This document shows positions 1 through 34,261 of a stretch of 34,261 bases of DNA, one piece after another. Position 1 is the stretch's first letter. The number at the start of each line of letters is the position of its first letter. This stretch comes from an uncultured Thermodesulfobacteriota bacterium (GTDB lineage Bacteria; Desulfobacterota; B13-G15; RBG-16-54-18): the NCBI GenBank assembly GCA_964519535.1, contig CAZFIR010000092.1, positions 1-34,261 on the forward strand. The letters run 5' to 3'. Below the pieces are notes generated by a model that worked only from the letters and a program-made list of their open reading frames with translations, did no database searches and had not been told where the DNA came from. Both the position numbers and the translations under genes were made by a program.

Positions 1-289
1 CCAGGTGGGTTGACTTTCCCAAGGGGCCGATGATATCGAGGAAGGCATCTCCCTCCTGAAAGGTGCGCATCAGGGCCGTGGTCTTCCCCACGACCTGGAA
101 GATGATATCGATGGTCCCTCGCGTTGCATCGGTCCCGGCCATCGTGAGGGGTATCCTCTCGCCGGTCTCATTGGGCCTGAGCACTATAAACTGTCCTGGC
201 TTGGCCTTTTTGGCGATAAGGGGGGCCTCAATCTTGAAGTGACAGACGGTATTTTCCGCCATTTCCCGCTTCTCTAATATCTTAAACAA
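1..289 (-). CDS. nfnA: Sulfide/dihydroorotate dehydrogenase-like FAD/NAD-binding protein (NfnA/SudB family), 5' part; runs off the window edge
   Basis: Hand translation from TTG at 289 (GAGGAGG RBS upstream): MFKILEKREMAENTVCHFKIEAPLIAKKAKPGQFIVLRPNETGERIPLTMAGTDATRGTIDIIFQVVGKTT...IIGPLGK. PGQF, ERIPLT, VVGKTT and GPLG are typical NfnA/SudB motifs. Confidence 0.85.
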   Translation of the reverse strand, partial: MFKILEKREMAENTVCHFKIEAPLIAKKAKPGQFIVLRPNETGERIPLTMAGTDATRGTIDIIFQVVGKTTALMRTFQEGDAFLDIIGPLGKSTHL

Positions 290-322
290 GGTTCCTCCTC
301 CCTATACCTGATTCTCTTTGCT

Positions 323-340
323 TTGTGTGAAGTATCACAA
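323..340. promoter_or_regulatory. Putative Rex-like operator upstream of the nfnA-like gene
   Basis: TTGTGTGAAGTATCACAA: 18-bp TTGTG-N8-CACAA palindrome 34 bp upstream of the start codon. Confidence 0.45.
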
Positions 341-354
341 AATTCCGCCCTCTG

Positions 355-948
355 TCAAGGTTCCGATGGGTCGATAAGATGAAGAATCTCCTGCCACAGC
401 CGCTTTTTCCCCTCCCCTGTTTGTGAAGAGAAGGGGCCGATCTGGTCCGGATTGACGGAAAGGGCCCTGGCTGTTTGATACAGGGCCTTGGTGACCTTGT
501 TCTTAGAGAGTTTATCGGATTTGGTCAGGATGAATATGCTGTGATGCGAGAGGGCCTTGAGCCAGGCGATGAGGGAGATATCCAAGGGGGTAGGGCCCAA
601 CCGCGCGTCAATGATGACCACCACCCCACAGAGGTTTACTCTGCTTCTACAGTACTGTTCTATGAGGGGGCTCCATTTTTTGCGCACCTTTTTGGGGATC
701 TTGGCATATCCATATCCGGGCAGGTCCACCAGGCAGAAGGAGCCATTCACCAGGTAGAAGTTGATGGATTGGGTCTTTCCCGGGGCAGCGCTGGTTCGGG
801 CCAAACCCTTACGGTTTACCAGGGTGTTTATGAGGGAGGATTTCCCCACGTTTGACCTCCCTGCGAAGGCCACTTCCGGGTAGCTGCCTGAAGGAAAACC
901 GTCTGTGGGATAGACGCTCTTGATTAAGTCAGCGCTCGTGATCTTCAT
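355..948 (-). CDS. engB: Ribosome biogenesis GTP-binding protein YihA/YsxC (EngB)
   Basis: GRSNVGKS (G1), PGKT (G2), DLPGYG (G3), TKSD (G4). Likely true start is ATG at 948 (MKITSADLIKS) with a GGAG RBS, not the 1131 ORF start. Confidence 0.93.
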   Translation of the reverse strand: MKITSADLIKSVYPTDGFPSGSYPEVAFAGRSNVGKSSLINTLVNRKGLARTSAAPGKTQSINFYLVNGSFCLVDLPGYGYAKIPKKVRKKWSPLIEQYCRSRVNLCGVVVIIDARLGPTPLDISLIAWLKALSHHSIFILTKSDKLSKNKVTKALYQTARALSVNPDQIGPFSSQTGEGKKRLWQEILHLIDPSEP

Positions 949-963
949 GCCCGCTCCAGGGGT

Positions 964-992
964 GTTATACCAAATCCAGGAGGGGATGGCAA
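964..992 (-). promoter_or_regulatory. Sigma70-type promoter for engB
   Basis: Minus strand TTGCCA-17 bp-TATAAC with extended -10 TG, just upstream of the 948 start. Confidence 0.5.
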
Positions 993-1080
993 AGATTTTG
1001 CAAGATATTATTCTCAGAAAGGCGTTCATAAGTTCCAAAAAGCTTGACGTTTTGCACAATGAAGAAGTAATATGTAGGGT

Positions 1081-2244
1081 ATGTTGCCCATCAAGAATAT
1101 AAGGAGGATTATTGCCAAGGCCTCTCAGCAACCGACGTATGCCCTGCGGGCGGGCCGGATGCGCCTCTTGTCAAACTTGAGCTATCGCTTTCTAAGGGGT
1201 CGAAGCACGCCTCCTGAGACCGTCTCCCTGTTGCTCACCTATCAGTGCAATCTCAGATGCCAGATGTGTGGGCAGTGGGGCGAGCGGGGGAGCTTAAAAG
1301 ACCGCCCCCTTAGCGAGACCAAGGTCTATATGGATATTTCTATCATAGAAAGGCTCATCGGCGAGATCAAGGGCTTTCACCCAACCATTACCCTCTTTGG
1401 GGGAGAACCCTTGCTCCATCCCCAGTGGAAGGAGATCGTAACGCGGATCAAAAGGTCAGGCCTTCGCTGCAACATGATCAGCAACGGCATCCTGCTCAAA
1501 AAAAGGGCCGAGGACGCGGTCCAGTTGGATTTGGATGAAATCATTTTCTCCCTGGACGGTCCCTCCGGGGTGCATGATGCCATTCGGGGAGGGAAGGGTG
1601 TATTCAACAGGGCGTTGGAGGGTTTTCAATACCTCGCGGAGGTGAAGAAGAGATATGGGAAAAAGAGGCCGCGAGTGAATGTCAACACGGTTATCTGGGA
1701 GGAGAACCACACGATACTGGGTGATATCGTGGAGCAGGCGGGTCGTTTCGGGGCTCAAACAATCACCTTTCATCACCTCATCTTTGCCGACCAAGAGGCC
1801 TTTGATGAGACAGAGCGGATCACGCAGGCAGCCCTCAACTGCAATTCCCCTGATTGGGCCGGGTTCATCATGGATGAGCTGCCACGGATAGATCCAGAGC
1901 AGATCATTATGCAGAAACAGTTGATCGAACAGGAGAAAAACTCAGTGCCGGCCTTCTTCTATCCCAATTTCACCGATGAGGAGATCAGGGCGTACTATAC
2001 CTCTTTTAACTTCCTTCCGTCTTCGTATAAGCGGAGGTGTCTCAGTCCTTGGATGGTGGCCTACGTGCTCCCGGATGGATCGGTCAAGCCCTGTCTTAGT
2101 CTGGGTTATGAGATGGGAAACCTGAAGGAGGACAGTTTTCAGGAGATATGGAACGGAGACCGGGTGGTACGGTTTCGCCGTCTCCTCAAGGAAAGAGGCT
2201 ATTTCCCGGTCTGTCCCCGATGCACGGAGTTTAGTAGATTTTAG
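1081..2244 (+). CDS. Radical SAM protein with C-terminal SPASM/Twitch domain
   Basis: CNLRCQMC (CxxxCxxC), GGEP, SLDG; C-terminal CLSPW...DGSVKPC...GNL...IWNG...CPRC. Confidence 0.9.
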   Translation: MLPIKNIRRIIAKASQQPTYALRAGRMRLLSNLSYRFLRGRSTPPETVSLLLTYQCNLRCQMCGQWGERGSLKDRPLSETKVYMDISIIERLIGEIKGFHPTITLFGGEPLLHPQWKEIVTRIKRSGLRCNMISNGILLKKRAEDAVQLDLDEIIFSLDGPSGVHDAIRGGKGVFNRALEGFQYLAEVKKRYGKKRPRVNVNTVIWEENHTILGDIVEQAGRFGAQTITFHHLIFADQEAFDETERITQAALNCNSPDWAGFIMDELPRIDPEQIIMQKQLIEQEKNSVPAFFYPNFTDEEIRAYYTSFNFLPSSYKRRCLSPWMVAYVLPDGSVKPCLSLGYEMGNLKEDSFQEIWNGDRVVRFRRLLKERGYFPVCPRCTEFSRF

Positions 2245-2299
2245 GTTATTTGATCGTGGTTATCACAACATGACATGAGTGTCGGTTTTTGAATTTAAA

Positions 2300-3472
2300 T
2301 CATCGGTGTTGTGCGGTACAGTCCCGATGTCGTTCTCTTCCCTTCTGTCCGGGCATTATGAGGGATAATAAAATATCTTTGACGTTCTCGGTTTTATGTG
2401 GATGATACAGTCTGTCGGCCCATTCCAACCGATTCATCAACTCTCGGCCAATCTCATGTCCCAACAATTGTTCTTTGTATGTGGTGAAAGAAAAATCTTT
2501 GCTCTTGAGCGCGTGCGCTATGGAGTCGGCTGCTACATGCCCATACCCTAAGCTGAATGAGATCCCCTCACCCCACAAGGGATCAACCCCTGCGGCATCA
2601 CCGACCAGGAGCACCCTGTTGGCCGAGAAGATCGATGCGGGATGAAACCACCTAATTGGCCATCGCTCAATCCGACCTTCATTTAGTGAAATACCCTGCG
2701 CTGCCAAAAACTCGGCGATGATCTTTTTCAGGAGAGGGCCGTCCTTTTGCGAGGTGGAAAAACCGCCCACACCCGTGTTCAGCCATGTTTGGCCATGGAT
2801 TGCCACGGGGAAGGACCAGACATAACCTCGAATCCCATGCCGAAATGTACAAGAGAAATCAATGACTGCTTCCTGCTCTCTCTGTTCAGAAGGGTTCAGA
2901 CTGTCGGCACGCGTCATAAAACGCAGCGTCATGCCAGTGTTCCTTGGGCCCCGTTGCCCAGCGTTTTGGTAAAGCTTTCTGCGTATGATGCTTTGCGCAC
3001 CATCGGCGCCTACTAAAACCCGTGTAGTGAGACTGCGATTGGGAGTTTGCGCAACAATTGCTTCATCGCTGTATGAAAAGGAGATCACGGCCTCGTTCTG
3101 GGCAACTGCAACGCCCAGATCCATTGCTGTGCGGACTAACGTCTCATCAAATTCTTCTCTGATTACCGTCCGCAATCCGCCCCCATCAAGGCAATATTCC
3201 ACATAGCCGTCATCATCAAGGGCGATGCGTGTCCTTTGAACAGTCAAGGATGCTATCGTCATCTTGATGCCAAGGTGCTGTAACCAGTAGTCAGTATATG
3301 CACCAATTCCTCCCCCGCAGATTTTCTTTCGGGGATGGGTTTCTTTTTCCAGTACTATCAGACGATCGCATATTGACGGGAGGAGCTTAGTCAGATGTAT
3401 GGCCGTCGAGATACCGGCAGGTCCGGAACCGACGACGATGCAGTCATATTCTGTTTCTCTCGAGCTGCCCAT
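2300..3472 (-). CDS. FAD-dependent oxidoreductase, geranylgeranyl reductase family
   Basis: GSGPAG Rossmann motif, PRKKICGGGI, GADG, LVGDAAG-DPLWGEGI. Confidence 0.85.
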   Translation of the reverse strand: MGSSRETEYDCIVVGSGPAGISTAIHLTKLLPSICDRLIVLEKETHPRKKICGGGIGAYTDYWLQHLGIKMTIASLTVQRTRIALDDDGYVEYCLDGGGLRTVIREEFDETLVRTAMDLGVAVAQNEAVISFSYSDEAIVAQTPNRSLTTRVLVGADGAQSIIRRKLYQNAGQRGPRNTGMTLRFMTRADSLNPSEQREQEAVIDFSCTFRHGIRGYVWSFPVAIHGQTWLNTGVGGFSTSQKDGPLLKKIIAEFLAAQGISLNEGRIERWPIRWFHPASIFSANRVLLVGDAAGVDPLWGEGISFSLGYGHVAADSIAHALKSKDFSFTTYKEQLLGHEIGRELMNRLEWADRLYHPHKTENVKDILLSLIMPGQKGRERHRDCTAQHR

Positions 3473-3571
3473 AATTCAGTGCACCGTTTTCAGGAGATTT
3501 GCGACCAATGGTACTGGAATAGTCGGATTGTATAATCATGACCTCAGTAGGACAAATTTTAGATATGAGTT

Positions 3572-4471
3572 TCACGAATGTGAGGTCTCTTTGCCAACCT
3601 CCCAAGCCCTTGATGTTAAGGCGTAATGTAGGCTGATATTCTCTATGTCCTTTGCAATTATTTCATCTTCTACAAGGCAAAGGGCGACAGAGATGGGGTT
3701 TAGCTGATATGATTGGCTCAAGATATAATTCAAGATTTGTACGTGGCTGTAGGCCAGGCTAAGCCGACGGTTATTCAGGAGGCGAACAAATCTGGTAGGG
3801 CGTTGCGGATTAAAATGTAATAGACGTCTTCCATCGCCCTCAAAGGAGATATGGAGTAGGTTGGACCCCTCGATAAATACCTGCACCGCATCTCGAAGTT
3901 TGAGCTTGCCCATGAGTGCGGTATTGTTGAAGTCCAGACGGTCAAGGAAAGGATATATCTCTATACTAGTTCTTCCATCGAAATACATATCAATCCCAAA
4001 CGGAAATTCCTCATGGACCAGATAATCGCGGATGCCATCCAGGGGTGGATGTAGCAAGAGGGCCTGATCTATCTTTTCAGGGCATTCCCTGACGATAAGA
4101 TAACACTTGACCTTCGAATCATTCGTGTTCGTTTTATAATCCAGACCTAGGCCTATTGCTACCACCCCTGAGAAGTCGCGGCCATTGTCAGTGATTTGAG
4201 ACAGCATACTATGGTTTAAACGTACGTTTTTACACCGTGAAATTTCGTGGAGAAAATCGTATATTTTTAGAAGGCCTTCTTGGATATCTTGTTGTTCATA
4301 TCCCAACCTGAGCCTTCCCGCATGGATACCTTGGGGGGAGATCTTAACTGAGCATTCCAGTATAGAACAGGGGGGTGTAGATAATAATGCTTCGAACAGC
4401 TGAAAAAAAGTATTATCCTCTAATCCGTACTCTTTTTTATGGAAATCATAGACGAGGATTAATGGGTTCAT
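3572..4471 (-). CDS. LynF/TruF/PatF family peptide prenyltransferase
   Basis: ~300 aa with the motif order recalled for cyanobactin F-proteins: H...LF, ILECSVKI...AGRL, DFSGV..GLGLDYK..DSKVK, PEKIDQAL, GIDMYFDGRTSIEIYP. Recognised by eye. Confidence 0.8.
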   Translation of the reverse strand: MNPLILVYDFHKKEYGLEDNTFFQLFEALLSTPPCSILECSVKISPQGIHAGRLRLGYEQQDIQEGLLKIYDFLHEISRCKNVRLNHSMLSQITDNGRDFSGVVAIGLGLDYKTNTNDSKVKCYLIVRECPEKIDQALLLHPPLDGIRDYLVHEEFPFGIDMYFDGRTSIEIYPFLDRLDFNNTALMGKLKLRDAVQVFIEGSNLLHISFEGDGRRLLHFNPQRPTRFVRLLNNRRLSLAYSHVQILNYILSQSYQLNPISVALCLVEDEIIAKDIENISLHYALTSRAWEVGKETSHS

Positions 4472-4575
4472 GCAGGGGTTATCTCGGTTGCTACATATAT
4501 CAGGAGGAGATGATCCTTCTTGTTGCAGAGCTGAGGCACTTGTCTATTTCATGTCCTCACTCAAGCAACAAAAAT

Positions 4576-4740
4576 CTAGGAAATCTGAGAGGTTGAACAA
4601 GTGGTATTCCAAATCGTCTGACAGTTGTTAGTATACGCACCGCCTCTGGTACTTGATTTGCACAGCTGGAGGATCGCTTCCTCTGCCCTCCCCTTAAACA
4701 ACACGATCAACTTGGGTTTCGTCCAGCGCTTGTTTTTCAT
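4576..4740 (-). CDS. Putative RiPP precursor peptide A (54 aa)
   Basis: Hand translation: MKNKRWTKPKLIVLFKGRAEEAILQLCKSSTRGGAYTNNCQTIWNTTCSTSQIS*. GGAGG RBS; paralog at 5138-5299; lies in an RRE/rSAM cluster. Confidence 0.88.
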   Translation of the reverse strand: MKNKRWTKPKLIVLFKGRAEEAILQLCKSSTRGGAYTNNCQTIWNTTCSTSQIS

Positions 4741-4815
4741 CGTTTATATCCTCCGTCTTTTTTATACTATGAACTGATCGCTTATTGTTGTAGCCAACAA
4801 ACATCTATCTCGTTG

Positions 4816-4843
4816 ATTATATCATATTTTTTATTACATGCAA
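4816..4843 (-). promoter_or_regulatory. Sigma70-type promoter of precursor A
   Basis: Minus strand TTGCAT-16 bp-TATAAT with extended -10 (TGA-TATAAT). Confidence 0.6.
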
Positions 4844-4889
4844 TTTTTTGCCCCAGTTTTTGGAAATCATTATGCCTTGGATTGGGTCC

Positions 4890-5010
4890 CCTATCAAAGA
4901 TTCTGAAGTAGCAAGGGCCCCTCGTTTCTTTATGGGTGTCAGCCCTGGCGTGAGCAGCCTGGCAGAATGAGGTAACCGCTCCAGGTATCTGGAGGGCAGG
5001 ATGAGCGAGC
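4890..5010 (-). pseudogene. Degenerate duplicated 3' end of the radical SAM gene at 5458-6600
   Basis: Translation AHPALQIPGAVTSFCQAAHARADTHKETRGP aligns with the rSAM C-terminus AHASLETGEMDAPIIYFCRVAHARAEALKTAKGP. Confidence 0.7.
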
Positions 5011-5137
5011 TTGTTGCTCAGTTGATGCACTTGTCTATTCCAGGCCCCAACTTGTCCTGCTCCTTGAATTTAAAGTCTAAGGAAAGCAGCCGGAGGTGGC
5101 CCTTTGGCCAGATGTCGCGAAGCGACACAGTAAAAAT

Positions 5138-5299
5138 CTAGGAAGCAGTCTGAGTAGAACATGGTCGACTACCATGCCTACAAGGGTCTTGTTTTGGGCC
5201 AGATACGCCCTGCCACTTACACGACAGAAGTACCGCTTCCTCCGGCCTTCCCTTAAACAACGCTACTAATTTGGGTTTTGTCCAGCGCTTGGTCTTCAT
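5138..5299 (-). CDS. Putative RiPP precursor peptide B (53 aa)
   Basis: Hand translation: MKTKRWTKPKLVALFKGRPEEAVLLSCKWQGVSGPKQDPCRHGSRPCSTQTAS*. GGAGG RBS; leader nearly identical to precursor A. Confidence 0.88.
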   Translation of the reverse strand: MKTKRWTKPKLVALFKGRPEEAVLLSCKWQGVSGPKQDPCRHGSRPCSTQTAS

Positions 5300-5374
5300 C
5301 TTTTTTAATGGCCTCCGTCTTTGATACTATGAACTGATTACTTTTCTGTAGCACTAAGACATCCCATTGTTGTA

Positions 5375-5403
5375 ATTATAGCATATTTTTATCTGCATGA
5401 TAA
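5375..5403 (-). promoter_or_regulatory. Extended -10 promoter of precursor B
   Basis: Minus strand TGC-TATAAT, with TTATCA 17 bp upstream of the -10; same position relative to the ATG as in copy A. Confidence 0.55.
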
Positions 5404-5457
5404 GCAACATTTGGCCCATATTTTTGGGAAGCACTATGCTTTGGGAATAACCCTATG

Positions 5458-6600
5458 TCAGCGCTCCCGAGTCAGCAAGGGGCCTTTTGCTGTCTTAAGT
5501 GCTTCAGCCCTGGCATGGGCGACCCGGCAGAAATAGATAATTGGCGCATCCATTTCCCCGGTCTCAAGTGAGGCGTGGGCAGGGCACCACATACAGAGAT
5601 TGATCAAAGGACATACCCGACACGTCTTTAGAAACTCGTCTCTTTCCGATTGCATTGCCCGCACCTGGGGGATAAAGCATTGCCAGGCATCGGTGAGGGT
5701 CCCTTGTTTCAGGTCATAGACACAATCGGGGTGCCAGACGGATGAGCAGAGGCGAAAAAGGCCGTCGTAGCTGAGGCTGAAACTATCGCTTCCTGCACCG
5801 CAATGGAAGAGGTGGTTACATGTTGTATGGGAAAATTGTTGGTCAATGAGTTTGTCACACCCTTTTTCCAGGGCCTGAAACCGCTCTGGATCAGACTGTT
5901 CCAAGGCTACGATTTCTTCGGGAGAGAGCCTTTCGGCCTTAATCTCAGCATTTCTTACAGGGTTCCCGTCATATCTCAGGTGTAGAAACGGATCAAAGCG
6001 GAAGTAGTCCTTTGTTCTTTCTCTGCAGAAGCGGGCAATCGCCGGCTGTTCATGGAGATTGGAACGCAGGGCCATGGCCTTAAGACGCACGTTCAGCCCG
6101 CTTTTCATGAGGAGCTTGAGTCCTCGACGAAAGGCTGCAAAAGAGCCTGCCTTGCGAGTTACCCCCTCATAGGATTCCTTGCTGCATCCGTAGACCGAGA
6201 CCTCGATATCCCTCGGTGGATACTCCTTGAATAGTTTGATATGCTCTTTTGTTACCAGGGTGGCATTGGTAAAAACCGAGATCAAAAGCCCCTTCTTCTT
6301 GAGGTAGAGATAGATATCGGGGAAATCATCCCTCAGGAGGGGCTCACCTCCGGTGATCAGGCACCACAAGGCGCCGAGGGATACGGCCTCCGTTCCTATT
6401 CCTTGTATCTCTTGCAGAGAGAATTCCTTTTCTTTTGCCTCTTTATCCGCAGCCGGAAGGTTGATGTAACAGTGGCGGCAGTTGTTGTTGCACCGGGCGG
6501 TAATCTCCAGGTCAAAGGAGATGAGCGCTCTTTTCTCTCGCATCTTCTTCCAGAGGGGAAGGTCATGTAAGGCAGCGGATGAAACATACGATTCACTCAC
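5458..6600 (-). CDS. Radical SAM/SPASM peptide maturase (paralog 2)
   Basis: CNNNCRHC, TGGEP; SPASM Cx17C...Cx2Cx5Cx2Cx18C. Confidence 0.9.
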   Translation of the reverse strand: MSESYVSSAALHDLPLWKKMREKRALISFDLEITARCNNNCRHCYINLPAADKEAKEKEFSLQEIQGIGTEAVSLGALWCLITGGEPLLRDDFPDIYLYLKKKGLLISVFTNATLVTKEHIKLFKEYPPRDIEVSVYGCSKESYEGVTRKAGSFAAFRRGLKLLMKSGLNVRLKAMALRSNLHEQPAIARFCRERTKDYFRFDPFLHLRYDGNPVRNAEIKAERLSPEEIVALEQSDPERFQALEKGCDKLIDQQFSHTTCNHLFHCGAGSDSFSLSYDGLFRLCSSVWHPDCVYDLKQGTLTDAWQCFIPQVRAMQSERDEFLKTCRVCPLINLCMWCPAHASLETGEMDAPIIYFCRVAHARAEALKTAKGPLLTRER

Positions 6601-7156
6601 CGGGCCGACTCCTCATAAAAAAACGCACAAAACGCCAGACGGGGTTTAGTAGGGGTAAAAGCCCTTTGCGAATCACGAAGGCTATGATAAAACGATCCGG
6701 GCCGAGGCCGAGAGAGATGTATTTTCCGTTTCTCTCCACCTTAGTCACACGTCCCAAGATTGCTGCCCTGGAGATTAAGCCGTCTCCCTCTGGAGCATTA
6801 TCCCCCTTGGTGAGGTAAGAGCCAGCCTTTTTCCCTATTATTCGATGGATGATGAGCTTGCCGGTATGGGGATGCGTGAAGACCACCACATCACCAAAAC
6901 CGGGGGCAGATGTCTGTACGGGGGTAATGGTGAGGACATCGCCATCCTTGATAAAGGGGGACATACTGAAACCCTTGCCTTGAAACCTGAAGCACGCCCC
7001 CTTACTCAGCACACCTCGCATGAGTTTTTCGAGATGTTGGCTGGGGAGAGATAGTTCCTTTCCTCTCTTAATAACAAGGGCTGGTTTCTCCTGAGCGTCG
7101 TGCAAGGTATGTGATGACGGAGTGTTCATAGTATTTAACACATAACCTAACGGCAC
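6593..7156 (-). CDS. S24/S26 family peptidase (signal peptidase I-like, Ser/His type); start uncertain
   Basis: GFSMSPFIKDGD...GDVVVF...IIHRI...TKGDN..D...ILGRV; no obvious N-terminal transmembrane helix. Confidence 0.8.
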   Translation of the reverse strand: MPLGYVLNTMNTPSSHTLHDAQEKPALVIKRGKELSLPSQHLEKLMRGVLSKGACFRFQGKGFSMSPFIKDGDVLTITPVQTSAPGFGDVVVFTHPHTGKLIIHRIIGKKAGSYLTKGDNAPEGDGLISRAAILGRVTKVERNGKYISLGLGPDRFIIAFVIRKGLLPLLNPVWRFVRFFMRSRPGE

Positions 7157-7171
7157 ATAAAGAACGGGTTA

Positions 7172-7480
7172 TTACGAAGAGGCTTCAACGATCATCTTCC
7201 TCTTGAGGAGTTCTTCTGCAAGCCCGATGACATCCTTCTCGATCTCGTCGGGCGGCGCCTCATATTCTGCAGAGAGCTCGTCTGCTACCGCCTTCAAGCT
7301 CTTTTTGCCGTCCAGCTTTGCCCAGATGGCCCTTCCGGTTTCATTCAGGGTAAAGAGTTCGTCCTCCATATCCCCCATGCCGGCAACCAGGGGGACGATG
7401 ATGAGTTCTCCCTCAATCTCCCGGCACACCAGGTCCGCCGACGGGCAATAGGCGGCATCAAAGTTGACCTTTGTTTTCAT
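7172..7480 (-). CDS. Stand-alone PqqD family protein (RiPP recognition element)
   Basis: 102 aa, REIEGELIIVP...LFTLNETGRAIWAKLDG...L...Y....IEKDV...L; GGAGG RBS. Confidence 0.92.
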   Translation of the reverse strand: MKTKVNFDAAYCPSADLVCREIEGELIIVPLVAGMGDMEDELFTLNETGRAIWAKLDGKKSLKAVADELSAEYEAPPDEIEKDVIGLAEELLKRKMIVEASS

Positions 7481-7529
7481 AAAGACCTCCTTACATAGTT
7501 ATCGTATGGCTCGAGACCAAATCACCTTT

Positions 7530-8333
7530 TCATGCAGACAGAGGTGAATCAGAAGGGGTCTTCCTTAGCACTGTCCCTCCTATCAATATCTCTTCCGCGA
7601 TGCGGAGGTGTATCACCTCAAATCCACCCTCTGCAAATTCCGACTTGACCTCATCCTCTTGTGAGAAGGCGTGGATGAACTCTATATTGTTTGAGAGCGT
7701 ATCACCCTTTTCATACCAGAGATTACCCAATGTGAAGAAGGCAACGACCTTTCTGACAAGCTCCCATAGATGTGCAGGTCCATCCTTTGTAGCCCAGCGG
7801 AACTGGCATATGAAATATCCCCCAGGTTTAAGGGCCTTGCCGATCCTCTGGAGCATCTCTACACGCCTGCCCCTGGTGGGGACGCAGGAATACATGGCTG
7901 CAGAGAGCCAGGCGACGTCGTAGGCCTCCGCAGGCACGTCAATCTTGGAGATTTCCTGAACAAGCCCTTCCATCTTCACCCCGTGGCGGCCAGCATTCTC
8001 CTTGGCCTTCTCGACCAGCGCGGGGACAAAGTCAACACCCGTTACCGCAAAGCCCATCTGTGTCAAGGGAATGGCCTCCCTTCCACCTCCCACACCGAGG
8101 AGGAGGAGTCTGCCTCCTGTTAGGTGAAGCCTCGCCAGAAGAGCTTGCTCATCGGGATGCAGGATCGGGTACGCCAGGTCTTGACGGCCACAGTCCTCCA
8201 CCATCTTCTCTCTTGCATAGGTTTGCCGACTGAACTCCACCAAATCATTGGGCCTCATCACCACAACGGCCAGAGACTGTATAAAACGACCAAAACGAAT
8301 CAGAAAACGTCCGAAGAGGATCCTCGGTCTCAT
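7530..8333 (-). CDS. Class I SAM-dependent methyltransferase
   Basis: LLLGVGGGRE motif I variant, VTGVDF, LKPGG. Confidence 0.85.
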   Translation of the reverse strand: MRPRILFGRFLIRFGRFIQSLAVVVMRPNDLVEFSRQTYAREKMVEDCGRQDLAYPILHPDEQALLARLHLTGGRLLLLGVGGGREAIPLTQMGFAVTGVDFVPALVEKAKENAGRHGVKMEGLVQEISKIDVPAEAYDVAWLSAAMYSCVPTRGRRVEMLQRIGKALKPGGYFICQFRWATKDGPAHLWELVRKVVAFFTLGNLWYEKGDTLSNNIEFIHAFSQEDEVKSEFAEGGFEVIHLRIAEEILIGGTVLRKTPSDSPLSA

Positions 8334-8377
8334 GGTTTCACTTTGATTTCCTGCTTTTTTTCATTGCGGCTTAGATA

Positions 8378-9613
8378 TCAACTCTTCGTGTAAGACCTGG
8401 CTACCGCATGGCTTGTCTTCGGGCTGGCAAGCTTGCCATCTGAAAAGTTTTGTATCCTTTCTTCCCAATCATCTATCTGCCAGGCTCGCTCGCCTTCGTC
8501 AAGCAACCCCAGGGCCCGCGCCTGCGCGTGCGCGATCTCGCAGTGATACTCTACCCGGGTATCCAGCGTTCCATGTTCCATCCATGACCGGGCTGGGCAC
8601 TGTTCGCAGAGGCCCTGCAAAAAACAGTGGGCACAGCGGGTGAGGTAGTCGTGGTTGTCGGTCTGTATCTTTCTTATCCTCGGAAAAAAATTTATCAGGG
8701 CATCTTTGAGCGAGCCTCTTTTTAGATCGTACACTGTGTCTGGGTGCCTCAGCAGCATGCACAACTGTAGATGTCCATAGGCATCCACGCATCCGCTCCT
8801 TACCCCTGCTCCACAGGAGAAGATGTTGCTCCCCGAGGGCCTGGTAAACTGAGAGCAGAACTCCCGCATCTCTTTCAGATATTCTTCGCGACGCCTGAAA
8901 AAGAATGCTACTGCCTCATCAGGTGAGAGTCTGAGCTTCTTAATAGAAATATTCTTTTGCCGGGAGTCGCGGCGAGCGCGAAGATCAAAAAAAATGGAGT
9001 AGGAAGTCACTGTATCCATCCAGGGGATGGTGGAGGCCCACGATTCAAACTCCTCTGTTTCTTCTCTGTTTGGTGGAAGAAGCGCGCCTTTGACCACAAA
9101 AGGAACCTTTTTCTCTAACAGCAAATGTATCCCTCGCCAGGCCGCTTCGAAAGAACCCGAAACCCTGGTAACAGACTCATAGGAACTCCTTTTCATCCCA
9201 TAGAGGGTGACCTCGATAGGCTGAAGAAGCGGGATGCGTGTAAATACCTTGGAGAGGGCGGGAGTGATCAACGTGGCGTTGGTAAGAAGGATCACGCGCA
9301 GGCCGAGTTTTCGGGTAAAGATGTAGAGGTCTTCAAAATCTTTTCTCAAGAGAGGTTCACCTCCCGTGAACCTCACTGTCAGACAGCCTAAGGAAGCAGC
9401 TTCTTGCAGAATCTCCTGTATCTCCTTTGTCGAGAGTTCCCGTTGTTGGGCATTAAGATCTGCCGCAGGCAGATTGATATAGCAGTGGATGCAGTTGTTG
9501 TTGCAGCGTTCAGTTAGCTCCATGTCAAGCGAGTCGAGAGCGGAAGCGTTACCTCTCCGCGGGGAGACCTCATCGGCCCTTATTTTAACGGCATAAGAAT
9601 CTTGATTGCCCAT
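8378..9613 (-). CDS. Radical SAM/SPASM peptide maturase (paralog 1)
   Basis: CNNNCIHC, TGGEP; SPASM CGAG...C...CAHC-x5-CEQC-x18-C; clear paralog of 5458-6600. Confidence 0.9.
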   Translation of the reverse strand: MGNQDSYAVKIRADEVSPRRGNASALDSLDMELTERCNNNCIHCYINLPAADLNAQQRELSTKEIQEILQEAASLGCLTVRFTGGEPLLRKDFEDLYIFTRKLGLRVILLTNATLITPALSKVFTRIPLLQPIEVTLYGMKRSSYESVTRVSGSFEAAWRGIHLLLEKKVPFVVKGALLPPNREETEEFESWASTIPWMDTVTSYSIFFDLRARRDSRQKNISIKKLRLSPDEAVAFFFRRREEYLKEMREFCSQFTRPSGSNIFSCGAGVRSGCVDAYGHLQLCMLLRHPDTVYDLKRGSLKDALINFFPRIRKIQTDNHDYLTRCAHCFLQGLCEQCPARSWMEHGTLDTRVEYHCEIAHAQARALGLLDEGERAWQIDDWEERIQNFSDGKLASPKTSHAVARSYTKS

Positions 9614-9664
9614 TATTTTTCGACCCTAAATGCAAAAAAAAGTCAGGGATCAACATCAATATAG

Positions 9665-10672
9665 TTACAGGTGCCTTAAAAGGTCTATGACGTCGCCATC
9701 TTTAGTAAAGTGGAGGAAATAACAGGGGACTTCATGGGCAATCCGGTCCACCAAGGCAAGCATCTGCTCCCACCAATCGGCCGTGCCCAGGGGTTTTATC
9801 AGGCAGGCCAGGAGCATTCCGATGATCTCTTGCTTGTGATCAAGGGGCATGAGACGGTTTTCCCTGTCCTGCTTCAGAAAAAGAATGGCCTTTAATGGGG
9901 CGGCGTCTGCCGAAACATCAGGGACATCACCGTGACTCCAGGTCCCGTGGATTTTGAAGCCCTTTGGCCATCGTCTGACAATTATTCGGTCATCGCACAG
10001 GACCTTTGCTTTATCCTGCAACATCATTACCATGGTGGACTTGCCTGCATCCGAATGACCGACGAAGAGTATGCCCTTGCCGTCAAGCACCACGCCGCTG
10101 GCATGGATATAACAGCCCTCCCTGTCGGCAAGAACCCTGGCAAGGAGGATCTGGTCGGTGGGAAAGAGGGTGAGGGAGTGGAGGTTGCCCTTGCGAAAGG
10201 CCCTTTCCGTTTTGTTGTAAACCTTGATATCGCTATAGTCATGGTTAAATACCGCGAGTTGGTGGATGTTGCTTTCTATAACAGAGCCTGAAGGGGAAGA
10301 TCCCATTTGTTTTGATTTTTGGCGAGACCTTTGATATAAGCGGTGCCGTATTCTGGGCCACAGACGATTAATCGCGCCCCCCACATCCCCTGAAATCCCG
10401 GCGTAGAACCAGGAAGCCCCCTTTTTGTAAATGGCCCAAGGGGGCTTGCGATAGACCTCTTTTCCTATATCCCAATTGCGTAGATCCGGTATGGAGAAGT
10501 GATGTCTGATGGTAATGGTATCCTTCCCCGGTCTATTCACCTCGAAGTGTTTAAACTTGGGATGGAAGGTGGTATCTGTTATGGGCAAATCCGCTTCCAG
10601 TCTGATGGTGATACCGGCAATGTGATAGTAGCGGTGGTCCAATGCCTGAGTTTTTTCCGCCATCCTTTGCAT
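9665..10672 (-). CDS. HprK-related P-loop kinase-like protein
   Basis: IHASGVVLDGKGILFVGHSDAGKST...VLCDD: His, Walker A and DD arrangement typical of HPr kinase-like domains. Confidence 0.72.
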   Translation of the reverse strand: MQRMAEKTQALDHRYYHIAGITIRLEADLPITDTTFHPKFKHFEVNRPGKDTITIRHHFSIPDLRNWDIGKEVYRKPPWAIYKKGASWFYAGISGDVGGAINRLWPRIRHRLYQRSRQKSKQMGSSPSGSVIESNIHQLAVFNHDYSDIKVYNKTERAFRKGNLHSLTLFPTDQILLARVLADREGCYIHASGVVLDGKGILFVGHSDAGKSTMVMMLQDKAKVLCDDRIIVRRWPKGFKIHGTWSHGDVPDVSADAAPLKAILFLKQDRENRLMPLDHKQEIIGMLLACLIKPLGTADWWEQMLALVDRIAHEVPCYFLHFTKDGDVIDLLRHL

Positions 10673-10740
10673 TCTCCCCTATTGTTAGCTGAGGCCGGCT
10701 ATTTACATTTAATGTCTTAAAAATTATGTAATTTGTTACA

Positions 10741-10769
10741 ATTTTATCACATAATTTGCTTGACTGCAA
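10741..10769 (-). promoter_or_regulatory. Sigma70-type promoter of the RiPP maturase operon, overlapped by a 9-bp inverted repeat
   Basis: Minus strand TTGCAG-17 bp-TAAAAT with TG extension; AAATTATGT (10721-10729) / ACATAATTT (10749-10757) inverted repeat. Confidence 0.55.
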
Positions 10770-10836
10770 GGCGTGCAAGAGTCAACAGGTCAACCAACGC
10801 AAAATGATCTCACCCGTCTTCCATTCGTGACCTTGA

Positions 10837-11667
10837 TCACGCAAGGGCATCCTTCAGGAGCTTAAGGCACTTCTTCAATCTATCGCCGATAATCTTGAGG
10901 GAGATGCCCTGCGGGAAGAATATTTCATTCAAGGCCGCGCTCTTTTTTTTCGACTGGAAAAGAAAGAGGAGGTCGCCGAAGTTCTGATTGGACTTTCCCC
11001 CCTTGATCCTCTTCAGAATCCATCGCTCTCCAAAGGAGAGGTTTCCATTCCAGGATGGGAAGAGGTCCGAGCGTAGGAAGCTGAGATAATACAGTGTCCG
11101 CTCCGCCCCCATCTTTTTGGCCTCGGAGAGTATTGCCTCGTCGGAGAGCCCATAGTATTCTTTTATCCGCTTCAGATCCTCCCATCCCATCTGAGAGCCG
11201 AAGGAGTGGCTCTGGAGGTGGATAGCGGTGGAGATGAAGAGGTGTGTGGGGCAGGGTATCTTGACCTCCATGCCTTCCAGTTTTATGGTGATGCTCCTTT
11301 CAAAGACATCCTTGACGGAAATCGTGAGACAGGAGCGTTCAAGGATGGTGCGGGAAGGATTGAGGAAGGAGGTGTGTAGGTCGAGGAGAAGGCCTGGCTT
11401 ATCGAAGACCCCCGGCTCTATCTCCTCAAACCCCATCCCTTTCAAGCCCTTTTTGAGCAGTGCAATATCCCTTTCCCGGACCAAGACGTCCACGTCGAGC
11501 ATTCCCCGATCCCCCAGAGAGGGGTAGACATCGCCGAGGAGGCTTACCCCTCTGAAAAAGAGGACCTCAGGTCCTTTCTTTTTCAGGCCCTCGATTACTT
11601 CTTTGAGGTGGTGGATGGTGATGAGATTTTGGGAGGCCGTTGCATAAAAAGAGATTGCCCTTTTCAT
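10837..11667 (-). CDS. Nucleotidyltransferase family protein (NTP_transf_5-like)
   Basis: FRGVSL..VYP..GDRGMLDVDVLV...LDLH...HLQSHSF; start ATG at 11667 overlaps the GT4 stop (ATGA). Confidence 0.8.
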   Translation of the reverse strand: MKRAISFYATASQNLITIHHLKEVIEGLKKKGPEVLFFRGVSLLGDVYPSLGDRGMLDVDVLVRERDIALLKKGLKGMGFEEIEPGVFDKPGLLLDLHTSFLNPSRTILERSCLTISVKDVFERSITIKLEGMEVKIPCPTHLFISTAIHLQSHSFGSQMGWEDLKRIKEYYGLSDEAILSEAKKMGAERTLYYLSFLRSDLFPSWNGNLSFGERWILKRIKGGKSNQNFGDLLFLFQSKKKSAALNEIFFPQGISLKIIGDRLKKCLKLLKDALA

Positions 11668-12791
11668 CTGGTGTTTTCTACGACTTGATGGTAGATATCG
11701 AGGGTTTTCTGAAGGCATACGTTCCAGTCGAAGAGGGTCTCAACCCGCCTTCTGCCTTTTTTCCCTATCTGTTTCCTGAGATCGGGCGCATTGATGAGCC
11801 GGATAGTTTCCTGCGCAAGAGCTTTTGTATCTTCGGGCTTTACCAGGATGCCTCCCTCACCCACCACCTCGGGCAGCCCCCCTACAGACGTTGCAATGAC
11901 GGGCTTGGCAGAGGCCATGGCCTCTACAGCGGCTAGGTTGAACCCGTCATTGAGGGATGGAATGATAAGGAGATCAAGGGCGGCGATGACATCGGGGATG
12001 TCCTTACGGTGGCCCACAAAGTGAAAATGAGGTAGCCCCTGTGTTTTTTTGATCAACTCCTCTTTCATGGGGCCATCCCCTGCCATGATGAAGTGGGTCT
12101 GGGGAAGGGTGCGCCCTATGCTCATGACCGCCTCGACAAAGAGGTGAGGTCCTTTTACCTCCTCCAATCTCCCCACAAAGCCCACGAGAGGAACCTGCCT
12201 TTTTATCTGTAATTCATTCCTTACCTTTTTTTCATCGCCAGGAAACCGTTGCAGATTTATTCCATTAAAAATGGTGACCACCTTTTTCGCGTCGCCGATT
12301 CCCCTCTTCAGGTATTCACGGCGTTCGTCTTCGGAGATGGTGATGATCCTGGCACAGAATCGGGCAACCAGTTGCTCGAGCAAGACGTAGAATCGCTCTT
12401 TTCCCTTTTCGAAATATCCGTAAAAGAGGTGGCCGTGGGGGGTATGTATCGTCCTGGTGCGGGTCACTCCCCCTGCCACCCTCCCCAATACCCCCGCCTT
12501 GGTGGTATGGGTATGCAGGAGTGTTGGTCTCTCTCGGCGGATGAGGGCAATGATCTCGAAGAAGGCAAGGAGATCATGCACAGGAGCGATATCGCGGCGC
12601 AGATGGGGTAGGGGATGATAGGGTATGTGAAATCTCCGGGAGAACTGTTGTGGGTCTTCCTCGGGCTGGCGGGAGGGTCCAGAGGCCATGACGATATCGA
12701 CCCCCTGTTGCTTGAGGCCTTTGAGCAGTTTTAGAAATATCCAGGGTGCCCCGCCCTGATCCAATCTAGTTATCAGGTGTAGGACCTTCAC
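11664..12791 (-). CDS. Glycosyltransferase family 4
   Basis: VLHLITRLDQGGA, LHTHTTKAG, GRLEEVKG, DGFNLAAVEAMA. Confidence 0.9.
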   Translation of the reverse strand: MKVLHLITRLDQGGAPWIFLKLLKGLKQQGVDIVMASGPSRQPEEDPQQFSRRFHIPYHPLPHLRRDIAPVHDLLAFFEIIALIRRERPTLLHTHTTKAGVLGRVAGGVTRTRTIHTPHGHLFYGYFEKGKERFYVLLEQLVARFCARIITISEDERREYLKRGIGDAKKVVTIFNGINLQRFPGDEKKVRNELQIKRQVPLVGFVGRLEEVKGPHLFVEAVMSIGRTLPQTHFIMAGDGPMKEELIKKTQGLPHFHFVGHRKDIPDVIAALDLLIIPSLNDGFNLAAVEAMASAKPVIATSVGGLPEVVGEGGILVKPEDTKALAQETIRLINAPDLRKQIGKKGRRRVETLFDWNVCLQKTLDIYHQVVENTR

Positions 12792-13837
12792 CCGCCCTTT
12801 TCTCTCTTCATCCTGCGGGTGGCCGCTATCTCCAAGATCGTCGCAAAGGAGAGGATGGCCAGGGCCTGCAGGAGGAGGACCCAGAAGTAGTCCGGGGCCA
12901 TCTTGATCAACAGGGCGTTCATCCCCAAGGCGATGGCCAGCAAATAGATGGTGAGCACCGTCTTGGTCTTGGATCCCAAGAGGTAATGGAGACGGTGATG
13001 GAGGTGGTCCTTTCCCGTGTACTCGAGAAGTTCTCGTAGGCTACCAACTTCCCTCATGATGATCCTGCGCAGATTGATATAGGCCATGTCGTAGATGACC
13101 ACGGCGAAGATCAACAGGGGGGCTGCGAGGGACGGCAAGAGCATCATCTCCGACCATTCGGCCAAGACCGCGAGAGAGGCAATGACGAAGCCTAAGACGT
13201 TGCTTCCGGTATCACCCAAGAAAATGGTTGCCCCCTTTTCCCCTCGAAAGTTATAGGGGAGAAAGCCAAGGCAGATGCCGATGATCATCAAACAGATGGG
13301 CAGCATATGGGACGATCCCATCTGGAGAAAGATGATGGAGAAGAGAAGGGCGAAAATAATGCTGAGACCTGCCGCCAGTCCATCCATGCCATCTATGAAG
13401 TTGACAGCATTGGTAATCCCCACAAGCCAGAGAACCGTCAGTGTGTAATTGAGGGTTGTACCCCACAGGGTCTTGGGGAAGATGACAATCGATACACCGA
13501 AGGCGATGAGGATGCCGGCAGCAGCAATTTGGGAAAGTAGCTTGGCTACAGCTGGCAGCTCTCTGGTATCGTCCCAGATTCCCACCACGAAGATGAAGCC
13601 CGCGGCGATGAGCAGACCCAAGATTTCCCCCTGTGGTTTTGTGAGCACGATTGCTGATAGGATGAACGAGATGAAGATGGCCCACCCGCCGGTCTTGGGC
13701 GTGGGGACGGTGTGGACCCGGCGCTGCTCAGGCATATCCATGATACCCCACCGTGTTCCCAACCATCTCGCCAGGGGGGTGAGAAGCAGCGAGAGAAGCA
13801 AGGGCATGATGAGTGCCGCGAAGAATTCTTTAACCAT
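12788..13837 (-). CDS. MraY/WecA family polyprenyl-phosphate sugar-1-phosphate transferase
   Basis: DMP..RRVH..PTP..GG, GIWDD, NAVNFIDGMDGL, FLGDTGS, HLHH; multiple hydrophobic segments. Confidence 0.92.
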   Translation of the reverse strand: MVKEFFAALIMPLLLSLLLTPLARWLGTRWGIMDMPEQRRVHTVPTPKTGGWAIFISFILSAIVLTKPQGEILGLLIAAGFIFVVGIWDDTRELPAVAKLLSQIAAAGILIAFGVSIVIFPKTLWGTTLNYTLTVLWLVGITNAVNFIDGMDGLAAGLSIIFALLFSIIFLQMGSSHMLPICLMIIGICLGFLPYNFRGEKGATIFLGDTGSNVLGFVIASLAVLAEWSEMMLLPSLAAPLLIFAVVIYDMAYINLRRIIMREVGSLRELLEYTGKDHLHHRLHYLLGSKTKTVLTIYLLAIALGMNALLIKMAPDYFWVLLLQALAILSFATILEIAATRRMKREKGG

Positions 13838-13842
13838 GCAGA

Positions 13843-14895
13843 TCAGCCTTTCATAGCATTCATGGCCCTGCCGAGGTGCTCGGCGGCATACCGTACCTCC
13901 GCAGCATTGAGGTGGGGATAGATGGGGAGGGACAATGCCTCGGAGAAGGCCTTGTCGGTGATATCGAAGCCCCCAAGGCCGAGATATCGATGGAGAGGGG
14001 AAAAGACCGGCCGTTGCGCCTCGATACCGTTCTGATGCAGATTCTCTAAGATCGTCTGTAACATCCCCTTTTTTATCTTTACTACATAGCGATAATATAT
14101 GCCCTTTTGTGTGGGTAGCACGACCCCCTCAAGGCCGCCCAAATGCTTTTCGTACCATTGGGCCCGTTTCTTTCTTTCTTTAAGAAAGGAAGGGAGTTTC
14201 GCAAGCTGTAACTGGCCCATCCTTCCCTGTAAATCGGTCATGCAATAATTATACCTTGTTTTGTACTCATCTTTTTTATCATATTCACGCATATCCCGCA
14301 TTTTTTCCAGCAGTCCCTCATTCCGGGAAACCGCCATCCCCCCCTGACCGGTGGTAATAACCTTGGTCGCGTAGAAGGAGATCATAGCTATCTCACCCGC
14401 GGTCCCCGTCATTGTTCCGTGGCATGAAGCACCGAGCGATTGGGCGCAGTCCTCTATGACAGGCGGTCCTAAAGCAAGAAAATCATCCATGTTTTCAACG
14501 GGATGCCCAAACATGTGTGGGATGATAATTGCAGCGGTCTTTTTTGTGAGGGCCTTTCGTGTCGCGGCAAGGGAGATGTTCATCTGCTCTTCATCGATAT
14601 CCACTACCACGGGCGTTGCCCGGCAATAGTTTACGGCGTTGAGGAGGGCGCTGCAGGTAAAGCTGGGGATGATCACCTCGTCCTCCGCTTTGATACCGAG
14701 CGCCAACAGGCTCAGGTGTAAGGCAGCGGTTCCTGATGAAGTGGCGACCCCCCCCCTGAGGCCCAGGTATGAGGCCATCTCCTGTTCAAACCTTGCTACC
14801 TCCTCGCCGGTGGCGATCCTTCCTGAGGCGAGGACTTCCCGGAGGCCGCGAGCCTCCTCGTTGCCCAGAGTCGGCATAGAATGGGGTATTTTCAT
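13843..14895 (-). CDS. DegT/DnrJ/EryC1/StrS family PLP-dependent sugar aminotransferase
   Basis: SSGTAALHL, IEDCAQS, SFYATKVITTGQGG, LSLPIYP. Confidence 0.92.
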   Translation of the reverse strand: MKIPHSMPTLGNEEARGLREVLASGRIATGEEVARFEQEMASYLGLRGGVATSSGTAALHLSLLALGIKAEDEVIIPSFTCSALLNAVNYCRATPVVVDIDEEQMNISLAATRKALTKKTAAIIIPHMFGHPVENMDDFLALGPPVIEDCAQSLGASCHGTMTGTAGEIAMISFYATKVITTGQGGMAVSRNEGLLEKMRDMREYDKKDEYKTRYNYCMTDLQGRMGQLQLAKLPSFLKERKKRAQWYEKHLGGLEGVVLPTQKGIYYRYVVKIKKGMLQTILENLHQNGIEAQRPVFSPLHRYLGLGGFDITDKAFSEALSLPIYPHLNAAEVRYAAEHLGRAMNAMKG

Positions 14896-15503
14896 GGTAG
14901 GAAGTAGCGGAGGGGGGCGAAGCCTTCGGCGAAGGTTACTCTGGCCAGCGTACCGCGGAAGCGGGCCGTTGCGATGGCGATGTCTACGATATTGGAACCG
15001 GGGATGTTGGTCTTATGCAATTGGGAGGTGTGGGCCTCCAGACATTTGATCTTTTTCTCCAATGTTTCCTCGATGTCTGCGAAGATCAGGGGATTGAAGC
15101 CGATGGACGTGGGGGTTTCGTAGAAGATGACGTTGGGGGTATACCTGGTAGCGGAGACGGCAGCCTTGGCGAGACGGACGTGATCCTGATGGGTGTCCTC
15201 GGGGTAGTTCACCATTACCAGCGAAGGCTGCACATCTCGCAGAAATCCCTCCAGCAGATCTATCAAGGGCTTATCGAAGATGATGAGGGTGTCCTGATAC
15301 CCTCCCCAGAGCAGCTTTTGTGCCCCCATGATCTCGGTGGATATCTCCTGTTCTCTTTTTCTTACCTGAGGATCACCTCCCATGGCCCCATCTGCAACCA
15401 CCAAGAGATATACTTCATTGTCCTCCTGGCTGTATTGAGCGAGGGAACCTGCGCATCCAAACTCGATATCGTCGGGATGAGCCCCGATAGCTAATACTTT
15501 CAT
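14892..15503 (-). CDS. PIG-L/LmbE family deacetylase
   Basis: AHPDDIE, R..E, DTHQDH, HTSQ. Confidence 0.9.
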   Translation of the reverse strand: MKVLAIGAHPDDIEFGCAGSLAQYSQEDNEVYLLVVADGAMGGDPQVRKREQEISTEIMGAQKLLWGGYQDTLIIFDKPLIDLLEGFLRDVQPSLVMVNYPEDTHQDHVRLAKAAVSATRYTPNVIFYETPTSIGFNPLIFADIEETLEKKIKCLEAHTSQLHKTNIPGSNIVDIAIATARFRGTLARVTFAEGFAPLRYFLP

Positions 15504-16183
15504 ACCTTACCCTCCAAGACGTTCAAAGAATCCGGGCCACAATTGAAAAGGAGATCAAGGAGTGACAGATTGGGGATAAAATCACCATAAAGTTGCGGGT
15601 AGACAGGGTGTTTAAATTCCTGGAATATCACCGTAATCTCCTTTTGATGGAAGGGTTCGAGATGGAGATATTCTCTTCCCCCAGCCCCGGAAAGATAGGT
15701 GTCAGCCCCCAAGAATTCACAGATGGCGGCAAGTCTCTCGGAAGGCTCCTCTGGGAATTCCTCCAGCTCAGAGGCAACTTTTATCTCCCGCTGCACCCCC
15801 AACATATTCAGGAGCAGAAGGACACCTGCTCTATTAACCTCTGAGAGCGATGCCGCATCGTGTGCGTAGAATTCTTCCAACGATGGGAAGAGGCCGCGAC
15901 AATAAGGGGCCTTTTGATAGTTGATTTCCAAGGCCCTGATGTGCTTCTTCCGCCAATCCACCCTGTTGTTGATTTTCACCTCATCGATGTGCTCAGGATA
16001 CTTGTACGACACGGGTACGGTGAGCCACATCCACCCCTGGGCCGTCTTTATTTTATTTCTGTTTTGAAACTCATTCTTCTTAAACTGGACAGTATCGAGG
16101 AAGACAAAGATATCACTCCTAACGATCTTGTCAAAATACCCCAACCACGGCATAAATTGTGGTTGATGTATAGCCACGATCAT
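15500..16183 (-). CDS. WbqC family protein
   Basis: IHQPQFMPWLGYF, DTVQF..QNRNKI, YLSGAGG, YPQ..F.PNLS.LDLLFN.G. Confidence 0.92.
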   Translation of the reverse strand: MIVAIHQPQFMPWLGYFDKIVRSDIFVFLDTVQFKKNEFQNRNKIKTAQGWMWLTVPVSYKYPEHIDEVKINNRVDWRKKHIRALEINYQKAPYCRGLFPSLEEFYAHDAASLSEVNRAGVLLLLNMLGVQREIKVASELEEFPEEPSERLAAICEFLGADTYLSGAGGREYLHLEPFHQKEITVIFQEFKHPVYPQLYGDFIPNLSLLDLLFNCGPDSLNVLEGKV

Positions 16184-16205
16184 GTTAGAAAATTAACAGA
16201 AAAGG

Positions 16206-16562
16206 ATGAAGAGATCAAGGGAGCTTTTCGGACTTTTACTTTTTATTGGATGGGTTGTCTTTTTGACCATCTTTTCCCTCATTCCCCTAGAAGGGGTAGA
16301 TCTGGGGGGGCAGCGGGATAAGGTCGCCCACTTTATTGCCTATTTTTTTACCGCCGTCTTGTTCTATGTTGCCTTTCGCACCCGTTTCAAGCCAGCCGAC
16401 ATCTATGCAGTGTTCTTCTCCTTCGGCTATGGGGCGCTCATAGAGTTGGCGCAATCGCTGGTGCCGGGCAGGGAATGTTCTCTCGGAGACTTGGCGGCCA
16501 ATCTTTCGGGGGTGCTCTTTTTCTTTGCCCTGTATCGCGTATTGTGGGGAAAGGTTAGTTAA
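16206..16562 (+). CDS. VanZ family membrane protein
   Basis: DKVAHFIAY...IELAQ..VPGR.CS.GDL.AN..G. Confidence 0.85.
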   Translation: MKRSRELFGLLLFIGWVVFLTIFSLIPLEGVDLGGQRDKVAHFIAYFFTAVLFYVAFRTRFKPADIYAVFFSFGYGALIELAQSLVPGRECSLGDLAANLSGVLFFFALYRVLWGKVS

Positions 16563-16632
16563 TCGTCTCTCTTTTTGTTGATGAGCTCCATAAATATATT
16601 TGTAATCAATGATGACAATTTTAGTAAAAAAA

Positions 16633-16649
16633 GTGACAATTAATGTCAC
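16633..16649. promoter_or_regulatory. Palindromic transcription-factor site (candidate enhancer/UAS)
   Basis: GTGACA-ATTAA-TGTCAC; a weaker TGACAATTTTAGTAA lies ~20 bp upstream. Confidence 0.45.
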
Positions 16650-16925
16650 CCTATTGCTCTCCAGTCGAATATCCTTCTTTAGTTCGCCAGTAAAATCAAA
16701 GGGATTCATAGGACTCAACCTACAAACGAGGTACATATTTTTCAAGGCGTCGAAAGGTTAGAGCGTTTTTTTGTAAGAATCTCAACCTCCCTGCCCCTGT
16801 AACTGAGGAGGTGCACCTGTTGTTCCTTGTTTGCATCTTTTTTGTTGCAAGTGGCCCTTCAGCCCCTCGCGTATCCGTTTAGGGTAATGTTGCCCGAGTT
16901 CTTAATGTGTGTCAAAAATCATTTT

Positions 16926-16941
16926 TGGCAAATAAATTGCA
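16926..16941 (+). promoter_or_regulatory. Sigma54 (-24/-12) promoter of the polysaccharide operon
   Basis: TGGCAAATAAATTGCA: GG (16927-28) and GC (16939-40) at the canonical spacing, ~200 bp upstream of the 17148 start. Confidence 0.55.
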
Positions 16942-17147
16942 GATAATTATCTAGAAAATGATTTCTTTAAAGACCAGGAGCGCTACAAACAGGTGAGGTG
17001 GAAATCCTTTGTATTTTATATTATAATATGTCACCATAAATAGAAGAGCAGGTGTGATGTTGAAAGAATTTTTGAAAAAAAGTCTTTTTTACGATGTTAT
17101 GAAGGGGTGTTTCTCAGGGGGGCACGGGGACACTTGTGAGGTAAATT

Positions 17148-18887
17148 ATGTTAGAATATGAGAAATACTGGCACTTTCTGGATTTGCCATTTAAGGTCTT
17201 CCCTTCGGGAGATACCTATTTTCCCTCCTCGACCCATGAAGAGGCCAGGGCGAGGATATTTCAAGCCATACGGACCCGCAAGAGGATCATCTTGATTACG
17301 GGCAAGCCGGGTTCAGGGAAGACCACCCTCTGGAAGAGGATCAAGGGGGATCTTGAAAAAAACAATATCCCCTTTGCCATGGGTGTCGCGGAAAACCCCA
17401 TGGGCAATTTCTCCGAGATCATGAGGGACATGGGTGAGAGCATGGGTCTTCCCACCTCCCGTGATGGCGGAGAGCTCTTAGGGGCCCTCAGGGATAAACT
17501 CAGCGCTAACGTCGAGAAGGGGGCCACCAATATATGGCTGATAGATGAATGCCAGGTGATAAAGGATCCGAACATCTGGGAAAGGTTCAGGTTGTTGACC
17601 AACTGGTCATTGAATGGCTCTCCGGCCTTGACCCTCTTTCTCTTGGGCCAGCCGGAGGTCATACCTATCCTTCGTGAGAAGGAGGGGTTTTCCCAGAGGA
17701 TAGGGGCCTTCTATGTCCTCGGCGCTCTCAGCTTGGAGGAGACAGGGGCGTATATCGAGTATCACCTCAAAAAGGTGAACGCTGCGGATCAGAACATCTT
17801 CACCGAGGATGCACTGCATAAGATATATCAATTGTCAGGGGGACTTCCGCGCAACATAAACCATATTTGTGACGCTGCCCTTCTGCTCGGTGCGATCCGG
17901 GGGAAAGAGTTTGTCGATGCGAGGATGGTGGAGTCAGTTGCTGCGGAACGGGCGTCCATCAGCGGTGAGCAAGAGGTCTTGTGGACGCCGATGCGGGAGG
18001 GACTTATGGCAACCAATGAGCAAGTGGGTGCGCATAATAATATATATGAGAAATTAATTAAGACATTCGACAAATTTTATTACATAAAAAAGGGGCAGAG
18101 CCCCATAGATCTGGTGGAGAAGGAGCTCCAACCGATTGTGCCTCAATTTATAAGGGCCGTGAAGACGGACAGGGGGCTCATGAAAAAGGCCTTGTACGGT
18201 GAAGAGCCCGATGTCTACCTTTTGCAACACTGCGTGAATGTGGCGGTTCAGGGGGTGAAGATAGGAATGGGGATGGGTTACAGCGAGGATGAATTGAAGC
18301 AATTATCCCTGGCGGCCCTGATTCACGATATAGGGATGGGGGATGTCCCGGAGGAGATATGGACCAAGAAGGGATCTCTCTCACACTCCGAAAGCGATGA
18401 GATGCGGAGGCATCCCCTGTATGGCTACGAGCGCCTCAAATCCTTAGATGAGATCGCAAAGGTGGTGTTACAGGAACATGAGAGGATGGACTGCTCAGGC
18501 TATCCTAATGGCCCGTTATGCGGAGATATTCATGAGTTCTCTTACATCATCGGCGTCGCTGATATATATGACAGCCTCCTCCATACCCGTCCCTATCGGG
18601 ACAAACGGTACTCCTCCTATGAGGCGATCAAAGAGATCGTGACGAAGGAAAAGCAGAGATTCCCTGCCAGCGTGCTCAAGTCTTTGGTCGCCTACTTTCT
18701 CTTTCCGGTGGGGAGCCACGTGGAGTTGAACAGCCGGGAGCAGGCCGAGGTGATTGACGAGAACAGGGCAAACCCGATGCGCCCTGTAGTGAAGATTACC
18801 CACGACAAAGATAATCGGCAATACAAAAAACCCAGAGTTATAGACCTGGACAGGGATCAAAAATTCTTTATCACGAGGAATCTCTGA
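17148..18887 (+). CDS. ExeA-like AAA ATPase fused to an HD-GYP domain
   Basis: N-term: GKPGSGKT, IDECQ, LLGQPE, SGGLPRNINHICD. C-term: HCVNVA, IHDIG, HPLYG, EHERMDCSGYP, VADIYD, RPYR. Confidence 0.88.
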   Translation: MLEYEKYWHFLDLPFKVFPSGDTYFPSSTHEEARARIFQAIRTRKRIILITGKPGSGKTTLWKRIKGDLEKNNIPFAMGVAENPMGNFSEIMRDMGESMGLPTSRDGGELLGALRDKLSANVEKGATNIWLIDECQVIKDPNIWERFRLLTNWSLNGSPALTLFLLGQPEVIPILREKEGFSQRIGAFYVLGALSLEETGAYIEYHLKKVNAADQNIFTEDALHKIYQLSGGLPRNINHICDAALLLGAIRGKEFVDARMVESVAAERASISGEQEVLWTPMREGLMATNEQVGAHNNIYEKLIKTFDKFYYIKKGQSPIDLVEKELQPIVPQFIRAVKTDRGLMKKALYGEEPDVYLLQHCVNVAVQGVKIGMGMGYSEDELKQLSLAALIHDIGMGDVPEEIWTKKGSLSHSESDEMRRHPLYGYERLKSLDEIAKVVLQEHERMDCSGYPNGPLCGDIHEFSYIIGVADIYDSLLHTRPYRDKRYSSYEAIKEIVTKEKQRFPASVLKSLVAYFLFPVGSHVELNSREQAEVIDENRANPMRPVVKITHDKDNRQYKKPRVIDLDRDQKFFITRNL

Positions 18888-19603
18888 TGAGAAGGATAAC
18901 AATTGGAGGGATCATCTTTTTCCTGTCTTTTCTATTTCTCGTTCCTTTTACCCTTGCGGAAGAACCTGCCACCAAGTCTGAAGAGCCCGCTGCTAAGGCA
19001 ACAGACCTCCGTTCCTTCTATACCGTGGTGGTGTGGGATGTACTTTCAGTAAGGCTCAGGGAAGGCGTAAAGCTCAATGAGTTTGATGCAACGGTCATGT
19101 CCACCGGCACGATAGTCATCTCCTTCATAGAAGTGGAGGCAGCAGGGTTTACCATCGATGAGATAAGGGAAAAGGCTCAGACGGAGCTCAGCAAGTATGT
19201 TCGAGATTTCAGCGTTGACCTCATTCCAAGGGAATGGCGGGAAAGAAAGATCTTTGTCCTGGGTGAAGTAGAGAGGCCAGGGGTATACAATTTTTCCGCG
19301 GGGATGACCACCATACAGGCACTTGCCTTCGCAGGCGGATATAAGAACACCGCCGTGCTGAAAGATATGAGGATTATCAGAGGGGACCTCGATAATCCCA
19401 AGCTTATTCGGGTTAATATGAAAAGGACGGCCAAGGGTAAGGAATTGAAGGATGTCCTCCTTGTTCAGAATGATGTTATCTATGTGCCTCGGAGTGCCAT
19501 CGGGGACTGGAACAACTTTATCAATCTCTATATCCGTCCGACCATGGAGGTTCTTACCCTTCCTCTCGGTACAGCAAGCACCGCCAAAACTTTAGCTCAG
19601 TGA
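18887..19603 (+). CDS. wza: Polysaccharide export protein with SLBB domain (Wza-like)
   Basis: Signal peptide; IFVLGEVERPGVY, ALAFAGG, DVIYVP. Confidence 0.8.
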   Translation: MRRITIGGIIFFLSFLFLVPFTLAEEPATKSEEPAAKATDLRSFYTVVVWDVLSVRLREGVKLNEFDATVMSTGTIVISFIEVEAAGFTIDEIREKAQTELSKYVRDFSVDLIPREWRERKIFVLGEVERPGVYNFSAGMTTIQALAFAGGYKNTAVLKDMRIIRGDLDNPKLIRVNMKRTAKGKELKDVLLVQNDVIYVPRSAIGDWNNFINLYIRPTMEVLTLPLGTASTAKTLAQ

Positions 19604-19607
19604 GGAT

Positions 19608-21764
19608 GTGATGGAGAAGAAGAGTTACGATCTTTCTATAAGGGATTACCTCTTCATCCTTAAAAAAAGGAAGAGGATCATAGCATTGGTCCTCCTCCTC
19701 ACCCTCACGGCCGTCATCTTCGGGACATATCTTGCTACCCCCTCCCCCCAGTATAAGGCGACTGCTTCGGTCAGGGTAGAGCGTATTACCGACGTGACCG
19801 GCTTTTTGATGGAGTTCATCTCGTACCCCCTCGGTGACGTCCTGGCGGGGCAGATGGAGATGATCAGGAGCTTTGATGTTATGGAGAGGGTGGCAAAGGC
19901 CATGGGTTTGATCCCGCGTGATGCTACTGTTGAAGAAGTAAGCGTCAACGAGAAGTACAGGAATGTCATCTCTTCCCTCAGAAGCTCCGTCACTGTTGAA
20001 CGCCAAGGGCAATCTAACATTATTGCCATCAACGCAACCGCCGCTGCCCCGGATAAGGCCCAGCAGTTGGCCAACCTAGTGGCGGAAAAGTACCGGGAGA
20101 CCAACATCGTCTCGAGAAACAAGAGGGTCTTCGATGCGAAGGACTTTGTGGAAAAGCGGCTCAATCAAGTAGAGGAGAAGCTGAAAAGCGCTGAAGATGA
20201 GCTTCGCTCCTTTCGTGAAGGGGCAACCCTTGCCCATCTCAGCCAGCAGGAGATGGAGACGGCCAAAAAGCTGGTCGAAACAGAGGGGCGGATCGAAGAT
20301 CTGAAGACGGAAAAGGCGGAGGTGGGTGAGGCCATACAGCAGGTTAAACAGGGGCGGATGATCAGCCCCCGGGCCCAATTGACCGTCGAGCGGGATCAGT
20401 CAACCATTATTACTACCTTAAAGATCTATTCCGACCTTCTCTTAAGGAAGGAAAATCTGCTCCTCACCTATTTCCCCGCCCATCCCGCTGTCAAAGAAGT
20501 TGATGGTGAGCTGGAGAACGCCAAGGTTGAATTGTTGAAGCATCTTTCGGCCCAGAGTACTGGTGATCAAACGAGGGTTAATCTGCTCGAAGGGGAATTA
20601 AAGACCCTGCAGGCAAAGGCGAGGCAATTACCGGCCACGGCCCTCAACTTTGAGCGTCTCAAGAGGGAGGTGGAGATCAATGATACCCTCTATACCCAGC
20701 TCAAGACCAAGTATCAGGAACTCTTGATAAAGGAGGCCGAGAAGATCGAGGAGGTCTCCATCGTCAACCCCGCCGTGAAGCCTGACTTCCCTGTGAATAG
20801 GCCCTCATACCTCCAAAACGGCCTCTTAGGGATCCTCATCGGCCTTCTCTTGGGGGTGGTCTTTTCCGTTTTCTATGAGGCTTATGATACCTCTATCACG
20901 ACGGTGGAGGAAATCGAGGCCATTTTAGAGGTGCCGGTCTTAGGGGTGATCCCCTATCTTGGTGAAAAGGAGATGGGGGAGGAGATCGCTAAAAGGGGGG
21001 ACAAGATTCCTCAAGATCCCGAACTCTTCAAGGCCCTCTTTACCTATTTTGTCCCTGATCATTTTTTGACGGAGGCCTTCAGGATCTTGCGCACGGCCCT
21101 CTTGAAGGTGGAATCGGCACGGGTCATTGCAGTAAGCAGCCCTGCTACTCGCGAAGGGAAGACCTTCGTCCTGATGAACCTGGCGGTCTCCATTGCGCAG
21201 ACGGGCAAAAAGGTGTTGGTCATCGATGCCGATTTCCAGATGAGCATGGTGAACAGGCTCTTTGGCATTCCGAGAGAACCGGGTCTGTCCGACGTCATCT
21301 TGAGGAATGTCCCCTTCAACGAGGCGGCCAGGAGTATCGTGGATCTGATATTGGGAGAGAGGGGTTTCGATTTTGCCCTCTCTGGGTCAGGCCTGGAGAA
21401 CGTCCACATCCTCCCGACCGGAGGAAAGACGCCGAAAGCTCGGGAGATGTTATCCGTGTACATAAAGGATGTGTTTGAGGAGGTAAAGAAGGTAAAGGAA
21501 TTTGATTACATCCTCATTGACACACCTCCCATACTTCCCGTTATGGACGCGGTGGAGCTTTCCACCCATGTGGACGGCGTCCTGCTTGTCTATGAGGCGG
21601 GAAAAGTCCCCAAGATGGCTCTCCGCAGGGCTCGGACCCATATCCTGAACGCAGGAGGGAGGATCATAGGCGCCGTGCTCAACAAGATGAAGGCAGAGGT
21701 GAGCCCCGATTACTATAAATATACGTACACGCACTACTACGGGGAAAAGGAGAAAAGGACCTAA
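19608..21764 (+). CDS. wzc: Polysaccharide co-polymerase/tyrosine autokinase (Wzc/GumC)
   Basis: Two transmembrane helices around a coiled-coil region; EAFRILRT, SSPATREGKT, IDAD, IDTPP; Tyr-rich tail DYYKYTYTHYYG. Confidence 0.92.
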   Translation: MMEKKSYDLSIRDYLFILKKRKRIIALVLLLTLTAVIFGTYLATPSPQYKATASVRVERITDVTGFLMEFISYPLGDVLAGQMEMIRSFDVMERVAKAMGLIPRDATVEEVSVNEKYRNVISSLRSSVTVERQGQSNIIAINATAAAPDKAQQLANLVAEKYRETNIVSRNKRVFDAKDFVEKRLNQVEEKLKSAEDELRSFREGATLAHLSQQEMETAKKLVETEGRIEDLKTEKAEVGEAIQQVKQGRMISPRAQLTVERDQSTIITTLKIYSDLLLRKENLLLTYFPAHPAVKEVDGELENAKVELLKHLSAQSTGDQTRVNLLEGELKTLQAKARQLPATALNFERLKREVEINDTLYTQLKTKYQELLIKEAEKIEEVSIVNPAVKPDFPVNRPSYLQNGLLGILIGLLLGVVFSVFYEAYDTSITTVEEIEAILEVPVLGVIPYLGEKEMGEEIAKRGDKIPQDPELFKALFTYFVPDHFLTEAFRILRTALLKVESARVIAVSSPATREGKTFVLMNLAVSIAQTGKKVLVIDADFQMSMVNRLFGIPREPGLSDVILRNVPFNEAARSIVDLILGERGFDFALSGSGLENVHILPTGGKTPKAREMLSVYIKDVFEEVKKVKEFDYILIDTPPILPVMDAVELSTHVDGVLLVYEAGKVPKMALRRARTHILNAGGRIIGAVLNKMKAEVSPDYYKYTYTHYYGEKEKRT

Positions 21765-23120
21765 TTGAATATTACCGTCGATCCTCCCCTCCGCTTCAGG
21801 TTGATTCTGACCTCGCTCTCCCTCTTTGCAGCCGTCCTTATTATCATATTGCCGCCTTCTTTCACCTTGTTCGCCTTTTTGGCATTAGTGATTGCTATTA
21901 TATGCTTTAGCTATCCTCAGGTTGCCCTCTATATTCTCATCGTTTCCATGCTCTTTTCACCACAGGTGATCGGTGGACAGACCGCTGCCAGGGAGATCAC
22001 CTTCAGGATGGATGATTTGTTGTTGTTCGTCATTGTTTTGACGTGGCTTGCCAGGGCCGCCATATACAAGGAATTGACTGTCTTTCGCCTTACCCCGCTA
22101 CATACCCCTATAGCCTTGTTCATGGTCGCTTCTCTCCTTGCTACCTTGCTGGGAATGGTGAATGGAAATGTGAGTGTGGCATCCGGCCTTTTTTTTAACC
22201 TGAAGATCTTGGAGTATTTCGTCGTCTTTTTTATGGTGGTCAACAATGTGAAGGAGGAGAAGGAGATAAAGACCTTCGTGATCCTGATCCTCCTCGTTGC
22301 CCTCTTTGTCAACTTCTATGCCCTCTATCAGGTCCCCTCGGGTGAACGGGTGTCTGCCCCCTTTGAGAGATACGGAGAGCCCAATACCTTAGGTGGATAC
22401 CTTGTGGTCATCATATCGTTAACCCTTGCCCTTTTTCTTCTGAGGTCCTTTGGCCAGAGGACCAATCTTCTCATTCCCTTACTCGTTCTTTCGGGGGCCA
22501 GCGTGATGTTTACCCAATCCAGAGGTTCCTGGATGGGGTTGATATTTATGGGCGCCCCCTTTATGCTCCTCTCGCCGAAAAGGCTCTTTTTTATCATTGG
22601 GGCCATTTTTCTCGTTTTTGCCCTTCCCTATATTGCCCCTCAGTCCACGAAAGAAAGATTCGTTGGCACCTTCCGTCCTGACCCCGGCTTTGAACAAACC
22701 GAGAGGTTTATGGGGCAGGGACTTGACCCCTCGTCATCAGAAAGGCTGACGAGCTACAAGAAAGGCTTCGAGAAGTGGAAGAAACGTCCCATCTTTGGAT
22801 ATGGGGTCACAGGGGCTGGCTTCATTGACGGCCAGTTTATTCGGGTATTGGTGGAGACGGGGATTGTTGGGCTTGCCTTGTTCCTCTTTCTCTTGTGGCG
22901 CATGGCGCTCTTTTTATGGGACACCTATTGGTCCGTGGATGACCCATTCTTCAAGGCCCTCTACCTGGGGATGCTGGGGGCCTTGATTGGTCTCATAGGA
23001 CATTCAATCAGTGCAAGCTCTTTTATTATTGTGCGTATTATGGAGCCTTTTTGGTTCCTCATCGGGCTTGCAGCAACGTATCCCATGATAAAAGGTGAGA
23101 TCCCCTCTGTACAAGAGTAA
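21765..23120 (+). CDS. O-antigen ligase/Wzy polymerase family membrane protein
   Basis: Many hydrophobic segments; EPNTLGGY, TQSRGSW, RPIFGYG, LVETGIVG. Confidence 0.82.
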   Translation: MNITVDPPLRFRLILTSLSLFAAVLIIILPPSFTLFAFLALVIAIICFSYPQVALYILIVSMLFSPQVIGGQTAAREITFRMDDLLLFVIVLTWLARAAIYKELTVFRLTPLHTPIALFMVASLLATLLGMVNGNVSVASGLFFNLKILEYFVVFFMVVNNVKEEKEIKTFVILILLVALFVNFYALYQVPSGERVSAPFERYGEPNTLGGYLVVIISLTLALFLLRSFGQRTNLLIPLLVLSGASVMFTQSRGSWMGLIFMGAPFMLLSPKRLFFIIGAIFLVFALPYIAPQSTKERFVGTFRPDPGFEQTERFMGQGLDPSSSERLTSYKKGFEKWKKRPIFGYGVTGAGFIDGQFIRVLVETGIVGLALFLFLLWRMALFLWDTYWSVDDPFFKALYLGMLGALIGLIGHSISASSFIIVRIMEPFWFLIGLAATYPMIKGEIPSVQE

Positions 23121-23351
23121 ACGGCATTTCTATTCCCTCGATACTTAATTCTTATTTTACTTTGAGATGATTGACTCCGAGATAAAAAGAGGAAGCTCTA
23201 AAAAAATGTACTGGGTGGAACAAGGGAGATCTCTCTTACAGCATACAAGCAAGTATATGGGAGTGTCGATAAGATTTATCCTCATTCCTTCCAGCCTAAG
23301 CCATTTAGGCAGTAAGAATTTTGGTATTCGATTCAAAGTGATGCAAACTCT

Positions 23352-24884
23352 ATGAATTATAGCTCTCGTTCTCTTATTCAAAGCGTCCTTTGGAACTTCA
23401 TTGGCAATGGATGGTTGTTGGTGCTTGCTTTTTTTGCAACGCCATTTATTGTCCATCGTCTTGGCGTCGATTTCTATGGGATACTTACCCTTGTTGGTAT
23501 CACCGTTGGTTATTTTGCCTTTCTGGAACTTGGACTTGGATATGCAATGGTTAAATATATATCTCAGTATCTTGCCCAAGGAGAGGAGGATAAGATCAGA
23601 AAAACATTCTGGTCGTGCATGCTTGTTTATTTCTTTATTGGATCGTTTGGGACAATAATTATTATACTTTCTGCGCCAATTCTGGTTGAAAAGTTATTTA
23701 ATATACCTCAAGATTCAAAAGAAATAGCCCTTTTTGGCCTTCGACTTGGTGGTATAGGATTTCTACTTACCATGCTATCCGGAGCGACAAGCGGTGTGCT
23801 TAGGGCATTGGGCAGATTTGATTTCCTGAATCGTATAGGAATCATACTTGGCACATTTCAGACCGGCCTTAGCGTTCTCCTTCTTGTAATCGGTTTTTCA
23901 CTCAAGGAGATAATTCTTGTTAACCTTTTAATACAGGCAATAGGTCTTTTTATCTATTCGGTCTTCGCAAGAAAGTTTTTGCCTTATCTTAGAGGCCCAT
24001 GCTGGGATACTGCTACCTTTATTAACCTTCTTCGATTTGGCGGGTTTGTTACAATCTCCAGCATCACAGGGCCAATTCTTGTTAATATAGAAAAGATATT
24101 CCTTACTGCTCTTCGCCCGATAGCAGCCCTTACTTATTATTCGGTTCCTTATTCTATAACTACTCGTTTATCTATCATTCCTTCTTCTTTATCTGCCGTG
24201 CTTTTTCCTGCCTTCAGTTTTTTAAATGGTTCCAAAGACAAAAGGGCCATCAGGGAACTTCATTATAGAGGTACTCTTTATATTCTGCTTTTGCTTGGAT
24301 TCCCCGTGCTTTTTTTTGCTCTATTTAGCAGGTCATTTCTGACCGCATGGATGGGGGCTGACTTTGCTATGCAATCGACAGACATAATGATCATTCTTTC
24401 TTTTGCTATCCTGATAAATGCACTAGCTTCTCCTTCGTTTGTTGCCATTCAGGGTCTTGGGAAGCCGTCTCAACCCGCACTGTTTCATGTAATAGAGACA
24501 ATTATCCATATACCTGTCAGTTACCTTCTTATACGCCATCTTGGAGGAGTGGGTGCTGCCTGGGCCTGGTTTATTCGGGTATCGATTGATACCATCCTCC
24601 TCCAAAGGGCATCCTGCAGCACCCTTGGCATAAGTCTTATGAGCTGGTATCGCTCAATTGTTATCCATGGTATCCTTCCCATAATTGTGTGCGGATTATT
24701 ACTTTTTTGCCTAAGGGAATTCAACCTATCTCTTTTCCATCCCTTAAGTATACTGGGGTTTACTACAACCATAATCGTATATTTTTTCTTTGGCTGGAAG
24801 TGGGGATTGGATGACGTAGATCGAGATAAAATGAAGGAATTCTTTGTGAAATTTACTGCAAGTAGAAGAGATTCCATTAGATGA
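23352..24884 (+). CDS. wzx: Polysaccharide flippase (Wzx)
   Basis: 510 aa polytopic membrane protein; LG..FYG, LELGLG, YYSVP...LFPAFS. Confidence 0.88.
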   Translation: MNYSSRSLIQSVLWNFIGNGWLLVLAFFATPFIVHRLGVDFYGILTLVGITVGYFAFLELGLGYAMVKYISQYLAQGEEDKIRKTFWSCMLVYFFIGSFGTIIIILSAPILVEKLFNIPQDSKEIALFGLRLGGIGFLLTMLSGATSGVLRALGRFDFLNRIGIILGTFQTGLSVLLLVIGFSLKEIILVNLLIQAIGLFIYSVFARKFLPYLRGPCWDTATFINLLRFGGFVTISSITGPILVNIEKIFLTALRPIAALTYYSVPYSITTRLSIIPSSLSAVLFPAFSFLNGSKDKRAIRELHYRGTLYILLLLGFPVLFFALFSRSFLTAWMGADFAMQSTDIMIILSFAILINALASPSFVAIQGLGKPSQPALFHVIETIIHIPVSYLLIRHLGGVGAAWAWFIRVSIDTILLQRASCSTLGISLMSWYRSIVIHGILPIIVCGLLLFCLREFNLSLFHPLSILGFTTTIIVYFFFGWKWGLDDVDRDKMKEFFVKFTASRRDSIR

Positions 24885-25079
24885 AATTGAGAATGCAATC
24901 TGACCCTTATGATATACTTTGTAAGACTGCAATAGGTCAAATTGACGCTTTTGCGTCTTTAGGCGAGAGGTGATTCCAGGCATAAAAAGAAATCTGTCGG
25001 AAACATTGATTTGTCGACCGGAGCGTATAACTGCTGTAAAAAAGCTGGCATAGTCAATCGCTAAAAGTAGAATAAAAAT

Positions 25080-26039
25080 ATGAAATGCGGGATTTGCGAT
25101 AACTCGGAAAATAACAAAATGTATGAAGCCCAAGAAATGATGTTTGGGTATAGAGACAAGTTTACATATTTTCAATGCTCAAAATGTCGTTGTTTACAAA
25201 TTTCAAAAATTCCTGCAGACATGACAAAATATTATCCGTTAAATTACTCTAGTTTTTCTCAAACTCTACCAAGTCCACCAACAAATCCAATTATAAAATT
25301 GCTTAAAAAAAATAGAGATAATTATGCCATTTTTAATAAAGGTGTTATCGGTAAGTTATTATGTGCAATTTTCCCTTACGAGAATCTCCATAGGTTATCT
25401 CGGGCTAAACTATCAAAAAATTCAAGGATATTAGATGTTGGATGTGGAACGGGCAGCCTTTTATATGTTCTTAGAGAAATTGGTTTAAAGCACTTATTGG
25501 GGATTGATCCATATATTAATCAAGATATCGAATATAAGAATGGATTAAAAATTCTTAAAAATGTAATTCATAATCTTGGTGGAAAGTGGGATTTAATAGT
25601 GTTTGATCATTCTTTTGAGCATATTCCGGACCCCCTCGAGACTCTTCAAACTGCATCTAGATTGTTATCTAAGCAAGGGGTTTGCTTAATTAGAATCCCC
25701 ACTGTTTCCTCTTATGCTTGGGAACATTATGGGGTAAATTGGGTTCAACTTGATGCCCCGAGACATTTTTTTTTGCACTCAATCGAAAGCATCGAATTAT
25801 TATCAAAAAAAACAGATCTTAAATTGGAAAGAATCATTTATGATTCAACATATTTCCAATTTTGCGGAAGTGAACAATATATAAAAAATATCCCTTTATT
25901 ACATGAGCGATCGTATAGGATAAATCCATCTAATTCAATTTTCTCCGATTTAGAGATTAAAACATTCAAAAAGTGTGCAATAAAATTAAATTTAGAAAAG
26001 CGAGGGGATCAAGCTATATTCTATTTACGGAAAAGTTAA
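25080..26039 (+). CDS. Class I SAM methyltransferase with N-terminal CxxC..CxxC
   Basis: CGIC...CSKC; ILDVGCGTG; HSFEHIPDP; DAPRHFF. Confidence 0.88.
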   Translation: MKCGICDNSENNKMYEAQEMMFGYRDKFTYFQCSKCRCLQISKIPADMTKYYPLNYSSFSQTLPSPPTNPIIKLLKKNRDNYAIFNKGVIGKLLCAIFPYENLHRLSRAKLSKNSRILDVGCGTGSLLYVLREIGLKHLLGIDPYINQDIEYKNGLKILKNVIHNLGGKWDLIVFDHSFEHIPDPLETLQTASRLLSKQGVCLIRIPTVSSYAWEHYGVNWVQLDAPRHFFLHSIESIELLSKKTDLKLERIIYDSTYFQFCGSEQYIKNIPLLHERSYRINPSNSIFSDLEIKTFKKCAIKLNLEKRGDQAIFYLRKS

Positions 26040-26315
26040 AAAATGCCAGAGATATATATTCAATCCAAAGGACTTCAAAAGATAGGGTCACCGGATAGGA
26101 TGGGTTCAGTACATTTATAAATAGATATCTATTAGTTCCTAAAAGTTCGATACTTGATATTCTAGGTAAAATATTACAGGAGGAAGGTATTGAGATTTTG
26201 ACAAAACCTAAATATTTTAGGAAGAATTCTCTGCTAGGATAATAAAATTTTGTTGTCGAGGAATTTTTTAAAAACAAAGTATAACTTTTACAGAGTATTT
26301 AATAGCTAACAATAT

Positions 26316-27401
26316 ATGAAAATTCTTCTAGTAGCGCCGACAGGACAAGAAGTACTTGGTGTCATCACCGGGTATTGTAAGACCGCATTGCTCAATGCCG
26401 GACACGAAGTAAAGATTTTTGATTTTAGAGAGAGTCAATATCTTAAGGGAGATGTTCTTTCTTATCTGAAGCCAAAAATAAAACGTCTTTTAAATCTATC
26501 GCCGAGGAAAATACGTTTTATAAACAGGATGGAAATTGATACAATGAACATATCTCTTTACAATACAGCGCTGTCTTATAAACCGGACTTGACGTTGATA
26601 TTAACAGGTGAAACTATTACTACAGAAACTCTACATAACATAAGAAAAGAGGGAATTATAGTTGCTAACTGGTTTATGGATTCTGTATCTTCACCGCACA
26701 GGAGATCTTTTGTTGAAGAGATCTCACCCAGTTATGATTTCTTTTTTATAATAGACTCTTTGGAAGTATTAAAGTACGTAAAAATAGGTGCGAGATATGT
26801 ATATTGTTTGCCTTTAGGGTTAGATCCGGCCGTTCATAGAACAATGCATCTTGATGATGACGAAAAACAAAAATATAGTAGTAACGTTACCTTTGTGGGC
26901 ACGGTAATTCCAGTGAGAGAAGATATTCTCAAAGCGGTCGCAAATTTTGGTTTAAATATCTGGGCACCTCCAACGAGCGTTTATGGTTCCTGGGTAGATA
27001 AAAAATCTGAGTTATCCAAATGTTACAGAGGCGGCCCCATTTTTGGTGATGAGGTCGTAAAAATCTATAATGCCTCTAAAATCGTCGTTAGTATAGACAG
27101 CCTTTACGGCAATAAAATATTCTCAGTCACACCGCGGGTCTTCGAGGTAGCTGGATGCGGCTCTTTTCATATATGTAATTTCAACAAGCAGTTAAGTAAG
27201 CTGCTTGAAATTGGCGAAGAGATCGTGTGTTTTAAAACTAAGGAAGACCTCAAAAGACTTATTAAATATTATTTGGTAAACGAAGATGAAAGAGAGGCAA
27301 TAGCAAAAAATGGACAAAAAAGAGTTTATAAGGATCATACGTATGCTCGCAGGATTGAAGAAATGGATTCATTCTTAAAAGGCACCGGAATAATATCCTA
27401 A
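26316..27401 (+). CDS. CgeB-like glycosyltransferase
   Basis: WFMD, LPLGLDP, VTFVGT, YNASKI, PRVFEVAGCG, HTY..R. Confidence 0.85.
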   Translation: MKILLVAPTGQEVLGVITGYCKTALLNAGHEVKIFDFRESQYLKGDVLSYLKPKIKRLLNLSPRKIRFINRMEIDTMNISLYNTALSYKPDLTLILTGETITTETLHNIRKEGIIVANWFMDSVSSPHRRSFVEEISPSYDFFFIIDSLEVLKYVKIGARYVYCLPLGLDPAVHRTMHLDDDEKQKYSSNVTFVGTVIPVREDILKAVANFGLNIWAPPTSVYGSWVDKKSELSKCYRGGPIFGDEVVKIYNASKIVVSIDSLYGNKIFSVTPRVFEVAGCGSFHICNFNKQLSKLLEIGEEIVCFKTKEDLKRLIKYYLVNEDEREAIAKNGQKRVYKDHTYARRIEEMDSFLKGTGIIS

Positions 27402-27406
27402 ATAAT

Positions 27407-28039
27407 ATGCGTCAATTATTAACTAATATCTTTCGTGAAAGATTTTATTTGGTGATAAAGCATTCTATTACGGGAATCATTTGCCTTCTACGAGGTATCA
27501 CGAACAGCGGCATAAATGTTTTCATTTCACCACGGGCGAAAATAAAAGGTGGTAATAGAATACGGCTGGGCGATAATGTCTTGATTGAAAGAGACGTTAT
27601 GCTTATCGCAGGTGAGCCTAACTCCTTCATCGAAATAGGAAATGGAACATGGCTTTTCTATCACTGCCTGCTTAGCACATCAGGCGGTTGGATAAAGATA
27701 GGCAATAATTGTACTGTCAATAGCTTTGCAGTTTTATACGGTCATGGAGGTCTTGAGATAGGTAATGGGGTAAGAATATCTGCACACGTCGTTATAGTAC
27801 CTATGAATCATATTTATAAAAATCGAGAAATACCAATATACATGCAAGGTGAAATCAGGAAAGGAATAAAGATAGAAGATGATGTCTGGATCGGTGCAGG
27901 GGCAAAAATTCTTGATGGCGTAAAGATAGGTAGGGGATCGGTAATTGGTGCAGGTGCTGTAGTTACAAAGGATATCCCCCCATACACCATTGCAGTAGGT
28001 GTCCCGGCAAGGGTTATAAAGAAAAGAGGGAGTAAATAA
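27407..28039 (+). CDS. Hexapeptide-repeat (LbH) acyltransferase
   Basis: IGN repeats; IEDDVWIGAGAKILDGVKIGRGSVIGAGAVVTKD..VGVPA. Confidence 0.9.
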   Translation: MRQLLTNIFRERFYLVIKHSITGIICLLRGITNSGINVFISPRAKIKGGNRIRLGDNVLIERDVMLIAGEPNSFIEIGNGTWLFYHCLLSTSGGWIKIGNNCTVNSFAVLYGHGGLEIGNGVRISAHVVIVPMNHIYKNREIPIYMQGEIRKGIKIEDDVWIGAGAKILDGVKIGRGSVIGAGAVVTKDIPPYTIAVGVPARVIKKRGSK

Positions 28040-28046
28040 AAAGACA

Positions 28047-28925
28047 ATGAATAAGAGAATGTCCGAAGATATTTGGGATGTTGATTTTGATATAACAAAA
28101 TCAAAATCAATGATGGATCGGAGGATACGGATTTGTACCCTTCATTTTGGCTGGCAACATGCTGTAAGGGTTATACTTGAGAAAGGGACCCCCTTTCATA
28201 AACTAAAAATAGCCGAAGTTGGCTGTGGAACAGGTACTACTTCTCTTACTTTTTGTCTTCTAGGGGCATCCGTTACCCTCCTAGACTTTAATCAGCGCGT
28301 TTTGAAAAATGCAGGGGCTATATACAAACTTTATGATTGTAAGGCAGAATTGGTCTTAGCAGATTGCATGGATACTCCCGTTGATGAGTTAAGAGGAAAG
28401 TTTGATTTAGTTGTCTCGTCTGGACTTGCCGAGCACTTTATTGGTGATGATCGAGAAAGATGTATCCTATATCACAAACTTCTCCTTAAAAATGGAGGTT
28501 TTGCCTATATAGATGTTCCAAATAAATTGAGTCCTTTTTACCAATGTGTAAAGACATTCAAAAAACTGACGGGGACATGGAATTTAGAGATTGAAGTACC
28601 ATTTACACCAAGAGAGTTAAAAACCCTTGCTATAAAAGTTGGTTTCAAGAATGCTTGCGTTATAGGGAGTGCGCCATTAAAAAAAGACCTTATTGATTAT
28701 TCTCGAGGGTTCGGATCAGCGGTCAAAGAGTTATTCCCATCCCCTGTGCTGGAGATGCTGCGAGCTCGGAAAGAAAAAGCAACGACTCGATCTGATGCCA
28801 GGGACGATATGCGCCTATATTGTCGGGATATGGTGACTGCCATAAGTCGAGGTTATTTTAAAAGACCACGCTCTCTTCTGGTAAATACTTTTAGCGCAGG
28901 GCTTATCCTTTTTGCCTTTAATTGA
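28047..28925 (+). CDS. Class I SAM-dependent methyltransferase
   Basis: EVGCGTG, FDLVVSSGLAEHF, LKNGG..DVPN. Confidence 0.85.
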   Translation: MNKRMSEDIWDVDFDITKSKSMMDRRIRICTLHFGWQHAVRVILEKGTPFHKLKIAEVGCGTGTTSLTFCLLGASVTLLDFNQRVLKNAGAIYKLYDCKAELVLADCMDTPVDELRGKFDLVVSSGLAEHFIGDDRERCILYHKLLLKNGGFAYIDVPNKLSPFYQCVKTFKKLTGTWNLEIEVPFTPRELKTLAIKVGFKNACVIGSAPLKKDLIDYSRGFGSAVKELFPSPVLEMLRARKEKATTRSDARDDMRLYCRDMVTAISRGYFKRPRSLLVNTFSAGLILFAFN

Positions 28926-30051
28926 CGGTACCATGTTCAAAAGTATTATGCGCAATATGAAAAGATATCATATCCTCTATACCACCTCTTTCGGTAACAT
29001 GATGGGTGGCGGGCAGTGGAGTCTCTATTATCTGATAAAACACTTGGACAAAGACGTCTTTTATCCCATAGTTTTGTGCCCTGCGGAAGGGGAGCTTGCG
29101 GAAAAGATGAGAGGGGTAGGGGCGGAGGTGATATGCCTTGATGTGGGGAGGATCAGGTATCTAAATCCCTCTGTGATAAGTAAGTTTGTCTCGATTATCA
29201 AGGACCGGCAGATAGCCCTTATCCATACTGATTCCACTACTGAGACCTTGTACGCCGGTATCGCAGCGAAGATAATGCGGATACCCCTTGTATGGCATAT
29301 CCGGGTAAGTGAAAGAGAATGGCTTATTGATAGGGTCCTATCATTGCTCGCAACGAGATTGATTCTCGTCGCAAAGGCTATAGAATCAAGATTTGACTGG
29401 CTTAAGGATACTCAAAAAACGGTCGTCATTTACAATGGTATTGATCTTGAGAAATTTGATCATTTTCCGGCTACCCCATCCATCAGGGAAGAATATAATA
29501 TCACTAAGGATACGGTAGTCCTTGGATGTATCGGTCGGATTGAGAAAAGAAAAGGTCCGGAGTATCTAATTTCTGCCATGAAGGATGTCGATAACGCAAA
29601 ACTAATCTTTGTGGGTAAAGGAGAAGAAGAATATTTAAAGAGAATAAAAAGGCTCTGCGAGGAATCGGGGGTATCACATCGTATTATTTATGCCGGTTAC
29701 AGGATAAATATTCCCTCTATCCTTAAGGACATCGATATAATCGTATTCCCCACGATTAGTGGAGAAGGGTTCTCAAGGGTGATACTTGAAGCGATGGCAG
29801 CGGCGAAGCCTGTTATTGCGAGCGATGATGCAGGCAATAAAGAAGCTGTTATAAATGGGATAACCGGATATATTGTTCCAGCCAAGGATGCAACGGCATT
29901 GGGAATTAAAATAAATGAAATCACTGCTGGCAAAGAAAAGAGGGAACAGATGGGCAGCTCTGGAAGGCAAAGGGTTGAAGAGATGTTTACTATGGAGAGG
30001 AATATACAGGAGATAGAGAAACTATATTTTGAAGTCATGGAAGATAGATAA
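28912..30051 (+). CDS. Glycosyltransferase family 4 (true start probably ATG at 28933-28957)
   Basis: GGGQWS, VWHIR, IYNGID, GRIEKRKG, EGFSRVILEAMA. Confidence 0.9.
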   Translation: MPLIDGTMFKSIMRNMKRYHILYTTSFGNMMGGGQWSLYYLIKHLDKDVFYPIVLCPAEGELAEKMRGVGAEVICLDVGRIRYLNPSVISKFVSIIKDRQIALIHTDSTTETLYAGIAAKIMRIPLVWHIRVSEREWLIDRVLSLLATRLILVAKAIESRFDWLKDTQKTVVIYNGIDLEKFDHFPATPSIREEYNITKDTVVLGCIGRIEKRKGPEYLISAMKDVDNAKLIFVGKGEEEYLKRIKRLCEESGVSHRIIYAGYRINIPSILKDIDIIVFPTISGEGFSRVILEAMAAAKPVIASDDAGNKEAVINGITGYIVPAKDATALGIKINEITAGKEKREQMGSSGRQRVEEMFTMERNIQEIEKLYFEVMEDR

Positions 30052-30954
30052 ATGAAACAGTGTAAGATTAAAGATGAGGGAATTGAAACAAAAATCAAGA
30101 AGGATTTGAAAGAATTCTACGAATCGGATGAGCGCTACGGCGCAGACAACTCTTCCATACTTATAGGACAGTACGGTATTAATGGCACTGAGATAGTAGA
30201 CCCTACGAGATATATGATAATGTATGCAGGGCAACTTACAAAAATGGTTTCGATGGTTCCTAAAAATGCAGATGTTCTGGATGTTGGTACAGGTGACGGA
30301 GTACTTGCTGAGATATTATTGGAAAAGGTAAAAACATTTATAGGCCTCGATATCTCTGAGGGAAGAATTTCGAGATGCTCAAATACTTATAAAAAGGGTA
30401 ATTTTATTATTGCAGATGCCGAGGATTTACCGTTCAAAGAAGAAAGCTTTGACTGTATGGTGGCATCTGAGCTCATAGAACACCTTATAGAACCAGAGAG
30501 GTTTCTTTTATCTTCCTTCCAAGTACTGAGAGGAGGTGGAACACTGATTGTCTCAACACCATCAGCCCTATGTTATGAGAATAACCTTAGCGAGATATTA
30601 AAGGATCAACACCTCCATATCTTTTCTCCTCGAAAATTAAAAAGGCTTTTGAAGGAAAAGGGGTTCAAGGTAAAAGAGCTCAAAGGGGTAGGGTTTAAGT
30701 TAAGGATTACATTACCAAAAATAATAGCAGTTTTGCCAAGATTTTTTTATGCAATAATTAAACAGAAAAGGCCAAGAAGAGGGTTCTTTGCATCTGTTTC
30801 CGTTGAGTACAGCCTTACCTCAAACAGATATCTGAATAGTCTGTATTTTAAAAATGAACAAAAATTTAAAAGTATATTCAGGATACTTGGTTTTATAGGG
30901 GAATTCTTCCCTTCCCTGGCAAGTCAGGTGATAATAAGAGCAGAAAGGATTTGA
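30052..30954 (+). CDS. Class I SAM-dependent methyltransferase
   Basis: VLDVGTGDG, DAEDLPF..ESFD, ELIEHL..P, VSTP. Confidence 0.87.
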   Translation: MKQCKIKDEGIETKIKKDLKEFYESDERYGADNSSILIGQYGINGTEIVDPTRYMIMYAGQLTKMVSMVPKNADVLDVGTGDGVLAEILLEKVKTFIGLDISEGRISRCSNTYKKGNFIIADAEDLPFKEESFDCMVASELIEHLIEPERFLLSSFQVLRGGGTLIVSTPSALCYENNLSEILKDQHLHIFSPRKLKRLLKEKGFKVKELKGVGFKLRITLPKIIAVLPRFFYAIIKQKRPRRGFFASVSVEYSLTSNRYLNSLYFKNEQKFKSIFRILGFIGEFFPSLASQVIIRAERI

Positions 30955-32027
30955 TGATAAAAATAATATTTGTAGCAAAAAACATCTTTTCTCCCAGAAC
31001 TGGAGGAGAAATAGTTTTGGCAAAACTATCTGATTACCTGAAAAACAAAGGTTATAAACTAATACAGATGTCTGAGAATGATATCCCTCAGGGCCTAAGA
31101 GTAAACCGCATACTGAGAAATTACTGGTTCCTGAGAGTAATTCTGCAAAAAAAAGCAGATATTATATTGCATCTAGATCACGACATACCCAGCCTCTTTC
31201 TCTGCGACTTCTTTCTGAAGCTTTTCGTAAGAAGCAAAATCATAGTGTTCGTAGGCGGATTTGTTCCTTATGGAGACGCCTCCTTAATTAAGGATAGTGT
31301 AAGGAAGCTTCAAGTTAGGCTTGCCCTTATCTCGGCTTACAGGATAATTACGCCGAGCAAATTCAGTAAAGGAGAAGTCCTTTCTTTTTCGCGTTTGATA
31401 AATAAGAAAAAAGTCAGAGTGATTTATCCATATATGCAAGATATCCAGATAATCCCTCACAGATCAAATTCTAATAAAATAAATATATTGCATGTATCAA
31501 ATTATCTGCCATGGAAAGGCCAGGAATATCTGGTAGGGGCGTTTTCACTTTTGGAAAACAAAAACACTATACTGACGTTAGTAGGTGAGGAGTGGGACGA
31601 GAAATACACGAGGCGTATAAAGTTATTTGCCAAGAGACTAGGCGTATCTGAGAGGGTTTTTTTTAGGGGCAGACTTACTGGACAATCGCTTTCAGAAGCC
31701 TATGCGTCAGCTGATTTATTCGTTTTCCCAAGTCTATATGAGTCCTTCGGGATGGTTTTGCTTGAAGCTATGTCCTTCGGGCTTCCTATGATTGCGTCGA
31801 ATACCGGAGGAATCCCAGAAATAATCACAGACGGGGAAAATGGCCTTTTGGTCAATCCAAGGGATGCGCACTCTCTTAAAATAGCGCTAGAAAAACTTAT
31901 AGGATCAAAAGAACTGAGAGAAAAAATAGGTCGGGAGGGTACCGACAGCTTAAAAAAATTCCCTTCATGGGAGAAGGTATGTGAAAACATGGTAGCGGTG
32001 GTTACGGGAGGAAACGTTCCTTTGTAG
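30951..32027 (+). CDS. Glycosyltransferase family 4
   Basis: TGGE, PWKG, FVFPSLYESFGMVLLEAMSFG.P.IASNTGGIPE. Confidence 0.9.
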   Translation: MMIKIIFVAKNIFSPRTGGEIVLAKLSDYLKNKGYKLIQMSENDIPQGLRVNRILRNYWFLRVILQKKADIILHLDHDIPSLFLCDFFLKLFVRSKIIVFVGGFVPYGDASLIKDSVRKLQVRLALISAYRIITPSKFSKGEVLSFSRLINKKKVRVIYPYMQDIQIIPHRSNSNKINILHVSNYLPWKGQEYLVGAFSLLENKNTILTLVGEEWDEKYTRRIKLFAKRLGVSERVFFRGRLTGQSLSEAYASADLFVFPSLYESFGMVLLEAMSFGLPMIASNTGGIPEIITDGENGLLVNPRDAHSLKIALEKLIGSKELREKIGREGTDSLKKFPSWEKVCENMVAVVTGGNVPL

Positions 32028-32123
32028 GATGATGTATATGAGAGCAGTCATGAATAAGATCAAAAGAAAGAGATCACAAATTATTTTGTAATGAAATATT
32101 TAAACTCATATTTAGAATTATTA

Positions 32124-33175
32124 GCTGCATTCAAGGAGCAAGTGCAACACATTCCTTAAAGACCTCTTTCGGGGTTTTATAGTTTAGGATCTTACGAGGT
32201 CTGTTATTGAGCAAGTCCTGGATCTGTTTGAGTTGCTCTGGAGAGATTGTCGCAAAATCTGTCTTCTTTGGCAAGTAGCGTCTGATAAGTCCGATGGCGT
32301 TCTCCACAGAGCCCTTTTCCCAGCTGTGGTATGGTTCACAGAAATATGAGTGGGTGCCGAGGGTTTTGTTGATGAGGCTATGTTCGCAATTCTCAGAGCC
32401 GTTATCATAGGTGATGGTCTTTCTCATATGGTCAGGGTGTCTGCTCAGACGGCGGATGAGGGCTAATCGTAACTCTCGGGCCGTTTTAGCCGCAAGCTTA
32501 GTGATCTGGAGGTAGCGGCTGGCTCGTTCTAGGGCAATAGCGAGGGAGGGTGTGCTTTTACGAGAGATCATGGTATCGACCTCCCAGTGGCCAGGTTCAC
32601 TTCGGTCATTGGCAGAGGCGGGACGCTCGTGGATGGATAACCGCTCGGGAATATGGGGTTTTTTGTGCTTCCGGGAATACCCCCGTTGAAGGCGTCTTCG
32701 GTGTCTGCGCAGCAGACAGGGCCTGAGATCCATATGGTTGAGGGTCTCTCGGGCATAGATAAACTGATAGATGGCCTCATGGCTGATGGATTCTTCTGCA
32801 AGATCATGGGAGATTCTCCCCGCTACTTGCTCAGGGCTTAAGCCGAGGGTAAGTTTCTCTATGACGTAGTTCATAATCACCTCATTCTTGAGCCGCGGTC
32901 GCTGAGCGGTGCGTTCTTTGCGTTTGACTGCACGATCATGGGCACGATGAGACAAATAGACATTGTACACAGGGGACTTATTTCGTTTGAGTTCTCGGCA
33001 GATGGTACTTTTATGACGTCCCACAACCTGCGCAATCTCACTCGGTTTTACCCCCTGTGCCCTGAGAACGGCTATGATATCCCGTTCCTCACTGGTTAAC
33101 TGTGTATAGTGTCTGTTCATAACCACTTAGGATATGCTATCATCCTAAGTGTTGCACTTGCTTATTGAACCGGCG
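32124..33175 (-). mobile_element. IS30 family insertion sequence (~1.05 kb)
   Basis: Inverted repeats TTCAAGGAGCAAGTGCAACAC (32130-32150) and GTGTTGCACTTGCTTATTGAA (33149-33169); TTA(G) on both sides (32121, 33176) as probable target duplication; exact ends uncertain by ~1 bp. Confidence 0.88.
32131..33126 (-). CDS. IS30 family transposase
   Basis: HTH (RHKSTICRELKRN), SPEQVAG, GHWEVDT, TITYDNGSE, SWEKGSVEN..GLIRRYLPK, LNNRPRK. Confidence 0.95.
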   Translation of the reverse strand: MVMNRHYTQLTSEERDIIAVLRAQGVKPSEIAQVVGRHKSTICRELKRNKSPVYNVYLSHRAHDRAVKRKERTAQRPRLKNEVIMNYVIEKLTLGLSPEQVAGRISHDLAEESISHEAIYQFIYARETLNHMDLRPCLLRRHRRRLQRGYSRKHKKPHIPERLSIHERPASANDRSEPGHWEVDTMISRKSTPSLAIALERASRYLQITKLAAKTARELRLALIRRLSRHPDHMRKTITYDNGSENCEHSLINKTLGTHSYFCEPYHSWEKGSVENAIGLIRRYLPKKTDFATISPEQLKQIQDLLNNRPRKILNYKTPKEVFKECVALAP

Positions 33176-33243
33176 TTAGTTATATATGGGCGTATTGTTT
33201 TTTTTCAATTGCAGTGATAATAAAAGCAGAAAGGTTGTAATAG

Positions 33244-34008
33244 GTGGATATCTCGGTTATCTTAGTGGTGAGAAATGAAGATGAGCAGATCAGAGAATGC
33301 CTCGAAACGGTTTCATGGGCTGATGAGATCGTGATCGTAGACCAGTCGAGCACTGATTTTACAGTAAAGATTTCGAAAGAGTTTACCGATAAGGTTTTTG
33401 TAACGGAGTCAAAGGGCTATTGCGAACCTGACAGAAACCTTGCTATAAAAAAGGCATCTAGCAGGTGGATATTCTATATAGATGCTGACGAAAGGGTATT
33501 GCCTGAACTCAAGGATGAGATCTTATCGATTGTAAGATCCGATGCCCCCCGGCCGGCCTACTATGTAAAAAGGAGAAACTATTTCCTCGGTAAATGGATC
33601 AAAACTTGCGGATGGTACCCTTCTCCAGTATTGAGATTATTTAAAAAAGGTGAGGTGATATTCCCCAATGAGATCCACCAGGTTCCTCTACACAGGGAGG
33701 AATATGGATATCTTAAAAACGACCTTCTTCATTATTCATATAGCAGTCTTGAAGAATACTTTGAGAAGTTTAATCGATACACGACACAACTTGCAAAGGA
33801 GGAATTTGAAGCCGGCAAAAGGATAACGGTATTTAATTTTATATCCAACTTTTTATTACGACCATCATATTATTTTTTATTGAAATATATCTATTATAGA
33901 GGCTATAAGGATGCATTCAGGGGTTTTTTTATTGCCTTTTCAACTGCGCTTACAGTATTTGTGAATAAAGCAAAACTTTGGGAAATGAAATGGAAAAACG
34001 AAAGATAA
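33244..34008 (+). CDS. Glycosyltransferase family 2 (KdtX/beta-1,4-glucosyltransferase-like)
   Basis: RNE..I.ECL, VD.SSTD.T, IDADE, RLF...IH, LLHYSY, KFNRYT. Confidence 0.9.
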   Translation: MDISVILVVRNEDEQIRECLETVSWADEIVIVDQSSTDFTVKISKEFTDKVFVTESKGYCEPDRNLAIKKASSRWIFYIDADERVLPELKDEILSIVRSDAPRPAYYVKRRNYFLGKWIKTCGWYPSPVLRLFKKGEVIFPNEIHQVPLHREEYGYLKNDLLHYSYSSLEEYFEKFNRYTTQLAKEEFEAGKRITVFNFISNFLLRPSYYFLLKYIYYRGYKDAFRGFFIAFSTALTVFVNKAKLWEMKWKNER

Positions 34009-34261
34009 TCCAGAAAAATATCAAACTTTATAGACCTGAAAGCCAGAATTATATATCGTTACACCCAGAGATGTATAACTGGTTCGAGCAAGGAGAAATC
34101 CAGAGAGACTTCGCGTCTTTAAGAAAAAAAGTAAATGGAAATAAAGCCCTCGACATCTGATGTGGTATGGGTAACATTGCCGTAAAGCTCTTTTCCTTGG
34201 TTTCAAGGTTGCTGCCCTGGATATTTCGACAACGATGATTAAAGAAGTAAAACATGCCCTT
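33990..34261 (+). pseudogene. Disrupted class I SAM methyltransferase (runs off the window edge)
   Basis: MEKRKII...KALDI*CGMGNIAVKL: TGA (34158-34160) at the Gly of the LDxGCGxG motif; the family-like continuation LGFKVAALDISTTMI needs a 1-nt frameshift near 34195. Confidence 0.75.

Follow-up and report, generated by a model that had tools for sequence, protein, structure and literature searches.

Gene content of the locus

The DNA analyzed here, called the window, is a contig of 34,261 nucleotides (GenBank assembly GCA_964519535.1, contig CAZFIR010000092.1) from an uncultured sediment bacterium, an anaerobic Thermodesulfobacteriota MAG with a small genome of 2.44 Mb. An initial annotation, made from the sequence alone, had placed ten co-oriented genes of a candidate RiPP system in it. 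The ten ORFs were verified on the minus strand (Table 1), and every family or domain assignment was upheld by profile searches. The span was amended in that the NTP_transf_5 gene is probably to be added, while an 82-aa ORF between the two precursor genes is probably not a gene. The enzyme genes are separated by gaps of −8 to 104 nt. The absence of YcaO, PatA/G-type protease, lasso cyclase and ABC exporter was confirmed within the scanned ORFs of the window, and neither an exporter nor an immunity gene was found in the window's cluster. Directly upstream of the peptide cluster lies a large polysaccharide locus, which includes a WecA-type polyprenyl-phosphate transferase.

Table 1. Features of the peptide cluster, in order of position
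Feature	Position	Strand	Evidence
Geranylgeranyl-reductase-like FAD enzyme	2300..3472	-	TIGR02032 140.4 bits (cut-off 158.8)
F-family (cyanobactin-type) peptide prenyltransferase	3572..4471	-	PF19156 78.8 bits (cut-off 28.8)
Precursor peptide 2	4576..4740	-	54 aa; profile match E 5.9e-28
82-aa ORF (probably not a gene)	4782..5030	-	overlaps duplicated intergenic repeats D2 and D4
Precursor peptide 1	5138..5299	-	53 aa; in 16-sequence family; GGAGG upstream; profile match E 1.7e-27
Promoter-like site	5375..5403	-	TTATCA-17-TATAAT, TG before it; 76 nt upstream of precursor 1 ATG
Radical SAM/SPASM maturase 2	5458..6600	-	Radical_SAM 75.7 bits
S24/S26-type serine peptidase	6593..7156	-	TIGR02228 52.8 bits (cut-off 51.85); Peptidase_S24 27.6 bits
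PqqD-type RiPP recognition element	7172..7480	-	PF05402 60.5 bits
Class I SAM methyltransferase	7530..8333	-	Methyltransf_25 49.6 bits
Radical SAM/SPASM maturase 1	8378..9613	-	Radical_SAM 70.3 bits
ScmC/HprK-like P-loop protein	9665..10672	-	TIGR04249 40.8 bits (cut-off 125)
NTP_transf_5 (PF14907) nucleotidyltransferase-like gene	10837..11718	-	Pfam 79.6 bits (cut-off 31.2)

The ten-gene arrangement is more than a product of chance, because all eight genome loci maintain the same full order, as does each metagenome locus that is long enough to show it. These counts are not independent, since the linked loci represent only a handful of related lineages.

The PqqD-type protein is 72-91% identical across six related loci. 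The two maturases are 43% identical to each other, and the motifs CxxxCxxC and CxxCx5CxxC can be read from the translation of maturase 1. Pfam's own SPASM model gave no score at E ≤ 1e-2 on either of them; the C-terminal Cys motifs of both are covered by full-length SPASM-family matches. Homologues of maturase 2 are abundant (5072 at E ≤ 1e-20 among 8000 scored), and its orthologues co-occur with the precursor family. The peptidase reaches the score of the signal peptidase I model of the archaeal/ER type (TIGR02228) with the catalytic boxes SM.P, HR and KGD present, and the boxes SM.P, GDV, HR and KGD are conserved in eight homologues. Its role as the leader peptidase is presumed by inference. 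The methyltransferase gene is found in the window and in loci L001, L004 and L007 and is missing from L003, L005 and L008; we infer an optional tailoring enzyme, and methylation itself is also an inference. All scores against ScmC/D/E/F, PapB, AlbA, StsB, TIGR04445 and TIGR02032 given in this work are below the curated cut-offs.

The C-terminal domain of the ScmC/HprK-like protein is homologous to true ScmC, as shown by hhalign (probability 99.2%, E 8.8e-20, 155 columns). HMM support for HPr kinase is weak, with E 1.5e-5 for HPr(Ser) kinase TIGR00679, E 0.004 for Pfam Hpr_kinase_C (17.1 bits vs 33.3) and E 0.022 for solved HprK. H190, GxSxxGKST and the DD motif are invariant in nine homologues. 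The protein is presumed, by inference only, to be a peptide Ser/Thr kinase, and by analogy with lasso precursors its most likely site would be the invariant C-terminal Ser/Thr. In lasso systems, according to a review, the C-terminal Ser of the precursor is the residue that HPr-kinase homologues phosphorylate, and the phosphate then receives hexoses from a nucleotidyltransferase (PMC8498205). Against the kinase reading, the candidate precursors of true Scm cassettes with ScmC do not end in Ser/Thr, so that not every branch of the superfamily combines the kinase with a C-terminal Ser.

The NTP_transf_5 gene, which lies outside the originally proposed span, is likely to be part of the system. Its homologues lie upstream of the HprK-like gene in five related loci; L046, a locus without the prenyltransferase, likewise has one directly upstream of that gene, and in L008 the homologue sits downstream of the reductase gene. 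They also occur in true Scm cassettes, and in L017 the domain is fused to an S26-like peptidase. The true start is likely near 11667, as the homologues in L001, L004 and L007 begin at residue 17-18 of the window ORF. The gene abuts an upstream glycosyltransferase gene and lies 164 nt from the HprK-like gene, and it remains possible that it belongs to the polysaccharide operon instead.

According to the initial annotation, a failure of the prenyltransferase to match F-family HMMs would have refuted the proposal. The enzyme passed PF19156 and scored 106.6 bits against the LynF/TruF/PatF model TIGR04445, under its cut-off of 140. A profile of its clade matches 15 solved F-family enzymes over nearly their full length, the best being 8ye0 (E 5e-41), LimF (6e-35), PirF (1e-29) and PagF (6e-27). 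The flavoenzyme gene follows the prenyltransferase gene in every related locus with enough DNA, and prenyl reductases are the four best NCBIfam families for nine of nine homologues, with TIGR02032 at the top. The pair lies within the precursor array, flanked by precursor copies in L002-L005, and is limited to 8 of the 401 genomes of the phylum. Clusters of the same precursor family exist without it, and we read the pair as accessory equipment within a peptide family that extends far beyond it, a point added here to the initial annotation. One homologue in the prenyl module is fused to a CMAS-type methyltransferase; enzymes of this type act on lipid double bonds.

Precursor peptides with a conserved leader and a variable core

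The two small Cys-containing ORFs had been called paralogous and precursor-like, and this held. They are paralogues of 53 and 54 aa with three Cys each, and they are genuine RiPP precursor peptides, because a conserved leader and a variable core recur across 16 copies from nine genomes (the window and eight loci). These copies also bear out the expectation that homologous clusters would contain such peptides. What is shown is the reality of the precursors and not the chemistry of the product. The leader consensus is MK.K.W.KPKL..L..G..EE.VL..CK; the leader box, C27, K28, C40 and C48 are invariant in the 16 copies, and the terminal residue is Ser or Thr in all 16. The core is hypervariable, and several precursor paralogues occur per locus. 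Precursor 2 has seven other called homologues with 74-81% identity, and a profile search of the whole genome found only the two copies described here.

The only invariant core residues are the Cys, Lys28 and the terminal Ser/Thr, and the same ones are kept in relatives without a prenyltransferase, so the prenyl acceptor is unidentified. Trp/Tyr and Arg are found in all 16 prenyltransferase-linked cores, compared with 77/127 and 64/127 in the general family. In metagenomes, the precursor profile matches 2377 representative clusters at E ≤ 1e-3. C-termini were counted in the best 150 of these, of which 128 are no longer than 75 aa; in 126 of these the last residue is Ser or Thr. The pattern Cys-x5-Ser/Thr-COOH is present in 111/122 of the general family (among the best 150) and, as read from the alignment, in 14 of the 16 linked precursors. 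Within the phylum, the profile matches 11 of 401 genomes, ten of which have a close maturase 2 orthologue; the exception, G276, has none at E ≤ 1e-60. Conversely, genome G031 has the orthologue and no precursor profile match.

Both precursor ORFs sit within a tandem duplication of ~560 nt, and each has its own promoter-like site and GGAGG ribosome-binding site. The site upstream of precursor 1 had the top score of the scan (10/12), and its duplicated copy at 4816-4840 retains TGATATAAT at the same distance from precursor 2. The 82-aa ORF was rejected as a probable non-gene located in duplicated intergenic DNA; its tblastn matches at other loci fall mostly within the 3' end of maturase 2.

Proposed pathway and rival readings

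We suggest, with a probability of roughly 0.6, that the locus is a RiPP biosynthetic gene cluster of a large uncharacterized family related to the SynChlorMet cassette. The gene content, homologies, precursors and co-occurrence behind this suggestion are shown, and every chemical step is inferred. In the proposed pathway, the two precursors would be expressed from their own promoters, and the PqqD protein would bind the conserved leader and present them to the two paralogous radical SAM/SPASM enzymes, which would cross-link the three invariant Cys, most likely as thioethers. The ScmC/HprK-like protein would phosphorylate the C-terminal Ser/Thr in the manner of the HPr-kinase homologues that act on lasso precursors, and the NTP_transf_5 protein may decorate the phosphate. 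In this clade, the prenyltransferase would attach an isoprenoid to the cationic core with its constant Trp/Tyr and Arg, and the flavoenzyme would then saturate the prenyl double bond(s). The methyltransferase would add a methyl group, and the S26-type peptidase would cleave off the leader. The cross-linked, prenylated, methylated and possibly phosphorylated product of the initial annotation is still an inference, as there are no chemistry, expression or structure data.

A bolder reading, against which we lean slightly, is that of a new RiPP class with a six-part Scm-type core (RRE, twin SPASM radical SAM enzymes, ScmC kinase, NTP_transf_5 and S26 peptidase) and a saturated isoprenoid tail specific to this clade. 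Its products would be Cys-bridged peptides whose C-terminal Ser/Thr bears a phosphate or a phosphoglycosyl group. If true, this would be without precedent in two respects, as a reduced-prenyl lipopeptide RiPP and as a case of an F-family prenyltransferase acting on radical-SAM-modified peptides in anaerobes.

It is less likely, but possible, that the flavoenzyme acts on the peptide and not on the prenyl group, as a hydroxylase of the QhpG, LodB or GoxB type or as a halogenase. This is supported by a PDB profile search, in which the halogenases PltA (54.3 bits) and CmlS (44.4 bits) and others ranked above the reductase 3oz2 (36.3 bits), by matches to the peptide-modifying QhpG (46.9 bits; nine of nine members), GoxB and LodB, and by the presence of Trp or Tyr in 16 of 16 linked cores. 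However, the four best NCBIfam families for the nine homologues are prenyl reductases matched over their full length, the best E value is 2.4e-45 for TIGR02032 compared with 1.3e-16 for QhpG and 1.8e-13 for CmlS, and the enzyme is strictly paired with the prenyltransferase. Its motifs K-x-C-G-G and Y-x-W-x-F-P are invariant; these are hallmarks of the reductases, whereas halogenases have W-x-W-x-I-P. Another proposal, which we consider unlikely, is that the C-terminal phosphate is transient, being eliminated so that the last Cys attacks the dehydro residue to form a lanthionine-like ring and no stable phospho- or phosphoglycosyl group remains. The fixed Cys-x5-Ser/Thr-COOH spacing would fit such a ring, and there is a precedent, as phosphorylation followed by elimination is an established route in class II-IV lanthipeptide synthetases. 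However, neither a lyase nor a LanC-like cyclase domain turned up among the scanned ORFs, in RiPP clusters the peptide retains the phosphate added by the known HPr-kinase homologues (PMC8498205), and the NTP_transf_5 partner suggests that the phosphate is decorated.

Two further readings appear very unlikely to us. The prenyl pair, and possibly the NTP_transf_5 protein, might serve envelope lipid or polysaccharide metabolism and be mere neighbors that do not act on peptides. Geranylgeranyl-reductase relatives normally act on lipids, the polysaccharide locus with its WecA-type transferase is directly upstream, NTP_transf_5 abuts a glycosyltransferase gene, and peptide clusters of the same family function without the pair. 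However, all characterized PF19156/TIGR04445 members are peptide prenyltransferases, in four loci (L002-L005) the pair interrupts the run of precursor copies, and in the distant lineages L017 and L018 the prenyltransferase again adjoins an Scm-like peptide cassette, where conserved polysaccharide genes are missing. It might also be argued that the peptides serve as the scaffold of a small intracellular molecule, either a redox cofactor or a signal, as with PQQ or mycofactocin, rather than being secreted as bioactive lipopeptides. This would agree with the lack of an exporter in the window's cluster, with the resemblance of the PqqD and SPASM enzymes to those of cofactor pathways and with the small genome (2.44 Mb). 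However, precursors of cofactors have invariant cores, and the hypervariable cores and several paralogues per locus argue against a scaffold. An ABC exporter adjoins the relative in L046 and probably those in L045 and L049 (unscanned ORFs of 591-600 aa).

Comparison with known systems

In the literature searched, no characterized class or paper matches the system, and this mix of enzymes has not yet been described together, in agreement with the initial annotation. The closest resemblance, that to the uncharacterized SynChlorMet (Scm) cassette (TIGR04248-TIGR04251), held for the component set (a PqqD-type protein, two radical SAM/SPASM enzymes and a ScmC-type P-loop protein) and for the ScmC homology. 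The true Scm cassettes inspected also hold an S26-like peptidase, and several hold NTP_transf_5. Membership failed, as the ScmC, ScmD, ScmE (maturase 2) and ScmF (maturase 1) scores of 40.8, 30.2, 76.6 and 78.9 bits are far below the cut-offs of 125, 100, 400 and 400. True ScmC is present in 17 of the 401 genomes of the phylum. The window's precursors have three Cys and a C-terminal Ser/Thr, whereas the Scm candidates have 3-8 Cys and a Gly/Ser/Thr-rich core, and the profile-profile similarity between them is weak (probability 5%). Unlike the window, the inspected true Scm cassettes gave no prenyltransferase or reductase matches. The analysis supplies candidates for the missing precursors of the SynChlorMet cassette.

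Sactipeptide and ranthipeptide systems share with the window an RRE, radical SAM/SPASM maturases and Cys-containing cores, and pathways with two maturases occur, such as those of thuricin CD and ruminococcin C. However, the window does not meet the PapB (46.9 of 340 bits, maturase 1), AlbA (60.8 of 850) or StsB (78.5 of 625, maturase 1) cut-offs, and the solved relatives match its maturases only in the radical SAM core. The lasso systems of paeninodin and pseudomycoidin, like the window, combine precursors ending in Ser with a nucleotidyltransferase-like protein and an HPr-kinase homologue, in the window only a putative one, and nucleotidyltransferase-peptidase fusions are known both from phosphorylated lasso systems (PMC8498205) and from L017. 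However, the Asn-synthetase-like cyclase and the transglutaminase-like B protease are absent from the scanned ORFs, the window's similarity to HprK is weak by HMM, and its scaffold is Cys based and handled by radical SAM enzymes.

The prenyltransferase, being above the PF19156 gathering score, resembles the cyanobactin F-family (PagF, PirF, LimF and LynF/TruF). Cyanobactin pathways differ in that the window lacks a PatA/PatG protease, YcaO and a PatE-type precursor, with no match to Peptidase_S8, DUF or YcaO in its scanned ORFs. In addition, its host is anaerobic, its prenyltransferase is paired with a reductase, and the substrate would be a radical-SAM-modified peptide. Outside cyanobactins, RiPP prenyltransferases of the alpha-beta-beta-alpha type, as in the window, are known from MppC (prenylated lanthipeptides) and NctPC (PMC12715784, PMC13290415). 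NctPC is fused to a terpene cyclase and is an example of the further processing of a prenyl group once it is on a peptide (PMC12715784, PMC13290415); the word "reductase" is absent from the main text of the 2026 review (PMC13290415). In the window, by contrast, the scaffold enzymes are radical SAM enzymes and not a lanthionine synthetase, and a reductase takes the place of the terpene cyclase. The geranylgeranyl reductases (ChlP/BchP, archaeal DGGGPL reductase and MenJ) are the best full-length families for nine of nine homologues of the flavoenzyme, and they have the FAD-binding fold in common with it. Compared with them, the window enzyme is below the TIGR02032 cut-off and lies in a peptide cluster rather than in a lipid, chlorophyll or quinone context, and we infer that its substrate would be a prenylated peptide.

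Composition and conservation of the cluster

The initial annotation had described ten co-oriented minus-strand ORFs as a candidate hybrid RiPP cluster with a prenyltransferase and a reductase-like enzyme. The coordinates of these ORFs held, and each of the family assignments was reproduced by HMM searches. The finding is real and its interpretation stands; the product chemistry is entirely inferred. The genes of radical SAM 2 and the peptidase overlap by 8 nt, and elsewhere 15-104 nt separate neighboring enzyme genes. Both radical SAM proteins carry C-terminal CxxCx5CxxC motifs that lie inside their SPASM-family matches, and neither was scored by the Pfam SPASM model. The genes form a conserved RiPP cluster belonging to a very large uncharacterized family related to the SynChlorMet (Scm) cassette, to which the prenyltransferase and reductase are an unusual add-on, all of the chemistry being inferred.

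Features of the window and of related loci (locus numbers L denote loci of relatives)
Feature	Location	Strand	Evidence or remark
Geranylgeranyl-reductase superfamily (flavoenzyme, reductase)	2300-3472	-	TIGR02032 140.4 bits (cut-off 158.8); Pfam FAD_binding_3 52 bits
LynF/TruF/PatF prenyltransferase	3572-4471	-	TIGR04445 106.6 bits (cut-off 140); PF19156 78.8 bits (cut-off 28.8)
Precursor paralogue, 54 aa	4576-4740	-	Small ORF
Precursor paralogue, 53 aa	5138-5299	-	Small ORF
Radical SAM 2	5458-6600	-	Full-length SPASM-family matches: PapB, NirJ2, TIGR04133
S24/S26 peptidase	6593-7156	-	TIGR02228 52.8 bits (cut-off 51.85)
PqqD	7172-7480	-	60.5 bits
Class I methyltransferase	7530-8333	-	HMM match
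Radical SAM 1	8378-9613	-	Full-length SPASM-family matches: PapB, NirJ2, TIGR04133
HprK-like P-loop protein	9665-10672	-	Weak ScmC/HprK matches: 40.8 bits; E 1.5e-5
NTP_transf_5	10837-11718	-	79.6 bits; adjoins HprK-like gene
Repeat D2, 53-nt element	4509-4561, 5000-5052		Downstream of each precursor gene; copies 75% identical
Radical SAM/SPASM gene	1081-2244	+	Best match tungsten-cofactor maturase model, 114 bits (cut-off 380)
Large polysaccharide locus	11664-32027, 33244-34008
Transposase-like ORF	32131-33126	-	HTH_38 and rve integrase core; edge of low-G+C polysaccharide region
S26-like peptidase-NTP_transf_5 fusion, 499 aa	L017:8244-9743		Distant prenyltransferase locus
ABC exporter	L017:9755-11458		Distant prenyltransferase locus
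345-aa protein, not a reductase	L017:12415-13452		Gene after prenyltransferase
Listed with distant prenyltransferase locus	L018:1706-2314
Scm candidate precursors	L078:10818-10970, L080:7024-7296, L083:9433-9648, L084:1383-1622		Beside true ScmC cassettes
Scm candidate precursors	L079:8730-8939, L085:5774-6046, L072:2469-2738	-
Scm candidate precursors	L064:172-408 and 1529-1789 (-)

A set of 5.8 billion proteins yielded 92 homologues of the prenyltransferase (38-100% identity), almost all metagenomic, two of them named as proteins of Deltaproteobacteria MAGs. Eight genome loci, from Thermodesulfobacteriota/Deltaproteobacteria MAGs, keep the gene order HprK-like, radical SAM 1, (methyltransferase), PqqD, peptidase, radical SAM 2, precursor(s), prenyltransferase, reductase. 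The window, L001, L004, and L007 carry the methyltransferase, and L003, L005, and L008 lack it; the stretch at its position in L005 (6472-7500) has weak radical SAM similarity (25% identity over 168 aa) and contains 20 stop codons in the one frame tried. Twelve metagenome loci, which include the window's own contig and several duplicates of the genome loci, show the identical order wherever their length suffices, with the reductase after the prenyltransferase in nine; the remaining three (L053, L059, and L061) end too early.

Relatives of radical SAM 2 far outnumber those of the prenyltransferase, with 5072 at E<=1e-20 among 8000 scored candidates. Among 401 evenly sampled genomes of the phylum, 8 have the prenyltransferase, 16 have radical SAM 2 or its paralogue, and 11 have a match to the precursor profile. 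A close radical SAM 2 orthologue is present in 10 of the 11 precursor-positive genomes, G276 having none that matched at E<=1e-60; genome G031 has the orthologue and no match to the precursor profile. Six genomes with a radical SAM 2 orthologue (54-65% identity) gave no prenyltransferase match. Their loci contain the HprK-like protein, radical SAM 1, and PqqD, and a peptidase, an ABC exporter, and a third radical SAM gene are often present as well. Members of the same precursor family occur in four of the six (L045, L046 with two, L047 with three, and L048), and none was found in L044 or L049. Since L002-L005 have an additional precursor copy after the reductase, the prenyltransferase/reductase pair lies inside a precursor array. 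The G+C content around the prenyltransferase and precursors is 0.44-0.47, below the 0.49-0.53 of the neighboring DNA. Our reading is that the pair is an accessory tailoring module joined to an older core.

In L044, L045, L047, and L048 the third radical SAM gene lies immediately upstream of the HprK-like gene, and the two seem to form one long ORF of 669-691 aa in L044 and L045. These third radical SAM genes are only weakly similar (21-28% identity) to the radical SAM gene at 1081-2244 of the window. The latter was considered as a part of the system and rejected, being convergent with the cluster and unmatched in L001 and L008; it is a conserved neighbor in six of the eight related loci, adjoining a YsxC GTPase gene.

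The polysaccharide locus of the window encodes a GT4, a WecA-type transferase, an aminotransferase, PIG-L, WbqC, a PEP-CTERM-like ATPase and exporter, Wzz/BY-kinase, Wzy, a flippase, and several glycosyl- and methyltransferases, and the G+C content falls to 0.32-0.40 at 23-31 kb. The related cluster L046 is likewise flanked by sugar-nucleotide genes. Eighteen public DNA runs contained at least a quarter of the sampled words of 2300-11718, all labelled salt marsh metagenome, and the best-matching of them may be the source sample. The public runs carrying these words included no RNA run.

The precursor genes and their family

The two small ORFs are RiPP precursor peptides, the maturation of which is inferred. 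Precursor homologues were found at the equivalent place in all eight related genome loci. The two window copies, the only ones in the whole genome, lie within a tandem duplication of about 560 nt that comprises each ORF plus its upstream and downstream DNA. In both, a GGAGG is retained, as is an extended -10 element (TGnTATAAT) located 76 nt ahead of the ATG, and this site of the upstream copy is the top-scoring promoter-like site of the region. An 82-aa ORF at 4782-5030, which falls within the duplicated spacer, is unlikely to be a gene. RNA folding 3' of each precursor gave hairpins no better than shuffles (z -1.8 and -0.65), so no attenuator is claimed, and a terminator scan found nine sites, fewer than in shuffles (mean 11.5).

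Among 16 precursor sequences the first 28 residues are almost fixed (MKTKVWTKPKLVVLFKGRPEEAVLQVCK); the part beyond is variable, except for two more Cys residues and a last residue that is Ser or Thr. A profile built from these 16 peptides was searched against a library of 1.84 billion proteins and matched 2377 representative proteins at E<=1e-3, 59 of them at E<=1e-10. Of the best 150 matches, 128 are no longer than 75 aa, and 126 of these short ones end in Ser (100) or Thr (26). A ..CK box is present in 122 of the short matches. Counted from the Cys of this box onward, they have three (71 peptides), four (45), or five (6) cysteines, and in 111 of the 122 exactly six residues follow the last Cys, that is, Cys-x5-Ser/Thr-COOH. 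No NCBIfam or Pfam model matched these peptides, and six peptide motifs retrieved no paper from the full text searched. These results define a very large unnamed RiPP precursor family, which comprises 2377 representative clusters and is marked by a rigid Cys-x5-Ser/Thr-COOH end, and for which a matching enzyme set is now supplied, ready for heterologous expression.

Prenyltransferase, flavoenzyme, and HprK-like protein

The initial annotation would have been refuted by a failure of the 3572-4471 protein to match the F family. The protein passed: the profile of its clade aligned almost end to end with 15 solved F-family enzymes, including 8ye0 (5e-41), LimF (6e-35), PagF (6e-27), PatF (7e-13), FjoF, and PirF. 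The only invariant residues of the core are Cys, Lys28, and the terminal Ser/Thr. Cores linked to a prenyltransferase always contain Trp or Tyr (16/16) and Arg (16/16), compared with 77/127 and 64/127 in the general family, and Asp is rarer in them (4/16 versus 95/127). Because the 16 linked sequences are related, this bias is only a hint. F-family enzymes are treated as cyanobactin enzymes in a 2024 review (PMC11002830), and prenylated lanthipeptides are already known (PMC12715784). The present cluster locates a cyanobactin-type prenyltransferase, the action of which on a peptide is inferred, in uncultured anaerobic sediment bacteria, beside radical SAM enzymes.

For all nine homologues of the flavoenzyme, the four best families are prenyl reductases (TIGR02032, BchP/ChlP, the archaeal lipid reductase, and MenJ). 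However, a profile search of the PDB placed halogenases above the solved reductase; a search with only the first 100 residues was uninformative. A 524-aa metagenome protein, P0024, is a prenyltransferase homologue (72% identity) with a C-terminal fusion to a CMAS-type methyltransferase (PF02353, 43 bits). The CMAS-type family acts on lipid double bonds. The fused domain is not homologous to the methyltransferase of the window (E 0.16). A 2026 review (PMC13290415), in which the word 'reductase' does not occur, describes NctPC, a fusion of a peptide prenyltransferase with a terpene cyclase. Taking the prenyl-reductase families, the P0024 fusion, and NctPC together, we suggest that the flavoenzyme most likely processes the peptide-bound prenyl group further, a role that is inferred without a fold model. 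A prenyl-reductase relative following up on a peptide-bound isoprenoid was not found in the literature searched, and such enzymes are wanted as peptide-lipidation tools.

The HprK-like homologues (n=9) share an invariant His, GxSxxGKST, and DD, which we take to be the HprK pattern. HMM support for this protein as an HprK is weak, and its profile matched chiefly the P-loops of ABC transporters in the PDB, with a solved HprK at E 0.022. The window precursor family ends in Ser/Thr with nearly no exceptions, and the NTP_transf_5 gene adjoins the HprK-like gene, as it also does in the prenyltransferase-less L046, which belongs to another family and has GDP-mannose dehydratase and epimerase genes alongside. 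A review (PMC8498205) describes phosphorylation of lasso precursors at their C-terminal Ser by homologues of HPr kinase; in pseudomycoidin a nucleotidyltransferase adds hexoses to this phosphate, and nucleotidyltransferase-protease fusions exist. Based on these Ser/Thr ends, the adjacency in the window and L046, the peptidase-NTP_transf_5 fusion of L017, and the pseudomycoidin analogy, we infer that phosphorylation would be placed on the C-terminal Ser/Thr and that NTP_transf_5 is likely a member of the system. Two cautions apply: the NTP_transf_5 gene abuts an upstream glycosyltransferase gene and lies 164 nt from the HprK-like gene, and the Scm-type candidate precursors have no Ser/Thr end.

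Relation to the SynChlorMet cassette

No paper on the gene combination, the cassette name, or the peptide motifs was found in the literature searched, which excluded supplementary tables; the family may be present in such tables, for example those of the radical SAM compendium (PMC10288494).

Of the 401 phylum genomes, 17 carry true ScmC (above cut-off). Most of the eight larger true-cassette stretches fetched have the gene order PqqD, ScmE, ScmF, ScmC, S26-like peptidase, and NTP_transf_5 adjoins the cassette in four of them. The curators of the SynChlorMet cassette reportedly described it as lacking an identified precursor. Beside true cassettes, candidate precursors were found in 8 of 14 inspected genomes, and in each a leader containing (K/R)-Y-x-x-P-x-[LVI] precedes a core that is rich in Gly/Ser/Thr and has 3-8 Cys. 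Five of the candidates, together with L017 and L018, went into the search model, so only three candidates are independent. NCBIfam models matched none of the five candidates scanned. The SynChlorMet cassette thereby gains testable precursor candidates.

The distant prenyltransferase loci L017 and L018 (38-43% identity) lie beside cassettes much nearer to Scm (ScmF 307-335 bits and ScmE 224-233 bits, both under the cut-off of 400), accompanied by a Gly/Cys-rich small ORF of 77-78 aa. The association of the prenyltransferase clade with cassettes of the Scm type is therefore found again in a second architecture. The 345-aa protein encoded after the L017 prenyltransferase has a weak squalene-hopene-cyclase match below threshold (E 0.0015) and no match in the PDB.

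The component set of the true Scm cassettes equals that of the window, and profile-profile comparison relates the HprK-like family to true ScmC with 99.2% probability (E 8.8e-20) over a 155-column P-loop domain. However, the window's proteins score far below all four Scm models (TIGR04248-TIGR04251), and the N-terminal parts of the HprK-like family and ScmC are unlike. The system of the window is therefore a diverged sibling of the SynChlorMet cassette and not a member of it.

Follow-up and report, generated by a model that had tools for sequence, protein, structure and literature searches.

Two paralogous genes for probable precursors of a radical-SAM-modified peptide family in an uncultured Thermodesulfobacteriota bacterium

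The window, the whole 34,261-nucleotide stretch of contig CAZFIR010000092.1 that was analysed, carries two small paralogous genes on its minus strand, preA and preB. Both are real genes, and they belong to a large, functionally undescribed precursor family that spans at least two bacterial phyla. We consider it probable that preA and preB are translated precursors of a large family of radical-SAM-modified RiPPs, matured by the multi-enzyme route proposed below.

The precursor genes and their family

The 54-residue product of preA (P0001; 4576–4740) consists of a leader (residues 1–26) and a core that starts at C27-K28 and ends in C-x5-S, and preB (5138–5299) encodes a 53-residue paralogue with a basic core (P0002). 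Both open reading frames are present exactly as the initial annotation described them, and the positions it listed as shared by the near-identical leaders and three-Cys cores match the pairwise alignment (51% identity), a likeness far beyond chance. Invariant between the two peptides are M1, K2, K4, R5, W6, T7, K8, P9, K10, L11, L14, F15, K16, G17, R18, E20, E21, A22 and L24 in the leader part, and C27, K28, G34, C40, C48, S49, T50 and S54 in the core part, with both peptides ending in S. The cores had been said to share little; the three Cys and their spacing (C-x12-C-x7-C in preA, C-x12-C-x6-C in preB) are as noted at the time, and the core described as variable keeps a conserved scaffold. 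As the invariant C-K lies two residues beyond E-E-A-(I/V)-L, near which the initial annotation had proposed cleavage, the leader/core border is placed between L24 and C27. The term "unannotated" proved right for function and wrong for the genes as such, exact P0001 and relatives being publicly called "hypothetical protein".

The DNA of the two units can be aligned over about 500 nt and has in common a TATAAT with an upstream TG, a 15-nt conserved stretch and a GGAGG before the ATG. The latter, a ribosome-binding site read from the DNA, lies 9 nt ahead of the start codon in preA (4750–4754, minus strand) and 12 nt ahead in preB (5312–5316, minus strand). In the preB unit the TATAAT is part of a promoter-like site (5375–5403, minus strand; TTATCA, 17 nt, TATAAT, with TG; 10/12 matches), a consensus match only, with three sites in the scanned region vs 2.2 expected. 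It aligns with a TG-n-TATAAT extended −10-like box in the preA unit (4816–4824, minus strand), which the promoter scan left unreported because its −35 hexamer is poor. Between the two genes, an 82-residue open reading frame without a Pfam or NCBIfam match (4782–5030, minus strand) preserves in decayed form the final ~40 codons of the radical SAM gene rSAM1 (14/38 identities, E = 5e-6). This remnant marks the pair as the likely outcome of a tandem duplication of the rSAM1 3' end, promoter and precursor gene, the two units now carrying different cores on the same scaffold. A small dispersed repeat between preB and the remnant (5056–5113) lies outside the system. The genome itself holds two copies only, a third match (E = 0.25) containing a stop.

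Contigs of four metagenome DNA runs, which may stem from one campaign, were compared with positions 4300–5700. In one run (X1) three overlapping contigs cover this stretch, and in another (X2), which may be the window's own source, a single contig spans all of it with two letters changed; hence the tandem layout is not peculiar to one assembly. No terminators were found in 4300–5700, and an Rfam scan of 4200–5800 returned nothing at E ≤ 1. A conserved RNA element in the 5' untranslated regions was considered and dropped, as the preA and preB folds differ (z = −0.99 and −2.80).

Relatives are encoded at 33 loci in public genomes, and a further 14 metagenome peptides match the precursors (E = 9e-29 to 1.6e-15). 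Purifying selection is seen in the proposed frame only: dN/dS was 0.050 for the leader and 0.160 for the core of 24 Aminicenantes-type genes, and 0.106 for the leader of 15 delta-type genes, vs 1.6–5.3 in shifted frames of the same DNA. The stronger conservation of the leader (0.05 vs 0.16 for the core) is as found for RiPP precursors. GGAGG precedes 21 of 25 Aminicenantes-type precursor genes.

A family profile built from 45 sequences retrieved 2,793 cluster representatives (clusters at 50% identity) at E ≤ 0.001, 147 of them at E ≤ 1e-10. No family member matches a Pfam or NCBIfam model above cut-off, and the 30 nearest clusters in the ESM Atlas are all "hypothetical protein" without a Pfam family. 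Across two phyla M1, K4, W6, P9, L11, L14, G17, E20, E21, L24, C27, K28, C40 and C48 are invariant, K28 being as invariant as the Cys residues. The W-x-x-P-x-L leader motif occurs in all 142 short family representatives, and it stands exactly 21 residues ahead of C-K in 140/144. The last Cys is followed by six residues to the C-terminus (C-x5-S/T) in 121/144, the final residue being S in 113 and T in 25 of 142 (together 138/142). This W-to-CK spacing and the C-terminal Ser/Thr at a fixed distance from the last Cys had been overlooked earlier. The core scaffold that is kept comprises C-K, G-P, two or three further Cys and C-x5-S/T, with several fixed spacings across its whole length of 27–35 residues. 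The residues found most often just before the second Cys are N and D, both at −1 (N 33, D 11) and at −2 (N 32, D 18; of about 144). Single genomes encode two or three paralogues that differ in their cores, and all carriers found so far are metagenome-assembled genomes of uncultured anaerobes. We did not find the family or the system described in the literature that was searched; a prior description is possible in subscription journals and supplements, which lay beyond the search.

The enzyme cassette beside the precursor genes

Upstream of the peptide gene lies a cassette of five genes in the order HPr-kinase-like protein, rSAM2, PqqD, S24/S26 peptidase and rSAM1, both rSAMs being radical SAM/SPASM enzymes. 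The cassette is found directly upstream on the same strand in 26 of the 33 genome loci, and cassette followed by peptide gene also in 7/9 more distant loci of the same phylum. Of the other seven genome loci, six are truncated by the end of their contig, and the seventh (L021) is without the other four genes upstream of rSAM1; it contains no masked bases, matches the Aminicenantes locus L018 from rSAM1 onward only, and is either rearranged or mis-joined. In one genome, two family members (L082, L087) have only some or none of the cassette genes close by. These counts bear out the initial annotation, which had assigned the peptides as RiPP precursors to the adjacent PqqD and radical SAM genes and had proposed that a leader search would place relatives next to homologous rSAM pairs. 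In Aminicenantes the cassette and precursor form an island between MurJ and riboflavin/FtsY genes; the cassette is single amid housekeeping genes, and the core is nearly unchanged between genomes. No transporter or immunity gene occurs in the cassette.

Within the window, all five cassette genes are on the minus strand. rSAM1 (5458–6600) has a CxxxCxxC motif (C37/41/44) and a SPASM-type C-terminal Cys pattern, and it shares CxxxCxxC, C-x12-G-x4-C and C-x2-C-x5-C-x2-C motifs with rSAM2 (8378–9613). Both exceed the PF04055 cut-off of 29.5 (75.7 and 70.3); the Pfam SPASM model is matched only by a third radical SAM/SPASM enzyme, rSAM0 (1081–2244), which is encoded divergently on the plus strand at a position conserved in delta-type loci. 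The candidate leader peptidase (6593–7156) resembles S24/S26 archaeal/ER-type signal peptidases (TIGR02228, 52.8 vs cut-off 51.85). The HPr-kinase/ScmC-like P-loop protein (9665–10672), a candidate kinase for the C-terminal Ser, possesses a Walker A loop that is invariant in 24 homologues. Fold searches with its predicted structure (pLDDT 82.9) hit PEP carboxykinase and HPr kinase (E = 3e-7 to 2e-4, with TM scores of only 0.2–0.5), and its sequence matches are weak (PF07475, 17.1 vs 33.3; ScmC, 40.8 vs 125; PDB HPr kinase, E = 0.042).

A discrete PqqD-family protein (7172–7480; PF05402, 60.5 vs 23.4) is the candidate leader-binding chaperone (RRE). The initial annotation had taken its cue from (Y/W)xxPxL as a lasso leader motif, and this agrees with the YxxPxL described as conserved in passages of PMC10368454 and with the universal W-x-x-P-x-L reported above. 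Its further claim, that the leader binds PqqD, gained weak support from structure prediction: the PqqD–precursor complex scored 0.43 vs 0.01 for the best control, with runs sharing at least 65% of contacts and a partner pLDDT of at least 48, and the tool graded the pass as weak. The pass mark was reached by 58/80 solved complexes and 2/110 mismatched pairs, and scores of 0.60 or below comprise only seven of the 80 solved complexes but both passing mismatches; by the tool's own rating, a weak pass is wrong in the majority of cases except where the pairing was already likely.

The window also encodes other enzymes. These include a PF14907 nucleotidyltransferase (10837–11718, minus strand), a candidate decorator of a phosphorylated residue, and a SAM-dependent methyltransferase (7530–8333, minus strand), which tblastn detected in three of five delta-type loci spanning the position (absent from L005 and L009; weak in L081). 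A LynF/TruF/PatF-type peptide prenyltransferase homologue (3572–4471, minus strand), a clade-specific tailoring gene, is always paired with a geranylgeranyl-reductase-family flavoprotein (2300–3472, minus strand). The prenyltransferase homologue exceeds the cut-off for DUF5838 (78.8 vs 28.8) but not for NCBIfam TIGR04445 (106.6 vs 140). All four genes are absent from Aminicenantes loci and are accessory, not core. A comparison by eye of cores with and without a linked prenyltransferase gave no discriminating residue. The HPr-kinase-like and nucleotidyltransferase genes, and the prenyltransferase and reductase just downstream, had been overlooked earlier.

A proposed maturation route and alternative explanations

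It is well established that radical SAM/SPASM enzymes can mature a short precursor with the help of a PqqD-type chaperone, and sactipeptides and ranthipeptides provide the ground for linking such enzymes to Cys cross-linking. Following this logic, preA and preB would each be transcribed from their own promoter, and the N-terminal 24–26 residues of the peptides would serve as the leader, bound by the discrete PqqD through a W-x-K-P-x-L ... G-R-P-E-E-x-V-L segment. Through PqqD the core would then reach the radical SAM/SPASM enzymes, two or three in number, which would most likely join the three invariant Cys in cross-links, probably thioethers; the initial annotation had likewise proposed the Cys as rSAM substrates. 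PqqD would also offer the core to the HPr-kinase-like P-loop enzyme, which would phosphorylate the C-terminal Ser/Thr six residues past the last Cys. The PF14907 nucleotidyltransferase may extend this phosphate. Leader removal just ahead of the invariant C-K is assigned to the putative S24/S26-type peptidase, although the residues ahead of C-K misfit the small −1/−3 rule of signal peptidases, which counts against cleavage there by this enzyme. In the window's clade, the LynF-type prenyltransferase would add an isoprenoid, the geranylgeranyl-reductase homologue would saturate it, and the methyltransferase may cap the product.

Our reading is thus of a putative radical-SAM-modified RiPP that has its leader, chaperone and kinase parts in common with those of phosphorylated lasso peptides. 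More tentatively, and with appreciable doubt, it could represent an unnamed, phylum-spanning RiPP class in which parts known from phosphorylated lasso peptides (leader, RRE, kinase and nucleotidyltransferase) are combined with multi-enzyme radical-SAM cross-linking of a C-K...C...C-x5-S/T scaffold. The product of the window's clade, prenylated and with its isoprenoid reduced, would then be a phospho(glyco)lipopeptide made beside, and possibly working with, an envelope polysaccharide locus.

The peptides could instead be precursors whose Cys are not the radical SAM targets, which we consider unlikely. Here, the rSAMs would act on other residues, such as Lys28 or the Asn/Asp by the second Cys, or would epimerise; the kinase would phosphorylate the C-terminal Ser/Thr, with the last Cys closing a lanthionine-like ring after elimination, or alternatively the Cys would be prenylated, metal-binding or disulfide-forming. 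The fixed C-x5-S/T spacing, a Lys as invariant as the Cys and the preference for N/D at the two positions preceding the second Cys all suit this explanation. So do the thioether maturase models, which all score far under cut-off (StsB, 66–78.5 vs 625; AlbA, 60.8 vs 850; PapB, 43–47 vs 340). However, no lyase/cyclase domain for elimination and ring closure is found among the cassette genes, and three rSAM/SPASM enzymes, together with a core in which only three Cys and one Lys are invariant, appear to fit Cys cross-linking best.

Somewhat less probable still is that the peptides are sacrificial scaffolds for a small cofactor or signal, as PqqA is for PQQ and MftA for mycofactocin. The parts list is the same (a short peptide, discrete PqqD, PqqE-like rSAM/SPASM enzyme and peptidase), the Aminicenantes cassette is single among housekeeping genes with a core dN/dS of 0.16, and the cassette has no exporter or immunity gene. 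Against this, conservation covers the whole 27–35-residue core and not one short motif, and the two or three paralogues with different cores per genome are typical of peptide products. The specific models also stay under cut-off: TIGR02109 (PqqE) at 52.9–62.9 vs 381, TIGR03859 (PqqD) at 38.8 vs 46 and the mycofactocin model TIGR03962 at 60–66 vs 265.

A divergent lasso-peptide cluster is highly improbable, even though the window resembles the clusters of paeninodin, pseudomycoidin and the Bradymonas Bsf peptide in its aromatic-x-x-P-x-L leader, C-terminal Ser, discrete PqqD-type RRE, HPr-kinase-like gene and nucleotidyltransferase. Passages of PMC8498205 describe how, in lasso clusters, HPr-kinase homologues transfer phosphate to the C-terminal Ser while the precursor is still linear, and how a nucleotidyltransferase adds hexose to this phosphate; in the part of PMC10368454 consulted, a PqqD-like RRE strongly boosts the lasso-cluster kinase. 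Twelve of 45 family members also weakly match lasso precursor models (best E = 0.026), but these matches reach only 11–15 bits vs cut-offs of 27–33 and cover the first 12–25 residues, i.e. the leader only. Furthermore, no asparagine-synthetase-like cyclase or transglutaminase-like B2 protease was detected by Pfam in the 30 long open reading frames of the window, nor among the ten scanned in the Aminicenantes locus L018. Unlike phosphorylated lasso clusters, the window encodes two or three rSAM/SPASM enzymes and an S24/S26 peptidase instead, and its core is Cys-based and starts with C-K. It is suggested that the RRE moves from one RiPP class to another together with the HPr-kinase-like and nucleotidyltransferase parts, all three being known from lasso peptides.

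Chance untranslated frames in a duplicated intergenic region, an idea favoured by the shortness of the open reading frames and by the duplication of their flanking DNA, are effectively refuted because dN/dS is low in the proposed frame only (0.05–0.16 vs >1.6 out of frame), with thousands of same-length relatives bearing invariant residues and with conserved ribosome-binding sites.

Comparison with known systems

The putative cross-linked peptides may be compared with sactipeptides, ranthipeptides and other rSAM-SPASM RiPPs, which likewise have a short precursor with a conserved leader and a Cys-bearing core, SPASM rSAMs and a PqqD-type element. Unlike in these, the RRE of the window stands alone as a protein instead of forming the N-terminal domain of an rSAM, there are two or three rSAMs per peptide, and a kinase, nucleotidyltransferase and prenyltransferase are added. 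None of the sactipeptide/ranthipeptide precursor and maturase models reaches its cut-off. The fixed geometry of the family (21 residues from W to C-K, the C-x5-S/T end and the invariant Lys) allows predictions of where the enzymes act.

The SynChlorMet (SCM) cassette is also similar in composition: ScmC is HPr-kinase-like, ScmD is PqqD-like, and two radical SAM/SPASM proteins complete the set. Among NCBIfam models the window's kinase-like protein matches ScmC best, although under cut-off, and at eight SCM loci of this phylum, searched by tblastn with the window proteins, an S24/S26 peptidase lies near four and a PF14907 nucleotidyltransferase near four. However, the SCM models (TIGR04248–04251) score the window's proteins far under cut-off (ScmD, 30.2 vs 100; ScmE, 76.6 and 71.2 vs 400; ScmF, 66.9 and 78.9 vs 400; ScmC as above), protein identity between SCM and window enzymes is ~21–37%, and gene order differs. 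We know of no identified precursor for the SCM cassette. The presence of the same precursor in true SCM cassettes was considered and rejected: the profile found nothing within about 8 kb of eight such loci (best E = 0.73), and small open reading frames upstream of the first rSAM, inspected by eye at six loci, were only ScmD. If the more tentative reading of a phylum-spanning class is true, the family may hint at the kind of substrate used by these long-orphan SynChlorMet-type cassettes.

Prenylation of RiPPs other than cyanobactins is known, as passages of PMC12715784 describe. Cyanobactin-type peptide prenyltransferases include those of prenylated lanthipeptides. The window's prenyltransferase homologue resembles the ABBA-fold cyanobactin enzymes LynF, TruF and PatF, matching, besides DUF5838, the solved peptide prenyltransferases FjoF, Fl3F, PirF, LimF and PagF (E = 1e-26 to 3e-17; best 1.2e-26). 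Unlike the cyanobactin enzymes, it has a geranylgeranyl-reductase homologue as its partner and belongs to a putative radical-SAM RiPP cluster, in a phylum of sulfate-reducer type; it would be a first candidate for a cyanobactin-type prenyltransferase with a chain reductase in a radical-SAM RiPP pathway.

Two precursor genes and a duplicated unit

Both short ORFs claimed for 4576-5299 are present on the minus strand, preA at 4576-4740 (54 aa) and preB at 5138-5299 (53 aa), and both are genes. The two peptides align with 51% identity. Residues 1-24 are almost the same, as the initial annotation had stated for the leaders, and the shared core positions (C27, K28, G34, C40, C48, S49, T50 and S54) also agree with its list. 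Searching 5.8 billion proteins with the two peptides recovered 14 others of 53-58 aa (E 9e-29 to 1.6e-15), and 33 loci turned up when one genome per species was scanned. Seven are full-length matches in Deltaproteobacteria/Thermodesulfobacteriota MAGs (hereafter delta-type), one is in a 'Proteobacteria' MAG, and the other 25, coding for a 60-aa variant, come from MAGs of the Aminicenantes/Acidobacteriota type, not all of them labelled as such. Every carrier to date is an uncultured MAG. Pairwise Nei-Gojobori dN/dS in 24 of the 60-aa genes was 0.050 for the leader and 0.160 for the core (dS near 0.8-1.0), and 0.106 for delta-type leaders (15 genes), while frames of the same DNA shifted by +1/+2 bases gave 1.6 to 5.3. 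A GGAGG can be read 9 or 12 nt ahead of the ATG of preA and preB, and 21 of the 25 Aminicenantes-type genes also have one in front.

The duplication extends to flanking DNA, with the preA and preB units aligning over ~500 nt that include, in both, a TATAAT box with TG before it and a conserved 15-nt stretch. A promoter scan gave a preB promoter-like site with 10/12 matches, in a region where the site count is no higher than in shuffles. Between preB and preA lies an 82-aa ORF (4782-5030, minus strand), a degenerate copy of the final ~40 codons of the radical SAM gene rSAM1 (14/38 identities to its C-terminal end, E 5e-6); the duplicated unit was therefore the 3' end of rSAM1, promoter and precursor. 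This remnant reveals the origin of the second precursor copy. A genome search detected no further copy elsewhere in the same genome. Lying between the rSAM1 remnant and preB is a small dispersed repeat of two modules (5056-5113) that resembles a miniature repeat element. Other contigs of this genome carry ~24 partial copies, and in metagenome runs the repeat occurs in very deep, short contigs.

Size and core geometry of the precursor family

A profile of 45 precursors from both phyla (A4), run against 1.84 billion cluster representatives, gave 2,793 matches at E ≤ 0.001, of which 147 reached E ≤ 1e-10; almost all were 50-70 aa long. Motifs were counted in 142 of the best 151 matches, those of ≤90 aa. 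W-x-x-P-x-(aliphatic) and C-K were found in all 142, cores held three (65) or four (62) Cys, and the C-terminal residue was Ser in 113 and Thr in 25. Once the window peptides were added (n = 144), the W-to-CK distance was exactly 21 in 140 and exactly six residues followed the last Cys in 121. Given these fixed spacings and near-universal features, the core is not free-form: its scaffold is C-K, usually G-P, a second Cys 12-16 residues on (often with N or D before it), a last Cys, five residues and S/T. The constant C-x5-S/T spacing at the end points to a ring, or a recognition unit, of set size. In several genomes there are two or three paralogues, each with its own core. Locus L084 (contig G148:C245) has three precursor genes interleaved with PqqD, and in one 180-aa protein (P0018) a single frame runs through two precursor copies.

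The window peptides had no match in Pfam or NCBIfam at E ≤ 0.1, and the family was absent from both when the 45 profile members were also checked. In the ESM Atlas, all 30 nearest clusters were labelled 'hypothetical protein' and shared no Pfam family. Sub-threshold matches to the paeninodin-type lasso precursor model occurred in 12 of the 45 members (best E 0.026) and a few members matched other lasso models, all confined to the first 12-25 residues, the leader. We found no published description of the system in the searchable literature, which here extends to sources other than subscription journals and supplements, and regard the precursor family as real, very large and as yet unnamed, with predictions that are clear and can be tested.

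Gene surroundings and linkage across genomes

From upstream to downstream, the minus strand of the window carries a PF14907 nucleotidyltransferase (10837-11718), an HPr-kinase/ScmC-like protein (9665-10672), rSAM2 (8378-9613), a methyltransferase (7530-8333), PqqD (7172-7480), an S24/S26 peptidase (6593-7156) barely above the cut-off of the archaeal/ER-type signal peptidase model, rSAM1 (5458-6600), preB, preA, a LynF/TruF/PatF-type prenyltransferase homologue (3572-4471) and a geranylgeranyl-reductase-family flavoprotein (2300-3472). A third radical SAM/SPASM gene, rSAM0 (1081-2244), is on the plus strand, opposite to the cassette. Both rSAM1 and rSAM2 are radical SAM/SPASM proteins with CxxxCxxC at residues 37-44 and the C-x12-G-x4-C and C-x2-C-x5-C-x2-C cysteines of the SPASM domain. 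A Walker A loop in the kinase-like protein is conserved without change across 24 homologues, and the best solved folds for the protein's model (pLDDT 82.9) were PEP carboxykinases and HPr kinases (E 3e-7 to 2e-4), with low TM-scores of 0.2-0.5.

When window proteins were mapped onto the 33 loci, the HPr-kinase-like gene, rSAM2, PqqD, the peptidase and rSAM1 lay directly upstream of the peptide gene, in the same strand and order, in 26; in six the contig ended at or before rSAM1. The remaining locus (L021, Aminicenantes) has rSAM1 only, the other cassette genes being missing and no bases masked; its DNA upstream of rSAM1 (1-8750) is unrelated to that of a close relative, L018, the result of a rearrangement or mis-assembly. 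In Aminicenantes, the precursor and the cassette, preceded by a third radical SAM gene, sit as an island flanked by MurJ and riboflavin/FtsY genes, which makes these six or seven genes the core system. The prenyltransferase and reductase follow the precursor in 7/7 delta-type loci and 0/26 others.

A 401-genome sample of the window's phylum had profile matches in 14 genomes (one doubtful, inside a 574-aa frame), nine of which had an ScmC-like kinase match within 5 kb on the same contig. Among nine distant loci from a wider fetch, seven had cassette genes around the precursor, one of these with the prenyltransferase and reductase; two orphan peptide genes came from one genome. The linkage in 26/33 and 7/9 loci upholds the proposal that preA and preB are RiPP precursors of the adjacent PqqD/radical-SAM genes.

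A large exopolysaccharide locus (11664-32027; WecA-like transferase, several GT4, aminotransferase, WbqC, PIG-L, Wzz/Wzy/flippase-like) adjoins the cassette. GT4 and PF14907 genes are beside the cassette in all five delta-type loci reaching that far, and WecA in four, and a functional link is possible. The first gene of the plus-strand polysaccharide operon (17148-18887) encodes a 579-aa protein with an AAA/STAND-like NTPase N-terminus and an HD_5 phosphohydrolase domain.

Comparison with known systems and proposed mechanism

The system shares parts with phosphorylated lasso peptides and SynChlorMet cassettes. In the former, HPr-kinase homologues act on the linear precursor and phosphorylate its C-terminal Ser, a nucleotidyltransferase puts a hexose on the phosphate (PMC8498205), and the kinase is strongly boosted by the RRE, the leader carrying YxxPxL (PMC10368454). 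The near-universal C-terminal Ser/Thr and HPr-kinase-like gene recall these peptides; however, a scan of the window ORFs and L018 detected neither cyclase nor B2 protease, precursor models fell below cut-off, and a lasso cluster was rejected. The SynChlorMet cassette has the same enzyme set, yet all four of its models fell far below cut-off and it was also rejected. Near eight true SynChlorMet loci of the same phylum (L049-L056), the A4 profile found no precursor and, in six of them inspected by eye, no small ORF stood out upstream; window proteins (tblastn) located the S24/S26 peptidase in four and the PF14907 nucleotidyltransferase in four. ScmC was above cut-off in 17 of the 401 genomes. 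The window enzymes matched no characterised sactipeptide/ranthipeptide maturase model, and PQQ and mycofactocin were rejected on model scores.

The system works like an RRE-dependent rSAM-SPASM RiPP with borrowed lasso-type kinase parts, to which the window's clade adds a cyanobactin-type prenyltransferase. Family, selection, geometry and cassette linkage are observed, and the biochemistry is wholly what we infer from here on. The leader motif and discrete PqqD protein fit the RRE model, in which PqqD would bind the leader. With alignments for both chains, the PqqD-precursor complex prediction scored 0.43 against 0.01 for the best control (runs sharing at least 65% of contacts, partner pLDDT at least 48). 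Of 80 solved complexes 58 reached the mark used, as did 2 of 110 mismatched pairs; scores of 0.60 or below came from only seven of the 80 and from both passing mismatches. By the predictor's own rating, this weakly supports the leader binding claimed initially. Because the C-terminal Ser/Thr and kinase-like gene resemble those of phosphorylated lasso peptides, we propose that the HPr-kinase-like, RRE and nucleotidyltransferase parts act as they do there, with radical-SAM cross-linking of the invariant Cys in place of lasso cyclisation.

The S24/S26 peptidase, the cassette's sole protease, is likely to be the enzyme that removes the leader; the residues ahead of C-K do not obey the small -1/-3 rule. 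Among solved structures, those nearest to the prenyltransferase homologue are peptide prenyltransferases (E 1e-26 to 1e-17), and prenylated RiPPs outside the cyanobactins are known (PMC12715784). The constant pairing of this gene with the geranylgeranyl-reductase homologue suggests that, in the window's clade, the product may carry a partly saturated isoprenoid.

Follow-up and report, generated by a model that had tools for sequence, protein, structure and literature searches.

The DNA analysed here (the window, 34,261 nucleotides of contig CAZFIR010000092.1 in assembly GCA_964519535.1, from an uncultured Thermodesulfobacteriota bacterium) carries a peptide-making cluster built around radical SAM (rSAM)/SPASM enzymes, a block of sugar genes upstream of it on the same strand, and a divergent polysaccharide locus (Table 1). 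Further methyltransferases and glycosyltransferases follow beyond 24884, up to about 32 kb. Pfam scans of the window ORFs found no MsbA-like or other ABC exporter gene in the cluster, and neither a lasso cyclase nor a B2 protease among 28 window ORFs, with four ORFs at 28.9-34 kb lying outside the scan.

Table 1. Features of the window, with positions, strand and distinguishing properties
Feature	Position	Strand	Remarks
Third rSAM/SPASM gene (rSAM C), convergent	1081-2244	+	kept in close relatives L003 and L010
Geranylgeranyl-reductase-like flavoprotein	2300-3472	-	clade-specific addition
LynF/TruF/PatF-like peptide prenyltransferase	3572-4471	-	clade-specific addition
Precursor 2, 54 aa	4576-4740	-	end C-STSQI-S
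Precursor 1, 53 aa	5138-5299	-	WxxP leader, three conserved Cys, end C-STQTA-S
rSAM/SPASM B	5458-6600	-	core maturation block (5458-9613)
Archaeal-type signal peptidase I (S26)	6593-7156	-	TIGR02228 sigpep_I_arch 52.8 bits, cut-off 51.85
PqqD-type RRE	7172-7480	-	PF05402 at 2e-16
Methyltransferase	7530-8333	-	core maturation block
rSAM/SPASM A	8378-9613	-	core maturation block
ScmC-like gene (probable PF27840 member), candidate peptide Ser/Thr kinase	9665-10672	-	335 aa, predicted HprK/PEPCK fold, P-loop
Intergenic gap, 164 bp	10673-10836	-	promoter-like site, inverted repeat
Short-form PF14907 (NTP_transf_5) nucleotidyltransferase	10837-11667	-	276 aa
ATGA overlap, nucleotidyltransferase start on GT4 stop	11664-11667	-	
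GT4 gene	11664-12791	-	sugar genes (whole block 11664-16183)
WecA-like polyprenyl-phosphate HexNAc-1-P transferase	12788-13837	-	sugar genes
DegT aminotransferase	13843-14895	-	sugar genes
PIG-L deacetylase	14892-15503	-	sugar genes
WbqC	15500-16183	-	sugar genes
Wzx/Wzy-type polysaccharide locus, divergent	17148-24884	+	also holds AAA_22+HD_5 protein, Poly_export/SLBB
Wzz/GNVR/tyrosine-kinase-type co-polymerase	19608-21764	+	polysaccharide locus
Wzy_C	21765-23120	+	polysaccharide locus
Polysacc_synt flippase	23352-24884	+	polysaccharide locus

The first maturation gene of the cluster had been called HprK-like in the preliminary description, and modelling of its product agrees. The AF2 model (pLDDT 88.2) matches ATP-dependent PEPCK (E 9e-8) and the HprK/P structures 1ko7, 1knx and 1jb1 (E 2.5e-5 to 7e-5), so that a predicted HprK/PEPCK fold is joined to an HprK-like catalytic set: His190, the P-loop G205-H-S-D-A-G-K-S-T213 and C226-D-D-R229. 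This His, P-loop and Asp-Asp set is invariant in 19 sequences and, across 53, conserved to 90% or more, and the alignment with Coxiella HprK 3tqf, at a PDB E value (0.034) below the curated threshold, covers exactly that stretch. Despite the shared fold and active-site set, the 335-aa protein differs from HPr kinase/phosphorylase in its N-terminal half, in its gene context (a peptide cluster instead of carbon catabolite control) and in scoring below both curated cut-offs, those of Pfam Hpr_kinase_C (PF07475; E 0.004, 17.1 bits, cut-off 33.3) and of the HPr kinase model TIGR00679 (24.4 bits, cut-off 240).

Its closest named relative is ScmC. NCBIfam TIGR04249 matches it at E 1.7e-10, with 40.8 bits against an equivalog cut-off of 125, and also matches 51 of 53 relatives (best E 1.1e-13), none of the 53 reaching the cut-off. 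Homologues at E <= 0.001 number 1021 among the 2572 candidates examined; precomputed annotation places PF27840, whose Atlas name is ScmC, on all 120 homologues among the matches listed, including one (P0035) that is 100% identical across 71% of the query. The nearest Atlas clusters are likewise labelled ScmC, and the genes expected around an ScmC, two for rSAM/SPASM proteins and one for PqqD, are present in the window cluster. The SynChlorMet (SCM) models (ScmC TIGR04249/PF27840, ScmD TIGR04248, ScmE TIGR04250, ScmF TIGR04251) are in fact the best named matches of the kinase-like, PqqD and both rSAM proteins, but every Scm equivalog score is far under its cut-off, and the window cluster is therefore a sister group rather than the SCM cassette itself. 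That cassette is known from database families, our literature search having found no paper on it; nor did searches for HPr kinase with radical SAM and PqqD in RiPPs, or for rSAM/SPASM precursor peptides with a C-terminal serine and a kinase, find one. The ScmC-like gene is present in a single copy in the 2.44-Mb genome. We regard its product as a candidate peptide Ser/Thr kinase; a predicted complex with precursor 1 (alignments A2 and A4) scored 0.23 against a mark of 0.32 and is informative neither way.

The two precursors have the common leader MK.KRWTKPKL..LFKGR.EEA.L..CK. Each has Ser as its last residue (STQTAS and STSQIS), as first described. Among 103 related precursors, from 64 loci, 96 close with Ser or Thr, whereas the two together make up 0.161 of the remaining tail positions, an excess far beyond chance (binomial tail 4e-67, treating as independent rows that are not fully so). 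In a second set, for which the leader motif alone was the seed, the figure is 120 of 125, and Thr takes the last position in 12 of the 103 and 33 of the 125. The end is otherwise loosely kept: positions -6 to -2 vary, there are 102 distinct last 12-mers, and no other Ser or Thr downstream of the leader CK motif is conserved, the top share at any position being 0.35. In the leader, the aromatic position holds W in 209 of 211 cases. Because the precursors so nearly always end in Ser or Thr, that residue is probably phosphorylated and then decorated. It most often stands in a Cys-x5-Ser/Thr arrangement (81/96 in the first set, 107/120 in the leader-seeded one), a spacing that could instead serve an rSAM cross-link or peptidase recognition.

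Many relatives of the kinase-like protein are much longer. Of 87 ScmC-like ORFs, 42 have at least 560 aa, long enough for a radical SAM fusion, and all eight long forms scanned in Pfam carry a Radical_SAM domain. The convergent rSAM C was considered as a split-off partner of such fusions, and the idea was dropped because the fused N-terminal domains match rSAM B and barely rSAM C (B-like in 41/42; median 182 bits for rSAM B vs. 49 for rSAM C).

These fusions, together with the strict spacing of the peptide end and its tolerance of Thr, could be taken to mean that phosphorylation is only transient, the last Ser or Thr being activated for phosphate loss to a dehydro residue, or for some other C-terminal reaction, with the upstream Cys closing a ring; the Radical_SAM domain of the long forms would then put the kinase-like domain to work at the cross-linking enzyme. 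Class II-IV lanthipeptide synthetases follow a similar phosphorylate-then-eliminate logic. We nonetheless consider this quite unlikely here, as the scanned window ORFs showed no lyase or cyclase domain, rSAM/SPASM enzymes are already natural thioether makers, elimination beside a free carboxylate would presumably be chemically awkward, and the recurrent nucleotidyltransferase would be left without a role.

The same fusion-length forms bear on a more basic doubt, namely whether the ScmC-type protein phosphorylates peptides at all; it might be an ATP-binding helper of the rSAM enzymes, or a kinase of small molecules, sugars or lipid carriers, with the terminal Ser/Thr being kept for other reasons such as acceptance of an rSAM cross-link, peptidase recognition or export. 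The similarity to HprK in sequence is weak, as the Pfam and PDB E values above indicate, PEPCK, a kinase of small molecules, gives a stronger match than HprK/P, and one of 53 family members gives a weak match to the phosphonate kinase FomB; moreover, the kinase of the linear polyphosphorylated peptides (LPP) is reported to act away from the C-terminus (PMC13381572). We judge this reading unlikely, if worth keeping in mind. The characterised HprK-like proteins known from peptide clusters are all peptide Ser kinases (PMC8498205, PMC6993621, PMC13381572), the sole conserved hydroxyl in 228 precursors is the last residue, and the combination of kinase, NTP transferase and RRE matches those of the lasso and LPP systems.

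Across a comparison set of 80 genome loci and 79 metagenome loci, the conserved cassette consists of ScmC, rSAM/SPASM, PqqD, archaeal-type signal peptidase and a second rSAM/SPASM. Hosts include Desulfobacterota, Omnitrophota, Acidobacteriota, Chloroflexota, Chlorobiaceae, methanogens and others. The ScmC-type protein is a fixed part, found in 13 of 16 loci of at least 12 kb from a precursor-seeded search, which used a 14-row alignment. The nucleotidyltransferase is frequent across phyla: 33 of 81 loci have a PF14907 gene next to the cassette, and the share is 23/33, 17/25 and 11/14 where the flanks on both sides reach at least 1.5, 3 and 5 kb, respectively. The remaining 10/33, 8/25 and 3/14 lack it despite their flanks, and with about a quarter to a third of well-flanked loci so placed, the nucleotidyltransferase is not essential. 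Its position varies, in that the gene may precede ScmC, follow rSAM B or the reductase, or be divergent; all 27 locus nucleotidyltransferases scanned were confirmed as PF14907; and 29 copies were counted in near flanks vs. none in far flanks. The linkage proposed in the preliminary description thus extends well outside the window, although its picture of a tailoring module transplanted onto this peptide does not fit: comparison indicates that the trio of kinase, nucleotidyltransferase and terminal Ser is an old, conserved feature of the family and not a local transplant. The family is a widespread, unstudied peptide-making type, and both window genes are real and intact.

The gene next to ScmC had been taken for a co-oriented NTP_transf_5-like nucleotidyltransferase, which the profile bears out: the 276-aa protein matches PF14907 at E 3.8e-22 (79.5 bits, gathering threshold 31.2) over profile positions 48-248 of 249. 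The first 47 are missing, and the protein is without some 75-100 N-terminal residues present in forms of 370-440 aa. The G...DxD motif is intact, with G40, D58 and D60 invariant in 27 sequences. Its model weakly matches the NTase-fold proteins MenT1, ANT(2'') and LnuA (best E 1.9e-3, TM to target about 0.6), with the ANT(2'') structures 4xje and 5cfs among its PDB neighbors. No nucleotidyltransferase fusions, for example of B2 protease with nucleotidyltransferase, were seen among homologous proteins of 764-2180 aa, which is weak evidence, and a literature search on PF14907 led to a phosphonate paper. In the window clade, the shortened gene ends the WbqC/PIG-L/DegT/WecA/GT4 sugar operon.

The PF14907 gene is present once in the genome, 164 bp from the sole ScmC-like gene. 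The coupling described earlier to a GT4/WecA/DegT sugar operon is apparent in its start codon (ATG, 11667-11665), which overlaps the TGA of the GT4 gene as ATGA, and in the WecA-like, DegT, PIG-L and WbqC genes upstream on the same strand; L010 has the identical 4-nt overlap. The gap toward ScmC holds a promoter-like site (TTGCAG, 17 nt, TGaTAAAAT) kept in L010, L003 and L002, and an inverted repeat, TGTAAcaaaTTACA, with no terminator-like site on the (-) strand. Scanning 4300-17300 gave 14 promoter-like sites vs. 10.8 +/- 3.1 in shuffles and 13 terminator-like sites vs. 14.8 +/- 4.3, no excess in either case, so that the weight of the promoter-like site in the gap comes from its cross-species conservation only.

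This arrangement, with the conserved promoter-like site separating the two genes and the ATGA overlap binding one of them to GT4, might suggest that the nucleotidyltransferase belongs to the sugar operon alone, for instance in making or modifying an activated sugar, and that its place beside the peptide genes is an accident of synteny; the window, L003 and L010 are close relatives with outer flanks in common. Such an accident appears very unlikely. PF14907 genes occur at many loci with no adjoining sugar gene, directly after rSAM B in L040, L042, L051 and L067, for example, and in L015 and L106 the sugar operon lies upstream while the PF14907 gene closes the peptide cluster on the other side. 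The near-vs-far count given above likewise ties the gene to the cassette, and PF14907 is not, to our knowledge, the sugar-1-phosphate nucleotidyltransferase family.

Polysaccharide-assembly genes recur near the cassette: 18 of 78 loci have them at most 3.5 kb from the core, and this part of the proposed linkage also holds. Enrichment of single families in near over far flanks (321 kb vs. 136 kb) is modest: PNPT 3 vs. 1, Wzy_C 5 vs. 1, Wzz 7 vs. 1 and Bac_transf 3 vs. 0. A stronger contrast is given by gene density over the whole genome of the window: of 9 polysaccharide-family matches in 2.44 Mb, 3 fall inside the window. Wzy_C lies within 3.5 kb of the core in five loci, with one more within 4 kb in L016, and WecA-like or Bac_transf initiating transferases stand immediately upstream of ScmC in several. 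These genes, and the Wzy_C copy in the window, would suit a direct glycosylation of the last Ser/Thr, without phosphate, by a Wzy_C-type O-oligosaccharyltransferase using a lipid-linked glycan begun by a WecA-like enzyme. The C-terminal Ser of the pilin of Pseudomonas aeruginosa 1244 is glycosylated in this way. Even so, Wzy_C is found in a minority of loci, its near-vs-far enrichment is weak, and both the kinase-like protein and the nucleotidyltransferase would go unexplained, making this the least probable of the readings, one to which we give very little credence.

The nearest published parallel is the LPP family of Bacillota (LppA/K/B/S/D/N; Popov et al., Nat Commun 2026, PMC13381572); with that family in print, novelty of a kinase and nucleotidyltransferase on a non-lasso peptide is not supported. 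Its clusters too are of a non-lasso kind and combine a kinase resembling HprK and an NTP transferase of uncharacterised function with a discrete PqqD-type RRE. An archaeal-type signal peptidase serves there to remove the leader, which bears a [Y/W]xxP motif, and the clusters are set within polysaccharide/capsule loci that include a tyrosine autokinase (PMC13381572). An ABC exporter, part of the LPP core in MsbA-like form, is also found near the core in 22 of 78-81 loci related to the window cluster, although not in the window cluster itself. LPP are described there as linear, with no other core-modifying enzyme, whereas rSAM/SPASM enzymes, two or three in number, and conserved Cys belong to the core here, along with a kinase-like protein that is apparently of the ScmC family and often rSAM-fused in relatives. 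The leaders differ (WxKPxL...EExVLxxCK here vs. YxxPxVLxHQxIxFETxxS as given for LPP), as do the hosts, with the phyla listed above in place of the Bacillota reported for LPP. The conserved hydroxyl is the last residue here and Ser3 of the core in LPP, where Ser3 is the kinase target, so that pairing of an HprK-like kinase with a signal-peptidase-like enzyme does not by itself imply action at the C-terminus. LppK is reported to refuse Thr (S3T variant), yet Thr ends a part of the precursors here, and loss of lppN is reported to have made no visible difference in the heterologous host (PMC13381572).

Among lasso peptides, HprK-like kinases phosphorylate the C-terminal Ser of the precursor, and PsmN is required for the hexose on the C-terminal phosphate of pseudomycoidin (PMC8498205, PMC6993621). 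Paeninodin (PadeK) and pseudomycoidin (PsmK, PsmN) share with the window an HprK-like kinase and a precursor ending in Ser; PsmN appears there as a nucleotidyltransferase-fold protein with a DxD motif, like that of the window, and 4xje and 5cfs, neighbors of our model, are both named for it. From the wording "uncharacterized nucleotidyltransferase" (PMC6993621, PMC7533575), we infer that PsmN belongs to PF14907. The window differs from lasso clusters in the lack of cyclase and B2 protease among its scanned ORFs and in a scaffold presumably made by rSAM/SPASM enzymes.

On balance, and with moderate confidence, we favor the view that both genes encode tailoring enzymes, the last Ser/Thr being phosphorylated and then decorated in a step that depends on the nucleotidyltransferase. 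The phospho-Ser tailoring originally suggested thus survives as a hypothesis, backed by the conserved end, the active-site set and the gene linkage, though shorn of its transplantation; neither loss of the terminal residue among homologous precursors nor lack of linkage, either of which was to have counted against it, was seen. The PqqD protein would bind the WxxP leader of the precursors, and the three conserved Cys would be cross-linked by the rSAM/SPASM enzymes. The ScmC-type protein, with ATP, would place a phosphate on the hydroxyl of the last Ser (sometimes Thr), six residues past the last Cys. The PF14907 nucleotidyltransferase would then act on that phosphate, either adding a nucleotide to give an activated phospho-peptide or attaching a sugar, as PsmN is reported to do, and the signal-peptidase-like enzyme would cut off the leader. 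The decoration is possibly a sugar from the adjoining polysaccharide genes; whatever the group attached, it is likely supplied by the sugar operon or by the polysaccharide locus next door.

A bolder and improbable extension is that the phosphorylated last residue of the rSAM cross-linked peptide, which in the window clade is probably prenylated as well, serves as a handle joining it to polysaccharide, via a nucleotide-diphospho-peptide, as a peptide-phosphate-glycan conjugate. Choline or glycerol phosphate is activated in a similar way before transfer to cell-wall glycans. The nucleotidyltransferase would convert the phospho-peptide to the activated nucleotide-diphospho-peptide, and the WecA/GT4 and Wzx/Wzy machinery would attach the peptide or build a glycan on its phosphate. 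On this view the cassette would yield such conjugates for cell envelopes or biofilm matrices across many anaerobic phyla.

If the tailoring we favor is correct, terminal phospho-serine modification would extend from a few lasso peptides and the LPP of Bacillota to radical-SAM peptides of a far larger and so far unstudied group. The family's precursor signature (WxxP leader, three Cys, terminal Cys-x5-Ser/Thr) would then make the product predictable for mass spectrometry, and a cultured host of the cassette family is available in Desulfobotulus alkaliphilus ASO4-4 (L081), which has the cassette and PF14907 gene along with an ABC exporter and a Bac_transf gene. The recurrent adjacency to polysaccharide genes, here and in the Bacilli, would make it directly testable whether the peptide joins or regulates a capsule or biofilm polysaccharide.

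The peptide and sugar genes of the window form a single long series of same-direction genes on the minus strand, running from the WbqC gene to that for a geranylgeranyl-reductase-like protein (see table). The preliminary description was right in every item that it observed here, namely two Ser-ended precursors, an HprK-like gene, and a nucleotidyltransferase gene translationally coupled to the sugar genes. The two precursors have a common leader, and in an ATGA overlap the nucleotidyltransferase ATG lies on the TGA of the GT4 gene. Particular to the window are the shortened nucleotidyltransferase gene, its translational coupling to the GT4/WecA/DegT/PIG-L/WbqC operon, the added prenyltransferase and reductase, and the position beside a full polysaccharide locus. 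The presumed LynF/TruF/PatF-like peptide prenyltransferase scores 106.6 bits with TIGR04445, under the cut-off of 140; together with the reductase-like flavoprotein it lies downstream of the precursor genes across the window's clade (window 2300-4471(-); related loci L002, L003, L010, L015, L087, L089, L097, L104, L106, L107, L109 and L115), a pairing which hints that the peptide is prenylated and its prenyl chain then reduced.

Features of the window
Feature	Coordinates	Strand	Remark
WbqC	15500-16183	-	
PIG-L deacetylase	14892-15503	-	
DegT aminotransferase	13843-14895	-	
WecA-like HexNAc-1-P transferase	12788-13837	-	
GT4 glycosyltransferase	11664-12791	-	
PF14907 nucleotidyltransferase	10837-11667	-	
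Gap, 164 bp	10673-10836		between nucleotidyltransferase and HprK-like genes
HprK-like protein	9665-10672	-	
rSAM/SPASM A	8378-9613	-	
Methyltransferase	7530-8333	-	
PqqD	7172-7480	-	
S26 peptidase	6593-7156	-	52.8 bits, above archaeal-type signal peptidase I cut-off of 51.85
rSAM/SPASM B	5458-6600	-	
Small ORF (precursor)	5138-5299	-	Ser-ended
Small ORF (precursor)	4576-4740	-	Ser-ended
LynF/PatF-like prenyltransferase	3572-4471	-	
Geranylgeranyl-reductase-like protein	2300-3472	-	
Wzx/Wzy-type locus, complete	17148-32027	+	AAA_22+HD_5 protein, Poly_export/SLBB, Wzz/GNVR/tyrosine-kinase type, Wzy_C, Polysacc_synt flippase, three methyltransferases, hexapeptide acyltransferase, several glycosyltransferases

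When a single genome of each species was searched with the kinase-like family, 80 loci turned up across many phyla, Methanotrichaceae and Methanomicrobiales among them, and their ORF maps share a conserved cassette of ScmC-like protein, rSAM A, PqqD, S26 peptidase and rSAM B with one to more than 10 precursor genes. By profile search, 64 of these loci yielded 103 complete precursor ORFs, 84 ending in Ser and 12 in Thr, while several of the other 7 appear degenerate; the last Cys is six residues from the end in 81 of the 96. There is free variation at positions -6 to -2, with 102 different 12-mers at the end. Since the kinase-like gene had served as the seed of this set, a second was made from metagenome contigs with the leader motif alone as seed. 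Its 79 loci hold 125 complete precursors, 87 Ser-ended and 33 Thr-ended, with the Cys-x5 spacing kept in 107 of 120; of the five precursors with another last residue, two are spurious high-GC ORFs and a third resembles read-through. Of the 16 such loci of at least 12 kb, 13 contain a ScmC-type gene, and the shorter ones that do not have it are mostly contigs starting within the cassette. The aromatic residue of the leader is Trp in 209 of 211 precursors. Conservation of the terminal Ser, on which the preliminary description depended, thus holds as a Ser/Thr end in 96 of 103 and 120 of 125 precursors, and since no position past the leader CK motif has a conserved Ser/Thr (top share 0.35), the last residue is the sole hydroxyl group conserved in the family. 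Arrays of 7 to 12 precursor genes are found in some loci (L004 11007-18642; L124 5229-12676; L160 5405-10336), with highly divergent cores, one common leader and the Cys-x5-Ser/Thr end throughout. L118, L123 and L160, all precursor-seeded and longer than 16 kb, have the usual Ser end and no ScmC-like gene by profile; in L160 a 669-aa ORF lies directly upstream of the array.

The kinase-like protein, the only one encoded in the 2.44-Mb genome, gives a weak Pfam match to Hpr_kinase_C (E 0.004), and among NCBIfam models it fits best ScmC from the SynChlorMet (SCM) cassette, with a score of 40.8 bits where the cut-off is 125. Homologues at E <= 0.001 number 1021 among 2572 candidates examined; PF27840, named ScmC in the Atlas, is found on all 120 homologues among the matches listed, and all of 53 relatives fall below the ScmC equivalog cut-off. 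By these scores the family is a sister group to the SCM cassette as the databases define it; in the literature searched we found no publication on that cassette or on the present peptide family. The family profile aligns to Coxiella HprK across the His, the P-loop and the Cys-Asp-Asp stretch, and H190, G205-T213, D227 and D228 do not vary among 19 sequences, while in a set of 53 their conservation is 90% or higher. An AF2 model (pLDDT 88.2) matches ATP-dependent PEP carboxykinases first (E 9e-8) and then HprK/P structures. In the first set, 42 of 87 ScmC-like ORFs are at least 560 aa long (L004, L009, L017, L018, L039, L042, L048, L054 and others). All eight of the long forms scanned with Pfam have a Radical_SAM domain, closest to the window's rSAM B, as the N-terminal half of a protein of ~650 aa, the ScmC-like domain being the C-terminal half.

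The nucleotidyltransferase is a clear PF14907 member and the sole copy in the genome. At 276 aa it is shortened relative to 23 long relatives (367-436 aa) from related loci, with just 13-24% identity, and retains the invariant G40, D58 and D60. PDB matches to its model (pLDDT 87.4) are weak (best E 1.9e-3) and all of the nucleotidyltransferase fold; among them are the ANT(2'') entries 4xje and 5cfs, also named by Zyubko et al. (PMC6993621) for PsmN, the nucleotidyltransferase-like protein of pseudomycoidin. A single-sequence search placed the gene in 15 of 81 loci, and a profile made from those matches raised this to 33 of 81, with 35 ORFs, PF14907 being confirmed in all 27 scanned; where both flanks extend at least 1.5, 3 or 5 kb past the core, it is present in 23 of 33, 17 of 25 and 11 of 14 loci. 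Leaving out L002, L003 and L010, near-duplicates of the window, 29 copies lie within 3.5 kb of the core and 0 at 5-10 kb, and their place varies: upstream of ScmC, directly behind rSAM B, behind the reductase as in L015 and L106, or divergent. Given these counts, the near-far split and the varied positions, we regard it as a frequent accessory member of the cassette, and reject both a mere sugar-operon gene and a local import.

Outer flanks are common to the window, L003 and L010, which are therefore close relatives. L015 and L027, by comparison, show just 45-58% identity and different outer flanks, yet they have WbqC, PIG-L, DegT and WecA directly upstream of ScmC, as do L106 and L108; in L127 the consecutive order is GT4, WecA, nucleotidyltransferase gene, ScmC. 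In other phyla the neighbours are of other kinds with a common polysaccharide theme: a Wzz/tyrosine-kinase-type co-polymerase adjoins ScmC or the nucleotidyltransferase gene in 7 loci, Wzy_C and Bac_transf initiating transferases lie near the cassette in 6 and 4, and in L016 the nucleotidyltransferase gene is flanked by GT4 genes. The conserved linkage that the preliminary description set as a test stands insofar as both partners recur by the cassette: the nucleotidyltransferase is found in 33 of 81 loci, and the polysaccharide link is recurrent but partial, with at least one of PNPT, Bac_transf, Wzy_C and Wzz within 3.5 kb in 18 of 78. The near-far contrast is modest for single polysaccharide families; the window's genome has 3, 3, 2 and 1 matches to the four, and the window itself accounts for one PNPT, one Wzy_C and the sole Wzz among them. 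The Wzx/Wzy-type locus is divergent from the sugar/peptide operon, and G+C of 0.32-0.44 at about 25-31 kb, against about 0.50 elsewhere, suggests that the glycan part there is variable or acquired. Genes for an HD_5-domain protein, which the window has as a fusion with an AAA_22 ATPase (17148-18887(+)), also lie near the cassette in three distant loci (L031, L064, L067).

The nucleotidyltransferase gene is translated together with the sugar genes. A separate, regulated promoter is probable for the peptide operon, since the 164-bp gap is more conserved than the flanking coding ends among the window, L010, L003 and L002, and contains a promoter-like TTGCAG, 17 nt, TGaTAAAAT as well as an inverted repeat, TGTAAcaaaTTACA, which might serve as an operator. 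No terminator-like site was found on the coding strand of the gap, in a scan that overall did no better than shuffles. Promoter-like sites with 10 of 12 matches also lie just upstream of each precursor gene (5375-5403 and 4869-4897, (-)), the former with an extended -10 TG; that scan overall was not above shuffles.

In lasso systems HprK-like kinases are described as phosphorylating the C-terminal Ser of the precursor, and the one or two hexoses on the phospho-Ser as needing PsmN (PMC8498205, PMC6993621); rumen lasso clusters combine an 'uncharacterized nucleotidyltransferase' with HPr kinase, GT2 and EpsH (PMC7533575). Non-lasso use of the pair is already published for the linear polyphosphorylated peptides (LPP) which, with paeninodins, Popov et al. 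2026 (PMC13381572) describe as confined to Bacillota. As reported there, the LPP cluster sits in capsular polysaccharide loci, and the NTP transferase deletion had no visible effect in a heterologous host. The present cassette has four of the five LPP gene families and the polysaccharide setting, but adds rSAM/SPASM chemistry; its kinase-like protein is of the ScmC type, its leader differs, and the conserved residue is the last one instead of one close to the leader. The LPP kinase reportedly puts several phosphates onto core Ser3, not the last residue (PMC13381572), and this precedent, with the strict Cys-x5 spacing, keeps alive readings other than terminal phosphorylation and decoration.

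The interpretation in the preliminary description thus has partial support. Kinase-like protein, nucleotidyltransferase and terminal Ser/Thr form a real, conserved trio. It is most simply read, from the sequence comparisons, as one in which the last Ser/Thr would be phosphorylated and the phosphate then decorated. The proposal that a tailoring module had been transplanted onto a non-lasso rSAM peptide is not borne out, since the trio is conserved across the family and the nucleotidyltransferase is no local import; the trio is instead an ancestral trait in a large family.
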